A stretch of DNA of 64,000 bases from Candidatus Omnitrophota bacterium (lineage in GTDB: Bacteria; Omnitrophota; Gorgyraeia; Gygaellales; Profunditerraquicolaceae). The stretch spans positions 14,114 through 78,113 of the forward strand of contig JBAZJY010000004.1 of NCBI GenBank assembly GCA_041651115.1, given 5' to 3'. A model generated the notes under the pieces. It had not been told where the DNA came from. It saw only the letters and a list, made by a program, of their open reading frames with translations, and made no database searches. Positions 1 through 64,000 of the stretch are shown in pieces (the stretch's first letter is position 1; the number at the start of each line of letters is the position of its first letter). Position numbers and translations under genes: made by a program.

Positions 1-450
1 GCAAAAGAAATAAAGGATTTATGGAATATTAATCCCGATATACGTCAAGCCACCGCTGGCACCTTAATTAAATTAGGCTGGAAACCCAGCACTCCTGAAG
101 AAAAAGTAGCTTACTTAATTGCTAAAGAGGATGGCAAGGCTTTATTAGCAGATTGGGTGAATACAAAGAGGATTCTTATCGCCGACATTGGGAGTAATGA
201 TTATAGTGACTATAATAAAATAAAGATAGCGGTTGATGTTTTTGTGGCCTTGGGACAAGAAGAGATGATTGACTATTTGATAGATATTCTTAATAATTGC
301 GGAACAAAAGAAATGGCTGAAATCTATTTAAATTGTGGATATTATGAACTAGAAGAAGCAGCGATAACATGGGCGCATGATAATGGATATACGATTTATA
401 CTAAAACAGATAGTTATCCGGACGTTAGTTGGGGCAGTTGGCGTTCCGGT
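1..450 (+). other. HEAT or PBS-lyase-like helical repeats at the N-terminal part visible in the window
   Basis: The translation ...DIRQATAGTLIKLGWKPSTPEEKVAYLIAKEDGKALLADW... resembles the periodic 'd.VR..A..aLg.ig' pattern of these repeats. Confidence 0.3.
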
Positions 451-3400
451 GGTAGCTCGCCGGTTGAGTCTGTTGGATATTCACTGTTTCTCGTTGAACG
501 GTTCTTGAGGATCCGCGTCAGCAGGATAGGTTCAAAAATTTATAAGTGGGTCAGAGGGATCTTTACGGGCAGGCGGTTACAGATTAGGTCATATAGCCTG
601 CCGCAGCCATATAACGGTGGGTTTATCAGCAATATTGTGCTCAAGGCCGAACACTCCCGGCTGGGGAAATTCCTGGATATTTTTACCGCCGTCTGGAGCA
701 AGAGAGGAGATATCCCATGCTATGGACGGAGAATAGAATTCGTAGATGACATTGCCGCACGCCTGTATTACCTTACGGTTTATATGGAGAAAAGAGGAAG
801 CATCGGCCCAATCCTGAATTCTTTACAAAAAGTCAGAGATTACCCGAACAAGGAATTCAATGCCTTAAAGAAAGAACAATGGTTTATAGAGTGCGATATA
901 CCCAACACCAAAGAAGCGCGCGAGGCGTTAATCAGGATTCTGCCGGCGAATATGTTTATAATCAAAGAATTCCTTACTCCTCGTCCTCACTCCGGCAACC
1001 GCATGATGCGGATTACCATTGAGGCCGAAGCTCCTGCCGGCAGGTATACCAATATAGCTATACGCAGTATGCTGCATCAACCGCCGATAAGCGCAAGAAG
1101 GGTGCATATTGAATTGGATAAGCGCCTGATCAGCTATCTTGAGAATAATTTTATGGATAATCTTGTCAGGGCAGGAATGAGATTATCCCGAAGAGATAGC
1201 CGGCTTATCCGCGCGGCATTTACAGTCCTCTCCGGAAAGCTTAGCCTGTACAGGGAAGACCTGGAGAATTTTTACTTGAGCCATCCGATTGACGTAGCCC
1301 TGATGCTTGTCCGTCAATACGGGCTAAAGAGCATAAAATCTGTCCTGGGAGGTTTATTACACGATACAGTTGAAGAGGGCTTAAGCCTTGGGGAGATTGG
1401 GTCAATATTTGGCAAAAGCATAGCGCGTATGATTTTTTGGTTAAGCCGCAAGGGAGAGAAAAAGACTTTCCTTTCCGATTATAGGTATTTGAGAAGATAC
1501 CACCGGATGTTTATCAACAAAGCCGATATATCGCTGCAGGAAGCAATAATCGTTACCTTTATCAAAATGGCGGATAAGACGCAGAATTTAAGTAAATTGC
1601 CGCATGATGAGTTGACCCAGCTGAAGAATATTTATTCCGCCCTTGACCGTTTTCTGCCGTGTTTCCTGGAAGGCATTCCTCTTGATAAATTCCCACCTCG
1701 CCTAAGGGACAGATACTATAATGCAAACAATATATTTTTCAATACACTGATTTCTCAAGGCAGATCAATAGGGGCATTTGACGAGAATTTTATTATTAAT
1801 AAAGATAAGCTGGATTTGTATCTGGATAAAGTCATCCCTCCTGAGAAAAGAGAGAAATACGATCTAGAATTTTATCAAAATGCGCTCCTGCAAGTTAAGC
1901 AGCATTTGAGTTCACCTATCACAAATAAAATTTTCTCCGCGAAGAAAGCGATTTCTATTTTTCAACAGCAGGCTGTCAGCGGCAAAAGTATGAAGCGTTG
2001 GCTGGCCAGGCATTACCTTTTTTATGATTGCGCGCCAGCATATAACGATTATGAACATAGCGATGTCAGAATATTTGCGAGTTATATATATAAGCAAAAA
2101 ATTAAAGACATAAGAAGCACTTTGTTAAACTATGCGAAATATATAGGAAGAGGCAAGCGGATGGAACAGGTGCTTATCAGACGAAATACAAAAAAGAAGC
2201 TATATCCGCTTATCTTATGGATGGCCAGAGATAATAATATCAAGCAGGTAAGACAGAAAAGAGAAGGCAGGCTTTTTGGAGCCATTGACATTTCCGCAAT
2301 GGCTGCCGCAGACCTGCCTATATGGCCGGTGGACGAGCGAGGCAGTATTAGGCAGGACCTATTGGAATGGATATCAATAAAAGACAAGGCTCCGCCATGG
2401 GAATACTATAATGCAAAAAAGATATCCCTGTGTGAAACCCTCAAAGTCCAGCCGCAGCAATTGACTCTTGATTTCCAGTCTATTAGTTCTCCGGCAACGC
2501 AAATTAAAGAAGAAGAACTCTTGGAATTAGCGAAAGAAGGCATTTTAGAAAAGGTGATTACCAACCTTGGCCGCGGGCAATTAAGGCTTTCTCCGGAATT
2601 TTCGCGTTTTAAAGAGCACTACTACTTTGGCGGGATATGCGCCAATGAGGCAGACGGAGAAGCCCTGCTGCAGCGCGCCAGGGAGGCCATTAGCCTTTCC
2701 ATAGAGAGGATCTTTAAAAATACCGAAGTTTTCGGGCAGTTTAAGTCGGCGGTTTCCGTGGAAGACAAGTTGAAAAATACAATTATAGTTTTATTGGACA
2801 GGGCAAGGCAGGATAATTTAAGCAGTATGGAGATCTGGGAGATCGCATTGGAAATGTTACGCATGGTGATAGACGGCGATCCTGACGCGGAGATCAAACG
2901 GCAGTCAAGAGAAACAGGATTTTCTTTGTTGAATACATTGCAGCAGCAGGGAATAATCAAAGAAAAAGGCAACTCTTTGGAAACCTTGTTCAGAGTCGCA
3001 GCTTTAGGCAATACTCTGGATTTTACTAATAACCATATCGCAAGGAAATCCGCATCCGGCGAATTCATTCCGGAAGAGATACTGCTTGATCTGAACAACC
3101 CGGATTTCTTTAAGCAAAATGATATAACTAAAATTGAAAAGGAATTAAGAGAGGGAGATAAGACTATTCTTTACTGTTTTGATAATGCCGGGGAAGATAT
3201 CCTTGACCTGCCGTTTATCCGGGAAATGATAAACCTTGGCAATATTGTGTTTTTTGCAGGCAAGCCTCTGCCGGTGGCGAACGACGATACGGTTAGAGAC
3301 CTGAAAACTTTAAGGATAGACCAGCGGACCAGGCAGTTTATGGGCAGTTCCATGGATAAGATATGCGATATCGTATCTACAGGCACAAGAGGACTGGGCT

Positions 3401-6400
3401 TGGATCTGGCCCGCTTGGAAAAAGAAAGGGGTTTGGGTTATTGGTGGCCCATAGCCGATATTATTTTCTTAAAAGGCCATGCAAATTATATGACTGTCAG
3501 GCCGTTTATGCCTGTCACGGATTGCGTGTTTGTCGGCAAGGTAAAGTGGTCGCCTGAATTGAATAAAGGCGGGACAGTGAATTACGAAGACGGGGATTAT
3601 TTTGTGGAATATGTCCCTGCCAGCTCGCCTGTGAAGGAAGCTTATGAATGGGCGAGAAAATATGTTCAGGAATACCAACATAAAACAGAAAATAATGGAT
3701 CTTTTGATGGACTATATGGTAATCCCGAAAAGAAAAGAGCAGAGCTTTTGAGGCTTATAGAAAAACTCAAGAGCATAGGTAATGAAACACTTCGGAATGA
3801 GTTTAAGAATGAACTTTATAATGACATCATAAGCTCGCCGATGCAAATTGCCAAAAAGCCTTACTGCGCGGTATTCATTCCGGAATTTTCCGGCAGAAGC
3901 GCGATTATGGAAATGGTAGCGCAGGAAGTTAAATGGCAGAATATGTCATTGGTAAAATTGTGGGCTGACCATATGCGCTTTAGAATAGCGAATGGAAATA
4001 AAGACGAATTAAGCCTTAAGGAATTTTGTAATTTACCGCTCAAGGCCTATCTGGAAAATCTGTCCGTAAATAAAGGCCTTTTGGCAGGCCTGTCTTTCTT
4101 GAGCCATTATGATTCTTATATTTTCTATCATACTATGCAGCAGGCGGGTTTTGAGCTTAAGGCCGCGTTCTTTATTGATTTAAAAGAGGAAGATATTTGG
4201 AAACGCTATAATAAGAAATTATTGTCCAGCACCAGCGGCAGCGCTCATATAAACAGAGCAACTTTAGAACGGAGAATAGATAATTTTAAATATTTTTCGC
4301 TTCCGGAGAAAAAGAAACTGGAAAAAGCCGGGATAAAAGTAATTAATATTGAAGGTTTATTCAGCCGTAAAATAATAGTAGATAAAATTATCTCCGGGGT
4401 CAGGTCCGTCTCCAGCTCGCCTCTTGGATGCCGCGTATGTATCACAGGCCAACAGATAAGAAGGCTGCAGCCTGTCCTGAAGAATGTCCCCTCTGCAGTA
4501 AATTCCGGAATTAAATTAGTTATTTTTGACAACGGCAATGTAATAATGAATTTTAATTTTAGGCGGGCTGTGCAGGAACTTTCGCGGCGCTTTGCAGTAG
4601 AGCCGGGAGTCGTATCGGATTTTATAAGAAATGTTGATTGCGATAGCGGAAATCCGGTTACTAGATACGGCTCCAGGGAAATATCCAGAGAGCAATTAGT
4701 AGCTGCATTTAATCCGTGGCTGCGGAAACACAGCCGCTCGGCAGACGTGAGACAGGGCAGGAAAGTATTAAGCGTAGCCGAATTCACTGATATATGGAAC
4801 AGTATTTGGACAAGCATGAATGTAAGGGTCGTTATGCTGATGTATAGATTAAGGCAGCAGGGGTATAAAGTCCACGTACTTTCCAACTTATCCGAGCTGC
4901 ATTATGAATATGCTTCCGAAATCTATACCAGGTATCATGTTTTAGATGATTTCAAAAAAGATTTTTACTATAAGAAATACTGGAAAACTCAACCGGAAAG
5001 CTATCGTGAAGTGCTCAATGATGCAAATATGCTCCCCGGAGATACGTTGCTCATTGATGATTTGCCGCGTAACATAGAAGTAGCGCGAGCAGCCGGCCTG
5101 CATACATATTTATTCAATAAATATAATTCCCGGAATATACGCGATATCGTAAATATATTAGGAATATTTTCCAGCTCGCCGATTACTATTTTGGAACTGC
5201 AGCAGGCAGCGGAAAGGAACGCGCAACAGCCTTATGTCGGAGCGGCTTTACGCAGGTTAGCGGATATCGTCTTTAAAGTAAAAGCCCTTGGCGTAATCTT
5301 ACTCAAAAGCGGGTGGCTATTCAAAGAGCAACGGTTGAAGTTTAGCCCTGCCGATCTAGAGCGGCATCTGGGCCTGTTTTCTGACTCGGATAGGGTTTTT
5401 GTGTCTAAACTTAAAGACGGTTACGTCCTAACCAACAATAAATACTTGAGACCAGTACTTAAGGAGTGGGGCATACGTAAAGAAGAAATTAATTGGTTTA
5501 TCGGCCATTACCGCAAGGACAATATCGGAGAGATCGTACGTCAGCTTAAATATGAATATCCGGCCTGCCTTACTAAATTAGCAGGCCTTATTATGAACTG
5601 GAACCTTACGGTTTATTCGCTTTTCTTTAAACGTTCTGACTTACAAAGGGAAGGCCTGCCGGTTGATACCTTAGCCGAAGGACTTAAGCGGCTGATGAAT
5701 GATATTAACAGCGGAATAGAGGATTTTACCGGATTGGTTCCGCAGAACGCCATAGACCAGGTGAACAAAGCGGTAAAAAACCTAGAACCTGCCCTTTTGG
5801 CTTTAGAAGCAAACAAGAAGCCGGAATTTAACCTTCTTGAGTTGACTGTCTGTACTCAATTTGTTTCCGCGCTCCTGAACGTATTCAAGGAACAGAAGCG
5901 CCTGTTGGCTGAAAAGATAAAAAGCGACCGCGGAACGAATCGTTATTCCTTTGAGGCGCGCTATTTTTCTGTCTTGCAGCAGGGCTATGCCAGCGTGGGC
6001 CTCTGGGGCATCCAGGTGCTTTCCGACAGTCCTAAAAAGTATGATAATTTATTTGAATTTTTCCGTTCTATTGACCACCAGATAGATTCTGAACTGGATG
6101 ATATTGATCTTTTTGAAACAGTTAACCTACTGATCCGGCAGGTCCAGGAAGGCCTGGATAAGGAGGCTTTTGTTAAAGGCATGGATTCTCTATCCGGCAG
6201 CCTTAAGAAAGTCAAGGATCCCTATAAGATTATGGCGGCTATCCTGTTGGGCTATGCAAAGGGCTTGTTAGAGATTAACCGGCTTAAACAGGGGACTGGG
6301 CTTTTCGAATTTGCCCAGGAGATGCTGACTTTGAGAGTTAAAAACTGCTGGGGTATCATCAATACCCTTGACGGCGCCTGGGCTGAGGGGCTGCGCGGCC

Positions 6401-9400
6401 ACATCAAGAAGCGTAATGATTATCTTAAAGGTAAAACAATAAAGATCCTGCATGACTTAAAATTCAGGCATTATAAATTCGCCCGTAAGGTTCTGAAAGA
6501 GGATATTATAGACGAAGCGCATTTATCCTTTATCCGCGATCCAGAATTTGCTATGTTTGAAAAGCCCTTTGCACTATTAAATAAATCTTTTTATGAAGAT
6601 AGCACATTGAACAAACTTGAAATTGCGCGGGCGCACCAGTTATTCTCTCTTTTCTTTGATATGGTAATTATTAGTGAGTTGCGAGGTAAATTTATGATGG
6701 ATTACCGTAGGCTATTTGTGAATTCCCGTAAGCCCGGAGAAGCCCGTCTTTCCAGACAAGAAGCATTTAAGCAAACATATTTTAAATACCGCGATTCTTC
6801 CAGGGCGGTATTATCCAGGCCGGAGTTTTATTTTTATCTATTCTGGCAGGCGGCCTTTATCCCGGTGCATACTAAAGAAGATGATAAGCCGGTTAATCCC
6901 GTATTTTCAGCCCTGAACAGGTATGTCTTATCCGGCCAGATTAAAGAAAAAAGATATAGTAGGCTTACCCGGCCGGAAATGCCGAAATTAAGCGAAACGC
7001 AAGCAGCAGAATTTTCCGCAATAGGCGAGCTTTATAAGGAATGGTCGCAGGAGTATGGGATTACCAGGGCCGGGCCGCAAGCCAGCTCGCCGCTTGATTC
7101 TTTGGATTTCCCCGTGGTTATCATCGGCTCGTCAGACGGCGGGAAAGAAGCGATCCCCGCCATTTTAAATCCTGTTTTGAACAGCAAGCCCGATTTGGGT
7201 TTCAGCTGCATTCTTGCCGCCCATAATTTTAATACCAACTACTATCCTTATAAAAAGATCTCAAGAATAATATTGCAGAATATAGCAGATACCATCCAGG
7301 CAGACGTTACTGAAATATCCGATGGTATGCCGGTAGAAAATAACAGGATATATATTGTCCCTCCGATAAGCAATATTTCGCTTAGCAAGGAAGGAAAATT
7401 TGAAGTTTCCGGGATAAGGATTGATTTTATTAAACGCAATCCCAGTAAGAACATCATTAACATTGATTTCTTACTGGATAGCGCAGCCGAGTTCTTCCGA
7501 GATAGGCTGATTGCGGTTATAGCCAGCGGAAACGGCAGCGATGGCAGCAGAGGGTGTTCTTATGTGAAGCTTTATGGAGGCAAGATTTGGGCACAGCGCG
7601 ATGCGATAGAAAAGGCCATGCCTACCAGTGCCCTCAAAACATGCCTGGTTGATGAAATAAAGTTATCCAGTTCTCCGCTAAAAGCAAAAAACGCGATCTT
7701 CTGGTTATTTTTCGCAGCAATGATCACCTTAGCCTTTAAGCAGGCAAGGGCGCAGGAATGGAGCGCTTATCTTTTGGATAGTAACCATAAAGCCAGGGTA
7801 AGAAGCCTTAACTTGACTCACAGCGACATTGCCATAAGCGTGGCTCGGCTTTGGTCAGCGCAGACAGATATTACAACCGTTGATATACAAGACAGCAAGA
7901 AAAAGTATCACATTAATTACATGAAATATGCGGATGCGCTCCAAAAGATAGAAGAAGATCTTGCTGCCGGGAAGAAATTGATCGTAAATATGAATTTCGG
8001 CTCTTACCTTGATTTTTATTCTTTTGAGCATGCCATTTTGGACCTCTACCTTAAATATCCGCATACCTTAATCCTGGTTGCTCCCGCAGGTAACGGTAAT
8101 ACCGATTATCCGATGTATCCGGCAGCCTATGATTTTGTCTTTTCAGTTACCAGTGTTACGGCTGGCTCCGGCTGCTATGTTAAGACAGGCTATGGTAATT
8201 ATGGCGCTTTCGTGGACATAGCTGCCATTGCGCAATCAGAAGAAGGAATGAGCAAGAAAGAGAAACAATATATGCAAGCAACCTGTTTTGCCGCGCCGCA
8301 GGTCGTGGGATTGCTGCTTGAAATATTCGCCGTCAATCCCGTTTTAACTAAAGAAGAAGCCGTAAGGATCATCCAGGATACCGCTGATCCGATAGAAGGT
8401 TACGATTTTAAAGTAATGAATCCTGAGCGCGCTATTAACGAAGTTAAAGCAAGGCTGCTTGCCGCCAGCTCGCCGGTTGTTAGGTATGGCAGCCAAATTA
8501 CGGAATGCCGATTATTGAGAGAAGAGGAAGCAAGGAGCAGGCTTAAACAAGAATTTAATTTTGATTATCCGCTTGATTTAATGAAAACAAATAGGCCTGG
8601 CGGAGCAGCGCCTCGCCTAGCTTCAAATATTTATGCAAAATTAAGCGCCGTAGAGAAGGAATTTCCCGGTTTTAAAGTACCGAAAAAATGGCTCGGGTAT
8701 AACATTAGCAGGATTATTAATAATACAAAACGCAAACTGCAAGAACAGGTAGATAAGCCAAGGCGAGAACAAGAAGCGGTATTAAGGCTTAAGGCAGAAC
8801 TTGGTTTTATTTATCCGGACTCATTAAAACCAAGTGACAGACCAGGGGGGAGTAACTCTATTTCTGCTTCAAAAGTTTATGAAAAGCTAAGCGCTGTAGA
8901 AAAAGAGTTTCCCGGTTTCAAGGTACCTGCAAAATGGATCGGAAAATGGGATGTTTCAACTCTTGTAGAGAGAGTAAGAGACAGGATGTCAATAAAGGGC
9001 AAAGATGCAGTTAAGAGATTAAAGGACGCATTTGATTTTAATTATCCTGTTGATTTAGTGCCTACTCATCGTCATTATTTTAGCGCCACAGTTATTTATA
9101 TAAAATTTCTTGAAGTTAACAGCGAATTGCCTGGATGTAAGATATATAAGTCACTATTGAATTTATCTTCGGAGGCGATCATTTTTAAGTTATCTGCGAA
9201 TATGGCGGGAAAAACTTATGATAAGAAAATTGAATATATTAAATTACTCAATAAGGTATTCGGTTTCGCCTATGAAGAATTATCGCCTCGTATCAGGGCT
9301 GAATTTAAGCCAAGAACGATATTCCGTCGCCTTGTTTATATAGAAAAACGGTTATTAAAAGAGCCTGCCCTGAGAATACTCGGGATCAGATGGAAGAACA

Positions 9401-12400
9401 TACCATATAAGGTTATCTTTAAGAGATCCGCAGATGCCGATTTGCAGGATTATCTTGACGGATTGGCCGCGGGCAAGTTCACCCCTGTATCAACAAGCAA
9501 GGGGATAATAAGGTTCAAGATAAACATCAGCGAAGAAGAGGCAATAAAGAGGATTGCGGATGAATTTGGTTATATCTATCCATATAGCTTTCCTGTGAGG
9601 ATTTGGCCGGGCCAGAAGCGTTATTCGCCGCCTAGTAGTATCTATACTAAGTTAACGAAAATAAGAAAAATGTCTCCGGATTCTGAAATTTCCCTTTGGC
9701 TGCTTGAATATGGCCTGGATACTGCTATCAATAAAATCAAAGGTATAAATGACCGTAAAGCCGCAGCGCTAGAGTCGCGAGAACGCAAAAAAGCGCTGAT
9801 AGAACAATTTAAATTAGGTAAACGCTATTTTTCGCATTCTTTAGAAAAGGTAGCATATAAATCTTCGCTTCAGAATGAAAAAGAACAAAGAAAAGCGGAA
9901 AACAATAGGCAGAAATTAGAAAAAAAGAAGGCCAGGGAAGAAGCTAAAGAGGGAGCCAGGATAAAGAGAATGCTAATTATTAAAAAATACAACCTGCCCA
10001 TTTCATATTCTAACCGCAGCCTTGCTTTTATTGAAAAGCGGGTCCAAGAGTTAAAGGACAAAGAGTATAATTCTGCAAGTTATGAGAACTATGTAAATAA
10101 AATAATGCATAGATATTATCCCGGCCGCAATATAGACATAGAAATGCTTTGGCAAAAGATGAAGCAAGGAGAAGGAATGGCAAGAAAGACCATTATCGAA
10201 TACGTGCTTAATCTTGTTATAGAGATAGAACAAGGCAATAAAAGTAGGAAAGAGATCTTGAGGTCTGTGTATAAACTTCCTTCGCATAAACAGTATACCC
10301 GCGACGATTATATACAGGAAGGAAATTTGGCCGCGCTTCAGGCGTTGGATAAATGGAATCCTGCTTGGGGAATGAGCCTTGAATCATTCCTTAGGGATGA
10401 GATAGGGTCTGCGGTTAAGAGGTCTAGGGCGACAAAAATTAGAGATGACAAAAGGGCTATCTCCCTTCAACAACCCAAGGGTAATAAATCTAATAGCGGA
10501 AATTTTCGCACCGTAGAAGACCATCTTGCTAATCCGGATGATGAGCAGTATTTGCCTGGACCGGCTGAAAGGTTTGAGTTTATGTCTAAAAAGATACGCA
10601 GTAATGATTTCTTATTTCTTGCCGAGGCCGGATACCCTATTAACAAGGGTTTACTTATCAGCAATGAAGAAAAAAAAGCTTTTGCTAAAGCCTTCAACAA
10701 CCATCTAATAAACAGCGGAATGTTTAAAGATACTCCTTTTGATATTGCTGTATTGATCATCGGCAGTATGGGCAATATTGGGATCGCCCGCAGGAAAATA
10801 AATCCCAGCGACTTAAATCTTATTGTTCTTTCAGACGTTCATCAAAGTCAGTCTATAGATATACATCGCAGGCAGTGTCGGGAGGTAATGGCTAGGTTCA
10901 AAGACTGGATCGGAAGCGGTGATATCTATCATATGACTGAAGGCGGCGAAAGATTTACGCTTCAGGTAGAAAAGGATAGCACCGTTGAGTCTTCCAAATT
11001 GCTGTCATTGCTTCAAAGCTATGGCTTAAAGAGTAAGGTATCACTTGAATTAATTCCTCTTGACGGCAATATTAACGTTGTCAACAGGGCAGCTTGTCGC
11101 AGCCATATCCAAATAATGGAATACTTCTACCAACTAGGCGCAAACGGCATCCTTATTTTTGAGTCTAAAGAAGGATTTGCGGAAAATATACTGGATAAGC
11201 TATCAAAAGGTCTTGAAGCTGACGCCGTTGCATACGAACCGATTGCCGCCAAGTATATGCTGGATTTCTGCCTGAGGCAGATTGATAAGGTCGTCCGTCA
11301 GCAGGAAGCCGCGGTTGTCCAAGGCAGCTCGCCTCTCGGCTGCGTCGTGGCAACAAGGAGCAGCGCCTTTAATGTTCTTGCTAGCTCGCCGGTTGAGCGT
11401 TCCCGGCCGCAGAAGATGAGCCTCAACGCGTTCTTGGAGCGGGAAAACAACGAGTTATTAAAAAAATCCGTTAAGCCTTTAAGCAGGCTTAGATGGTCGG
11501 TAAGGGCGGTTGACTGGATATTCGCGTTTGTAAAATACCCGTTACTGTCCAGCGCTTCTCTGGGAACTTTGCTGCATAGCTTAGGAAAACTTGACCTCAC
11601 GATTTTTGGCAGCCATATCGGTTGGAAAATGGTCATCGGAGTTATCGGCAGCGCCTTGTTTATCGTTACGGTAAGACTGGCGCAGGTTTTTATCTTTAAA
11701 TATTTTTATCCTGAAGTTTCTCTTCCCAAATGGCGGCGCTTTATTCTTCCGCTGATAATGCCTGCTCCTATAGGCGGAGAATGGCTTATGTTCAGGATAT
11801 TAAGTCCGTTATCTGATGTAAAGGAAATGAAACTGCTGCGGGATATAGAATATTCTCTGCAAAATATTATTTATAGATCAGGGAAATCATTCTCCGCGCG
11901 GATAGAAGAATTATCTGAGGGATGCGTCCCGGAGATCGCCAGAAAAATACTGGATTATGGAAAATCAAGCATCGGGGAAGATTATCTCAAGCGCGCAAAT
12001 CGCAGATTGATCAGCAGTAGAAAATATATCTTGAAGCTTTTGAAGAGCAATTTCTCGGAAGACCCCAGGGTAAGGAAAGAATCACATTCTGATTTTATTA
12101 TAAAACTACCTACCGGATTTTCTCCGGAGATGGAGCGACAACTAGAGGCGTTCAGGAAAGAACATGAAAAAAACAGCGGAGAAGCCAGTTCGCCTGCCAT
12201 ATACGAAACTGACGACGGCTACCGGGTATATACGTTAGCCCTCAATCATAATTCCTATGTTTCTATAGCGGAATTAGGCGCTAATATCGTAGACCTGGTA
12301 ATCGCAGGCAAGCGCATAGTCTGGCACAAAGGCTTTGACCCTGCCGCAGGAAGAGTCACGCGTTTAAAAGATCCGGTTACCGGAGCTAATCTTCCCGGCG

Positions 12401-15400
12401 GCATACCTTTTATGTTCCCTTGGACCAGCCGCATTGATAAATCGCTAGCGTGCTTTTTTGGCAGAGCGATTGATCTTACTGATCCGAGCCTGACATTAGT
12501 GCGCCGCGTCCCGGATGCCAAAACCGGGCCGAATGTACTGCACGGGATGACCGATAAAGTAAAATGGCTTAATGAAAAAGTGCATCCGGAATTTATCAAA
12601 TTCTCCTGTTTTACGGGCGCATTCAATGAAATATCCAGCCGCTTCGGCTTGCTTAAGGCCGAGCTTGTTTTTCGTCTGGAGAAAAATACGCTTACGGTAC
12701 ATACAACCGTAGCCAATAAAGACACAAAATTACTTATTTTTAGCTTTGGCCATCACCCATTTTACTTTCTGCCCGATATCCGGCAATGGCAGGCGCAGGT
12801 CCCGGCAGAGATGTATTGGCAGACAGATGCGGCGCAAGTCCCGCTTTACCAGCAGCCGCTCGCAGTAGAAGGCCCTACTGACTTGCGTAAGCTTACTTCT
12901 ATAGACCGGCCGTTTGAACAGGGCTATACCGGGCTTAGAGTTGATAAGGGAGTAATAACTTCGTATTTCCATAATGATAATACCAAAGAAACTTTAACCG
13001 TTTCTCAAGGCTCGGGGTATACAAACCTAATGTTTTGGGTACCCTTAGGTAATCCTAATATTCCTGAAGGAGTAGCCAGTATCCAGCCGCTGGTTTCCGT
13101 AGCTAACGCTATTAATCTCTTTAGTCATGCCAGGCAATGCCGGGATCCTGTAATTGCTAAATATGCCAATCCGGTTATTCTCTTCCCGGGTGAGCAGATC
13201 AGTGTATGGTGGAGAGTAAGTCTTGACGCCGCTATCAGTTCACCGGTAACAGAAAGAAAAATCCTGTTGGCAAAAAGGGAAGAACGTAAAAGAAAAGAGT
13301 TATATAAGGAAATGGAAGCCAGGGGAATAGATATAGATGTTCCTCCCAGCCTGATTAGGCACCACAGTGTTACTACCGTCATTAAAAGATTAGAGAAGGA
13401 GATGGCAGCCGGTATCGAGAAAGAGAATAGAAGGAAATTAATCGCCAATCAGGCAAAAAAAGAACTCGAAGAGAGTCACGGGATTGTTTTGCCTGCCGGG
13501 TGCCTGCGCAGAGGCAAGAACTACGTTGATCCGGTAAAATTACTTAATAAAATAAAAGGAATAAAAACAGAGCTAAAACGCAGGGGCATTATTAAATATA
13601 CCATTACCAAGAAGCAGCTTTTCAATAATAATGCCGAACGCATAGTAGAGATCATCCAGGCGCGCTCCGCAGCAGGCAAATACCAATCGTCGTATCGCAA
13701 GGAATCCGTAAGCAATAAAAGGATTAAGGTGCGAAAATTTACCGAGGCAGAATACGCAGCCAAGCTTATTGATGATTTTCAGTTTGATTATGGAAATTCA
13801 AAAAAGATAAGCTTGGCCTCAAATCTGTATATAGCTTTGAGTAAAGTAAGAGAAGTTTTTCCTGATTTAAGAAGAGAAGAGCTTCCGGAAGGATCAATCT
13901 GGTACGGCCAAGCTAAAATCGTAGACGCAATTTCCAAGAAAAGAAATGCCCGGGAAAGGGGGAGCAAGAGAGAAGACGCTGAAGCAGCATACCAGAAGAA
14001 ACTCTCAGAAGAGTTCAATTTTATGTATCCGGATGGGCTGCCTGAAAGTAATCAGCCGGGCAACGGCCACTGTATAAGTGCTTATAAGGCGTACAGGGCT
14101 TTAATAAAGGTAAAAAGCCTACTGCAGGAAGCGGGATTTGAATTACCCGATGTAAACACATTTACATATATGTTGGGATGTACCCCGGAGTTTATCAGCA
14201 ACAGCTTAATAAAGACGCTCAAATTCAGGGAAAATAAAGCAGCCGAAGAAGAGAAGAATTCAGAGGCCAGGGAAAAGCTTTTTATTGATTTTGAGTTTAA
14301 CTATCCGCAAGATTTAGGGCATTTTGGCAGCGGGTATCCTGTTATTTCCGCATCGCGGTTATGCGCCAATCTTATAAAAGTAAAAAAAGAATTACCTGAT
14401 TTTAATTGGAAAAACCTCCCGTTAAAAGTGCTTATCAGGTATCCCTCAAAGATCATCATTTACCTGAAGTCAGTGCAGCAAAAGAAAGACCGGCAAGAAG
14501 CTGTGCGAATAAGCCTGAATAGGGACTTTGATATAACTAACCCCGAAACATTAAAGATTACTGCTTCCAAGGCGCGCAGTAATTTACTCGCCATTAAGCG
14601 GATATTAAAAAAGCGAAGACTGGCTCATCTACAAGTGCCGAAAAATATGCTTTCGCTTGCTCCGGCTACAGCCGCCAAATTGATCAGGGCGCAAGAATTG
14701 AGGAGGAGAGAAAGAAAGATGGCCGGGATTGCGTTGAAAGCGGAAAAACAAAAACTGATCAATGAACATCAATTACCCAAGGCCTACTTTTTACGCAGTA
14801 TATCTTTTATAAAAGAGATGATCAAACACGGGCCGCCGCGCCTGGATGCCTGTTATGGCGGTTATAACCGTTATGTCAATTATATCTTCAGTCATCCGTC
14901 TAAAGTTGAGGAAATGGAATTAGAGCTTCTTTGGCAAAAGATGAAAAAAGGCAACAACTCGGCATATTGCAAGTTGGCGGAATACTTCCTGCCGGTAGTG
15001 ATTGAAATGGTAGAGGGAGAAACCAAAAAAGGTATTCTGTCGCGGCCATCCAATTATTCGGAAGAACACCAGAAGGAAATGGACGATTATGTCGGCGAAG
15101 CCAATTTAGCTATGCTGGAAAGCATAAAAGAATGGGAACCTGGTCCAGGCAGCACGCTTGAAGCTTTTGTAAAAGAAAAGATCAAGGCTGCGGTCAATAA
15201 GTTAAGGTCTAAGAAATATGCCGAGAAAAGACGGAACGACGATAATATAGATTCGGCAAGGCGGCAGATTTTAGAATTTTCATCCCAGGATTACAGTCAG
15301 CATCCGGATAATGCCTTAGAGCGTTTTGAGATGATGAAAAAGGTAGTAGCGAGCATAAAGAAAGGTAATTTCGGCTTTCTGGCTGATGCCGGCTACCCTA

Positions 15401-18400
15401 TAAACCAGAAAGCGCTCTTTAGCCTTACGGATAAACTATCTATTAAGCAGGAACTGCGTAATTATCTCATCCGCAGCGGGATATTCAGCGCTATGCCGCT
15501 CAGGTTTGCGATGTGGATGATTGCCAGTATGGGCCAGATCGGGCTTGCGCGTAAGAACTTAAGCGACCTTAATCTCCTCATCATCTCTGATTCGCATCAG
15601 GAATCCTCTATGAACGAACATCAGGCCATTTGCCGTGAATCCATGGTTAATCTTAAAGAGCTCGTTGGAACCGGCAAACTCATTGAACAGAGGATAGATG
15701 GTAAAAGGCTGGTATTGGAAGTCGGAAAGGATAATTCTTATAAGAATAATAAACTTTATCAATCTGAATTTATATCTTTACTTAAAGACCATAAGATAGG
15801 AAGCCAGGAACGCGGGTTCGCTTCCATAGAGCTGGTTTCTTTGAACGGCAGTATTGAGCCCGGCAATAAAGCTCTATACCGCGGCGGTTTCCATGTCGCA
15901 GAAAACATCTATCAGATGGGTTCAAACGGGATCCTTATTTTAGAATCGGAAGACGGCGTTGCCCAGGAAATGGCCCAGGGGCTGCATCAGCAGTTACAGG
16001 CCGATCATAATGAATATCTCTATTTTATATGCAATTACCAGCTGGATTTCTTTGCCAAGCAAGTAGAAAAAGTAAGGCAGCAACAGGATGCGTTAATCGC
16101 GGCAAGCAGCTCGCCGGCAGATATCAGCAAGGCATACATTAAATATTTAGAGAATCCCCAAGCCATGATTGACGAAGATAAAACCCTGGTCCTTGCCTTT
16201 TGCCATAACAACACGGATATGGACGGTATGGCTTCCCTCATCGGACATGTTTATTATTGCCGGGAGATTGAAAGTAAGGATATCCTCATAATGCCGGTTA
16301 TCCCCCAGCAAGGGGCGCTTCCGTGGAATATAGTGCATATTTTGCAGCGCGGCGGGATCAATAAAGATGACTTCTTTTGTTTTGAAGACATAAAAAGTCA
16401 TCTTGAGAACATCGCAGCCAATCCCGCATTCATGGAACGCATATTGCTTGACCTGCTTGACCATAATGACCCGGAAGAAAAAAGCCTGGAGCAATTTGCA
16501 ATCCGCAATATCATTGACCACCATTCCCTGGAAAGGGAATTACCTTATAGGGGAGTACGCAATATCCAAAGGATAGGGGCAACTGCCACGGCCGTTACAA
16601 TGAATTATTTTAACCGCGGGATAGCTATGCCGTATGGCATAGCTTATATCCTGCTTGCCGCCATCTGCCTGGATACGGACAGTTTTTGTTCCAATACCGT
16701 AACCCGCAGGGACGGCAAGGTGGTCCAGGAATTGGCGCGCCTGGCTAAAATAGACGCAAATAAGCTGTTTGACGGCGTTTCAACAATTTCATATTGCACG
16801 CGCGCCTCTACCTGGGGAGAATGGCTTTATGACGTTAAAGAATACGGGGCGTTGATTTTCAGGCAAACAAAAATAAACGATATGGATGAATTAAAGAGCA
16901 TTACCAGGAGCATGATCATCAGCCATATCAAAGAGGAAGTGGAGAGCCGCCCTGAGATTCGCGCTCAAGTCTGGATGGTAACAAGCATGGATCAGAAATC
17001 GTACGGCAGCATGGTTTTTGTATATGCTAAGTCCGGAGTAGAATATGGCAACAGGATCATCAGGGCGATATCGGATTTAGAAATAACAAAGGCAGGCCTG
17101 GTTGAGGCGTTATGGATGAAGCCGGCCTTGAAAATGATCCAGGCGGGGATAAAAAAGGCAGACTTCAGATATATCGTGAATGTATCCGGAATGGGCCTTA
17201 GCGCCGATAACGGAAGGCTTAAGGCGTTCAGGCAGCTTGCCGCATCTTTGATCAAAAAGAACCATTTATCATTGAAAAATAACGGCCAGTTGAATATAAA
17301 AATTAATTCCCATCGCATCGCAAAAATCCTTTTAAAGTCCCTTTCGCAAGACGGTATAAAACTTGATTTATCTACGATTATGCGGATGCAACGCGATATT
17401 GACGGGGTCGTTATGCTTTATTTTTCCGGCTGCGGCTCGCGCAAGATGTGGAAGGATGCCGTGCAGGAAGTCATAAAAGAAACCATAAATAAGACGAGCT
17501 CGCCGGTGGCTGCGGAGATGTATTGGCTGCGGGATGCGGTATGGGTGATGGGCGGAGAAACTCTCTCTGCCTTGTTTAACGATAATAAGGAAACCTTTAA
17601 AAAGATATATGCGGTGGTAATTGCCTGGTGGCTTCAGGGGGTGCTTGCTTATGCGCTGGCTCGTATTTTTGGCGGGGATATCTTCACTGCCTGGGGCATA
17701 TTCCTGGCCGGGCATATGTTAGATTTCGTCCTGAATATTCTTCGTTCCAAGGGAGCCCGCGCGCCGCCGCTTAATATGCTTATCGCCGCTTTAATCGCAT
17801 CTGTCAGCCTGGCTATGGGTTGGTCAACGATCAATCTCTTATCCTGGGCTGTACAGGCAGGAGTTGCCCTTTTCTTCCTATCTCTTTCCTTAGTGTCTTC
17901 TTCAGTATGGCGCCGCCGCACGGTTGTTCTATTCAGCCTTATTCTCGTTTTAGCCTCTGTAAAAATCATTGATAATTCATTGCGTTATTACCGTATGGAC
18001 GATGAAGCAAAGGCCATAGCGCACAGTTATTCACTTCCAATAATACCGCAGGAGCAACACGGAACATACTGGCAGGATGAATTTAACAACATGGATCAAC
18101 TGCTTGATTTTATTTCCGACCCCGAGGTTATCAATGTTCCTTCTTTTGAGGCGCGCGAGCAGGCTTATCTGGCAAAGGTAAGGCTACTGGTGAACGCCCA
18201 AACCGTCTTTGCCGCGGATAAAATATATGCAGGGCAGCGATTGGGGCAGCTCGCAGCTAACTATCAGGAAATAGTTTCATTACCTGATACGGCATTCTGG
18301 TTTCGCTGCAGCGAAGCAGAAATGTTGACCGTGCTTTTACGCAACCGTATGGATGTTGCCTCTCGCCAATTATTATCAGCAGACGTGGATAAATTATTTT

Positions 18401-21400
18401 CCGATGAAGACTTCCCGGATCGTTTAGTCAACGATCCTATGTTTGGCTTGTATTACGAATATACCGTTTTATACGGCCATTTTGCTCAATTTAACGCTAA
18501 CATGAATTCAATTACGCAGGCGCGGGGAGATTCAGTGCATGCTATGCCGCTGGTATTGCTTGAGCCTATTCGCCAACTGCGGCAGGCTCCTCCGAAATTG
18601 GTTAAAGAATTGAAAGCAGCAGCAGATACATTTGGCTTAGATTGGGAGTTTACTGCCAGTCATCTTATCAATGTTGATGATGTCAGGTATTCCCTGCGTG
18701 CGGGATGGAGACATTACCGGATACGTAAATTTAACCAGGGAAACCCCATAGAAGATACTTATCGTTATGATCCAGAAGGGTTGGCGTTGCCTCGGTATGT
18801 TAACGATGCGTTAGGCGGTATAATCATTGGCGGCGGCAAGAATAGCACGGGTTCCTTTCAAATGCGCTCTTATGAAGTGCGCAGATACAATCTTTTTAAG
18901 AATCTGGGGATCGATGCCGCAAGCTTATCGGACCGCGAAATCAATATGTTATTGCTTAAGCCGGAATATGCTGCCTGGGCATGGGTAGCGTTTAACAGGG
19001 CGGCTATCAATGAAGTTGATTATTTACGTACTTCCAACCAACATGAGGTTAATGCAATCATCAAAGGATTAAATAAGAGCGCTACTGTAGGGGGCTCCTT
19101 CATTTTTGCATATCCAAAAGAGCTTTTCTCCATGCTTCCTTCAAAGGCGGACCTAGGCAGGGCCGATTGGATGCTGACTTTATACCATCCCCTATTTAAT
19201 GGAAAGCTGTTTAGTTCCTTATCATCGCAGTATATCGTCATTGTCTCCGGCATCGGCGACAATAAGCCGGGGATTTTTACCGGCATAAAAACGAATCAGG
19301 ATATCTTATCTTTACGATTATTATTGTCTGGTCGCGATGCCTATCTTAGGGATGCAGCCTGGCGTACCCTGGAAGCTTTAGCCAGGGATTCTACAAATAT
19401 TGACCTGCAGAAAGCATCCCGAAAAATATTACAGGAAGCTTCTGGTAGCTCGCCGGTTTCCGATAATCCGCCGCTTCCAGACAACCGTACCGCAGTTCCA
19501 GCGGGTTATGCGTTGATCAGCGATGCCCAGGGCGCCAGTTATTACGATCTTTCTGGCGATCGGAGGTCATGGAAAATTCTGCACCGTCGGATCAAGAATG
19601 CTCTCCAGACGCATTATCCGATTAATCCGCTTATTCAATTAATTAGTGAAAAGGAGTTGCACTTGTTGATTATGCCCGGAGTTATCCAACGTGGCCGCGC
19701 CTTAGTAAGATTTCTACAGGATATCTATTCCGGTGAATGGAAAGCAGTCAGAGATGGGGTTATACCCGAATCCGTAGTGCGCCGCGCTCTCAATAGCCAG
19801 GGTTTTGAAGAGCTTGTAGGCAGATTGCCTACGGAAAGCATAACCATTACTTATGGGCCGGATTTGAACTATGCCGCAGGATATGTATTTGATGATAATA
19901 TCGGTTCGCTGGGCGGAAGGGAGATAATCTTCCGCGGACAGGAAGCCTTGTTAAGGATTTTTCCGGGTATTGGCCTATATCATACCGTTAATATTTTCCG
20001 AAAATACATTAAGGAGCTGGAAAATGTCCTTTCCGGCCGGGAGGGCATTATTGCGGCCTGGCGGCATCCCTGTTTTAGCGAAGGCGGCAACCAGGAATTC
20101 CTAAATAATTTATATAAAGAGTGCGGTATCGCGGTTGTAGGATATGGCTTGCCTAATATGAACAGGTTTGAGGTCCGCCCGGGAGGATTATTTATTTTGG
20201 ACCGGAATAACCGGGAAAATAGAGTGAAATATTTGATCTACAATGATTATGATTTCTCTCTGGATCCGGGTTATCTTCCTTTTAAAAACCGCATGAAAAT
20301 TTTTGGTTACAAGGAGATTGTGAATGGTATTCCCGGCATAGTCGGTTTGATTGAAAGTGGAAAATTGCTGATCGGCCATCACCCGGGTTCTTCCATGGCT
20401 GACTCTAAGCTTGTCTATCCGTTCGTACGGAAATTTATTCGCTACTATCTTGGGGAAGATCCGCTTTTGAAGTCCAGTAGATGTTTTGCTTTAAAAGAAG
20501 GTTTTGGGTTGCCAATAATGCCTTTCGGCGACGCGCTGGCAAGGCAAAACGAGTTGGTGCTTAAACCTATTATGGGAGAGTGGGGCAAGGGAGTCCGTGT
20601 GGGTAAAAAGATCAGCCATGACCAATGGCGCAGATTTTTAGTGGAAGCGTATCTATGCCCCCATGATTATATTTTCGCTGAGCATATTCAGCCCATGATT
20701 TTAAGCGATTATATAGTTGTGCATAGAATAATCTGCGACATTATGGCTGATGGCAGGACAGTGGTCCAGCCCGGGATTTACGGGAGATCTAAGCGTAATG
20801 AAGAGGGTAATGGCGTAATCGGTTGCCCGGTGGATGGTGTTTACAGCCGCACTATGCTTACGATGGCAGAAGGCCTCACCTTCCCGATGCGTGCCAGTTC
20901 GCCGGTAGAAGATAAAAAAATAGCCGATACGATAACGGTCACTCTAAAATCTGAACGGATGGTCACATTAATAATTATGGTTTTAAAGGGTTTTCTCGTA
21001 ATGCTCTGTAGTTATTATATCTTTCTATCAATCCCGTTGGCTTATCTTATCATGTTTATATTTTGGATTGGCGGTTTAGATTATTCATTTTCAGAGACCT
21101 TCCGTTACGCCAATATTTTATCAGTGCTTATGCTTTTTTATATTCGGAAAGCCTTTCCGGAACTTCCGAAGCTAATAAAAAAAGAACGGATTGTTTTTGC
21201 AGACGGCAAAGGCCGTATTTATGAATATTCCGGTTCTACATATATATGTCATGGCGAGACTGAAAAAGGCAGGCATGTATTAGAGAATATTAATGTGATA
21301 GGCAAAGATCTGCACGAGCAAGGGGCGCCGGCTCTCCTGATAATCTCCTGTAATCCTAAAGGCGGGAAGATAGAAGAAAGATTGCCCCTTTATTATATAC

Positions 21401-24400
21401 ATGCATTATCTCGGGTCACAGGGGTGATTAAACTTCCCGGCATATTCAGAAGATTTTCTTTTTCATCCAACGGCTGGACTATTGTTTCTCCTTCCGGAGA
21501 AGAAATGCCTTTATACGAAGCCATTAAGGAATTTTCAGAAAATGGGAAGACCTTGAATTTTAACTTATGGGAACAACAAAAATGTCTTATCAGCTCGCCG
21601 GTAGACCTTAAAGAAATAGGCGGGGTTATACTTGCTCCTTCGCCGCTGGCGGTCAAGGATAAGAGCCGGCTTCCGGAAAAGATAAATGAATGTTTGGCGG
21701 CGCAGCGTAATTGCGGAATAATGTTGCCCTGGATACATTGGGACATTATTGAAGGCCATCGTTCGGATATAGTTGCTTGCGACAATCCCGAACCAACCGT
21801 AAATATACTTACGCCGGAATTATTGCAGGGTATATCCGGCGCAATCAAAGATGTGCACCTTATGTATACCCGGCCAAGTGAAAAATTCATTCAGAGATAT
21901 ATTAATGCCGGTGCCCACATTGTGACTTTGCATTGGGAATCTTTCAGGTATAAGAAGAGGCTTATTGAAAGGATCGAATATGTTAGAAAGCAGGGGTGCC
22001 TGGCGGGTTTGGCTTTCAATCCGAGTAGCGATTTAAATGCGATAATCAATTTTCTCCATGACCGCCGCCTGAGAGGGAAAGTGGACTTATTGCTGCCGAT
22101 GAGCATACTAGCCGGAGCGGCTAACCAAAAATTCATTGAGAGTGCCTTGATCAGTATCGCTAAGTTAAGAAGATTATTTCCGAAATTATTCATCCAGGCT
22201 GACGGCGGGGTAAACCTGGCAGAGCCAGAAGGAAGAGAAAGCACAGCTAAGAGGGTAATCCGGGCAGGCGGGCCGGATAAATTATTGTTAGTTACCGGCG
22301 GCGCTTTCTTCGGTAAGGGCGAACAGATCCAGGCAGAATTTGAGCAAGCCATCCGGGATTTTCAGGCTGTAATCAAGGAAAGCCGGGTGGAAGAAATCAA
22401 TATCAGTAAAGGCCAGGATTACTATTCCCAGGTAGAGGCAATATCCAAGCGTATATCTGCAAAAGAACTTGGCGGCGCCATTATCACTACCGATTCAGAA
22501 GTGACCAGCATGGCTGCCGGCGCTATTGCCAATAAATTTAAAGGAGTGCGCGCTTCGGTTTGTAGGAACGTCAATCAGGCGGAATTTACCCGTAAACATA
22601 ATAATTCAAATATTTTAATTGTAAGAAAAAAAGATCCCAAGAGAGAAGAAATAATTCTGGAATGGTTATTGGATGAATTTGAAGGCGGCAGGCACCAGCG
22701 CAGGGCGGAAAAGATTGAGCTGGATAAGGTTTCTGATGAGAAAATTGCAGGAGAGATAAACGCGGATATTATTCCTATAGCCTCTGATCATGGCGGTTTA
22801 GAATTAAAGGAGTTTGTAAAATCAGAATTAGAAGTCATGGGGTATAAAATATTTGATGCTGGTACCTATAATAATGAATCTTGCGACTATCCTGATTTTG
22901 GCAAAAAGGCGGCACGTTTAGTTTCCAGGGGCGTGGTAAAAAGAGGTATAGCGATCTGCACTACCGGAAGAGGCATAAATATGGTGGTGAACAGGTATCC
23001 CGGGGTGATTGCCGCTCAGTGCGATAATCCTTATCAAGCCAGGAAAGCGCGGCAGGAATTAGGCGCCAATATGCTGGTTATGGGGCAGAAATATTTGTTG
23101 GATGAGCAAGGTAACATCAACATTAAAGCTGTCCGAAGTATATTAACGGAGTTCCTTAGACAAAAATATAATTCTACCGAAGAAAGGAATAGAGAGGTTC
23201 GTGACGCGTTATCCTTCAGCTCGCCGGTAGGATATTATCCGGCAAGGCCGGTTGATTTCGGTGAAATCGGGCGGTTCCTTGGCCGCATCAAGAATAAAAC
23301 CAACGGGCTACGGCTGGAGGATTTTGTTTTTGAAAGATTCAGCGAGAAAACCCTTTTCTTGTTGCATTATCAAGGGCCCGCATATGAGGTGGTACGGCAG
23401 GCAGCTTACAATGCTCTGAACTCGCTGGATTATTGCCTGCGCACCCGGCCGGCTCATATTGCCTCCTCGCGTGTTTCCGGATTGAGCGGGGAAATATCCG
23501 GTATATACGAAATAATCAAAAGAGGCAGCGTCCTTACGCAAACAAAATTAGGAAAATTAGAGGCAATAAATCCCGTATTTCGCAGCAAGGATTTTACCGC
23601 CAAAGAGTTTGACGCTATCAGTACCAACAGCGTATTTGAATTTAAATTCCACCTTAGCCTGCATAAGCTTTACCAACAGGTGATCGGGATGGATTCGGCG
23701 AAACAGCCCCACTTAAAGGTCCTCAGCCGTCCCGAATTCAGCCATATAAGGAATTTGGTCTATTTCGGTGAGAATGATAACGGGCACGTGGTCAAGGCAA
23801 TTAACCTTTTTGTAGAAAAAAAGCCAAAAATTCTCCCGCGACTTTCTGTTTCTGAAGACGGCGGCGTAGCGCTAAAGCTATTTTTGCACGGCAGCGAGGT
23901 ATACGATTTCTTAAGTTCAAAGACGACGCTGGACCTGTTTAGCCGGGAACAAAACCGCAGATTCAGCAGGGGCTATCTCTCCGGGTATTTAAGGACAAAG
24001 CTGCCGTATATGCGCCAGATCATAAACGGGAAAATCAACCGTCTCGGCGTAGAAGATAAATTTGACGTGATCATTGCCGTTTCCAATACCTGTCCGGCGG
24101 ACTATCTCCGAGCCAAAACCCTTGCCAGTTCTCCGGTAGGAATACGCTTCCGCGTAGATAAGGTATTAAAAGAAGTAACGTTCGGAGAAGATATGCAAAA
24201 CGGCGCCCTGCGCGCCTGGGAAATAAAGTTATTTATTTCGTCGGTAATAAATATGGACAAAAGGCTGCATGACTATCTTGACTGGATAACCGATAATCCG
24301 GGGGAAGGCAGATACTATGTATGCGGATACTTTGATAATGAACCTGTGCCTGTGGGATTCATAAAGGAAAGCTATTTTGATTTTGGGAATATCGGTGCCG

Positions 24401-27400
24401 AATATAACCCTACTGGAAATGAAAAAACTTCTGTTAGGATGAGCGGGAAGATCCTGGTTAAAGAATTCACCAGTTTATTTGATACGGCTGATGCCGCAGT
24501 TTTTTTTGAGATTCTTGAGTCCGGATATTATCTGGGCTCACTCGGGGAAAGAGGCTTTATTTGCCAGGAGAGGCCTTTATATTATGAAGATGACCTGCTG
24601 TTCAGCGTTGAACAAGACAAACAGGACCGTAGTATTTTTACTCTTCAATTGCGCCTGCCTAATGGCGGCCGAATTAGTTCCCCGCTTTCTTTTGGGGCAG
24701 CGGCGCTTATATTCTGGTGTGCCTGTACGGCGATGGTGGTCCTTATTATTAATATTTCTTGTAACAATCCCCGTAAAGAAGCCAGAGTTCCGATACAGCC
24801 GGTAAAGAAAAAAGATGATGTTGAAGAGGCGCCGGCATTAGCTGCGGCAATATTCATCCTGGAAGGAGTTATTGCTGACACTAAACGGCTATACCGTAAA
24901 GCCTGGGAAGAGATGCTGGGTAAAAAAAGGGCAGGCTTGGTTACGGGGCTTAGCGACACAAAAATATCCGATGTTTATTCTAAGATCGCCCAGATTAAAA
25001 TACTGAATATTAATATTGATGATATGGAGTTCCTTTGCAGATTAGATAATTTAATTGATGAGAGAAGGTCTTGGGTTAAGCCTTACCAAGACGCTGTGGA
25101 TTTAATCAGGGATTTTAAAATCAGAAAGGTCAAATGCGGGGTGGCTTCGGAGGGAGGCTCGGCGCATAAAATACTGGAAAAACTCAAGGTTGCAAAGTTT
25201 ATAAATACAACCGTTACTGCCCGGGAGACTCTTCGTCCAGATTTGGTCCTGGCTGCTGCCAGAGAAATGGAGGCGCCTTTTGAAAAGACAGTAGTCATCA
25301 GTGATAATCCCATAGACATCCATGCAGGCAGAAAATACGGCTTTGGGCTTTTAGTCGGTGTTAACCGCAAGGGAATTTTTTACAAGAAGACGTTTTTGCG
25401 CAGCGGCGCAGACCTGGTCCTTAACGATCTTTCTTCCATGTCCACCATCAGCCTCGGCTATGAATTGAACCATAAGGTTAAGGCGGATAAATCCCGCCGT
25501 ATAGTTAGCTCACCGATTAGAAATTATAACCGCAGGGATTTTATCGGTTTATCTGTTATGGGCGCTTTAGGATTTATATTTGGAAGGCAGATGCGCGCTG
25601 CGGGTTATGGCCTTAAGGAAGAGATGTTCAGCTTGCCCAACCAGAAGAAGACCTACCTTTCTTATTTAAGCAAGCTGGCTTTTAAACAGTTAGATTTTGG
25701 CAGCGATGATGATTTTAACCGGCTGCAGTCATGGAGAATAGATCAGGAAAAATTATACAACTCCTATTTTATGTCCAATGCTCCAGAACCCGTAAGGCAA
25801 AGCATAAAAAATCTATCCTGGTTTTTCCCGGAAAATAACCCCGGTTATTATTCTGAGAAATCATATCAGCCGGGCACCGACCACCAGGCTTACGATATAT
25901 TTATTGATGAGAATATGCCGATTTCAGCTTTTTGCGGCGGTGTAGTCGTCACCGCCCTTGATGGCTGGCGTTATGAAAACAAAATATGGGTTGAAGGTAC
26001 TGGCCTTGGACAGAGGGCAGGCAATGGCGTCCTTATATATAATCCCATTATTAAAAGCTATACCTATTATGCGCACTTGAACAGGATAGATGTCGCGGCC
26101 GGAGATATAATTAACGCTTCATTCCCGATAGGCTTGATAGGTCAGACCGGGATCAATGCCCGCAGGAAACAGCCGCATCTACATTTTGAATATAAAGCAA
26201 TGCGGGGCAGGAAGCTGGTCTCCTTACGGTTTAATGAAATAGACGGAGCCGGTTTTACATCTGCTTTTAGAATCGGCAGCTCGCCGGTGGTATTCAAGTT
26301 TATGCCGCAGAAATCCTTAAAGAGCGGAGAGAAAGTTCATCTGGCCGGCGATTTTAATAATTGGAATCCCGATGAGTATAAGATGGTCTTTAATCCTGAT
26401 GATGGCCTGTGGGAGAAATCACTGGATATAGCCCCGGGAATTTACGAATATAAATATTTTATAGACGGACAATGGATTTCTTATCCCGAAGATATTTTTA
26501 ATCCTCGCAGGATAGAACTGGACTGGCATAAGAATTACTGGATAGAGGTAAGCGCTCAGCTTGATGAGCAAGAGGAGCCAGGCGCATATTTTGACCGCCG
26601 GGAACTGGGAATACCCCAAGAATATAGCAAAGAAGGGAATCTTTGGGGATTTTTTAACGAGCGGATGTTCGACAGTGGAATCGGCCACCCGCTTCATAAA
26701 TTTGGTTTATCCAAAGCGAAGGTTTGTGTTGATGCGGGATGTGGGACAGGTTATCAATTCATGCATATAATCAGGTGGTTTTGTCCCGAGACTCTTTACG
26801 CCGTAGAACTGGATAAGACGCGCCTTAAACAGGCAGAGCGCTGGCGTAAGTGGAGCAGCAAAACGAAAATGGTATTTCTGAATAAAGATATTTCCAGGTC
26901 ATTCCTGCCTAAGGGTGTTTTAGCCGATTTAATTATCTGTTCCCACGTTATTCAGCATGTCCCTACAGATATTGCCCTGGGGATCATTAAGACATTAGTT
27001 AATTCATTGCGCCCGCGGGGGATCCTGGTTATTTTAGCCGCGCATTCAACCAGCAGGCAGGATAATTATGTAGTGACATTTCCCGGCAAATCGTTTGCTT
27101 ATTTTACGCTGCCCGGAGTTAGTGAAGAATTTTTTAATCAGGTTGTCAGCAGTAAAATTGACAACTCAGGAATGCTTCCCACGCACCGGTTTCCTTATTT
27201 TTCTCTTAAAGGAATGTTTGAACAGACCGGTTTGGAAGTGTTATCTTTCGATACATACCATAGCGAAGGCCAATACGGGACACCTTCTGAACATAGGTTC
27301 GTTTATGGGATTGACCGATGGAGTAATGAAGAAAAGGATGCGCACGGTATGGATCTGGTGATGATCGGCAAAAAAATATCCAGCTCGCCGGTTAATCTTA

Positions 27401-29721
27401 AGGGTATCCGGGCCGTTTCTGGAAAATATGTCCAGGCGGTGTTTAACCTGTCTGAGGATAATTCTTTTGTATGGCCGTATTGGCGCAACAATAATCTTTT
27501 CGCATTATTTTTCGCCAGACTGTATTTCCCGAGAGAGAACCAAAAAGAAATCTTGGATGCGGCAATATCCGGCAAAAATAACTGCGCGTACAGCCTGGTT
27601 GGTTTTAAGGATGCCAGGTTTGAATTGATTTTGCCCCTGGCAATTTGCACGTCCGGGAAGAACCGGGCTCAAGAAAAATGGGTGAGTTTGCCCAATCGTC
27701 TTAGCATAGAGTGTGAGCGTGCCGCTTCTCTTCAGGCATGGTACCATCTTAATAATCTGGATATCGTCAACGGAATAACTCCGCCTTCATTTTTTCATGC
27801 GCGCGAATTCAGTATTTTCCCGTGCGCCGCGCAGGTAGAAGAGTCAGCCAAGAACGGCAGCGGAAAATTGATGATCCGTTTCCCCCATCTGAACACCGGC
27901 AGCTCTTTTATTAAAACCAGCTCGCCGGCAGGAGAAAATAAAAAAAGCATACCTTCAGCTTCATTGTTAGCGCAGGTTTTGCGTGATGCCGAATTAGCGG
28001 AACGTTTGTTAAGAGAAGGCAAATACTGGAAGGATGATGTTAAAGCGATAATAACGGCATTGGATTCGATTATTTCCAATCTAAACAAACTGAAGAAACT
28101 TGATTCAGCCTATAGCCTTAAAGAAGAAATCGCAAGGTTAGCTCGCGGGCAGTTAAGGAATCCCGGCGTTCCCGCCCAGCGCATCCGCAACGCAATAGCT
28201 GAAATGGTCAGCAGGATATCCAGCTCGCCGGCGGAAAATAGTGATCAAGGTTTTATAGAATACCTTAAAAAGCTTTATAGTTACAGCAAGCACGTCAGCG
28301 TAGAACTTATTGATGGCCGACACTACCTTCAGATAAGACATCCGGATATCTGTCCGAATATGAGATTTACTCATATGTATAAAAGCATACTCCATTTATT
28401 CGGCGACAAGGAAAAATATCTTCAGCAGGTAGCCAGTTTCTTCCTGTGCAGATACTATTTTGGAAAAGGATTCCGTATCGGCCTGGACGTAGTAAAAAAA
28501 TGGACAGAGACCAAGGACATTAATTCAGTAGAGACTAAGAGCTTTAAAGAAGGGGAAGAACATTCCTTACTGTTATGGACTTATATTGTCAGCAGCCCGG
28601 TTATGACAACCGGCGCCAGGGTGAGGACGCAGCTGGAGCAAAAAAGAGCGCTAGTATTATCCTCCCTGTTTTTAATATTCTTTTCTTTCTTCTTATTTTT
28701 CGTATCGGTTCCGGCGGCTCAAGCTCAACAGGCCAATATGCCTTCATCGGCTGCTGTAAAAATAGAAGCCGAGACCGTTAAGAGCCTGTCAGAGTCATTA
28801 AAGACAAGCGGTATCGGCATTAAGATAGTTTTTTCTATAGATGAATGGAAGGAAATCTGCGAAGATAAAAATTTAGATAGACCAGCAGCGTTTTACGACA
28901 GGCAGGAAGCATTGCTATATTTTTTTAGAGGGTATTATTGTCCGTTTACATTTTCCCATGAAATTACGCATGCCTTGAAGGATAAGTATTTTGGACAGTT
29001 AGAAGAAGATATATTTTTAAATACTGCCGATTCTTTGGGGCTACTGATTTTAAAAACCAAAGATTGGCAACTTATAGACATTTTTTCCAATATGTATGTC
29101 TATTATGCTTGCGATTATGATAATCCCGTTAAAGATGTTTGGTTTCAATATAATTTTATAGATAAAATGGCCCCGAGCAGTTTTTCCAACGCCGGGCAAG
29201 AGTTGAACAGGGTATTCGCTACGGAATTATCATTTGAGCAGGTTGGCTATATTTTAAACAGCGATGAATTGATGCTTAATAATTTACTGATAAGTTTTAC
29301 GGCCGTAGTTAATCATGCCTTTGATGAAATATTTGCCGGTATTTATAGCATATCTTTGGACATGGAGGGCCGGGGAGGAAAATTTTCTTTAACAAAAGAA
29401 GAATTTGATAAGTTTTTCGGCAAGCCCCTTGAATATCCATATAAAGATAGGATAGATTACAATAATGAAATAAGAAAATTTATTATCAGTATACAGAAAT
29501 ACCCGGGAATTAAAAAGTTCTTAAACAACTATTTTATTCGGTTGGGCTTACCGGCACGACAGGGCTTTCAAGTATTCAGTTCCCCGCTCAATATTCCTTC
29601 ATTAGGTGCCAGGGTGAATACGCAGCTTGAGCAATGGCTGTTGGGTAATGAAACTCTGGGCTTAAGAAGAAAATTTTGGAGCGGTATTTTTAGCGGTATT
29701 TTAGGCGGTATAAACCCGTAG
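1..29721 (+). CDS. Giant modular multidomain protein, 5'-partial. Frame 1 is open from nucleotide 1. The ORF caller's start at 157 is an internal GTG. At least 9,907 codons lie in the window. The stop codon is TAG at 29719-29721.
   Basis: The six-frame track shows one 9,854-aa ORF. I translated positions 1-156 in frame 1 and found no stop. The other five frames contain only short ORFs. Recognisable domains are listed as separate entries below. Confidence 0.7.
   Translation, partial: [9906 protein letters not shown]
1282..1460 (+). other. HD domain resembling the (p)ppGpp hydrolase domain of RelA/SpoT
   Basis: [51 protein letters not shown] matches the RelA/SpoT HD signature (HP..VA...L...aaLLHDvvEDt...I...FG..va.lV). 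Confidence 0.5.
3070..3540 (+). other. Possible DUF89 or ARMT1-like metal-dependent phosphatase domain
   Basis: [22 protein letters not shown]... is a DNAGE-type motif, and a ...KGHANYMTV... segment lies downstream. The similarity is weak. Confidence 0.2.
4414..5172 (+). other. HAD-superfamily hydrolase-like module 1
   Basis: The C-terminal HAD motif IV, [25 protein letters not shown], is present. Motif I reads IFDNGNV and lacks the second Asp. Confidence 0.45.
7084..7668 (+). other. CheB-type methylesterase-like module
   Basis: [18 protein letters not shown]...IYIVPP...[16 protein letters not shown]...GGKIWAQRD resembles the CheB catalytic-domain signatures (vvaIGaStGGpeAL ... GMGsDGa...Gg.tiAQd). 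Confidence 0.5.
7930..8466 (+). other. Subtilisin (peptidase S8)-like C-terminal half with the catalytic Ser replaced by Cys
   Basis: LIVNMNFGS...[28 protein letters not shown]...[19 protein letters not shown]. The subtilisin 'GTSMAAP' signature appears as ATCFAAP. I found no HGTHV-type His motif upstream. This module starts with the signal-peptide-like stretch [27 protein letters not shown]. Confidence 0.45.
8540..9700 (+). repeat. Protein-level repeat array A, with motif (E/D)FxFxYPxxL...PG....IS/SA..Y.KL..V.KEFP.FK.P..W. There are at least 4 copies.
   Basis: [18 protein letters not shown]...[40 protein letters not shown]...[32 protein letters not shown]... and [10 protein letters not shown]... 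Confidence 0.55.
9840..9990 (+). other. Lys/Glu-rich low-complexity or coiled-coil linker
   Basis: [32 protein letters not shown]. Confidence 0.4.
10130..10450 (+). other. Sigma-70 region-2-like segment A
   Basis: [32 protein letters not shown]...[40 protein letters not shown] matches the sigma-70 region 2 pattern (dLvQEGnlGLi.AvekFdp..G..FstYA...Ir.ai.r). Confidence 0.45.
12187..13236 (+). other. Aldose-1-epimerase (galactose mutarotase-fold) like module
   Basis: [35 protein letters not shown]...[10 protein letters not shown]...LHGM...[10 protein letters not shown]. This is the Gly-His-His-Pro-[FY]-[FY] motif typical of the YeaD/YihR epimerase-like family. Confidence 0.45.
13760..14460 (+). 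repeat. Protein-level repeat array B, of the same FxFxYP family as array A
   Basis: [67 protein letters not shown] and [41 protein letters not shown]. Confidence 0.5.
14920..15230 (+). other. Sigma-70 region-2-like segment B, a paralogue of segment A
   Basis: [34 protein letters not shown]...[44 protein letters not shown]. It is followed by a domain paralogous to 10700-11325 ([32 protein letters not shown]... versus [36 protein letters not shown]...). Confidence 0.45.
16108..17496 (+). other. DHH-family phosphoesterase-like module, of the NrnA or RecJ-like DHH fold
   Basis: [24 protein letters not shown]... and a DHH motif in NIIDHHSLE, ...ICLDTDSF. Confidence 0.45.
17497..18000 (+). other. 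Multi-pass hydrophobic (transmembrane-like) stretch inside the giant protein
   Basis: [21 protein letters not shown]...[12 protein letters not shown]...[14 protein letters not shown]...[13 protein letters not shown]. These are 4-5 hydrophobic helices. Confidence 0.4.
19447..20895 (+). other. Possible ATP-grasp module resembling glutathionylspermidine synthase or the circularly permuted type
   Basis: Similarity is weak: ...[17 protein letters not shown]...YIFAEHIQP...[24 protein letters not shown]... Confidence 0.25.
21592..22350 (+). other. Ribulose-phosphate 3-epimerase-like TIM-barrel module
   Basis: [15 protein letters not shown] (compare RPE 'laPSiLsaDf')...[10 protein letters not shown]...[11 protein letters not shown]...[10 protein letters not shown]...IQADGGVN. 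Confidence 0.45.
22440..22640 (+). other. Degenerate partial RpiB-like segment. The conserved His-Asn is retained and the Cys is replaced.
   Basis: [51 protein letters not shown] compared with the RpiB pattern iCGTGiGmsiaANKvpGiRAA...HNdaNvL. Confidence 0.3.
22768..23100 (+). other. Ribose-5-phosphate isomerase B or LacAB-like module
   Basis: [34 protein letters not shown]...[47 protein letters not shown]. The position of the RpiB His-Asn reads Glu-Leu. Confidence 0.55.
24676..25506 (+). other. HAD-like module 2, of the beta-phosphoglucomutase type, with a substituted nucleophile motif. It is preceded by a lipoprotein-like hydrophobic N-terminus.
   Basis: Motif I 'FDxDGV' appears as [13 protein letters not shown], with D changed to I and D changed to E. 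The C-terminus reads [18 protein letters not shown]. The module starts [26 protein letters not shown]. Confidence 0.4.
25507..26277 (+). other. M23 (LytM-type) metallopeptidase module with a Tat-like signal peptide at its own N-terminus
   Basis: Immediately after the SSP junction the sequence reads [23 protein letters not shown], a twin-arginine RRxF motif followed by an h-region. The M23 motifs are [10 protein letters not shown] (HxxxD) and [19 protein letters not shown] (HxH). Confidence 0.55.
26278..26500 (+). other. CBM48 or AMPK-beta glycogen-binding-domain-like module
   Basis: [69 protein letters not shown]. Confidence 0.5.
26700..27100 (+). other. Class I SAM-dependent methyltransferase module
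   Basis: Motif I is [12 protein letters not shown]. The post-I acidic residue is in AVELDK, and motif IV-like LRPRGILVI is present. Confidence 0.55.
28591..29577 (+). other. Module carrying its own Sec-type signal peptide followed by an HExxH zincin-like motif
   Basis: [30 protein letters not shown] has an n/h/c-region and an AxA cleavage site, at about 28640-28735. Downstream is ...[16 protein letters not shown], with the HExxH motif at 28956-28970. Confidence 0.45.
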
Positions 29722-37192: not shown

Positions 37193-38410
37193 GTGAAAAA
37201 ATATTTTTTTCCTGCTATTGTGTTGATTGCTGCGATCCTTATCGGGCTTTCCTGCAAGCCGGCTCCATCCCCTAAAGCATACATTAAAAAACTTAAAAAC
37301 AATCATTATCAACTGGTCGTAGACGCTAAGCCGTTTGTCGTCAAGGGCGTTTGCTATAATCCCGCGCCTATCGGCCAGAACCACGAATATGACTGGTGGT
37401 CTGATCCTAATAAGCCCTGGCTTGTAGACGGTAAATTGATGCAGGAGATGGGTATTAATGCCATCCGCGTTTATCAGCCGGGCGAAAACCCGGAAAGCGT
37501 AAAGCAGGTGATCCGCGACCTGTATAATCTTTACGGCATCCGCACGATACTGGGCAGCTGGCTGGGCTTCTGGGAATATCCCTGCCCGTTTTATGCCGAT
37601 AAGGATTTTCAAGACAGAGTGAAAAAGCAGGTATTGGAAATGGTCGGTTTATATAAAGACGAGCCCGGGGTCTTGATGTGGATCCTGGGCAATGAAAATA
37701 ACTATTCTTTTGCCGGCCGGGTCAATGCCTGGTCGTCGGAGGAAATAGACAAGGAACCTGATCTTTCCAAGCAGCGGGTGATGCGGGCAAAGATCTATTA
37801 TTCTTTTGTAAATGAGATCGCCAAAGAAATCCATAAGCTTGACCCAAATCATCCGGTTGCCCTTGGTAACGGCGAACTTGTGGGGCTTGATATCGCTTCC
37901 GGGCTTTGCCCGGACATTGACCTGATCGCCTGCATAATTTACCGGGGCAAGAGTTTCGGCAATATTTTTAATTCCCTGCGTACCACGTTTGACAAACCGA
38001 TACTATTGAGTGAATTCGGCGCCGACGCTTACGACGCCTCCAAGAATAAAGAAGACCAGAATATGCAGGCCTTCTTTTTAGAGGCGCAGTGGCGGCAGAT
38101 CTATAAAAACCTTGCTGGAAATAAGGAAGGGGCGGGAAATTGCATCGGCGGAGTAATGTTTGAATGGACTGATGAGTGGTGGAAGCACAATGAATCGGAC
38201 CCGTCCGCGTGGATAATCCATGACACAGGCTCTTACTGGTCTAACGGCAGCTACTACCTTGACATACAGGCCCCGGATAATAAAAATATGAACGAAGAAT
38301 GGTTCGGCATCGTAGCTTTATCTGAAGAGCAGGAAAGCGGCTTAAATAAGCGCACCCCCCGCAAGAGTTATTACGTGATCAGGGAACTTTGGAAGGAAAA
38401 ATCAAAATGA
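37193..38410 (+). CDS. Clan GH-A glycoside hydrolase lipoprotein, a paralogue of 33605-35914
   Basis: The lipobox is ...LIGLSC. VKGVCYNP...WILGNENNYSF...LLSEFGADAYD give the same catalytic NE and (S/T)E(F/Y)G motifs. Confidence 0.6.
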   Translation: MKKYFFPAIVLIAAILIGLSCKPAPSPKAYIKKLKNNHYQLVVDAKPFVVKGVCYNPAPIGQNHEYDWWSDPNKPWLVDGKLMQEMGINAIRVYQPGENPESVKQVIRDLYNLYGIRTILGSWLGFWEYPCPFYADKDFQDRVKKQVLEMVGLYKDEPGVLMWILGNENNYSFAGRVNAWSSEEIDKEPDLSKQRVMRAKIYYSFVNEIAKEIHKLDPNHPVALGNGELVGLDIASGLCPDIDLIACIIYRGKSFGNIFNSLRTTFDKPILLSEFGADAYDASKNKEDQNMQAFFLEAQWRQIYKNLAGNKEGAGNCIGGVMFEWTDEWWKHNESDPSAWIIHDTGSYWSNGSYYLDIQAPDNKNMNEEWFGIVALSEEQESGLNKRTPRKSYYVIRELWKEKSK

Positions 38411-39966
38411 AAAATCAAAAACAAAAAACAGCTTCGGTATTAACCTGTATCATCGCTTTTTTAATCTTTAATTTGGCCTCTTTGCATGCCGAAGACGATA
38501 AGATCCCTTACGATGCCCTGAAGGAAACCGCGGAAAAATATTTCAGCGAGCAGAAATATAATGAATGCGCCGAATATCTCGGCTCACTGGCAGAAAAAGA
38601 AATTGCCGCTCCGGCGGAGTTGGATTACCTTCTGGCGCTTACCCGCTACAACCAGCTTAAATACCTTGAAGAATCGCAGGACTGGAACGAATATTTCAGC
38701 AAGGGCAATGATTACCGCGGCGAGATCAAGTCATACGCCGAAGAAGCGATAAGCGGCACTTCTTCAAAGGACAAGGCCAATGTTTACAGCCGCCTTGTCT
38801 TGTGGAAACTTTATAAAGACCAGGAAGACGCCGGCCAGGATAAGGCGCTTACGGACCTGGCCAATGCCGCGCTTGAAAACGGCGATGCCGGCCTGCTTAA
38901 AGACGTTGCCGACTCGCTCATCGCGTATGGAGAAAGAATAAATTCCCGCAGGCTTTATAAAACTTACGTGGAAAAACTTGCCGCTTCCCGGATCAGCGAC
39001 GCGGAATTAAAGTCTTCGGCGGAATCTTTCTATAAGCAGCAGAATTTTGAGTTATCAGAGGCGCTTTACGACGCGTATATCGGCCGCATTGCCGCGTCAA
39101 TGCCCAAAGATGAATTGGCTACCGACTTGAAGGAAATCGCAAAGCAGTTCGCCTATGACCCGGCTATCGCAGGCGATCCGGCTTACGCGGAAAAGGTATT
39201 TGCCAAAATGGAGGAATCAGCCGGTAAGGAAAGTTTTGACGAAGAAACGCTTTATCTGCGCGCGTTCAACCTGGAAAAAGCGAAAGAATTTACCAGGGCA
39301 AGGGATGTTTATCGGGAGTTGATCAATCGTTTTCCCGAGGGCAGCCATATTAACGCAGCGCTTTATAAAACCGGCGTGTTTGATGTTTATGCGCTCCGCA
39401 GCCTGGATAGCGGCAGGGGATATTTTGAAAAATTAGCGGCAAAGGAAACTATTGACCCGCAGGTCATCTCGGCAATTTATCAGCTTGGGCTTTTAAACCA
39501 ATGGGAAGATAATGCGGTTAAGGCAAAAGAATATTATGATAAATTACTGGAACTTGCCAAAGACGGATACGCGGAAAAATCCGGCCTTGCAAAAATGCGG
39601 CTAAAAGAGATCAGCGAATCAAAACCGCTGGATTATAACTTGAAGCTTTTTCTTGATGTTTCGCTTAAAGAGGAAAATGCCGCGTTTGACTCCGGTAAGG
39701 CAGACCTGAAATTAACTCCCTATATCCTAAAGGTAAATGATAAATTGAATGCAGGCGTGTCCGCTTCAGCAGGCGAGAGCGGCTGCATGCCCATAGACCT
39801 GCAATACCTTTGGTCAGGGGACCTGGGCAACGCCGCGTTGACCCCGGAGCAGCATTCATTTGAAACTTCTTATTCCGACAGCGGTATTAAGCAGATAAAT
39901 CTTATAGTTGTTTCTCCTTCGGGCGTTGTCGGCCGCAGCATGAGCCTTGCCGACGTTAATAGTTAA
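38407..39966 (+). CDS. Secreted TPR-like helical-repeat protein. The start is the second ATG, which overlaps the previous stop as ATGA.
   Basis: The signal-like N-terminus is KTASVLTCIIAFLIFNLASLHA. The rest is helical-repeat-rich (LALTRYNQLKYLEESQDW..., YKTGVFDVYALRS...). Confidence 0.5.
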   Translation: MKNQKQKTASVLTCIIAFLIFNLASLHAEDDKIPYDALKETAEKYFSEQKYNECAEYLGSLAEKEIAAPAELDYLLALTRYNQLKYLEESQDWNEYFSKGNDYRGEIKSYAEEAISGTSSKDKANVYSRLVLWKLYKDQEDAGQDKALTDLANAALENGDAGLLKDVADSLIAYGERINSRRLYKTYVEKLAASRISDAELKSSAESFYKQQNFELSEALYDAYIGRIAASMPKDELATDLKEIAKQFAYDPAIAGDPAYAEKVFAKMEESAGKESFDEETLYLRAFNLEKAKEFTRARDVYRELINRFPEGSHINAALYKTGVFDVYALRSLDSGRGYFEKLAAKETIDPQVISAIYQLGLLNQWEDNAVKAKEYYDKLLELAKDGYAEKSGLAKMRLKEISESKPLDYNLKLFLDVSLKEENAAFDSGKADLKLTPYILKVNDKLNAGVSASAGESGCMPIDLQYLWSGDLGNAALTPEQHSFETSYSDSGIKQINLIVVSPSGVVGRSMSLADVNS

Positions 39967-39972
39967 AAATAC

Positions 39973-40001
39973 TTGACTTATATCTTTATTAGTAGTATAA
40001 A
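39973..40001 (+). promoter_or_regulatory. Sigma-70-like promoter TTGACT-N17-TATAAA upstream of the ROK regulator gene
   Basis: TTGACT at 39973-39978, a 17-nt spacer, and TATAAA at 39996-40001. Confidence 0.4.
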
Positions 40002-40063
40002 GAATTCATAAATTATTGTCCCTAAAATTTATTAGTGCCACGGAGAAAGGCCTTATCCCGGCT

Positions 40064-41299
40064 ATGCGATCAGCAGATTTTAAGCACGAAGAGCTTACCG
40101 AAAAAGAAAGGCGCAATGTCGATATTTTGGAAATCCTAAGGAAGCACGGGCCGATCAGCAGGCCGGATATTTCCAAAGAAATGGGGATCAACGTGGTTAC
40201 CATTTCTAATTATATCGACGAGTTCATCAAGCACGACCTGGTTTTTGAGAAAGAGCTTGATGTATCCGAAGGCGGCAGGCGGCCCACTCTCCTTGACTTG
40301 AATCCCAAGGCCGGATATGTCATTGGCGTCGGCCTGAACCTGACGAACATGGTCGGGCTTTTGGTGGACTTAAAAGGCAATATCATCACCAAGACCCAGC
40401 TGCCCAGGCCCCAGGCTTCGGTAAAAGAGATCACCGAGTGCCTGCTTGAGATCATCCGTGAAATATTACGGCGCTCAAAAGAATTCACTTCCGGCATAAG
40501 GGGCATCGGCATCGGCATCGCCGGCCTCGTGAATAAGGATGACGGGTCCATTCATTGGCCGCAGAAAATGGATCATTATTATACCTACGCTTCCGTTGAC
40601 CTTCCGCTCAAAGAGCTTATTGAAAAAGAATTTAACCTCCCGGCCTTGATTGAAAATGACGCCACCAGCGCCTGTTTCGGCGAGCATTGGCTGGACCTTG
40701 ACCGCGGATACAAAAACGTTATCTATATGTTTTCCGGCGTGGGTTGCGGCATAATGATCAACGGCGAGATTTACACCGGTTCAAGCGGCTATGCCGGGGA
40801 AGTATCGGTCTATAATTTTAAAGAGCAGGATTCGTTTAATTGCCCCGCGGCAAATGGCTGTTTTATCAAGCGTTGGGAAACGGATTTAGGAATAGTTGAC
40901 AGCGTTAAAAAGGCGCTGGCGCAGGACAAAGAAGCGGCAGAAAAATTTTTCCGTATTACCTCTTCAGGGATGGACAGCGTCGATTTAAAGGCGGTTTTTG
41001 TCGCGGCCAGGGCAAATGAGCCCTTAGCAACGCAAGCTTTGGATGAAGCGGCAAAGCGGCTGGGAATAAAGATCGCGCAGCTGGTAAATTTATTAAACCC
41101 GCAGGTCGTAGTTATCGGCGGAGGATTAGAAGAGGCAGGAGATGTTTTTCTTAACCGGGTAAGCTCCACGGTAAAAGAATGGGCATTCCGGGAAATCACC
41201 GAAGACTTGAAAGTGACGTATTCGCAGTTGAGGGAAAACGCCGTAGCATTGGGAGCGGCAAGCCTTGTGATGCAGCGATTATTTGCGCAGGTGTGGTAA
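40064..41299 (+). CDS. ROK-family transcriptional regulator of the NagC/XylR type
   Basis: The N-terminal wHTH is RRNVDILEILRKHGPISRPDISKEMGINVVTISNYIDEFIK. The ROK sugar-kinase-like fold is marked by GVGLNLTNMVGLLVDLKGN...GIGIGIAGLVN...CFGEHW. The ATG at 40064 is chosen over the in-frame TTG at 40016. Confidence 0.7.
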   Translation: MRSADFKHEELTEKERRNVDILEILRKHGPISRPDISKEMGINVVTISNYIDEFIKHDLVFEKELDVSEGGRRPTLLDLNPKAGYVIGVGLNLTNMVGLLVDLKGNIITKTQLPRPQASVKEITECLLEIIREILRRSKEFTSGIRGIGIGIAGLVNKDDGSIHWPQKMDHYYTYASVDLPLKELIEKEFNLPALIENDATSACFGEHWLDLDRGYKNVIYMFSGVGCGIMINGEIYTGSSGYAGEVSVYNFKEQDSFNCPAANGCFIKRWETDLGIVDSVKKALAQDKEAAEKFFRITSSGMDSVDLKAVFVAARANEPLATQALDEAAKRLGIKIAQLVNLLNPQVVVIGGGLEEAGDVFLNRVSSTVKEWAFREITEDLKVTYSQLRENAVALGAASLVMQRLFAQVW

Positions 41300-41318
41300 A
41301 ATATAAAAGGGAGCGGTA

Positions 41319-42506
41319 ATGGAGCAGAAAATCAAAATTGCCATAATCGGACTGGTGGTTTTGCTGTTTGTCAGTTTCGTGATCATCTTGGGGGCGCTTG
41401 GTTCTAAACAGGCCCTGGAACGCGAAATTACGCAGGTTACCAACGAAAGGAACGTGCTGCGCAAACAGGCCGATGATATTGCCTTGCAAAGGCGGCAGTT
41501 GGAAGAAAGATTCAATGCCCTGAATAACGATATGCGGAGATTGTCTCAGGAAAAAGAAGAGCTGCAGGGCAGGTATAACTTGTTAGATAAAACCAGGGAA
41601 GACCTGCTTGGACAGATAAAAGCGCTTAAGGAAAGGCCGGCCCCTGCTCCGGCTTATTCAGCGCCCTCGGCCAGAACAACCGCGCCTGCCGCGGCAGTTG
41701 TTTCCGTGCCGCCGGAAGCTGACGCGTATTGGGGCGGAATACTGCAGGCAAAAACCGACCTTGAATTTCAGCTTACTGCCGTGCGCAATGAGCTCAGGAA
41801 CTACCAGATAAATAGCGAACAACTGCAGCGGGAAAAGGCGAATTTAGAAATGGATCTTACCAGTTTAACCCGCGATAATCAGGACTTAAGGCGGCAGATG
41901 GAATATAACCAGAAAATAATGGACAGCGTTACCGCGGAGCTTGTGCGGGAGAAGAACGATAAAGGGCTTATACAGGAAAGCGTTAAAGTGATCAAGACCG
42001 AGAACGCCGTGCTTAAACGCCAGGTTAAGGCTTTAAGCGGCCGCAAGATCGTCCTTGAGAAAAAACTGACAGAGGTGCAGGAAAAGAACAATACTCTTGA
42101 AAAAAGATTTGAAGAGATGGAAGTGCTTTTAAAGGACAAGATGTCGCAGGTTGAGACGATAAAGAACCAGATGCTTATGCCTGATGTTGCTACCGGCGGC
42201 AAGACACAAGACGATTCAGTCCAGCTTCCTCCGATCACCGTCCGCCCGCAGGAAGACTCAAGCGCAGCGCAGCCGGACGTGCTTTCAGCTTATCGCGGTA
42301 AGGTCGCCGCGGTAAACCGCGACAATAATTTCGTAGTGATCGATATCGGCCAGGACACCGGAGTTAATATTGGGGATACGTTCCAGGTGTACCGCGACGA
42401 TAAGTTGATCGCCAGATTGGAAACTATACAGGTGCGCCAGAACATCGCCGCCTGCGACATAAAGAAAGAACTTTCGCCGATAAAAGTCGGCGATAACGTC
42501 AGGTAA
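41319..42506 (+). CDS. Membrane-anchored coiled-coil protein of unknown function
   Basis: It has an N-terminal TM helix (IAIIGLVVLLFVSFVIILGAL), a long heptad-rich region, an Ala/Pro-rich linker and a C-terminal small beta-rich domain. Confidence 0.5.
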   Translation: MEQKIKIAIIGLVVLLFVSFVIILGALGSKQALEREITQVTNERNVLRKQADDIALQRRQLEERFNALNNDMRRLSQEKEELQGRYNLLDKTREDLLGQIKALKERPAPAPAYSAPSARTTAPAAAVVSVPPEADAYWGGILQAKTDLEFQLTAVRNELRNYQINSEQLQREKANLEMDLTSLTRDNQDLRRQMEYNQKIMDSVTAELVREKNDKGLIQESVKVIKTENAVLKRQVKALSGRKIVLEKKLTEVQEKNNTLEKRFEEMEVLLKDKMSQVETIKNQMLMPDVATGGKTQDDSVQLPPITVRPQEDSSAAQPDVLSAYRGKVAAVNRDNNFVVIDIGQDTGVNIGDTFQVYRDDKLIARLETIQVRQNIAACDIKKELSPIKVGDNVR

Positions 42507-42519
42507 CAGATTTTTTTAA

Positions 42520-43545
42520 ATGGTGCGGACCAAGAAGACTTCCTCGAAGACTGTTTCTATAGAAGATGTTGCCCGCCTTGCCGGAGTTTCCATAACTACG
42601 GTTTCCCGCGTGATCAACAAACTCTCGTCGGTAAAAGAAAAGAACCGCAGACTTGTGCTTGACGCGGTAAAACAGCTTAATTTTCAGCCGTCGGTATTTG
42701 CCCAGCGCCTGGCAACCGGCAGGAGCAATGTCGTTGCCCTGGTCATCCCGCGCTATGAAGGCGTGTTTTATTCTTTTTACGCGATGGAGATCATCCGCGG
42801 CATCGGTACGCTTTGCGAAGAACTGAAATTAGACCTGCTTTTGCATCTTACGGACAGCCGTTCGGTGCTGAATTTAAAAGGCACAGGAGGCATAATTTTT
42901 TCCGACATTATCGGGAACCGTCATCAGCTTGAGCAATCGCTGCGCGACGGCTCTCCCTGCGTAGTGCTCAACCATTACATGGAAGATATGGACGTCAATT
43001 GCGTTGCCGTGGATAACCGCAGCGGCGCCGAAGAAGCGGTAAATTACCTTATCAGCCTCGGCCATAAAAAGATCGCGCATATTACCGGCGACCTTGTGAC
43101 GCAGGCAGCAGCGTGGCGTTTTGAAGGGTATAAGCGCGCCCTGAAAAAACATAATATAGAATTGCGCGAAGATTATGTCTTTAAGACGAACTATTCGCGC
43201 GGCCAGGCACGGCAGGCGGCAGAAGACCTGATGAACATGCCCGATGCTTCCCGGCCCACGGCGGTATTTGTCGCCTCTGATTCCATGGCCCTTGAAGTCA
43301 TGGCAGTGGTAAGGGAGCGCAGCAAAGAAGTACCGCGCGACCTTTCTATCGTCGGATTTGATGATGACCCTGCCGGGCTATACGGCCACGTCGGGCTTAC
43401 CACGGTCAGGCAGCCATTGATAAAAATGGCGGAAGAAGGCGTTAAATTACTGAACAAATTAATGAACCCAAAGGATAAGCTGAAGGTAAATAAACTGCTC
43501 CTTCCCGCGGAGCTGGTCATCCGGGAGTCCTGCCGGACGATTTAG
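42520..43545 (+). CDS. LacI-family transcriptional regulator
   Basis: The HTH is VSIEDVARLAGVSITTVSRVINK, followed by a periplasmic-binding-protein-like sugar-binding core. Confidence 0.8.
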   Translation: MVRTKKTSSKTVSIEDVARLAGVSITTVSRVINKLSSVKEKNRRLVLDAVKQLNFQPSVFAQRLATGRSNVVALVIPRYEGVFYSFYAMEIIRGIGTLCEELKLDLLLHLTDSRSVLNLKGTGGIIFSDIIGNRHQLEQSLRDGSPCVVLNHYMEDMDVNCVAVDNRSGAEEAVNYLISLGHKKIAHITGDLVTQAAAWRFEGYKRALKKHNIELREDYVFKTNYSRGQARQAAEDLMNMPDASRPTAVFVASDSMALEVMAVVRERSKEVPRDLSIVGFDDDPAGLYGHVGLTTVRQPLIKMAEEGVKLLNKLMNPKDKLKVNKLLLPAELVIRESCRTI

Positions 43546-43606
43546 CGCCTGCATACAATTTATTGTGGATAAAAAATTTCCTCATACAACATCTTGTATT
43601 TTTTTG

Positions 43607-43635
43607 TTGACAAACATTTTGCCGCTTGCTATACT
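43607..43635 (+). promoter_or_regulatory. Consensus-like sigma-70 promoter TTGACA-N17-TATACT upstream of nrdJ
   Basis: TTGACA at 43607-43612, a 17-nt spacer, and TATACT at 43630-43635. An imperfect palindrome ACAA-CATC-TTGT lies at about 43585-43597 just upstream. Confidence 0.45.
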
Positions 43636-43680
43636 CGGTCTATCAAAAATCAACCGTCATTTAACTTCCTGAGGTGAGAA

Positions 43681-45981
43681 ATGGCACTGAAGCTCTCCGA
43701 GAATGCTCTAAAAGTCCTGCAGCGCAGATATCTTAAAAAAGACGAAACAGGAAAAGTCGTTGAGACGCCGGAAGAAATGTTCCGCCGCGTAGCTAAGGCT
43801 ATCGCTGCCGCGGACAAACAATACGGCAGGCCGCTTAAGGACGTTGCGGAACTTGAAGAAAAATTTTATCGCGTAATGACCAACCTTGATTTCGTGCCGA
43901 ATTCGCCCTGCCTGATGAATGCCGGCAAGGAGCTCGGCCAGCTCTCCGCGTGTTTTACCCTGCCGATCAACGATTCAATGGAATCCATTTTTGAGACATT
44001 AAAGGCTACGGCGATCATCCATAAATCCGGCGGCGGCACGGGATTTTCTTTTTCCCGGCTGCGGGCAAAGAATTCGGTGGTTAAGACAACCGGCGGCGTT
44101 GCCTCCGGCCCGGTTTCGTTCATGAAAGTATATGATTCCGCGACGGAAGCGGTAAAACAGGGCGGCACGCGCCGCGGCGCGAATATGGGAATACTGCGCA
44201 CCGACCATCCCGACATCATGGAATTTATCGCCTGCAAAGAAAACAATAAAGAGATAAATAATTTCAATATTTCCGTCGCTATTACCGACGATTTTATGCA
44301 GAAGCTGGAAAGCGGTGAGCCATACGATTTAATCGACCCGCATTCGCATAAAGTAGTGGAACGGCTTAATACTAAAGACGTTTTTGAGCTGATCGTTAAA
44401 CAGGCGCATAAGAACGGCGAGCCGGGAGTGATTTTCATTGACCGGATCAACCAGCATAATCCTACGCCTAAATTAGGAAATATTGAAAGCACTAATCCTT
44501 GCGGCGAACAGCCGCTCTTGCCTTATGAAAGCTGCGACTTGGGGTCAATAAACTTGGCCCAGATGTGCAAACCGTCGGTCAGGGGCGGCTTTGAGGTTGA
44601 CTGGCAAAAATTAAAAGAGACCACCCGCCTGGCAGTGCATTTCCTTGATAATCTTATTGACGTAAATAAATTCCCGCTTCCTGAAATAGAGAAATCAACA
44701 AAGGCAACGCGCAAGGTCGGCTTAGGCGTGATGGGCTGGGCAAGCCTTTTGATACGCCTGGGCATTCCTTATAATTCGGAAGACGCGGTCAGCCTGGCTG
44801 AAAAAATGATGTCGTTTATTTTGACCGAAGCAACTGCCAGGTCGCAGGAATTGGCAAAAGAAAAAGGCGTATTCCCGGCATTCCCCGGATGCACCTATGA
44901 TAAGAAAGACGGCGGCATGCGGCTGCGCAACGCAACGCTGACGACGATCGCGCCGACAGGAACGATCAGTATTATTGCCGGGCCGTGCTCATCGGGGATA
45001 GAGCCGTTGTTTGCCATTTCTTATTACCGCAACGTAATGGATAACGATAAATTAGTCGAGGTAGAGCCCTTGTTTGAAGAAGTGGCGCGCGAGCGCGGGT
45101 TTTACAGCCGGAAATTAATGGAAAAGATCGCCGAATCCCCCTCTTTAAAAAACATTGAGGGCGTGCCTGAAGACGTAAAAAGGATTTTTGTCACTGCCCA
45201 CGATATTACTCCTGAATGGCACGTGCGCATGCAGGCAGCCTTCCAGCGTTATACCCATAATGCCGTCAGCAAAACGATAAATTTTCCGCACGAGGCTACG
45301 CTTGAGGACGTGCGCAAGGCATACCTGATGGCTTATCAGCTGGACTGCAAGGGGATCACGATCTACCGCGACCGCAGCCGCGAAGAACAGGTTTTGAATG
45401 TGGCGCATAAAGAAGCTCCGGCGCAGCAGCAGCCGCTTGAGCCGGGAAAGATCGCCCCCCGTCCGCGGCCGGAAGTGGTTACCGGCACGACCACAAAAGT
45501 CGCTACCGGATGCGGCAACCTTTATGTTACCATTAACGGCGATGAGGAAGGCAGGCCGTTTGAGCTTTTTACGCAGATGGGCAAAGCCGGTGGATGCGCC
45601 GGTTCGCAGCTTGAGGCAGTGGGCCGCCTCGCTTCCCTTGCCTTTCGTTCAGGTATTGAAGTAAAAGCGATCATTGAGCAGCTGCGCAATATCCGCTGCC
45701 CCAGCCCTTCATGGGAAAAAGGCCAAAGGATATTTTCCTGCGCCGACGCGATCGCGCGCGTGATTGAAAAACGGCTGATGAGCGAGGCTAGCGCGTCCGT
45801 GCCTGCGGCGGAAGCGGCAGTTGAATTGGCAATGAAACATTCGCATAACGATCATATGGCGGCAGTCCCTGAAATAGACGCCCACGGAAATATTATCGGA
45901 GTTTGCCCGGATTGCGGCGGAGCCCTGCGCCACGAGGAAGGCTGCGTCAAATGCCAGGCCTGCGGTTATTCCAAGTGTTAG
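43681..45981 (+). CDS. nrdJ: Adenosylcobalamin-dependent (class II) ribonucleotide reductase
   Basis: It shows NrdJ N-terminal homology (LSENALKVLQRRYL...), the active-site motif TNPCGEQPL, and a C-terminal Cys-rich zinc ribbon CPDCGG...CVKCQACG. Confidence 0.85.
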   Translation: MALKLSENALKVLQRRYLKKDETGKVVETPEEMFRRVAKAIAAADKQYGRPLKDVAELEEKFYRVMTNLDFVPNSPCLMNAGKELGQLSACFTLPINDSMESIFETLKATAIIHKSGGGTGFSFSRLRAKNSVVKTTGGVASGPVSFMKVYDSATEAVKQGGTRRGANMGILRTDHPDIMEFIACKENNKEINNFNISVAITDDFMQKLESGEPYDLIDPHSHKVVERLNTKDVFELIVKQAHKNGEPGVIFIDRINQHNPTPKLGNIESTNPCGEQPLLPYESCDLGSINLAQMCKPSVRGGFEVDWQKLKETTRLAVHFLDNLIDVNKFPLPEIEKSTKATRKVGLGVMGWASLLIRLGIPYNSEDAVSLAEKMMSFILTEATARSQELAKEKGVFPAFPGCTYDKKDGGMRLRNATLTTIAPTGTISIIAGPCSSGIEPLFAISYYRNVMDNDKLVEVEPLFEEVARERGFYSRKLMEKIAESPSLKNIEGVPEDVKRIFVTAHDITPEWHVRMQAAFQRYTHNAVSKTINFPHEATLEDVRKAYLMAYQLDCKGITIYRDRSREEQVLNVAHKEAPAQQQPLEPGKIAPRPRPEVVTGTTTKVATGCGNLYVTINGDEEGRPFELFTQMGKAGGCAGSQLEAVGRLASLAFRSGIEVKAIIEQLRNIRCPSPSWEKGQRIFSCADAIARVIEKRLMSEASASVPAAEAAVELAMKHSHNDHMAAVPEIDAHGNIIGVCPDCGGALRHEEGCVKCQACGYSKC

Positions 45982-46612
45982 TTTAGGGACGGTTCTCAAC
46001 TCAAAGCTAAAGTGTCCCCTAAAAAGAGAACAAATTGTCTAAAAGTTTATTGTTCTCAGCTCTAAATTTGTAACTGCTCCAAGGGTATTGGCTCACATAA
46101 GATACTAATGAAGCTCTTACCGGGTTGCCCTCTATATAGTCGATACATTCCAAGAGATAGCTGTCTTTTTCAATAACCTTACTCTTAAATCTATCCTGCC
46201 AAAGGTGTCCAATCTTTTTGTTCTTATTATTAAAATAGAGAGTGTAACTTAAGTTTATTCCTCTCATAATTTTATTTAGTTTAATGGGGTTGCTTACTTC
46301 TATAATAAGATGGATGTGGTTAGGCATCAGGCAGAAAGCAAAGAGCCGAAATTTATGTTTATCTTTGTATTTTTTTAATATAGATAAATATACTTCGTAA
46401 TCCGTCGAATTGATAAAAACCAATTGTTTCTGGTTTCCCCTTGTGATAATATGGTAACAAGCATTTTCTATCGTAACTCTTGCCGTTCTAGGCATATCAA
46501 TCACCTCCTAACTAATAGACGAATAAAGAGTAATTTTCTAACAATAAATATACACATTTTTTTGAAGCGGAGGGGACACTTTAGCTTCAGCTTAAGAACC
46601 GTCCCTAAACTA
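45982..46612 (-). mobile_element. IS200/IS605-family (RAYT-like) insertion sequence. Its HUH Y1 transposase is flanked by inverted about-45-bp hairpin-forming ends.
   Basis: The left end is tttagggacggttctcaactcaaagctaaagtgtcccctaaaaag. The right end is ggggacactttagcttcagcttaagaaccgtccctaaa and is the reverse complement of the left end. The element lies exactly between the nrdJ stop and the mnmG start. Confidence 0.65.
46019..46504 (-). CDS. tnpA: IS200-like HUH tyrosine (Y1) transposase TnpA, REP-associated transposase-like
   Basis: YHIITRGN...CLMPNHIHLIIE (HuH)...GHLWQDRF...YIEGNPVRASLV...YPWSSY. A GGAGGTGA ribosome-binding site precedes the ATG on the minus strand. Confidence 0.8.
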   Translation of the reverse strand: MIDMPRTARVTIENACYHIITRGNQKQLVFINSTDYEVYLSILKKYKDKHKFRLFAFCLMPNHIHLIIEVSNPIKLNKIMRGINLSYTLYFNNKNKKIGHLWQDRFKSKVIEKDSYLLECIDYIEGNPVRASLVSYVSQYPWSSYKFRAENNKLLDNLFSF

Positions 46613-46614
46613 AA

Positions 46615-48531
46615 ATGTATGATGTTATAGTTATCGGAGCAGGGCATGCCGGAATCGAAGCGGCGCTGGCAGCAAGCCGTATAGGTTGTAAAACCCTGAT
46701 TGTGACTTTGCGGCTGGATAGTATCGGCGCCTTAAGCTGTAATCCGGCTATTGGCGGCGTGGGTAAGGGCCAGCTGGTAAAAGAGATTGATGCCTTAGGC
46801 GGTGAAATGGCAAAGGCAGCAGACAGCTGCGGCATACAATTCAGGGTGCTTAATGCTTCTAAGGGCGCTGCCGTGCAATCATCCCGGGCGCAGATTGATA
46901 TGGAACTGTATAAGAAATATATGCAATCGCTTTTAGCTGCCGCGCCAAACCTCTCCATAAAAGAAGCGGAAATAAAAAGCATGGCCGTGCGGGATGGACG
47001 CGTATGCGGCGTAATCACCGATAAAAAAGAAGAGATCATCTGCGGCTGCGTTGTGATCGCCCCGGGCACGTTCCTTGACGGCTTGATCCACGTCGGCCTG
47101 GATCATTTTTCCGGAGGCAGGATCAATGAGCCGGCAGCTTCCGGCCTTGCGCAAGATCTACGGCAGCTTGGATTTAACCTCCTGCGTTTTAAAACCGGCA
47201 CTTGTCCGCGGCTTGACGCTAAAACCATTGATTTCATTCGGCTAAAAATCCAGCAAGGCGATGATCCCGCAGCGCCGTTTTCTTTTTCCACGGAAAAGAT
47301 CAAACAAAAACAAGTCCCCTGTTACATTACCTATACGAACAATAAAACGCATAAGATCATCCTTAATAACCTGAATCGTTCTCCGCTTTATGCCGGGTTG
47401 ATAAAAGCAACCGGAGTAAGGTACTGCCCATCAATTGAAGATAAGGTAGTGAAATTCTCTGAACGGCCAAGGCATCAGGTATTCTTAGAGCCTCAAGGGT
47501 ATGACACGGATGAGATCTACCCCAACGGCCTCTCAACCAGCCTGCCTGAAGATGTGCAACTGGAAATGCTGCATTCTATTGAAGGGCTGGAACAGGCGCG
47601 GGTGATCCGTTTTGGCTATGGCATAGAGCATACGGTGGTTGAGCCTACCCAGCTTTATCCAAGCCTTGAAACGAAGCGCATAAAAAATCTTTTTCTTGCC
47701 GGCCAGATCAACGGCACAACCGGTTATGAGGAAGCAGCTGCGCAGGGATTGATCGCAGGCATAAATGCGGGGCTGGCCGTAAAAAATAAAGAGCCGCTGA
47801 TCTTAGATCGCTCATCCAGCTACATCGGCGTATTGCTGGATGACCTTACTACTAAGGGCACGCTTGAGCCTTACCGTATGTTCACTTCGCGCGTGGAATA
47901 CCGTTTACTTTTAAGAGAAGACAACGCCGACACTCGTCTCAGGCAGATCGGCAGCCGGTTGGGGCTGGTTTCAGACGAGGATTTACGTAAGACGAAAGAT
48001 AAGATCAAGGCAATTGATGCCGGGATAAATTATTTAAGGAAAACACGGGTAAGGCCCGGGCCGGAAGTGAATAAATTTTTACAAAACCTGGGGACTGCCG
48101 GCTTAAAAAAATCCGTTACCTTAGAGGAGATCTTAAAAAGGCCGCAGATAAATTTAAAGAACTTAATCGACCCCTGCCTGGGCGCAGGCTTGGAGATTGA
48201 AGAATGCGCTTTTCGACAGGTAGAAATCGAGGTAAAATATTCAGGGTTTATCCAAAGGCAGCTTAAGGAAATAGAAAGATTCACGCATCTTGAAAAGATA
48301 AAACTACCTGCGGTTATTGATTTCGCGGCGATTCCCGGGATTTCACGGGAGATCAAGGAAAAGCTTAAAGCTTTCCGGCCGCTTAACCTTGGCCAGGCAT
48401 CGCGCATCTCCGGAGTAACCCCGGCAGCGATATCGATTCTGATGGTATATTTGAAGAAATTCACGGTTAGGGACGGTTCTCAGCCAAGGAGAAAAATGTC
48501 CCCGAATGGGGACACTTTTCCCTTGGGCTGA
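46615..48531 (+). CDS. mnmG: tRNA uridine-5-carboxymethylaminomethyl modification enzyme MnmG (GidA). Its last about 20 codons are encoded by a palindromic repeat element.
   Basis: The FAD motif is MYDVIVIGAGHAGIEAALAASRIG, with GidA-family homology throughout. The C-terminal tail ...TVRDGSQPRRKMSPNGDTFPLG is read from the repeat at 48465-48546. Confidence 0.85.
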   Translation: MYDVIVIGAGHAGIEAALAASRIGCKTLIVTLRLDSIGALSCNPAIGGVGKGQLVKEIDALGGEMAKAADSCGIQFRVLNASKGAAVQSSRAQIDMELYKKYMQSLLAAAPNLSIKEAEIKSMAVRDGRVCGVITDKKEEIICGCVVIAPGTFLDGLIHVGLDHFSGGRINEPAASGLAQDLRQLGFNLLRFKTGTCPRLDAKTIDFIRLKIQQGDDPAAPFSFSTEKIKQKQVPCYITYTNNKTHKIILNNLNRSPLYAGLIKATGVRYCPSIEDKVVKFSERPRHQVFLEPQGYDTDEIYPNGLSTSLPEDVQLEMLHSIEGLEQARVIRFGYGIEHTVVEPTQLYPSLETKRIKNLFLAGQINGTTGYEEAAAQGLIAGINAGLAVKNKEPLILDRSSSYIGVLLDDLTTKGTLEPYRMFTSRVEYRLLLREDNADTRLRQIGSRLGLVSDEDLRKTKDKIKAIDAGINYLRKTRVRPGPEVNKFLQNLGTAGLKKSVTLEEILKRPQINLKNLIDPCLGAGLEIEECAFRQVEIEVKYSGFIQRQLKEIERFTHLEKIKLPAVIDFAAIPGISREIKEKLKAFRPLNLGQASRISGVTPAAISILMVYLKKFTVRDGSQPRRKMSPNGDTFPLG

Positions 48532-48546
48532 GAACCGTCCCTAAGC
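48465..48546. repeat. Solo about-80-bp palindromic (MITE/REP-like) element made of the two IS ends head-to-head: ttagggacggttctcagcc...ggggaca...ggctgagaaccgtccctaa
   Basis: Its arms are the same as the IS200-like element ends at 45982-46612, and it forms an imperfect hairpin about 80 nt long. Confidence 0.65.
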
Positions 48547-48549
48547 AAT

Positions 48550-49215
48550 ATGACTGATAATTACCTTTCGTTAAAAAAGTTCTGCCTTGAGGCGGGCGCC
48601 GACCTATTCGGCGTTGCTGACATTAAAGCTGTGCGCGATGAATTTATGCTCTCAAAAGAGGGCAGGGAAAAGCTTAGCCGCGCAGTATGCATTGCCGCAA
48701 GGTTATCGCCGGCAGTTTTAGAAGAGATAAAAGACGCGCCCACGCGGTTATATTTTCACCACTATAAAACCGCGAATGCATTCCTGGACCAGCTGGCGTT
48801 TAAAACAGCAAGCTTTATCCAGAAAAAAGGGTTTCTGGCCATACCCATACCCGCATCGCAGATCGTTGATTGGCAAAAACAAACAGCGCACTTATCGCAT
48901 AAAAAGATCAGCCTGCTGGCAGGGCTTGGCTGGATCGGCAGGAATAATTTATTGGTGAATAAAAGATTAGGCAGCCGGATGCGCCTGGCAACCATCCTGA
49001 CGGATATGCCGCTTAAAACCGATAAGCCAACTAAAGATAATTGCGGTAACTGCCGATTGTGCCTCAAGCTTTGTCCTGCCGGAGCGATAAAAGATGACCC
49101 GGCTGATTTTGACCATATTAAATGTTTTGAAAAATTAAAAGAATTCCAGAAGCAGCGTTTAGTGGACCAGTATGTCTGCGGGGTCTGCGTTAATGCCTGC
49201 GGAGCGAAAAAATAA
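48550..49215 (+). CDS. 4Fe-4S ferredoxin-domain protein, possibly QueG-like (epoxyqueuosine reductase type)
   Basis: The Cys motif is CGNCRLCLKLCPAGAI and a second Cys cluster is CGVCVNACG. ...LLVNKRLGSRMRLATILTD resembles a QueG core segment. Confidence 0.35.
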   Translation: MTDNYLSLKKFCLEAGADLFGVADIKAVRDEFMLSKEGREKLSRAVCIAARLSPAVLEEIKDAPTRLYFHHYKTANAFLDQLAFKTASFIQKKGFLAIPIPASQIVDWQKQTAHLSHKKISLLAGLGWIGRNNLLVNKRLGSRMRLATILTDMPLKTDKPTKDNCGNCRLCLKLCPAGAIKDDPADFDHIKCFEKLKEFQKQRLVDQYVCGVCVNACGAKK

Positions 49216-49252
49216 GCCACAGGTTTCTTGACATAGCGGTATAATAGGATAT

Positions 49253-50239
49253 ATGTATATTTTTCTGGTTGGCGTTACTTTATTAATGGGTATTGCCGTT
49301 GGCTGGTCAATCGGCGCCAATGACGCCGCTAATTCATTAGGCACGGCAGTTGGTTCGCGCGTGCTTAACCTGAAACAGGCAATCGTCTTAATCTGTATTT
49401 TTGGCTTTCTGGGCGCGTATTTTCAGGGGTCGCATGTTGTCAATACCATTGGAAAAGGTATTGTGCCGATGGACCAACTGGATAAACCTCTGGCCATATA
49501 CCTTGCCTTGGTAGCTTCTTTTGCCGCCTGCGCATGGGTAGTCCTGGCTACCTATTGGAAAATGCCGATCTCTACCAGCCATTCCATTGTCGGTGCAGTT
49601 GCCGGAGCGGGCTTGGCAATAAGCGCGCCGGTTAGATGGAAGATCCTTTTGGATATATTTATCTGTTGGTTGTTCACGCCTATCGGCGCGGCTGTTCTAG
49701 GTTATATTTTTTACCGCGTCTTCAAGAACATTTTTTACCGTATTGTTCCCCGAAAATACTTAAGGCCCGTATTAGCGGGTTTGATTATTACCAGCGGATG
49801 TTATGTCGCTTATACCTGGGGCGCCAACGACGTTGCTAATGCCGTAGGCGTGATCTCCGGCTCGGGTATTATTTCCGTGAATATAAGCACGATTATCGGG
49901 GGCGCGGCAATACTTTTGGGCATTGTGACATGGGGCTATAAAGTTATTGAAACAGTCGGCTCGGAGATAGCCCATTTGCTGCCGATCATGGCGTTTTCCG
50001 TACAGCTGGCCAGCGCCATAAACGTCCATGTTTATACGGGGTTCGGTATCCCGGTTTCTACCAGCCATTCCATTGTCGGCGCGATCTTTGGGGTCGGCCT
50101 GGTAAGGGGCGTGCATGTTTTAAACTTGCGCATTATCAGGGAAATAGTTTTTTGTTGGTTGGCTACGCCGTTTATTTCCGGCGTGATCGGTTTTCTTATC
50201 CTTAAAGGGCTTATGGTTTTTCTAAAAATAGGAGGTTAA
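49253..50239 (+). CDS. Inorganic phosphate transporter of the PiT family
   Basis: The duplicated PiT signature GANDxAN is present as IGANDAANSLGTAVGS and WGANDVANAVGVISGS, and the whole protein is multi-TM. Confidence 0.8.
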   Translation: MYIFLVGVTLLMGIAVGWSIGANDAANSLGTAVGSRVLNLKQAIVLICIFGFLGAYFQGSHVVNTIGKGIVPMDQLDKPLAIYLALVASFAACAWVVLATYWKMPISTSHSIVGAVAGAGLAISAPVRWKILLDIFICWLFTPIGAAVLGYIFYRVFKNIFYRIVPRKYLRPVLAGLIITSGCYVAYTWGANDVANAVGVISGSGIISVNISTIIGGAAILLGIVTWGYKVIETVGSEIAHLLPIMAFSVQLASAINVHVYTGFGIPVSTSHSIVGAIFGVGLVRGVHVLNLRIIREIVFCWLATPFISGVIGFLILKGLMVFLKIGG

Positions 50240-50241
50240 CG

Positions 50242-50910
50242 ATGAAAGAGATGCGTAATATTTTAGGGTGGCTGGGCATGGCAGAAGAAGAATCAATCCT
50301 GCAGGACGCGCAAAAGCATGTTGAGGAAACTTATAAAACGGTTACTTATTTTGCCGAAGCGGTAAAGGCTTTTATCGGAGGAGATTTGGAGGCTAAGACC
50401 GTAGCGATTGAAAAAGTGAGGGAAAGCGAGCACCAGGCGGATATCTTAAGGTCAAAAATGGTCAATGAGCTATCGGAGAGCCTGTTGCTTCCTCCGGACA
50501 GGGAAGACCTTATGCATTTCGTGAAGACTTTGGATAAGATCGCGGACTGGACTAACGGCGCAGCGCGACTGCTGGGTTTTATTGAACAAAAACTTCCGGA
50601 GAATGTTTTGAAAAATATCTCGCTGGCTACCGAGCTGATCGTTTCTTCGGTTTCTAAATTGAAAGAAGGCATCCAGGCAGTGATCAAAAATGACCTTAAG
50701 AAGGCGCTTGCCGATTCCGAGGCTGTAGGCCGCTTGGAACATGACGCCGATGACCAGAAAAAAACGCTGATCGAGGCGATCATACATACCAAGCTTGAGC
50801 CGGCAACGCTCTTGTTATCTTATCAGTTGGCAGAATACCTTGAAGGCGTAACCGATAAAATAGAAGACGCCGCTGATTTTATCAAAGTAGTGGCGATCAA
50901 AGCCAGGTAA
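50242..50910 (+). CDS. DUF47 (PhoU-like, Pit accessory) protein
   Basis: It shows the DUF47/TIGR00153-type helical-bundle pattern, lies directly downstream of the PiT gene in the conserved pairing, and has an ATGA start-stop overlap with the next gene. Confidence 0.6.
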   Translation: MKEMRNILGWLGMAEEESILQDAQKHVEETYKTVTYFAEAVKAFIGGDLEAKTVAIEKVRESEHQADILRSKMVNELSESLLLPPDREDLMHFVKTLDKIADWTNGAARLLGFIEQKLPENVLKNISLATELIVSSVSKLKEGIQAVIKNDLKKALADSEAVGRLEHDADDQKKTLIEAIIHTKLEPATLLLSYQLAEYLEGVTDKIEDAADFIKVVAIKAR

Positions 50911-50911
50911 G

Positions 50912-51601
50912 ATGAAAGAAAAGATCCTGATCGTTGATGATGAAAAAGACATAGCCAGAATGATCGACTATAACCTTAAAAAAGAAGGTTTCCGGACCGC
51001 GCTTGCCTATGACGGCGAAGAAGCCTTAAGGTCGGCAAACAGGGGCGGCATAGATCTGATACTTTTAGATCTGATGCTTCCCGGCAAGGATGGCCTGGAA
51101 GTATGCAAAGCGCTTAAGAATGACGCTAAAACCGCTTCTGTCCCGGTAATCATGCTGACTGCCAAATCTCATGAAGCGGATAAGATTGTTGGTTTAGAGT
51201 TGGGCGCCGATGATTATATTACCAAGCCATTCAGCCCGAAAGAACTGATCGCACGCATCAAGGCGGTGTTGCGCCGCGTAAAAGGCAAGCAGGAATTGCC
51301 CGAAATATTAAAGATCGGCAGCCTAATGATAGATTTTTCCAAGATCGGCGTAAGCGTAGGTAACAAGCCGGTGGAATTAACGGCAAAAGAATTTGAGCTG
51401 CTTAAGGCGCTGGTTAAGTCAAGGGGTAGGGTAATGTCCCGCGACAGCCTTTTGGATGCAGTCTGGGGTTTTGAAAACGCGCTGGAAATCCAGACCCGTA
51501 CCGTAGACGTGCATATAAGGACTTTACGCAAAAAATTAAAAAAAGAATCAGGGCGGATAATCACCGTCAAGAATTACGGCTACCGGTTTGAGGCCGGGTA
51601 A
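50912..51601 (+). CDS. phoB: OmpR/PhoB-family response regulator
   Basis: REC domain (ILIVDDE...[14 protein letters not shown]...) plus a winged-helix trans-regulatory domain (...[14 protein letters not shown]...GYRF). Confidence 0.8.
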
Positions 51602-51620
51602 GTAACGCCGTTACTAACAT

Positions 51621-53396
51621 ATGTTTATCAAAAATAGCCTTAGATTAAGATTAACTCTTTCCTATGCTAGCGTCATAATCATTTCCTTCGGTCTGCTCGC
51701 TTTTTTCCTCTACAAAAATCTGGAAGAACGGTCTTTAAAAAATACAGCCTCTTTGCTTACGGCTCAAGGGCGGTTGATCGAATCTTATATTATTCCCGGT
51801 AATTTAAGCACTGAAGATAGCGCCTACCTGGATTCTTTTATCAGGAAATTAGGGCAGCAGATAAATTATCGGGTAACGATCATTGATGCAAACGGTAGAG
51901 TGTTAGCTGATTCTCAGGAGGCACGGGAAGCCGCATTAAATATGGAAAATCATGGCAACAGGCCGGAAGTAAAAAGCGCCATGTCAGGCTCAATTGGCCA
52001 AGCAATACGCTATTCTTCTACATTAAAAAGAGAAATGCTTTATATTGCCCTGCCTTTAAAGGCAGGGGATAAGATCTCGGGAGTTTTAAGGCTTTCACTG
52101 CCGCTGGAAGGCGCGAAACAGGAATGGTTCGCGGTCAGGAATTCGCTTATCCGCGGATTATTCTTTGCATTAGGATTCGCCTTTGTCCTAGGCTCGGCAT
52201 TAGCCGGAACGACGGTAAAGCCGATCAAAAAAATGGTTAAAATTTCCCGTCGGTTCTCGCAAGGGGATTTTAGCCAGAGGATGCCGTGGTATTCGCCGAA
52301 TGAGATCGGAGAACTGGCAGTTGCGTTGAATGCTATGGCGCAAGAAATAGAAGATAAAATGCGTAAAATACAGCTGCAGGGCCAGCAGCTGGAAGTTATA
52401 TTTAACAGCATGGTTGAGGGGGTGATCGCAACCGATAGATCCGGCCGCATAATTTCCCTGAATTCCGCCGTAAAAAAAATATTCGGGATTACCGGCGAAG
52501 AAGCCCAGGGAAAATTATTCCTTGAGGCGATACGCAATAATGATATCTCTGAAATAATAAACAGTGCGTTGAAGACGGGGGCTTTTGTATCCCGGGAGTT
52601 GAATCTCGCTTGGCCCGTAGAAGGCATATTTGAGGCCAGTGCCTCGCCGGTCTTTGATAAGGCGGGAGTGAACGGTTGCCTTCTGGTGTTGCATGATATA
52701 ACCAAGATGAGAAGACTTGAAACCATCCGCAGGGACTTTGTCGCCAATGTTTCCCACGAGTTAAAAACTCCGCTTACTTCGATCAAGGGCTTTGTGGAAA
52801 CGCTGCTTGAGGGCGCGATAGAAGATAAAAATAATGCCCGGCAGTTTTTAGAAATAATCCGCGAGCACGCTAACAGGCTCAATAACCTGATTAATGACCT
52901 GTTGGAATTGTCGCATATTGAATCCAGGGGGATCAAATTAGATATAACGCAGGTAAACTTGAAAAACCTTACGGATAAGGTAGTTTCCGGCTTTGCCACA
53001 CAATTGAAGAAAAAATCGCTTATCTTCTATAACGAATTACCCGTTGGGCTTACGGTTAAAGCCGATAACGAAAAAATAGAGCAGGTTTTTACCAACCTTA
53101 TCGATAACGCGATTAAATTCAATAAAGAAAACGGGTTCGTAAGTGTTTCTTCCGAAGTTCGGGATAATAAGATGAAAATCATGGTTGAGGATTCCGGCAC
53201 CGGGATTCCCGCTAAGGACCTCCCGCGTATTTTTGAGCGGTTTTACCGCGTAGATAAGGCGCGTTCGCGCGAATTAGGCGGTACAGGCCTCGGCCTTTCT
53301 ATAGTTAAGCATATCATTGAGCTGCATTCGGGAAAAGTAGGGGTAGAAAGCCTTGAAGGCGCCGGTTCAAAATTCTGGTTTATCCTGCCGCTCTGA
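51621..53396 (+). CDS. phoR: PhoR-like sensor histidine kinase
   Basis: Two TM segments, HAMP, PAS, a HisKA H-box (VANVSHELKTPLTSI), and HATPase_c N, G1 and G2 boxes (NLIDNAIKF, DSGTGIP, GGTGLGLSIVKHI). Confidence 0.8.
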   Translation: MFIKNSLRLRLTLSYASVIIISFGLLAFFLYKNLEERSLKNTASLLTAQGRLIESYIIPGNLSTEDSAYLDSFIRKLGQQINYRVTIIDANGRVLADSQEAREAALNMENHGNRPEVKSAMSGSIGQAIRYSSTLKREMLYIALPLKAGDKISGVLRLSLPLEGAKQEWFAVRNSLIRGLFFALGFAFVLGSALAGTTVKPIKKMVKISRRFSQGDFSQRMPWYSPNEIGELAVALNAMAQEIEDKMRKIQLQGQQLEVIFNSMVEGVIATDRSGRIISLNSAVKKIFGITGEEAQGKLFLEAIRNNDISEIINSALKTGAFVSRELNLAWPVEGIFEASASPVFDKAGVNGCLLVLHDITKMRRLETIRRDFVANVSHELKTPLTSIKGFVETLLEGAIEDKNNARQFLEIIREHANRLNNLINDLLELSHIESRGIKLDITQVNLKNLTDKVVSGFATQLKKKSLIFYNELPVGLTVKADNEKIEQVFTNLIDNAIKFNKENGFVSVSSEVRDNKMKIMVEDSGTGIPAKDLPRIFERFYRVDKARSRELGGTGLGLSIVKHIIELHSGKVGVESLEGAGSKFWFILPL

Positions 53397-53408
53397 TCAC
53401 CGTAGGCT

Positions 53409-53461
53409 TTACACAGATTTTACATTAACTTAATACAGCCATAACATAATACAGGTATAAT
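53409..53461 (+). promoter_or_regulatory. Candidate Pho-box promoter for pstS: TTACAC-N5-TTACAT at 53409-53425 and a -10 TATAAT at 53456-53461
   Basis: These are direct hexamer repeats with 11-bp periodicity in the style of the Bacillus PhoP TT(A/T/C)ACA boxes, plus TAATACAG...TAATACAG direct repeats at 53431-53454. Confidence 0.35.
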
Positions 53462-53470
53462 AATGGCTAG

Positions 53471-53550
53471 TTAGGGACGGTTCTCAAGCTAATCGTAAAG
53501 TGTCCCTAAAAAGGGGACACTTTAGCTTTAAGTTGAGAACCGTCCCTAAA
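53471..53550. repeat. Solo about-80-bp palindromic (MITE/REP-like) element in the pstS 5' leader: ttagggacggttctcaagctaatcgtaaagtgtcccctaaaaaggggacactttagctttaagttgagaaccgtccctaaa
   Basis: It is almost perfectly self-complementary, and its arms are the same as the IS ends at 45982-46612. Confidence 0.65.
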
Positions 53551-53567
53551 ATAAGAAAGGAGAAACT

Positions 53568-54419
53568 ATGCTTAAGCGGTTAATCGTATTATTCTTTGCA
53601 TTCTCATTTTCTGGAAGCGCTATGGCCGCGCCGTCTAAAAATATGGTTCAGATTAAGGGTTCGGATACGATGGTTAACCTTGCCCAGGCCTGGGCAGAAA
53701 AGCAAATGGAAGATAACCCCGGGGATTTTATTGCCGTTACCGGCGGAGGCTCGGGTACCGGGCTTTCCAGCCTGATCAGCGGGACTTGCGATATCGCAAT
53801 GAGTTCAAGGGATATCAAGGAAAAAGAAATTGCTTTGGCCCGGCAAAAGGGCATAGAGCCGTATGAGATCAAAGTCGCCCTGGACGGTTTGGCAGTAGTG
53901 GTTAATCCCAATAATCCAGTAACAAATTTAACCGTCAGCCAATTGGCAGATATTTTTACAGGAAAAGTTACTAATTGGAAAGAAGTCGGCGGCAGCGACT
54001 TAAGGATCGTGATATTATCGCGCGAAGTAAATTCCGGCACGCATGTTTATTTTAAAGAGCATGTTTTAAGGAACAATGACCCGGCTTCAAAAGAAGAATT
54101 CGCTCCCGGAGCGCTGTTGCTTTCTTCTTCGCAGGCAATTGCCGATGAAGTAGCGCAGAATTCTTCGGCAATCGGTTATTACGGTATGGGTTATGTTTCA
54201 GCAAAACAAAAAGCAGTGCATGTGGCCAAAGATGAAAAATCGGAGTTTGTTGCGCCGGTGATTGAGAACGTAATAAACGGCAAATATCCCATTTCCCGGC
54301 CGCTGTTTATTTATACTAACGGCCAGCCCCAGGGATTGGTGAAAAAGTTCGTGGATTTTATCCTTTCCAAAGAAGGCCAGGAAATCGTCCTGAAGACGGA
54401 TTTTGTCCCTATAAAATAA
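53568..54419 (+). CDS. pstS: Phosphate ABC transporter substrate-binding protein PstS
   Basis: A signal peptide plus the PstS-family motifs IKGSDTMVNLAQAWAE...GGGSGTG... Confidence 0.85.
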   Translation: MLKRLIVLFFAFSFSGSAMAAPSKNMVQIKGSDTMVNLAQAWAEKQMEDNPGDFIAVTGGGSGTGLSSLISGTCDIAMSSRDIKEKEIALARQKGIEPYEIKVALDGLAVVVNPNNPVTNLTVSQLADIFTGKVTNWKEVGGSDLRIVILSREVNSGTHVYFKEHVLRNNDPASKEEFAPGALLLSSSQAIADEVAQNSSAIGYYGMGYVSAKQKAVHVAKDEKSEFVAPVIENVINGKYPISRPLFIYTNGQPQGLVKKFVDFILSKEGQEIVLKTDFVPIK

Positions 54420-54426
54420 ACTTGCA

Positions 54427-55290
54427 ATGCGCAAAATAAAAGAATTCATCATTGAAAAGTTGATCCTCATCTGCGGATTGGCTTCAATATTTTTCGTGGT
54501 GCTGATCTTTCTGTTTTTACTGAAGGAAGGCCTTGCGGTATTCAAGTTTACCGGCGTATTTGATTTCCTCGGCGGCAAGAGCTGGTATCCGATATCCGAA
54601 CCTCCGCAATTGGGCATCCTGCCTTTGATCATGGGCTCGCTGCTGGTTACTCTGGGGGCGGCGATAATTTCCATCCCTATTGGAGTTGCCTGCGCAGTAT
54701 ATATTGCCGAGATCGCTCCCGGTAAGATCAAGGAAGTGCTTAAGGCCGGCATTGAGCTCCTGGCTGCCATCCCTAGCGTTGTCCTGGGTTTTATCGGCAT
54801 GGTTACGCTTGTGCCGTGGGTAAAGAATATCTTTCATCTTCCCACCGGTTTGACCGCCTTATCCGGCTCAATTATGCTGGCATTTATGGCAATGCCTACG
54901 ATTGTCTCCATTGCAGAAGACGCGCTTTATTCTGTGCCCAAATCATATAAAGAAGGTGCATTGGCATTGGGTGCAACTCAGTGGCAGGCGATCTACCGGG
55001 TAATGCTTCCGGCAGCTTCTTCGGGAATAGTAGCGGCAGTAATGCTTGGTATCGGCAGGGTGATCGGCGAAACAATGGCAGTAATGATGATTACCGGGAA
55101 TGCCGCGGTCATGCCGCAGAGTATTTTGCAGCCGGTGCGCACGTTGACCGCGACCATTGCCGCGGAAATGGGCGAAGCGGTAGTGGGCAGCGAACATTAT
55201 TTTGCGCTTTTTGCCATCGGTATAGTTTTATTCGTGATAAGCTTTATCATCAACGTAACCGCAGACCTGTTCCTGCACAAAAGGCAATAA
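54427..55290 (+). CDS. pstC: Phosphate ABC transporter permease PstC
   Basis: It shows the PstC TM topology and the EAA-like loop ...EGALALGATQWQAIYRVMLPAA. Confidence 0.85.
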   Translation: MRKIKEFIIEKLILICGLASIFFVVLIFLFLLKEGLAVFKFTGVFDFLGGKSWYPISEPPQLGILPLIMGSLLVTLGAAIISIPIGVACAVYIAEIAPGKIKEVLKAGIELLAAIPSVVLGFIGMVTLVPWVKNIFHLPTGLTALSGSIMLAFMAMPTIVSIAEDALYSVPKSYKEGALALGATQWQAIYRVMLPAASSGIVAAVMLGIGRVIGETMAVMMITGNAAVMPQSILQPVRTLTATIAAEMGEAVVGSEHYFALFAIGIVLFVISFIINVTADLFLHKRQ

Positions 55291-56138
55291 TGGCTAATCC
55301 GCAGCGCACGCAAAAAATCGCTTTTGCCTTTTTATTCCTTGCCACAGTCCTAATCGTTGTGCCGGTAGGATTGATCGTGGTAGTGATCATCCAGAAAGGC
55401 CTGCCGGCGATCAATTGGCAGTTCTTAAGTGATATGCCCAGGCAAGGCATGCGCGCAGGCGGTATCTTTCCGGCGATCGTAGGGACACTGTATCTGGTAA
55501 GCGGGGCGATTATCTTTGCCCTGCCCATCGGCCTAATGGCAGCAATATATCTTAGCGAATACAGCCGGGATAATTTTCTCACCCGGATCATTAAACTGGC
55601 GATTGTTAACCTTGCAGGCGTGCCCTCTGTGGTTTACGGGCTTTTTGGCCTTGCGCTTTTTGTCGTATTTTTTAAATTCGGGGCGTCAATACTTTCCGGG
55701 TCGCTTACTTTAGGGATCATGATCCTGCCGCTGATTATTACCACTTCCCGCGAAGCATTAGAGAGCGTGCCGCAGGTCTTTAGGGAAGTAAGCCTTTCTT
55801 TGGGCGCAAGTAAATGGCAGACCATTAGGCATATTGTCCTGCCCAACGCGGTTTCCGGCATTCTTACCGGCACAATACTGGGTTTAGGCAGGGCAGCGGG
55901 TGAAACTGCGCCTATACTTTTTACGGTCGCGGCATTTTACCTACCGCAGCTGCCTAGTTCTATTTTTGACCAGGCAATGGCTTTGCCGTATCATCTTTAT
56001 GTCATTTCCACGCAGGTGCCCAATGTAGATGAGAAGATAAGGTACGGTACGGCGTTAGTATTGCTGGTGATGGTTTTATTTGTGAACCTGGTGGCAATAC
56101 TTATCCGTTATAAATTCAGGAAGAAAAAGAAATGGTAA
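55290..56138 (+). CDS. pstA: Phosphate ABC transporter permease PstA. Its start overlaps the pstC stop as TAATG.
   Basis: MANPQRTQKIAFAFLFL... shows PstA homology (...SLGASKWQTIRHIVLP...). The upstream in-frame extension from 54981 overlaps pstC and is rejected. Confidence 0.8.
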   Translation: MANPQRTQKIAFAFLFLATVLIVVPVGLIVVVIIQKGLPAINWQFLSDMPRQGMRAGGIFPAIVGTLYLVSGAIIFALPIGLMAAIYLSEYSRDNFLTRIIKLAIVNLAGVPSVVYGLFGLALFVVFFKFGASILSGSLTLGIMILPLIITTSREALESVPQVFREVSLSLGASKWQTIRHIVLPNAVSGILTGTILGLGRAAGETAPILFTVAAFYLPQLPSSIFDQAMALPYHLYVISTQVPNVDEKIRYGTALVLLVMVLFVNLVAILIRYKFRKKKKW

Positions 56139-56878
56139 AAATAAGCGCAAAAGGCCTTAGTATCTGGTTTGGCAGCGTATACGCTTTGAAAAACGTTTCG
56201 CTGGATATCGCTGCCAATGAGATCTTAAGCGTGATCGGCCCGGCAAACAGCGGAAAGACTACCTTTTTACGTATGCTTAACCGGCTCAATGAACTCCAGC
56301 CGCATTTCCGCATGAGCGGTGAGATTAAATTTGATTCCGGAGATTTGACAAAGATTGATGTAGAGCAGGTGCGCAAAAAAGTCGGCATGGTCTTTGCCAT
56401 GCCTTCGCCGTTGCCGCTATCCATATTTGATAATGTTGCCTACGGAGCAAAAATGCACGGTATCAGCCAAAAGCAGAGGCAGCAGGAGATCGTAGAAAAG
56501 GCTTTAAAGAGCGCCTATCTCTGGGAAGAGGTAAAGGATAGGCTATTCGAATCGGCGTTTAAGTTATCCGGCGGACAGCAGCAGCGACTTTGTATTGCCA
56601 GGACCTTGGCGGTTGAACCGGAGGTTATTTTGTTTGACGAGCCCTGCTCCGGGCTTGACCCGATCTCTACCGCGAAAGTAGAAGACGCGATGCTTAAGCT
56701 TAAAAAAGAATATACCATCATTCTGGTGACTAATAACGTAAAACAGGCAGCGCGCGTGGGAGACCGCACGGCATTTTTTCTCTCGGGCGAGCTGATTGAG
56801 GTAGATAAGACGGATAAAATATTTACTGCGCCCGCGGACCAGCGCACAGATGGTTATATACGGGGAAAGTTCGGTTAG
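56132..56878 (+). CDS. pstB: Phosphate ABC transporter ATP-binding protein PstB, copy 1
   Basis: Walker A GPANSGKTT, the ABC signature LSGGQQQRLCIAR, and Walker B ILFDEP. Confidence 0.85.
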   Translation: MVKISAKGLSIWFGSVYALKNVSLDIAANEILSVIGPANSGKTTFLRMLNRLNELQPHFRMSGEIKFDSGDLTKIDVEQVRKKVGMVFAMPSPLPLSIFDNVAYGAKMHGISQKQRQQEIVEKALKSAYLWEEVKDRLFESAFKLSGGQQQRLCIARTLAVEPEVILFDEPCSGLDPISTAKVEDAMLKLKKEYTIILVTNNVKQAARVGDRTAFFLSGELIEVDKTDKIFTAPADQRTDGYIRGKFG

Positions 56879-56881
56879 CAT

Positions 56882-57637
56882 ATGTCAAAAATAATAACCA
56901 AAAGCCTTAATTTATGGTATGGCGATTTTCAGGCGCTGGAAAACATAAATTCTTCTTTCAGCGAAAAGAAGATCACTGCGATCATCGGGCCTTCAGGATG
57001 CGGCAAATCAACGCTGCTTCGGGTGTTTAACCGGATGAATGACCTTGTAGAAGGAGTGCGCGTAAAAGGCGAGGTCTTGATCGGCGGAGAAAATATCGTT
57101 TCTACCGAGGCAGATTTGGTTGGCTTGCGCAAAAAAGTGGGAATGGTTTTCCAGAGGCCGAATCCTTTCCCTTTATCGGTTTGTGAAAATATTGTTTTTG
57201 GGCCTAAGATCCATGGTATCATCAAGACCAGGGAACAGATGGAAGGCCTTGTTGAGGAAAGCCTGAAATCCGTGCTGCTTTGGGATGAATTGAAGGATAG
57301 GCTTGATAAGCCCGCGCTGCGCCTGTCGCTTGAACAAAAGCAAAGGCTTTGCATTGCCAGGCTTATCGCAGTCAAGCCGGATATTTTATTGATGGATGAG
57401 CCTTGTTCGTCGCTTGATCCCCAGGCAACCGGCCGCATTGAGGAATTAATGCGTGAACTTAAAAACAATTATACTATAATAATAGTTACCCATAACATGC
57501 AGCAGGCAGCGCGCATTTCCGATGATACGGGATTTATGCTTTTGGGAGAGTTGGTTGAGTTTGGCAGGACAGAAAATATTTTTACCGCGCCGCAAGATAA
57601 GCGCACTGAAGATTATATAACTGGAAGGTATGGATAA
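56882..57637 (+). CDS. pstB: Phosphate ABC transporter ATP-binding protein PstB, copy 2
   Basis: Walker [10 protein letters not shown], the signature [13 protein letters not shown], and Walker B LLMDEP. Confidence 0.85.
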
Positions 57638-57649
57638 AGGCGGGAGGCA

Positions 57650-58321
57650 ATGATGCAGAGGCATTTAGATGAAGAATTGAAAGAGTTACATAAAGATATC
57701 CTGAAAATGGGAGTTATGGTCCAGGAAGAAATTTATAAATCCGTAGAGGCGCTTAAAGACCGCGAAAGGCAAAAGGCCCAGGAAGTGATCAGCGCAGACT
57801 CAAGGATTGACGAATTGGAACTGGTAATTGACGAGAAATGCATTGATCTGATCGCCCGTTACCAGCCGATGGCAGGCGACTTGCGGTTTATTACGACAGG
57901 CATGAAGATAAACGCCGAACTTGAACGTATTGCCGATATTGCCGTGGATATTTCGCAGCGCGTTCTGGAATTGGTGGATAAGCCGCTCTTAAAGCCGCTT
58001 GTTGACATACCGAAATTATCGGCAATTGCCCAAAGAATGGTTGCTGAAGCAATAGACGCCTTTGTGAATAAAGACGCGGAGCTTGCCAAGAATGTGGTCT
58101 TATCCGATTCCGAAGCAGACAAACTCAAAGATTCAGTGCAGGATGAGCTTATTAATGATTATCTGGCAAAAGATGCCAAAACCGCTGACCGCGCAGTGCC
58201 GCTGCTTTTGATCTGCCGGTATCTTGAGCGTATCTGCGATCACGCCACAAATATCGCCGAAGATGTGATCTATATGGTCCAGGCAAAAGTTGTGCGCCAT
58301 CATCCCGAGCAGCTAAAATAA
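57650..58321 (+). CDS. phoU: Phosphate signalling regulator PhoU
   Basis: A duplicated PhoU helical-bundle repeat with the metal-site-like motifs E..DxxxD (ERIADIAVD and ERICDHATNIAED). Confidence 0.8.
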   Translation: MMQRHLDEELKELHKDILKMGVMVQEEIYKSVEALKDRERQKAQEVISADSRIDELELVIDEKCIDLIARYQPMAGDLRFITTGMKINAELERIADIAVDISQRVLELVDKPLLKPLVDIPKLSAIAQRMVAEAIDAFVNKDAELAKNVVLSDSEADKLKDSVQDELINDYLAKDAKTADRAVPLLLICRYLERICDHATNIAEDVIYMVQAKVVRHHPEQLK

Positions 58322-58350
58322 CTTCATTCTCGGGATCAGTGGAGTTGAAA

Positions 58351-59043
58351 ATGTCTCAGGAAAGAATATTGGTAGTTGAAGACGACAAACATATTATCAA
58401 GCTGCTTAAATATAATTTAGAAAAAGCAGGTTTTTCCTGTTTTACGGTAGAGAATGGTGAAGCGGCATTGGATCTTTTATCCGGCAAACAGGTTGATTTG
58501 GTTATTTTGGATATCATGCTGCCCAAAATGGACGGTTTTGAGGCCTGCCGCATGATAAAACAAAATATAAAGCTTAAGAGTATACCTATTATTATGCTTA
58601 CTGCCAAAGGAGAAGAAGTGGACCGGGTTGTCGGCCTTGAGTTGGGAGCGGATGATTATGTGGTAAAGCCGTTCAGCCCAAGAGAGCTTATTCTGCGCAT
58701 CAAGGCAATCTTAAAGAGGGGGACAGCTCCGCAACACCTGCCGGAAGAGATTATAAAGAAAGGCGAGCTTGCCATTGACGTTCCTAAACATCGGGTCATG
58801 GTTTCCGGAAAAGAAATTGAGCTTACCCCTATGGAATTTAAGCTCTTGGTTACGCTTGTTGAAAGGGCAGGCCGCGTGCAGCAGCGCGACCGCCTGCTTT
58901 CCGATATTTGGGACCTGCATTCCGGGGTATATACCCGCACCGTAGATACTCATATTAAGCGCCTAAGAGAAAAACTTGGGCGTGCCGGCAGCCACATTGA
59001 AACAGTCCGTGGCCTGGGCTACCGTTTCAAAATCCGGCCTTAA
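58351..59043 (+). CDS. OmpR-family response regulator, paralogue 2. The start is taken at the ATG that has a GGAG-N6 ribosome-binding site.
   Basis: REC domain (ILVVEDD...DLVILDIMLPKMDG) plus a winged-helix domain (...RTVDTHIKRLREKL...GYRF). Confidence 0.75.
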   Translation: MSQERILVVEDDKHIIKLLKYNLEKAGFSCFTVENGEAALDLLSGKQVDLVILDIMLPKMDGFEACRMIKQNIKLKSIPIIMLTAKGEEVDRVVGLELGADDYVVKPFSPRELILRIKAILKRGTAPQHLPEEIIKKGELAIDVPKHRVMVSGKEIELTPMEFKLLVTLVERAGRVQQRDRLLSDIWDLHSGVYTRTVDTHIKRLREKLGRAGSHIETVRGLGYRFKIRP

Positions 59044-59065
59044 GATCCTTTCGCGGAGTTTAAAG

Positions 59066-59119
59066 TTCACAGAAAATTCACATTACCTTAATGATTTTGT
59101 AACCTTCCTGCAGTATACT
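59066..59119 (+). promoter_or_regulatory. Candidate Pho-box promoter: TTCACA-GAAAA-TTCACA at 59066-59082 and a -10 TATACT at 59114-59119
   Basis: It is a perfect hexamer direct repeat with a 5-nt spacer, and the -10 lies about 30 bp downstream. Confidence 0.4.
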
Positions 59120-59156
59120 CCTCTTGAAGATGGAAAAACAATTCAAGAGGAGCCAC

Positions 59157-59861
59157 ATGCCTTCTTCCATCACCAAGAAAAAAATCCTGATTGTCGACGA
59201 TGAAAAGGAATTAGTAAGGCTGATCTCTTTTCATATGGGTATTGCCGGATACGCGGTGGTTGCCGCATATGACGGCATAGAGGCGCTTGAAGTTTGTAAG
59301 CGTCATAAACCCGACTTGGTGGTCCTGGATGTTTTGCTGCCCCGCATTGACGGCTGGGAAGTTTGTCGCCGCCTTAGAAATGACCCCAAAACGAGGAATA
59401 TTCCCATTATCATGCTTAGCGCGCTTTCAGAAGTGAATAACAAATTAAAGGGCTTTGGCCTGGGCGCGGATGATTATGTAACCAAACCCTTTAGCCCAAG
59501 AGAACTGGTAGCGCGGGTAAAAAGGGTGCTTTTGCGCAGCCAGTCCGGCCCGGCTGCTGTAAAAAGCATCGCGGCCGGACAGGCGCGGATTAATATGGAA
59601 GATTTTAGCGTGTGGCGAGCCGGCCGGCAGGTTGCCTTAACAGAAAAAGAAACAAGTATCCTTAAGTTGTTGGTTAGTGAACCAGGCAGGGTATTTAGCC
59701 ACAGCCAGATACTGGACGCAGTCTGGGGCGAGGACAATATCGTGGAATACGCTAATATTGACGTGCATATAAGCCATTTAAGGGAGAAGATCGAGAAGGA
59801 CCCGCAGAACCCGCGGGCGATTAAGACGGTTAAGGGGGAAGGGTACAAATTTGAAGGGTGA
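59157..59861 (+). CDS. OmpR-family response regulator, paralogue 3
   Basis: REC domain ([18 protein letters not shown]...DLVVLDVLLPRIDG) plus a winged-helix domain. The ATG has an AAGAGGAG ribosome-binding site. The in-frame upstream ATG at 59124 is less well supported. Confidence 0.7.
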   Translation: MPSSITKKKILIVDDEKELVRLISFHMGIAGYAVVAAYDGIEALEVCKRHKPDLVVLDVLLPRIDGWEVCRRLRNDPKTRNIPIIMLSALSEVNNKLKGFGLGADDYVTKPFSPRELVARVKRVLLRSQSGPAAVKSIAAGQARINMEDFSVWRAGRQVALTEKETSILKLLVSEPGRVFSHSQILDAVWGEDNIVEYANIDVHISHLREKIEKDPQNPRAIKTVKGEGYKFEG

Positions 59862-59924
59862 TATCCTTTCGCGGAGCTCAAGGATCAATCAAATGCGAAG
59901 CGCCGGAGGCCGCATTTGATTGAG

Positions 59925-59941
59925 TTCACAGAAAGTTCACG
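59925..59941 (+). promoter_or_regulatory. Third copy of the hexamer direct repeat, TTCACA-GAAAG-TTCACG, upstream of the receiver, porin and pstS2 unit
   Basis: Read from the sequence. It lies in an intergenic region that is a diverged duplicate of 59044-59123. Confidence 0.35.
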
Positions 59942-60154
59942 TTGCTTTAAGGATTTTGTCACACGCTTATTGTAGACTTTGATTGAATAAAAGAAAGCTT
60001 GCCCGCCTACGGCGGGGAGAGGGAGAGAGAAAATGAAGAAAGCAATCCGGAAGTTATTCAAGAATATCGTAAACAAACTAATGGCGGCTATTGACGAAGA
60101 AATAACGGTGATGGACGCATTTTATCAACAATACGCTTAGCGGACGGGTAGATT

Positions 60155-60613
60155 ATGGATACAAATATTATTAAGGAAAGAAAAAACCGGATAATGGTTG
60201 TTGAGGATGATGCCGATATCAATCGCCTTATTTCTTACAACCTTTCTAGAAGCGGCTTTAATTCCGAAGCGGCTTATGACGGTAACGAGGCCAAGGAAAA
60301 ACTCAATAACGAAGTCTTTGATGTCGTAATCCTGGATATTATGCTTCCGGGTATAGACGGCTTCCGTATTTGCAAGGCGATTAAGGAAAATCCCGCTGCC
60401 TTTAAGACATTTGTGGTGATGCTTACTGCGCGGGTTGAGCCGCAGGATAAGATCTATGCCAATCTTATCGGCGCGGACTGCTATCTTACCAAGCCGTTCA
60501 ACGTAACGGAGCTTATGGAAACCATCAAGGGCTTGGTGGACTTGAGAGAGAGGCAGTATTCTATCTGCCCGGATAAAACAATGCAAAAGTATGTAAAGCG
60601 TATCAACAACTAA
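60155..60613 (+). CDS. Single-domain response-regulator receiver protein resembling CheY
   Basis: IMVVEDDADINRLISYNL...DVVILDIMLPGIDGFRICK...KPF. There is no output domain. Confidence 0.7.
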   Translation: MDTNIIKERKNRIMVVEDDADINRLISYNLSRSGFNSEAAYDGNEAKEKLNNEVFDVVILDIMLPGIDGFRICKAIKENPAAFKTFVVMLTARVEPQDKIYANLIGADCYLTKPFNVTELMETIKGLVDLRERQYSICPDKTMQKYVKRINN

Positions 60614-60631
60614 GAAAGGAGAGGAGTAGAG

Positions 60632-61891
60632 ATGAAAAAGTTTTTTGCAATAATGCTAATAGCCGTAATGCTCGCATCCATATCAGGGGTGCGTCTTTCT
60701 TATGCCGGCGAGATTGATCTTTTGCTGCAAAAATTAGTGGAAAAAGGAGTGCTCACTCCCGGTGAAGCGCAACAAATCGGCACGGAAACTAAAGAACAGG
60801 TGAAAAAAGAAATTGCCGAAGGAAAATATTCTTCGCTTCCGTCCTGGGCGCAGAATATAAAGCTAAAAGGCGATTTCCGTTTAAGGTTCCAGAGCCTCCA
60901 CGAAAAAAACACCCGCGATATCGGTAAAGATACCACTATCGGGCGTATCCGCGTGCGCCTTGGTTTAGAAGGCAAAGTAAATGATAAGCTTAAAGTAGGC
61001 GTTGGTATAGCTACAGGCAGCGGAGACCCCCGTTCCACGAATATCACCCTTGGCGGATCTCAGGCAAAGAAAACAGTAATCCTGGATTATGCCTATGCCA
61101 AGTATGACCATCGGCCATGGCTTAGCCTTGCCGGCGGTAAAATGCTCTTAAGTGACGTACTCTGGGAGCCTACTGATTTGATCTGGGATACGGATATAAC
61201 TCCGGAAGGCGCCAGCATCGGGCTTCAAAAGGCATTGGGCCCTGATACATCGGTATTTTTGAAAACCGGGCCGCTGGTGATAGTTGAAGATACCAGCACT
61301 ATCTCAGGCGCTATGGCATACCTTGCGCAGCCGGGGATAACACACAATTTTAGCAGTAATCTTTCGTTAAAGGCTGCTCTTACCTATGCATATTTCCAAA
61401 TGAAAGATTCAGTCGCATCAAGCTATTCTAAAGGCCAAAATACCAAAAACGGCACAAGCTACAGGTATAATTACAGCATACTTAATCCTGCTTTAGAGTT
61501 TTCATTAAAAGAACCTTTTAAGGCAGTAGGGTTAAACGTGGAAAGCCTGAAGCTGTTTGGCGAATATGTGAATAACCTGCAGGTTGCCAAGAAAAATACC
61601 GGTCTTTCCGCCGGGCTGCAGTTTGGAAATGCCAAGGTCGAAAAATGGGGCGATTGGCAATTCAGGTACGTATATGCCATGCTGGAAAAGGACTCTGTAT
61701 TGGATATTCTGCCGGATTCCGATCGCTATAGTGGCAAAACCGGTATGAGAAGCCATGAGGCCAGTATCAATTTCGGGTTGGCCAAGAACACATCTATAGG
61801 GGTGGATGTCTATCGTTCATGGAATATCGTAGGGACAGCAACAAAGGCCCCGGAAACCCTGGTCCAGGTTGACTGGAATATGAAGTTCTAG
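60632..61891 (+). CDS. Outer-membrane beta-barrel porin, possibly a phosphate-selective porin of the OprO/OprP type
   Basis: A signal peptide, an N-terminal helical segment, alternating amphipathic beta-strands and a C-terminal ...NMKF. It is embedded between Pho-regulon genes. Confidence 0.4.
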   Translation: MKKFFAIMLIAVMLASISGVRLSYAGEIDLLLQKLVEKGVLTPGEAQQIGTETKEQVKKEIAEGKYSSLPSWAQNIKLKGDFRLRFQSLHEKNTRDIGKDTTIGRIRVRLGLEGKVNDKLKVGVGIATGSGDPRSTNITLGGSQAKKTVILDYAYAKYDHRPWLSLAGGKMLLSDVLWEPTDLIWDTDITPEGASIGLQKALGPDTSVFLKTGPLVIVEDTSTISGAMAYLAQPGITHNFSSNLSLKAALTYAYFQMKDSVASSYSKGQNTKNGTSYRYNYSILNPALEFSLKEPFKAVGLNVESLKLFGEYVNNLQVAKKNTGLSAGLQFGNAKVEKWGDWQFRYVYAMLEKDSVLDILPDSDRYSGKTGMRSHEASINFGLAKNTSIGVDVYRSWNIVGTATKAPETLVQVDWNMKF

Positions 61892-61906
61892 AAGAGAGGA
61901 GATGCA

Positions 61907-62719
61907 ATGAAAGTTTTTGGTAAAGTATGGGTATTAACGTTGCTGGCGCTGGGTTTTGCCCTGCCCTGCTATGCAGAAAAGATTGTAGTTGCAGGATCAA
62001 CTACGGTCCTGCCTATCGCGCAGAAAGCAGCGGAAGTGTTTATGGATAAGAATTCGTCTGCCGATATATCAGTGCGCGGCGGCGGATCAAGCGTAGGCAT
62101 TGCTTCTTTGATCGACGGCACCTGCGATATTGCCGATGCTTCCCGCGCGATCAAGGATGCGGAACTTGATAAAGCAGTATCCAACGGCAGGAGCCCAAAG
62201 GCGCATGTTGTTGCCATGGACGGTATCTGTGTAGTCGTGCATCCGTCAAATGATATAAGCGCATTAAGCAGTAAGCAGATCAAGGATATTTTTACCGGAG
62301 CTGTTTCTAACTGGAAAGATGTCGGAGGCTCCGATGAAAAGATCGTGGTGATTGCCCGCGACAGTGCAAGCGGTACTTTTGAGGCCTTTGGAGAACTGGT
62401 GTTAAAGGGAGGCAAGACCAGGCCTGACGCGCTCTTACAGGCTTCCAATCAGGCAGTTGCTTCTACGGTCTCCCGGACCACCGGTGCCATCGGTTATATT
62501 GGATTAGGATATGTGACTTCTGCTGTTAAGGCGCTTGTGGTTGATGGCGTTGAAGCGAGCAAAAAGACCGTGCTTACCGGAGAATATCCTGTCGGCAGGC
62601 CGCTATTCATGTATACCAACGGCGCACCTAAGGGCTTGATAAAGGAGTTTATTGATTTTATCTTGAGCCAGGAAGGCCAGAAATTAGCCGAAGAAGAAGG
62701 GTTTGTGGGACTGAAATAG
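61907..62719 (+). CDS. pstS: Phosphate ABC transporter substrate-binding protein PstS, copy 2
   Basis: Paralogous to 53568-54419 (VAGSTTVLPIAQKAAE...GGGSSVG...DGTCDIA). Confidence 0.8.
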   Translation: MKVFGKVWVLTLLALGFALPCYAEKIVVAGSTTVLPIAQKAAEVFMDKNSSADISVRGGGSSVGIASLIDGTCDIADASRAIKDAELDKAVSNGRSPKAHVVAMDGICVVVHPSNDISALSSKQIKDIFTGAVSNWKDVGGSDEKIVVIARDSASGTFEAFGELVLKGGKTRPDALLQASNQAVASTVSRTTGAIGYIGLGYVTSAVKALVVDGVEASKKTVLTGEYPVGRPLFMYTNGAPKGLIKEFIDFILSQEGQKLAEEEGFVGLK

Positions 62720-63609
62720 TGACAAAAGGACAGGTAAAAGAAAAAGCATATAAATGGACATTCACGATCCTGGCATTTTCATCATTGGTATTCCTCACCG
62801 GGATCGTGATTGTCCTTTTTAAAGAAGGCTTGCCGATATTTAAAAAAATAAGCGTATTGCAATTTTTAGGCGGCCGCGCGTGGTATCCTACATATTCGAC
62901 TCCGGAATTCGGCATCCTGCCTTTAATATCGGCATCGGCATTGGTAACGCTGGGCGCGGCATTTGTTTGCGTGCCTTTAGGCGTAGGAAGCGCCCTGTAT
63001 CTGCACGAATTGGCAAGCCACAGGCAGCGCGCGATCCTCAAGCCTTTGATCGAACTGTTGGCAAGCATCCCTTCTGTTGTCTATGGTTTTTTCGGCATGG
63101 TTGTGCTTACTCCGATATTACAGGACATCTTCCATCTACCTACCGGGCTTTGCGCTTTGAACGCGAGCATCGTATTGGGGATAATGGCAACTCCTACAGT
63201 ATGCAGTTTAGCAGACGATGCTTTGAATTATGTGCCTAAGGCATTCCGCGAGGCATCTTTTGCCGTAGGCGCGAACCGCTGGCAAACCCTGACACGGGTA
63301 GTGATCCCGGCGGCAGGCTCAGGGATCTCTACTGCCATAATTTTAGGGATGAGCCGGGCAATCGGAGAGACTATGACCGTATTAATGGTTGCCGGAGGAG
63401 CGGCAATGATCCCGCATTCCTTTTTCGAACCGGTCAGGCCGATGACTGCTACGATCGCCGCGGAAATGGGCGAGGCGCCGATGGGAGGGGACCATTACCA
63501 CGCTTTATTTGCCATTGCCCTGGTTTTATTTATGGTGACTTTCATTTTTAACATTGCCGCAGAAATGATCAGCCGGCGTTTCCGCATAAAGTTAGGATTG
63601 AGCGGATGA
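62719..63609 (+). CDS. pstC: Phosphate ABC transporter permease PstC, copy 2
   Basis: Paralogous to 54427-55290. An ATGA overlap joins it to the next gene. Confidence 0.8.
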
Positions 63610-64000
63610 GGGCCAAGCTTACGCAAAAACTGGGATTCTTTCTGCTATTCTTTTGTATAGCAGCTACGCTTTTATGTTTGGGATCAATCATTTATTTTAT
63701 TGCCTCCAGAGGGATTAAGGTAATATCATGGGAATTTCTTACTCAAGGGCCGCGGATGAGCATGACGCAGGGAGGGGTTGCCCCGGCAATCGTCGGCACG
63801 CTTTATTTGACGCTGGGCGCGATCATCTTCGCCCTTCCGTTAGGTTTAGCCTGCGCAATATACCTCTGTGAATATTCACCTAAAGGCTTTGTGGTCAATA
63901 TTATCAGGATCAGCATTAATAATCTTGCCGGAGTGCCGTCCGTAGTATTCGGTTTATTCGGCTTAGCGGTATTCGTGAAATTCTTTGGGTTCGGGGTATC
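63606..64000 (+). CDS. pstA: Phosphate ABC transporter permease PstA, copy 2. It is 3'-truncated by the window end.
   Basis: [23 protein letters not shown]...[26 protein letters not shown]... is paralogous to the 55290 PstA. The frame is open to position 64000. Confidence 0.7.

What the first reader, a model, noticed from the sequence alone, without database searches (positions are those of the whole stretch)
25507..26277. A complete Tat-type signal peptide sits internally, directly after a junction, ahead of an M23 peptidase module
Right after SSP at 25507 the protein reads IRNYNRRDFIGLSVMGALGFIFGRQ. That is an RRxF twin-arginine motif plus an h-region, the start of an exported protein, followed by a LytM/M23 domain with intact HxxxD and HxH motifs. 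An N-terminal export signal 8,400 residues into a protein is non-functional as such. It implies the module was captured from, or is released as, a stand-alone secreted peptidoglycan hydrolase. Modules at 7669 (LKAKNAIFWLFFAAMITLAFKQARAQE) and 24676 (LSFGAAALIFWCACTAMVVLIINISC) start with similar leaders.
Basis: partly seen in the sequence, partly recalled or inferred. Interest (0 to 1): 0.8.

Follow-up and report, generated by a model that had tools for sequence, protein, structure and literature searches.

The report
Export leader inside a bacterial polyprotein
A cell-wall-cutting enzyme with its own export signal lies more than 22,000 residues into a giant Omnitrophota gene that looks like some thirty ordinary proteins joined by a fixed Ser-Ser-Pro junction, which gives the first concrete candidate sites for how these giant bacterial proteins might be cut into working parts.

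Summary
Directly after SSP at 25507 the frame reads IRNYNRRDFIGLSVMGALGFIFGRQ, followed by an M23 domain with HxxxD and HxH intact.

The ORF runs off the window start and is called at 23,923 aa or more on another contig of a Candidatus Omnitrophota MAG. Within the window it holds 29 SSP tripeptides where 2 are expected. These split it into gene-sized modules of unrelated families.

- **Free-standing relatives:** many M23 homologues carry a twin-arginine leader at the aligned position, and three tested ones pass the TIGR01409 cutoff.
- **Second polyprotein:** the closest homologue sits in another open-ended ORF, again between two SSP junctions and again with an RR-x-F-I leader, but with different neighbouring modules.
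- **Weakness of the leader:** the two embedded leaders do not score with the Tat-signal profiles, so they are Tat-derived rather than textbook.

The best explanation is a polyprotein cut at or near the junction, releasing an exportable M23 pre-protein. No protease was identified and no proteomic evidence is available. The papers I could search suspect cleavage of Omnitrophota giant proteins but know no sites, and one discards internal signal-peptide calls as artefacts.

The parts
1..29721 (+). 3' part of a giant ORF (9,906 codons in the window, open at the window start). It is a chain of about 30 gene-sized modules.
   Evidence: No stop codon in 1-156. ORF list. The same locus on ENA contig k141_2001242 is called at 23,923 aa and reaches the contig end. 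The window is identical to that contig over 20530-41879. Pfam families differ from module to module.
25507..25515 (+). Junction SSP (AGC TCA CCG) immediately upstream of the M23 module.
   Evidence: It is one of 29 junctions with the consensus [ASGIT]-S-S-P-[VLAIM].
25516..25605 (+). Leader IRNYNRRDFIGLSVMGALGFIFGRQMRAAG: n-region with RR (25531-25536), 15-residue uncharged h-region (25540-25584), basic c-region.
   Evidence: It aligns with the Tat leaders of P0001 and P0002 and with the leader in L004. No TIGR01409 or PF10518 match.
25606..25878 (+). N-terminal extension between the leader and the catalytic domain. It is shared with the closest homologues (for example W-R-x-x-Q-E-K).
   Evidence: Homology of P0004, P0005 and P0006 starts at query residues 48-65. 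Invariant columns between the window and L004. The structure model calls this region helical, but at low confidence.
25879..26199 (+). Peptidase M23 (LytM-type) catalytic domain. HxxxD at 25882-25896, HxH at 26176-26184.
   Evidence: Pfam PF01551, E = 9e-14. LytM alignment. Invariant H123, D127, H221, H223.
26278..26286 (+). Junction SSP (AGC TCG CCG) that closes the M23 module. The next module is CBM48 plus a SAM methyltransferase.
   Evidence: The homologous module in L004 also ends ..KRGASSP|V.
7669..8475 (+). Junction plus an S8 subtilase-like module with a Sec-type leader LKAKNAIFWLFFAAMITLAFKQARA|QE (7678-7752). Cys sits at the catalytic Ser position (8278-8298, ATCFAAP).
24676..25515 (+). 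Junction plus a HAD-family module that begins with a 21-residue hydrophobic segment (24685-24762) followed by R/K-rich sequence.
28591..29586 (+). Junction plus a module with a Sec-type leader ending VSVPAAQA|QQ (28600-28725) and an HExxH motif (28957-28971).
454..29586 (+). The full set of 29 SSP junctions. First bases: 454, 1909, 2485, 3622, 3832, 4414, 5173, 7084, 7669, 8467, 11326, 11383, 12187, 13237, 16108, 17497, 19447, 20896, 21592, 23218, 24127, 24676, 25507, 26278, 27382, 27919, 28222, 28591, 29578.
   Evidence: Codons are AGY 29/29, TCN 28/29 (TCG 20/29) and CCG 24/29. The exact nonamer AGCTCGCCG occurs 15 times, always in this frame, and nowhere else in the window on either strand.

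Best explanation
The first 29.7 kb of the window are the end of an ORF of at least 71.8 kb in a Candidatus Omnitrophota genome.

**What the ORF is.** It is a head-to-tail string of complete, unrelated proteins. The families include HD, ARMT1-like, HAD, CheB, S8, aldose epimerase, DHH, ATP-grasp, Rpe-RpiB, M23 and CBM48-methyltransferase. The modules are joined by a strictly kept junction, [A/S/G/I/T]-S-S-P-[V/L/A/I/M].

**What the module at 25516-26286 is.** It is a whole member of an M23 peptidoglycan-endopeptidase subfamily whose free-standing members carry twin-arginine leaders. It has kept that leader, which starts 5 residues behind the junction.

**Most likely mechanism.**
1. The chain is cut at or next to the SSP junctions by a site-specific protease that has not been identified.
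2. The leader thereby becomes N-terminal.
3. The pre-protein of about 250 aa is exported post-translationally. Tat is the natural route because it takes finished proteins, but Sec cannot be excluded.
4. The M23 domain then acts on peptidoglycan, either the cell's own or that of prey.

**Shown here:** the junction motif and its enrichment, the gene-like size and completeness of the modules, the homology of the leader to true Tat leaders, and the conservation of junction and leader in a second polyprotein.

**Inferred:** the cleavage itself, its exact bond, the export route and the substrate.
For: - **Junction enrichment.** 29 SSP against 2.1 expected. The 29 neighbouring genes hold 1 SSP in 10,426 aa. 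M23 homologues hold 0.3 per 1000 aa against 2.9 per 1000 here.
- **Modules look like genes.** Median module length is 272 aa against a median neighbouring gene of 291 aa.
- **Domains fit inside modules.** Pfam matches cover essentially the whole profile and sit a few residues inside the junctions. Examples: CheB profile 1-164/174 in residues 9-189 of a 195-aa module; HAD 1-191/191; RpiB ending at residue 531 of 542.
- **A free-standing N-terminus meets a junction.** The free-standing Rpe-RpiB protein P0157 starts 7-8 residues after the junction.
- **Leaders cluster after junctions.** Permutation p = 0.004.
- **Leader homology.** The RR motif aligns with leaders of free-standing homologues, three of which pass TIGR01409.
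- **Second polyprotein.** The closest homologue (42-47% identity) lies in a 2.6-kb contig that is open end to end. Its M23 module lies between SSSP|V and ASSP|V and has an RR-V-F-I leader, and its other modules are unrelated to those of the window.
- **Topology argument.** No hydrophobic segment separates the M23 domain from the following SAM methyltransferase. In an uncut chain, the TM of the HAD module and the M23 leader in series would put M23 back in the cytoplasm. This last step is inference.
- **No internal translation starts.** SD-like sequences precede 3 of 29 junctions, against a 21% background and 13 of 29 real genes. The first codons after junctions are mostly GTN, CTN, GCN or ATY.
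- **Literature.** West-Roberts et al. 2023 suspect cleavage of these giant proteins but state that information on cleavage points is absent.
Against: - No protease specific for the junction was identified. The only protease-like modules in the window (S8-like with Cys, an HExxH module, M23) carry export leaders themselves.
- TIGR01409 and PF10518 report no match to the window's leader or to the one in L004, so the leader could be decaying.
- No canonical AxA signal-peptidase site follows the h-region.
- No tat genes are in the window, and the rest of the genome could not be read.
- Only one other junction-bearing polyprotein fragment was found.
- No proteomic data were available.
- The 2026 preprint reads such proteins as single membrane-anchored chains.
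Confidence: 0.55

Rival explanations
1. The chain is never cut. The giant protein is one membrane-anchored polypeptide, and the RR-plus-hydrophobic stretch, like the other 'leaders', serves as an internal signal-anchor or transmembrane segment that threads the chain through the membrane. SSP is only a favoured inter-domain linker.
For: - This is the published reading of Omnitrophota giant proteins, for example a 147,155-aa protein with 147 predicted TM helices.
- Some ordinary homologues have the RR motif far from the N-terminus: P0109 at residue 575 of 942, P0075 at 190 of 476.
- From my own knowledge, internal Tat signals are known (Rieske protein Sco2149).
Against: - A mere linker should not be held to one tripeptide 29 times with no decayed in-frame variants.
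- The h-regions are 15 residues here and 10 residues in L004. I judge these short for a stable TM helix.
- No TM separates M23 from the SAM-dependent methyltransferase, nor the S8 module from the sigma-70-like module.
- The HAD module's TM has its positive charges on the C-terminal side. This fits an N-out anchor with a short free N-terminus, not 8,000 or more upstream residues (inference).
Confidence: 0.25
2. The leader is a fossil. The module was captured from a free-standing Tat-exported M23 gene and the leader no longer works. The M23 domain stays with the giant protein and acts only where the whole protein ends up, or not at all.
For: The embedded leaders of both polyproteins fail the Tat profile models, whereas free-standing homologues pass. 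The L004 h-region is very short.
Against: - RR-x-F-I is conserved between two polyproteins that are only about 42% identical overall and share no other module. That argues for selection on the leader.
- All four catalytic and zinc residues are intact.
- Other modules keep good Sec-type leaders with AxA sites.
Confidence: 0.12
3. The modules are separated during translation without a protease. The junction would act as a bacterial 'stop-carry-on' site, like viral 2A NPG|P, that depends on the particular codons or tRNAs AGY-TCG-CCG.
For: - Codon choice at the junction is far narrower than the amino acids require. AGY is used 29/29 against a 41% background, TCG 20/29 against 10%, and CCG 24/29 against 45%.
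- Pro is obligatory, as in 2A.
- No protease was found.
Against: - Only about 5 residues are conserved and there is no upstream nascent-chain motif.
- There is no RNA-structure signal.
- In L004, two of five SSP use TCN-AGC.
- The fixed order of the two serine codon families (AGY first, then TCN), with drift at third positions, is equally explained by common descent of the junctions. Changing between AGY and TCN needs two substitutions through a non-serine codon.
- From my own knowledge, no such mechanism is known in bacteria.
Confidence: 0.05
4. Artefact: a mis-assembly, or genes fused by sequencing error, mimics a giant ORF.
For: The sequence is metagenome-derived.
Against: - The ORF is open for 29.7 kb here and 71.8 kb on the ENA contig. 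The two records agree base for base over the 21,350 bases compared.
- Coding domains are in one frame throughout.
- The junction is a fixed in-frame nonamer, not random indels.
- Giant ORFs are documented in complete Omnitrophota genomes.
Confidence: 0.02

Closest known systems
Omnitrophota giant ORFs: 'Archaeovorin' type (West-Roberts et al. 2023, bioRxiv 10.1101/2023.11.21.568195) and 'multi-enzyme metabolic cluster' class (bioRxiv 10.64898/2026.06.07.730766)
   Same: - Same phylum label. Neighbouring proteins are NCBI MFA5157336.1, MFA5157347.1 and MFA5157349.1, named 'Candidatus Omnitrophota bacterium'.
- An ORF far above 20 kb, with many unrelated Pfam families tiling one polypeptide. These include methyltransferase, HAD, sugar-phosphate enzymes and peptidases, with scattered TM helices.
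   Different: - Neither paper describes a junction motif, a module structure or a polyprotein reading. The words polyprotein, linker, junction and SSP do not occur in either text.
- West-Roberts et al. note that cleavage points are unknown.
- The 2026 preprint suppresses internal signal-peptide calls as chunking artefacts.
Viral polyproteins (picornavirus, potyvirus, flavivirus, nidovirus), from my own knowledge
   Same: Complete proteins of different function are encoded in one ORF and separated by a short conserved motif. Flavivirus polyproteins also contain internal signal sequences ahead of exported parts.
   Different: - This is a cellular chromosome next to ordinary genes such as mnmG, ribonucleotide reductase and the pst/pho genes.
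- It is tens of times longer than any viral polyprotein.
- No cognate protease has been recognised and cleavage has not been demonstrated.
- The export signal is of the post-translational Tat-derived type.
   Same: The same N-terminal extension and M23 domain, with HxxxD and HxH intact, and a leader with RR-x-F-[IL] at the aligned position.
   Different: - Those are separate genes of about 270-640 aa with a start codon.
- Here the unit has no start codon, begins after SSP, ends in SSP and lies deep inside a giant ORF.
- Its leader is below the Tat profile thresholds.
Bacterial proteins with internal Tat or signal-anchor sequences
   Same: A twin-arginine motif plus hydrophobic stretch that is not at the N-terminus of the translation product.
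   Different: In those proteins a single cytoplasmic or membrane domain lies upstream. Here more than 22,000 residues of unrelated enzymes lie upstream, and cytoplasmic-type enzymes follow downstream without an intervening TM.

Membership tests
Peptidase family M23 (LytM-type) | Profile match above the curated threshold | tested here: met
   PF01551 scores 51.9 bits against a cutoff of 28.7, E = 9e-14. PDB LytM 2b0p matches at E = 4.7e-7.
Peptidase family M23 (LytM-type) | HxxxD and HxH zinc and catalytic motifs | tested here: met
   HQAYD at module residues 123-127 and HLH at 221-223. H123, D127, H221 and H223 are invariant in 6 sequences and align with LytM.
Peptidase family M23 (LytM-type) | Peptidoglycan endopeptidase activity | not testable with these tools
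   Needs an enzyme assay.
Twin-arginine (Tat) signal peptide | S/T-R-R-x-F-L-K type motif | tested here: met
   N-R-R-D-F-I-G has RR, F at +2 and I at +3. It lies in the same column as SRRDFI (P0001), SRRNFL (P0002) and SRRVFI (L004). The Ser/Thr before RR and the Lys after it are missing.
Twin-arginine (Tat) signal peptide | Weakly hydrophobic uncharged h-region of about 12-20 residues, with a basic residue in the c-region | tested here: met
   FIGLSVMGALGFIFG is 15 residues and Gly-rich, followed by R-Q-M-R.
Twin-arginine (Tat) signal peptide | Score above threshold with the curated Tat-signal profiles (TIGR01409, PF10518) | tested here: not met
   No match reported at E <= 10 for the window module, its 40-aa leader or the L004 leader. 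Free-standing P0001, P0049 and P0058 score 20.6, 25.1 and 27.9 bits against a cutoff of 16.7.
Twin-arginine (Tat) signal peptide | Position at the N-terminus of the polypeptide | tested here: not met
   As encoded, it lies at least 8,505 residues into the part seen here and about 22,500 into the called gene. The condition would be met only after cleavage at the junction.
Twin-arginine (Tat) signal peptide | AxA signal-peptidase site after the h-region | tested here: inconclusive
   Only ..MRAAG.. follows, with no small residue at -3. SignalP and TatP were not available.
Twin-arginine (Tat) signal peptide | tatA and tatC present in the genome | not testable with these tools
   None among the window's genes. 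The rest of the genome could not be fetched.
Polyprotein (one ORF, several mature proteins) | Several complete, functionally unrelated proteins in one reading frame | tested here: met
Polyprotein (one ORF, several mature proteins) | Short conserved motif at every boundary | tested here: met
   29 copies of [ASGIT]-S-S-P-[VLAIM]. The same motif flanks the homologous module in L004.
Polyprotein (one ORF, several mature proteins) | Cognate processing protease | tested here: inconclusive
   The S8-like module has Cys at the Ser position and an export leader. An HExxH module is also present. At least 14,000 residues upstream could not be read.
Polyprotein (one ORF, several mature proteins) | Demonstrated cleavage into separate products | not testable with these tools
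   Needs proteomics or expression experiments.
Omnitrophota giant ORFs, multi-enzyme class | Omnitrophota genome, ORF above 20 kb, many distinct Pfam families without a dominant repeat | tested here: met
   NCBI names of the flanking proteins. A product of at least 23,923 aa. At least 15 different Pfam families in the window part. Definitions taken.

The most novel reading that the evidence does not exclude
Omnitrophota giant 'multi-enzyme' ORFs are cellular polyproteins. Dozens of ordinary cytoplasmic, membrane and exported proteins would be made as one chain and separated at a universal [small]-S-S-P-[aliphatic] junction. The junctions would be homologous to one another: the serine codon families are fixed in order (AGY, then TCN) while third positions drift. 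Modules would be shuffled between polyproteins at these junctions. In the most radical version, separation depends on the codons themselves and happens on the ribosome without a protease.
Probability: 0.45. Interest if true: 0.92.

Novelty: new variant of a known kind. Interest (0 to 1): 0.78.

Why it matters
Giant genes of 20 to more than 400 kb are common in Omnitrophota. Whether their products work as single chains or are cut has been an open question since they were described. The papers I could search say that cleavage points are unknown, and one discards internal signal-peptide predictions as artefacts.

A fixed junction that delimits gene-like modules, some with their own export leaders, turns that question into a direct test:
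- It predicts exact peptide termini that can be looked for in existing and new proteomes.
- It gives a rule for splitting giant ORFs before annotation, topology prediction or structure prediction.
- It suggests a virus-like expression strategy in a cellular organism.

For the M23 module in particular, it explains how a peptidoglycan hydrolase could reach its substrate when it is embedded between cytoplasmic enzymes.

Tried and rejected
**Hypotheses tested and rejected**
- **Sense-to-stop codon reassignment at the junction.** Rejected. AGC, TCG and CCG are all used elsewhere in the ORF (TCG 76 times, 20 of them at junctions).
- **Internal translation starts at junctions.** Rejected. There is no SD enrichment and the following codons are mostly not start codons.
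- **An RNA element or structure at junctions.** Rfam finds nothing in the window. Folding energies around junctions equal those of random ORF positions, and conservation is limited to about nt -2 to +11.
- **Decayed junctions inside the large modules.** None convincing. Five in-frame nonamers lie within 2 mismatches of AGCTCGCCG, fewer than in the other two frames, and none encodes SSP or looks like a junction.

**Searches for more junction-bearing polyproteins**
- The genome-contig scan returned only ordinary M23 genes, mostly cyanobacterial.
- The metagenome-contig scan gave one free-standing M23.
- The viral-contig scan gave nothing.
- A protein search with the 953-aa paralogous module gave no hit.
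- A search with the Rpe-RpiB module gave only ordinary or fused free-standing proteins.
- A six-sequence alignment was too divergent for the locus search.

**Other dead ends**
- The giant gene upstream of the window could not be fetched. The look-up works only on exact products of 5,000 aa or fewer with 10-kb flanks, and one look-up failed.
- The AlphaFold model of the M23 module from a 4-sequence alignment had mean pLDDT 41, too poor for fold search.
- PDB sequence searches of three modules (two with no Pfam family, one with only a weak sub-threshold match) gave nothing useful.
- Literature searches for the accession numbers and for 'polyprotein' or 'cleavage site' together with Omnitrophota found nothing relevant.
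Full report
**1. The observation**

The sequence is as described. Window 25507-25515 encodes SSP, and the frame continues IRNYNRRDFIGLSVMGALGFIFGRQMRAAG. Pfam places a Peptidase_M23 domain at module residues 122-228 (E = 9e-14, above the curated cutoff). HQAYD and HLHFE align with the zinc and catalytic residues of LytM and are invariant among six relatives. At 7678 an S8-like module begins LKAKNAIFWLFFAAMITLAFKQARA|QE. At 24685 a HAD module begins with a 21-residue hydrophobic segment.

One correction is needed. The ORF listed as 157-29721 has no stop upstream and is open from window base 1. On ENA contig ERZ27247363:k141_2001242, which is identical to the window over the 21,350 bases compared, the gene is called at 23,923 residues and still runs off the contig end. 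The M23 module starts 1,401 codons before the stop, so it lies at about residue 22,500 of an even longer protein.

**2. What surrounds it**

- **Junction count.** The 9,906 codons in the window contain 29 SSP tripeptides where composition predicts 2.1. The 29 ordinary genes downstream (10,426 aa) contain one.
- **Junction shape.** The motif is compact: [A/S/G/I/T]-S-S-P-[V/L/A/I/M]. Nothing is conserved beyond about nt -2 to +11, and there is no RNA-folding signal.
- **Module content.** Cutting the ORF at SSP gives 30 pieces. Scanned one by one, these are different, complete protein families: HD, ARMT1-like phosphatase, HAD (twice), CheB methylesterase, S8 subtilase-like, aldose 1-epimerase, DHH, circularly permuted ATP-grasp, Rpe fused to RpiB, M23, and CBM48 plus SAM methyltransferase. 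Two are about 955-aa paralogues with a weak sigma-70 region-2 match.
- **Fit of domains to modules.** Profile matches begin and end a few residues inside the junctions. CheB profile positions 1-164 of 174 fall on residues 9-189 of a 195-aa module. A free-standing Rpe-RpiB protein (P0157) starts 7-8 residues behind the junction.
- **Size.** Median module length (272 aa) matches the median of the neighbouring genes (291 aa).
- **Leaders.** Hydrophobic segments are concentrated just after junctions: 7 of 14 lie within 40 residues (permutation p = 0.004).
- **Genomic setting.** The flanking genes are ordinary chromosome genes: PilZ, sugar ABC transporter, glycoside hydrolases, ROK, LacI, ribonucleotide reductase, mnmG, and pst/pho genes. 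Three of them are deposited at NCBI as 'MAG: Candidatus Omnitrophota bacterium' on a 161,957-bp contig.

**3. Related sequences**

A full HMMER search of 1.84 billion representative proteins found 724 relatives of the M23 module.

- **Free-standing relatives with leaders.** About 30 of the best 150 are free-standing proteins of roughly 270-390 aa with a classical S/T-RR-x-F-L-K motif and an uncharged stretch in their first 60 residues. P0001 and P0002 are separately called genes. In the alignment their RR motif falls in the same column as the window's. The curated Tat-signal model TIGR01409 passes its cutoff in P0001, P0049 and P0058.
- **A second polyprotein.** The closest relative of all, P0004 (47% identity over the matched stretch), is a fragment. 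Its 2,612-bp contig is open in one frame from end to end. There the M23 module again sits between two junctions (..MQSSSP|VDISAGHLNMSRRVFIAMFISAL.. and ..KRGASSP|VEHT..). Three more SSP follow. None of its other modules resembles anything in the window.

The unit that is conserved between the two polyproteins is therefore junction, leader, M23, junction. The neighbours are free to differ.

**4. Limits of the 'Tat' label**

TIGR01409 and Pfam PF10518 report no match for the window's leader or for the one in L004, even at E <= 10. No AxA site follows the h-region. No tat genes lie in the window. SignalP and TatP were not available. The leader is therefore homologous to Tat leaders, and RR-x-F-I is conserved between the two embedded copies, but it is not a textbook example. 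Its h-region is 15 residues here and 10 in L004.

**5. How it most likely works**

I take the ORF to be a polyprotein. The chain would be cut at or beside the junctions, the M23 module's leader would become N-terminal, and the pre-protein would be exported after translation. Tat naturally accepts finished proteins.

The arguments for cutting are indirect.
- A tripeptide is kept 29 times with no decayed copies.
- The modules are gene-like (section 2).
- The topology of an uncut chain does not work. No hydrophobic segment lies between the M23 domain and the SAM-dependent methyltransferase behind it, or between the exported S8 module and the sigma-like module behind it. The HAD module's TM and the M23 leader in series would return M23 to the cytoplasm. 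The HAD anchor has its positive charges on the C-terminal side, as in an N-out anchor with a short free N-terminus (inference).
- Internal translation initiation is unlikely. SD-like sequences precede 3 of 29 junctions, against a 21% background and 13 of 29 real genes, and the following codons are mostly not start codons.

What is missing is the protease, the scissile bond and any protein-level evidence. I put this explanation at 0.55.

**6. Rivals**

- **An uncut, membrane-threaded giant protein, the published reading: 0.25.** It is supported by relatives with an internal RR motif, such as P0109 and P0075.
- **A fossil leader from gene capture: 0.12.** It is supported by the failed profile test but opposed by conservation of RR-x-F-I in two otherwise unrelated polyproteins.
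- **Separation on the ribosome: 0.05.** It is prompted by the codon bias at junctions. Ser1 is AGY in 29/29 against a 41% background, Ser2 is TCG in 20/29 against 10%, and Pro is CCG in 24/29 against 45%. However, the two serine codon families keep a fixed order (AGY, then TCN) while third positions drift, which is equally what common descent of the junctions would give. In L004, two of five SSP use TCN-AGC.
- **Assembly artefact: 0.02.**

**7. Comparison with what is known**

Giant ORFs are well documented in Omnitrophota, including a 'multi-enzyme' class with sugar-phosphate enzymes, methyltransferases, HAD hydrolases and peptidases. West-Roberts et al. suspected processing by C39 or S8 domains but wrote that information on cleavage points is absent. 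The 2026 preprint interprets the proteins as single membrane-anchored chains and states that signal-peptide calls on later chunks were suppressed as artefacts. Neither text contains the words polyprotein, junction, linker or SSP, and library searches linking Omnitrophota with polyprotein or cleavage site found nothing relevant. From my own knowledge, the arrangement works like a viral polyprotein, and flavivirus polyproteins likewise carry internal signal sequences. But this one sits on a cellular chromosome and no protease is known for it.

I rate it a new variant of a known kind. The giant ORFs are known. The junction, the module structure and the leaders placed directly behind junctions appear not to be.

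**8. What failed**

Scans of the genome, metagenome and viral collections, and two further protein searches, gave no additional junction-bearing polyproteins. Generality therefore rests on two loci. The structure model was too poor to use. The upstream 14,000 or more residues of the gene, where a protease might lie, could not be read.

Noticed in passing
window 454-29586 (all 29 junctions): The junction is narrower at the DNA level than the amino acids require. The first Ser is always AGY and the second is TCN in 28/29 (TCG in 20). The exact nonamer AGCTCGCCG occurs 15 times, only in this frame and nowhere else in the window. The two serine codon families keep a fixed order while third positions drift. 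This suggests the junctions are copies of one another, or that the codons themselves matter.
   Followed up: partly
window 11326-11391 and 4414-4431: A 19-residue 'module' (LGCVVATRSSAFNVLASSP) lies between two junctions. It begins LGC, like the HAD module at 4423 (SSPLGC occurs twice). It may be the remnant of a deleted module.
   Followed up: no
window 29587-29718 and 28612-28641: The last 44 residues after the final junction repeat the start of the preceding module (GARVxTQLEQ at 28612 and 29605). The ORF then stops, as if a duplicated module had been truncated.
   Followed up: no
window 8278-8298: The S8 subtilase-like module has Cys where subtilisins have the catalytic Ser (ATCFAAP against GTSMASP). 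Its Asp/His region does not align. It carries a Sec-type leader.
   Followed up: partly
window 8476-11334 and 13246-16116: Two paralogous modules of about 955 aa. Their C-terminal halves are 34% identical, there are internal repeats, and one has a weak Sigma70_r2 match. No homologue was found among 5.8 billion proteins by the word-indexed search.
   Followed up: partly
window 28600-28971: A module with a Sec-type leader ending AQA|QQ and an HExxH motif (HEITH). It has no significant Pfam family (one weak sub-threshold match) and no PDB sequence match. It may be a secreted metalloprotease.
   Followed up: partly
window 24847-24882: The HAD module just before the M23 module reads FILEGV where HAD enzymes usually have the DxD nucleophile motif. 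It may be catalytically inactive. This was read by eye only.
   Followed up: no
window 46019-46504 (- strand): An IS200-like Y1 transposase gene (PF01797 on the matching ENA contig) lies between ribonucleotide reductase and mnmG. It is one of the few genes called on the minus strand in the stretches for which gene calls were seen.
   Followed up: no
window 56399 onward, compared with L066: The ENA contig is identical to the window up to 56398, then diverges inside two tandem ABC ATPase (pstB-like) paralogues and ends about 1.1 kb later. This is probably a repeat-induced assembly break.
   Followed up: partly
L004 (NCBI GCA_050257155.1, JBLMWI010000133.1), 1-2612: The second polyprotein fragment is deposited in a MAG labelled 'Deltaproteobacteria bacterium'. 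NCBI annotates only a 740-aa partial M23 peptidase starting at an internal Met, although the frame is open across the whole contig. The contig is short, so the binning may be wrong.
   Followed up: partly

What the first reader, a model, noticed from the sequence alone, without database searches (positions are those of the whole stretch)
48465..48546. A palindromic transposon-end derivative supplies the C-terminus of MnmG
The about-80-bp hairpin element starts inside mnmG. The last about 20 codons of the gene, ...TVRDGSQPRRKMSPNGDTFPLG*, are read from it. 'VRDGSQ' is the translation of gttagggacggttctcag, the conserved IS end. The insertion therefore replaced the native 3' end of an essential tRNA-modification gene. 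The hairpin probably also serves as its transcription terminator.
Basis: seen in the sequence. Interest (0 to 1): 0.6.

Follow-up and report, generated by a model that had tools for sequence, protein, structure and literature searches.

The report
REPIN hairpin extends the MnmG tail
A small mobile DNA hairpin, of the kind copied by the transposase-like gene next door, landed where mnmG overlaps the next gene in a Candidatus Omnitrophota genome, so MnmG now ends in 21 hairpin-encoded residues; this is real but ordinary for such repeats.

Summary
Window 48467-48544 is a 78-nt near-perfect palindrome, and the last 21 codons and the stop of mnmG (46615-48531) are read from it.

The "IS end" is more precisely a REP/REPIN repeat. 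The same 37-nt arms flank a 161-aa gene just upstream of mnmG. That gene passes NCBI's model for REP-associated tyrosine transposases (RAYT) and fails the IS200 model.

Similar ~79-nt hairpins occur in many Omnitrophota genomes. The closest MnmG orthologues (80-81% identity) are 617-619 aa, end ...LKKYGQ*, and overlap the downstream QueG-like gene by 11 nt with no hairpin.

Nothing essential was lost:
- Pfam and PDB homology run to residues 610 and 616, just before the element.
- Only 2-4 native codons were displaced.
- The presumed native TGA still lies 3' of the element.

The terminator idea is not supported. No U tract follows the hairpin, and the next gene starts 5 nt after it without a Shine-Dalgarno sequence.

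REP-derived gene ends are already documented, and 8 of 43 family copies do the same. This is a new member of a known kind, of low to moderate interest. The most notable side result is a conserved RAYT-mnmG linkage in Omnitrophota.

The parts
48467..48544 (.). REPIN-type hairpin: two inverted 37-nt REP arms around a 4-nt loop. The conserved core AGGGAC...GTCCCT is 48469-48542.
   Evidence: Searches give the palindrome and fold (z = -10.8). Searches align it with 36 other 76-81-nt copies, among which it is the most stable (-61.5 against -39 to -55 kcal/mol). One search scores its arms at 42 and 29 bits against the family profile.
46615..48531 (+). mnmG ORF of 638 aa. It matches a Candidatus Omnitrophota MAG protein of the same length at 100% identity and 100% coverage.
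   Evidence: ORF; GIDA, GIDA_C_1st, SAM_GIDA_C; P0001, 100% identity.
48466..48531 (+). Element-encoded tail VRDGSQPRRKMSPNGDTFPLG plus the stop TGA (48529-48531). The stop lies in the conserved TGAGAAC of the right arm.
   Evidence: Orthologues lack this tail. PDB homology stops at F616.
48543..48556 (+). Displaced native end of mnmG (AAG CAA TAT GAC TGA). It aligns without gaps to AAA AAA TAT GGC CAA of the relatives. The TGA at 48554-48556 overlaps the next gene's ATG by 8 nt. This is an inferred relic.
   Evidence: Searches show the empty site in L113 and L115. One search shows that removing the 74-nt core gives ...LKKFTVKQYD* and removing 89 nt gives ...LKKYD*. Both end at this TGA.
48550..49215 (+). 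Downstream gene for a QueG-like 4Fe-4S protein (221 aa). It starts 5 nt after the hairpin and has no Shine-Dalgarno sequence.
   Evidence: Fer4_16. (TIGR00276 at 79 bits, below the cutoff of 200). Searches show the same gene downstream of mnmG in relatives.
46019..46504 (-). RAYT gene (REP-associated tyrosine transposase, 161 aa), with the HUH motif at H63/H65 and Y123-x3-N127-P128.
   Evidence: Y1_Tnp, E = 2.7e-18. (NF047646 at 92 bits against cutoff 80). (72-73% identical orthologues at the same position in L116 and L118).
45983..46019 (+). Left REP arm flanking the RAYT gene. It starts 1 nt after the TAG stop of the upstream ribonucleotide reductase gene.
   Evidence: (47.8 bits).
46572..46608 (-). 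Right REP arm flanking the RAYT gene. It ends 6 nt before the mnmG ATG.
   Evidence: (37.8 bits).
53471..53549 (.). Second REPIN hairpin (79 nt), intergenic, lying 10 nt upstream of an AAGGAG Shine-Dalgarno sequence and its ATG.
   Evidence: -50.9 kcal/mol.

Best explanation
The 78-nt palindrome is a non-autonomous REPIN-type element. It consists of two inverted copies of the 37-nt terminal repeat that flanks the RAYT gene lying 1.9 kb away, directly upstream of mnmG.

It inserted at the junction where mnmG originally overlapped the start of the downstream QueG-like gene by about 8 nt. The native end was probably ...LKK(FTVKQ)YD*, with its TGA inside ATGACTGA.

The core is 74 nt, so the mnmG frame shifts. 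Translation now runs through the left arm, the loop and most of the right arm, and stops at the TGA of the conserved TGAGAAC motif. This adds 21 element-encoded residues and displaces 2-4 native ones.

The catalytic and MnmE-binding parts of MnmG are untouched, and tail length in the phylum varies from 0 to 25 residues. The insertion is therefore most likely tolerated selfish or neutral DNA rather than an adaptation.

The new stop lies 18 nt before the next gene's ATG, so termination-reinitiation coupling could survive. A translating ribosome would also melt the hairpin that otherwise buries that ATG.

Shown: the element's identity, its family, the empty site in relatives, and the intact domain. 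Inferred: mobilisation by the RAYT, the exact ancestral sequence, neutrality, and the preserved coupling.
For: Element identity:
- Same arms around the RAYT gene and in a third copy.
- RAYT model passed and IS200 model failed.
- 43 hairpins of 70-90 nt with the same ends in other, mostly Omnitrophota, genomes. They share a two-stem architecture, with G-C to C-G covariation in the inner stem (14 against 13 copies).

Empty site and intact protein:
- L113 and L115 carry the same flanking genes with an 11-nt overlap, ATGGCCAATAA.
- 17 of 24 RAYT-linked metagenome mnmG loci keep a native short tail overlapping the next start.
- Removing the core restores a stop that overlaps the downstream ATG.
- Pfam and PDB homology end before the element.

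Generality:
- 15 of 43 family copies have an upstream ORF of at least 100 aa ending in or running through the element.
- 8 of these read 9-25 codons into it. Two (L028 and L044) use the same RDGSQ frame.
Against: - No genome closer than 80% MnmG identity was available. The exact pre-insertion sequence is therefore ambiguous: 74 nt inserted into a longer native tail, or 89 nt including a possible AAGAAAT/AAGCAAT duplication.
- RAYT-mediated mobility of this family is untested anywhere.
- The arms are long terminal inverted repeats with only a 5-bp internal GGGAC/GTCCC stem, and the 5' tag is NYAG, not strictly GTAG. They differ from textbook REPs.
- This copy is unusually well paired. Its internal loop is closed by complementary changes on both arms, and every frame except the one with the TGA is free of stops. 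That could hint at selection rather than neutrality.
- L116-L118 and about 7 of the 24 metagenome loci also have hairpins or relics at this junction. Targeting or selection at this site is therefore not excluded.
Confidence: 0.85

Rival explanations
1. The hairpin has been co-opted as the transcription terminator of mnmG, or as a 3' mRNA stabiliser.
For: The hairpin is very stable (-64.8 kcal/mol). The inner stem TGTCCCC/GGGGACA is followed by CTTTTCCCTT and preceded by an A-rich stretch. The consensus scan reports it as terminator-like. From general knowledge, REPs in E. coli are known to stabilise upstream mRNA and to attenuate transcription within operons.
Against: - The full hairpin is followed by AAGCAATATG with no T run.
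- The terminator-like inner site would end the transcript about 10 nt before the mnmG stop, giving non-stop mRNA.
- The count of terminator-like sites equals the shuffle expectation (5 against 4.8).
- The downstream gene starts 5 nt after the hairpin, with no predicted promoter or Shine-Dalgarno sequence. In relatives it overlaps mnmG, so read-through is needed.
Confidence: 0.12
2. The element is the end of an ordinary IS200/IS605-family insertion sequence or its MITE, rather than part of a REPIN-RAYT system.
For: The protein has the Y1_Tnp domain. It is flanked by the repeat and forms a compact 626-bp unit.
Against: - The IS200 equivalog scores 26.5 bits against a cutoff of 55, while the RAYT equivalog scores 92 against 80.
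- From general knowledge, IS200/IS605 elements have subterminal hairpins, not 37-nt terminal inverted repeats.
- The gene sits divergently next to mnmG in L116, L118 and 44 of about 45 informative metagenome loci. Its identity (72-73%) tracks that of MnmG, which indicates vertical inheritance at one locus.
Confidence: 0.08
3. The insertion is maintained by selection. Either the REPIN-encoded tail modifies MnmG, for example its interaction with MnmE, or the hairpin sets the expression ratio of mnmG to the QueG-like gene.
For: This copy is the best-paired member of the family and has complementary changes on both arms. Its only stop in any of the six frames is the TGA that ends the tail. The same junction carries REP-like hairpins or relics in L116-L118 and about 7 of 24 RAYT-linked loci.
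Against: Tails at this junction differ in sequence, length and position, and most relatives have none. An open run of 21 codons is expected by chance in roughly a third of cases (my estimate, (61/64)^21). Only one sequence carries this tail (P0001 has one member), so conservation cannot be tested.
Confidence: 0.08
4. The hairpin is an assembly artefact of a metagenome-assembled genome, such as a chimeric join at a repeat.
For: The source is a MAG, and palindromic repeats can confuse assemblers.
Against: Both flanks are collinear with relatives (ribonucleotide reductase, mnmG, QueG-like gene) up to the bases adjoining the element. The element is complete, like 43 others in independent assemblies.
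Confidence: 0.02

Closest known systems
REPIN-RAYT systems and REPtrons (Nunvar 2010; Bertels and Rainey 2011, PMC3116915; PMC5581495; Di Nocera 2013, PMC3733652)
   Same: - A single Y1 HUH transposase-like gene is flanked by inverted repeat units.
- The same units are dispersed as inverted doublets that form long hairpins.
- The gene keeps a fixed chromosomal position across diverged genomes.
- Repeats lie in short intergenic spaces, often touching gene ends.
[quoted passage not shown]
   Different: The host phylum is Omnitrophota; no paper in the searched library links it with tyrosine transposases. The units are 37-nt arms with only a weak internal palindrome. The 5' tag is NYAG (TTAG here) rather than GTAG. 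The doublet is compact at 74-79 nt, with a conserved outer 15-bp stem and an inner 10-bp stem.
Rickettsia palindromic elements and other intragenic MITEs (reviewed in PMC10969869)
   Same: Small palindromic mobile elements that are translated as part of host proteins without destroying them.
   Different: Rickettsia palindromic elements are about 150 bp, insert in frame inside genes and add internal peptide segments. Here the element sits at the extreme 3' end, shifts the frame and supplies the stop codon. No dedicated transposase is reported for the CGTC-tagged repeats, the class to which the Rickettsia elements belong, whereas a RAYT is adjacent here.
E. coli REP/BIME elements close to stop codons (Liang, Rudd and Deutscher, Mol Cell 2015; cited from memory, not read here)
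   Same: A stable REP hairpin at or within a few nucleotides of a stop codon inside an operon. It could stall terminating ribosomes and lower the output of the upstream gene.
   Different: In E. coli the REP lies downstream of the stop. Here the stop codon is inside the 3' arm. There are no expression data for this organism.
IS200/IS605 insertion sequences
   Same: They have a Y1 HUH transposase fold, and mobility depends on DNA hairpins in single-stranded DNA.
   Different: The protein fails the IS200 equivalog model. The element has long terminal inverted repeats. The gene is syntenically fixed rather than scattered.

Membership tests
REPIN-RAYT system | Y1 HUH protein of the RAYT clade, as opposed to IS200/IS605 TnpA | tested here: met
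   NF047646 (REP-associated tyrosine transposase) scores 92 bits against a cutoff of 80. NF033573 (IS200) scores 26.5 against 55. H63-x-H65 and Y123...N127-P128 are invariant in three orthologues.
REPIN-RAYT system | RAYT gene flanked by the repeat units in inverted orientation | tested here: met
   Arms at 45983-46019 (+) and 46572-46608 (-). The same arrangement is seen in L116 and L118.
REPIN-RAYT system | Dispersed non-autonomous doublets of the same unit that form hairpins | tested here: met
   Two doublets in the window (48467-48544 and 53471-53549). A further 41 copies of 70-90 nt are present in other genomes, several per MAG, for example five loci of JAQUAP01.
REPIN-RAYT system | Each unit is itself a short imperfect palindrome with a GTAG-type 5' tag | tested here: inconclusive
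   Only a 5-bp GGGAC/GTCCC stem, separated by about 22 nt, lies within an arm. The tag varies (TTAG, ATAG, GTAG, CTAG, CCAG, TCAG). The arms resemble the long terminal inverted repeats around some RAYTs described in PMC3733652.
REPIN-RAYT system | RAYT is single-copy and vertically inherited at a fixed locus | tested here: met
   For locus fixity: mnmG lies divergently adjacent in 44 of about 45 informative RAYT loci of at least 58% identity. RAYT identity of 72-73% equals MnmG identity. Copy number in this genome could not be tested, because only 64 kb is available.
REPIN-RAYT system | Tens to hundreds of copies in the host genome | not testable with these tools
   Only the 64-kb window of the source genome is held. 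It contains three elements, which is six arms.
REPIN-RAYT system | RAYT binds and cleaves its REP as single-stranded DNA | not testable with these tools
   This needs biochemistry.
IS200/IS605 insertion sequence | TnpA matches the IS200 equivalog; the ends are subterminal hairpins without terminal inverted repeats; multiple full copies are present | tested here: not met
   The IS200 model is below its cutoff. The element has 37-nt terminal inverted repeats. There is one full unit in the window, and its position is syntenic across genomes.
Intrinsic (Rho-independent) terminator | G+C-rich hairpin immediately followed by a U tract, downstream of the stop codon at the end of a transcription unit | tested here: not met
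   The full hairpin is followed by AAGCAAUAUG. The stop codon is inside the 3' arm. The next gene starts 5 nt later and overlaps mnmG in relatives. Only the inner 7-bp stem has a T-rich tail, and that site lies upstream of the stop.
MnmG/GidA | Complete GIDA FAD domain plus both C-terminal helical domains | tested here: met
   PF01134 matches 1-391 of 391, PF21680 matches 1-95 of 96, and PF13932 matches 1-57 of 57, ending at residue 610. Alignment to E. coli MnmG structures runs to residue 616.

The most novel reading that the evidence does not exclude
The mnmG/QueG-like junction may be a preferred or selected landing site in RAYT-bearing Omnitrophota. Under this reading the intact REPIN has been exapted as an intercistronic control element. 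Its in-element stop codon, and melting of the hairpin by the terminating ribosome, would gate translation of the Shine-Dalgarno-less downstream tRNA-modification gene. The RAYT locked beside mnmG would maintain such hairpins.
Probability: 0.08. Interest if true: 0.55.

Novelty: new member of a known kind. Interest (0 to 1): 0.25.

Why it matters
- **Annotation.** The deposited 638-aa MnmG carries 21 residues that are repeat DNA read by accident. About a fifth of this repeat family's copies do the same to other genes. This inflates and diversifies protein C-termini in Omnitrophota databases.
- **Biology.** The finding adds an uncultivated phylum to the hosts of REPIN-RAYT systems. It also shows a RAYT fixed beside mnmG across substantial divergence, which fits the view of RAYTs as vertically inherited, domesticated genes.
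- **Limit.** It does not reveal a new mechanism.

Tried and rejected
- **Rfam.** A scan of 45800-54000 at E <= 1 gave only sub-threshold chance hits: a plant miRNA model on the hairpin at 25.5 bits against a gathering score of 70, and a group II intron fragment at 24.5 against 40. No known RNA family is present.
- **Simple excision.** Removing the 78-nt palindrome fuses mnmG to the next gene (...LKKFTGNMTDNY...) with no stop. I rejected this as the ancestral state.
- **TA target-site duplication.** I considered a Tc1/IS630-type MITE. The outermost dinucleotides vary as an extension of the inverted repeat (YA...TR), not as a duplication.
- **One ancient orthologous insertion shared with L116-L118.** This is unlikely. 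Most RAYT-linked relatives keep the native overlap, and the inserted sequences differ in sequence and position. It is not formally excluded.
- **The 16-mer genome scan.** By my estimate about 277 chance hits are expected in 596 Gb. Single hits in unrelated phyla (Streptococcus and others) were therefore ignored, and only inverted pairs were used.
- **Literature on REPs near stop codons and tmRNA.** The search found only a reference-list mention, so that point rests on memory.

Full report
**Observation**

Window 48467-48544 is a 78-nt palindrome. Its 37-nt arms are 89% complementary and are separated by 4 nt. As RNA it folds at -64.8 kcal/mol, against -26.2 +/- 3.6 for dinucleotide shuffles (z = -10.8).

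The mnmG ORF (46615-48531, 638 aa) ends ...ISILMVYLKKFTVRDGSQPRRKMSPNGDTFPLG*. From V618 to the TGA at 48529-48531 it is read from the palindrome.

The terminal 17-mer occurs six times in the window at up to 3 mismatches, against 0.14 expected. These sites form three inverted pairs.

**What the repeat is**

The pair 45983-46019 / 46572-46608 encloses a 161-aa gene on the minus strand (46019-46504).
- It has the Y1_Tnp domain (E = 2.7e-18).
- It passes NCBI's equivalog for REP-associated tyrosine transposases (NF047646, 92 bits against a cutoff of 80).
- It fails the IS200 model (26.5 against 55).

The other two pairs (48467-48544 and 53471-53549) are 78- and 79-nt doublets of the same 37-nt arm with nothing between them. 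This is the REPIN architecture. A profile of family arms finds exactly these six arms in the 64 kb.

A capped genome-collection scan with the 16-mer returned many loci. Single hits are expected by chance (my estimate is about 277 in 596 Gb). However, 43 loci carry inverted pairs 70-90 nt apart, mostly in Candidatus Omnitrophota MAGs and often several per MAG.

Aligned, 37 of them share the following features:
- an outer 15-bp stem, AGGGACGGTTCTCAA/TTGAGAACCGTCCCT; its invariance is partly due to how the copies were found;
- a variable internal loop of about 9 nt;
- an inner stem of about 10 bp, with G-C to C-G covariation (14 against 13 copies);
- a loop of 4-8 nt.

The two outermost bases vary, so the core is AGGGAC...GTCCCT. 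In the window this is 48469-48542 (74 nt).

The mnmG copy is the most stable of the set (-61.5 against -39 to -55 kcal/mol), because its internal loop is closed by complementary changes on both arms. Its left arm is the most divergent from the family profile (29 bits against 38-48).

The window protein matches a Candidatus Omnitrophota MAG protein at 100% identity and coverage (P0001).
- The next four orthologues (80-81% identity) are 617-619 aa and end ...LKKYGQ*.
- Among the 120 best hits, 53 have a 3-residue tail after L[KR][KR]. The range is 0-25 residues.
- No orthologue shares the RDGSQ...FPLG tail.

In the closest relatives the gene order is the same: ribonucleotide reductase, mnmG, then a Fer4_16/QueG-like gene. 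There mnmG overlaps the downstream gene by 11 nt (AAA TAT GGC CAA TAA, with the ATG inside) and there is no hairpin. This is an empty site.

In the window, the sequence 3' of the core (AAG CAA TAT GAC TGA TAA TTACC) aligns without gaps to the relatives' AAA AAA TAT GGC CAA TAA TTACC.
- Deleting the 74-nt core gives ...LKKFTVKQYD*.
- Deleting 89 nt gives ...LKKYD*.
- Both end at the TGA at 48554-48556, which overlaps the downstream ATG by 8 nt, the usual arrangement in this clade.
- Deleting only the 78-nt palindrome gives a stop-less fusion, so that is not the ancestral state.

The element displaced 2-4 native codons and the native stop, and the mnmG frame now ends at the TGA inside the conserved TGAGAAC of the right arm.

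A typical 75-nt core placed at the same spot would stay in frame and keep the native stop. The present arrangement could therefore reflect a 1-nt loss in the loop after an in-frame insertion. This is inference only.

**Effect on the protein**

Pfam SAM_GIDA_C matches over its full length (1-57 of 57) up to residue 610. Alignment to solved E. coli, Aquifex and Chlorobium MnmG structures stops between residues 613 and 616 (E. coli at F616), 1-5 residues before the element-encoded part. The tail is an appendage beyond the conserved fold, in a position whose length varies naturally.

**Terminator claim**

- The full hairpin is followed by AAGCAATATG, with no T run.
- The stop codon lies within the 3' arm.
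- The next gene starts 5 nt after the hairpin, without a Shine-Dalgarno sequence or a predicted promoter. In relatives it overlaps mnmG.
- Only the inner 7-bp stem plus CTTTTCCCTT scores as terminator-like. Termination there would precede the mnmG stop.
- The number of such sites equals the shuffle expectation.

The hairpin is therefore more likely an intercistronic structure within an operon. The new stop lies 18 nt upstream of the next ATG, so termination-reinitiation coupling remains possible (inference).

**How general this is**

Of 43 family copies, 15 have an upstream ORF of at least 100 aa that ends in or runs through the element.
- Six take their stop from the terminal TAG.
- Eight (including this one) read 9-25 codons into the element. 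L028 and L044 use the same RDGSQ frame.

Di Nocera et al. [quoted passage not shown] In-frame palindromic elements are classical in Rickettsia. The phenomenon is thus known. The host phylum appears to be new for it, since no paper in the searched library combines Omnitroph* with tyrosine transposase.

**RAYT-mnmG linkage**

L116 and L118 (MnmG 72-73% identical) carry an orthologous RAYT (72-73% identical) in the same divergent position upstream of mnmG, flanked by nearly identical arms.

A metagenome scan with the RAYT alignment returned 80 loci. Among those of at least 58% identity with enough upstream sequence, 44 of about 45 have mnmG adjacent. None of the more distant RAYTs does. This is the fixed-locus, vertically inherited behaviour described for RAYTs (PMC5581495 and related papers).

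Most of these linked mnmG genes keep the native overlapping end (17 of 24). About seven, plus L116-L118, carry hairpins or REP relics at the junction, with different sequences and positions. The junction has therefore probably been hit more than once. Proximity to the RAYT or tolerance of the site could explain this; targeting is not shown.

**Verdict**

It is imprecise about the element type (a REPIN of a RAYT, not an IS end). It overstates the loss of native sequence. Its terminator claim is unsupported. This is a new member of a known kind, of low to moderate interest.

Noticed in passing
window 46019-46504 (-) next to 46615-48531 (+); L116, L118, L120-L170, L199: The RAYT gene sits divergently beside mnmG in 44 of about 45 informative metagenome loci of at least 58% RAYT identity. 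RAYT divergence matches MnmG divergence (72-73%). This points to a long-lived, vertically inherited RAYT locus in Omnitrophota.
   Followed up: partly
window 48486-48531: The left arm of the mnmG hairpin contains AAGGAG (48486-48491) followed 4 nt later by ATG (48496-48498), in frame with mnmG. This could encode an 11-aa peptide, MSPNGDTFPLG. Other family copies lack it, so it is probably chance.
   Followed up: no
L117:1325-1495 and L119:3345-3390: L117 has no RAYT but holds a degenerate REP-like palindrome of about 170 nt where the RAYT would be. In L119 the long MnmG tail comes from a tandem duplication of about 21 nt (AAAAAGCGCCTGGCCCCTTTT twice) rather than from a hairpin.
   Followed up: no
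L009:6269-6356, L043:7382-7469 (Butyrivibrio); L053:6953-7021 (Clostridia MAG); L018 (Ca. Taenariivivens): Hairpin-like elements of 69-102 nt in other phyla have the same TTAGGGACGGTTCTCA termini but unrelated interiors. The terminal motif may be recognised by a RAYT clade that spans several phyla.
   Followed up: no
window 45979-45983 and 46019-46021: The ribonucleotide reductase gene's TAG stop lies 1 nt before the left REP arm. The RAYT's own stop overlaps the inner end of that arm by 1 nt. In relatives without the RAYT, a 33-nt spacer occupies this position (L113:2049-2082).
   Followed up: partly
window 53854-53932 (+): A sub-threshold Rfam match to the group II intron model (24.5 bits against a gathering score of 40; E = 0.18). 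It is probably chance.
   Followed up: no
loci L006, L013, L016, L021, L051, L063, L077, L079, L088; window 53550-53571: Many family copies lie 5-20 nt upstream of a Shine-Dalgarno sequence and start codon of the neighbouring gene. They therefore fill the very short intergenic spacers of these compact genomes.
   Followed up: no
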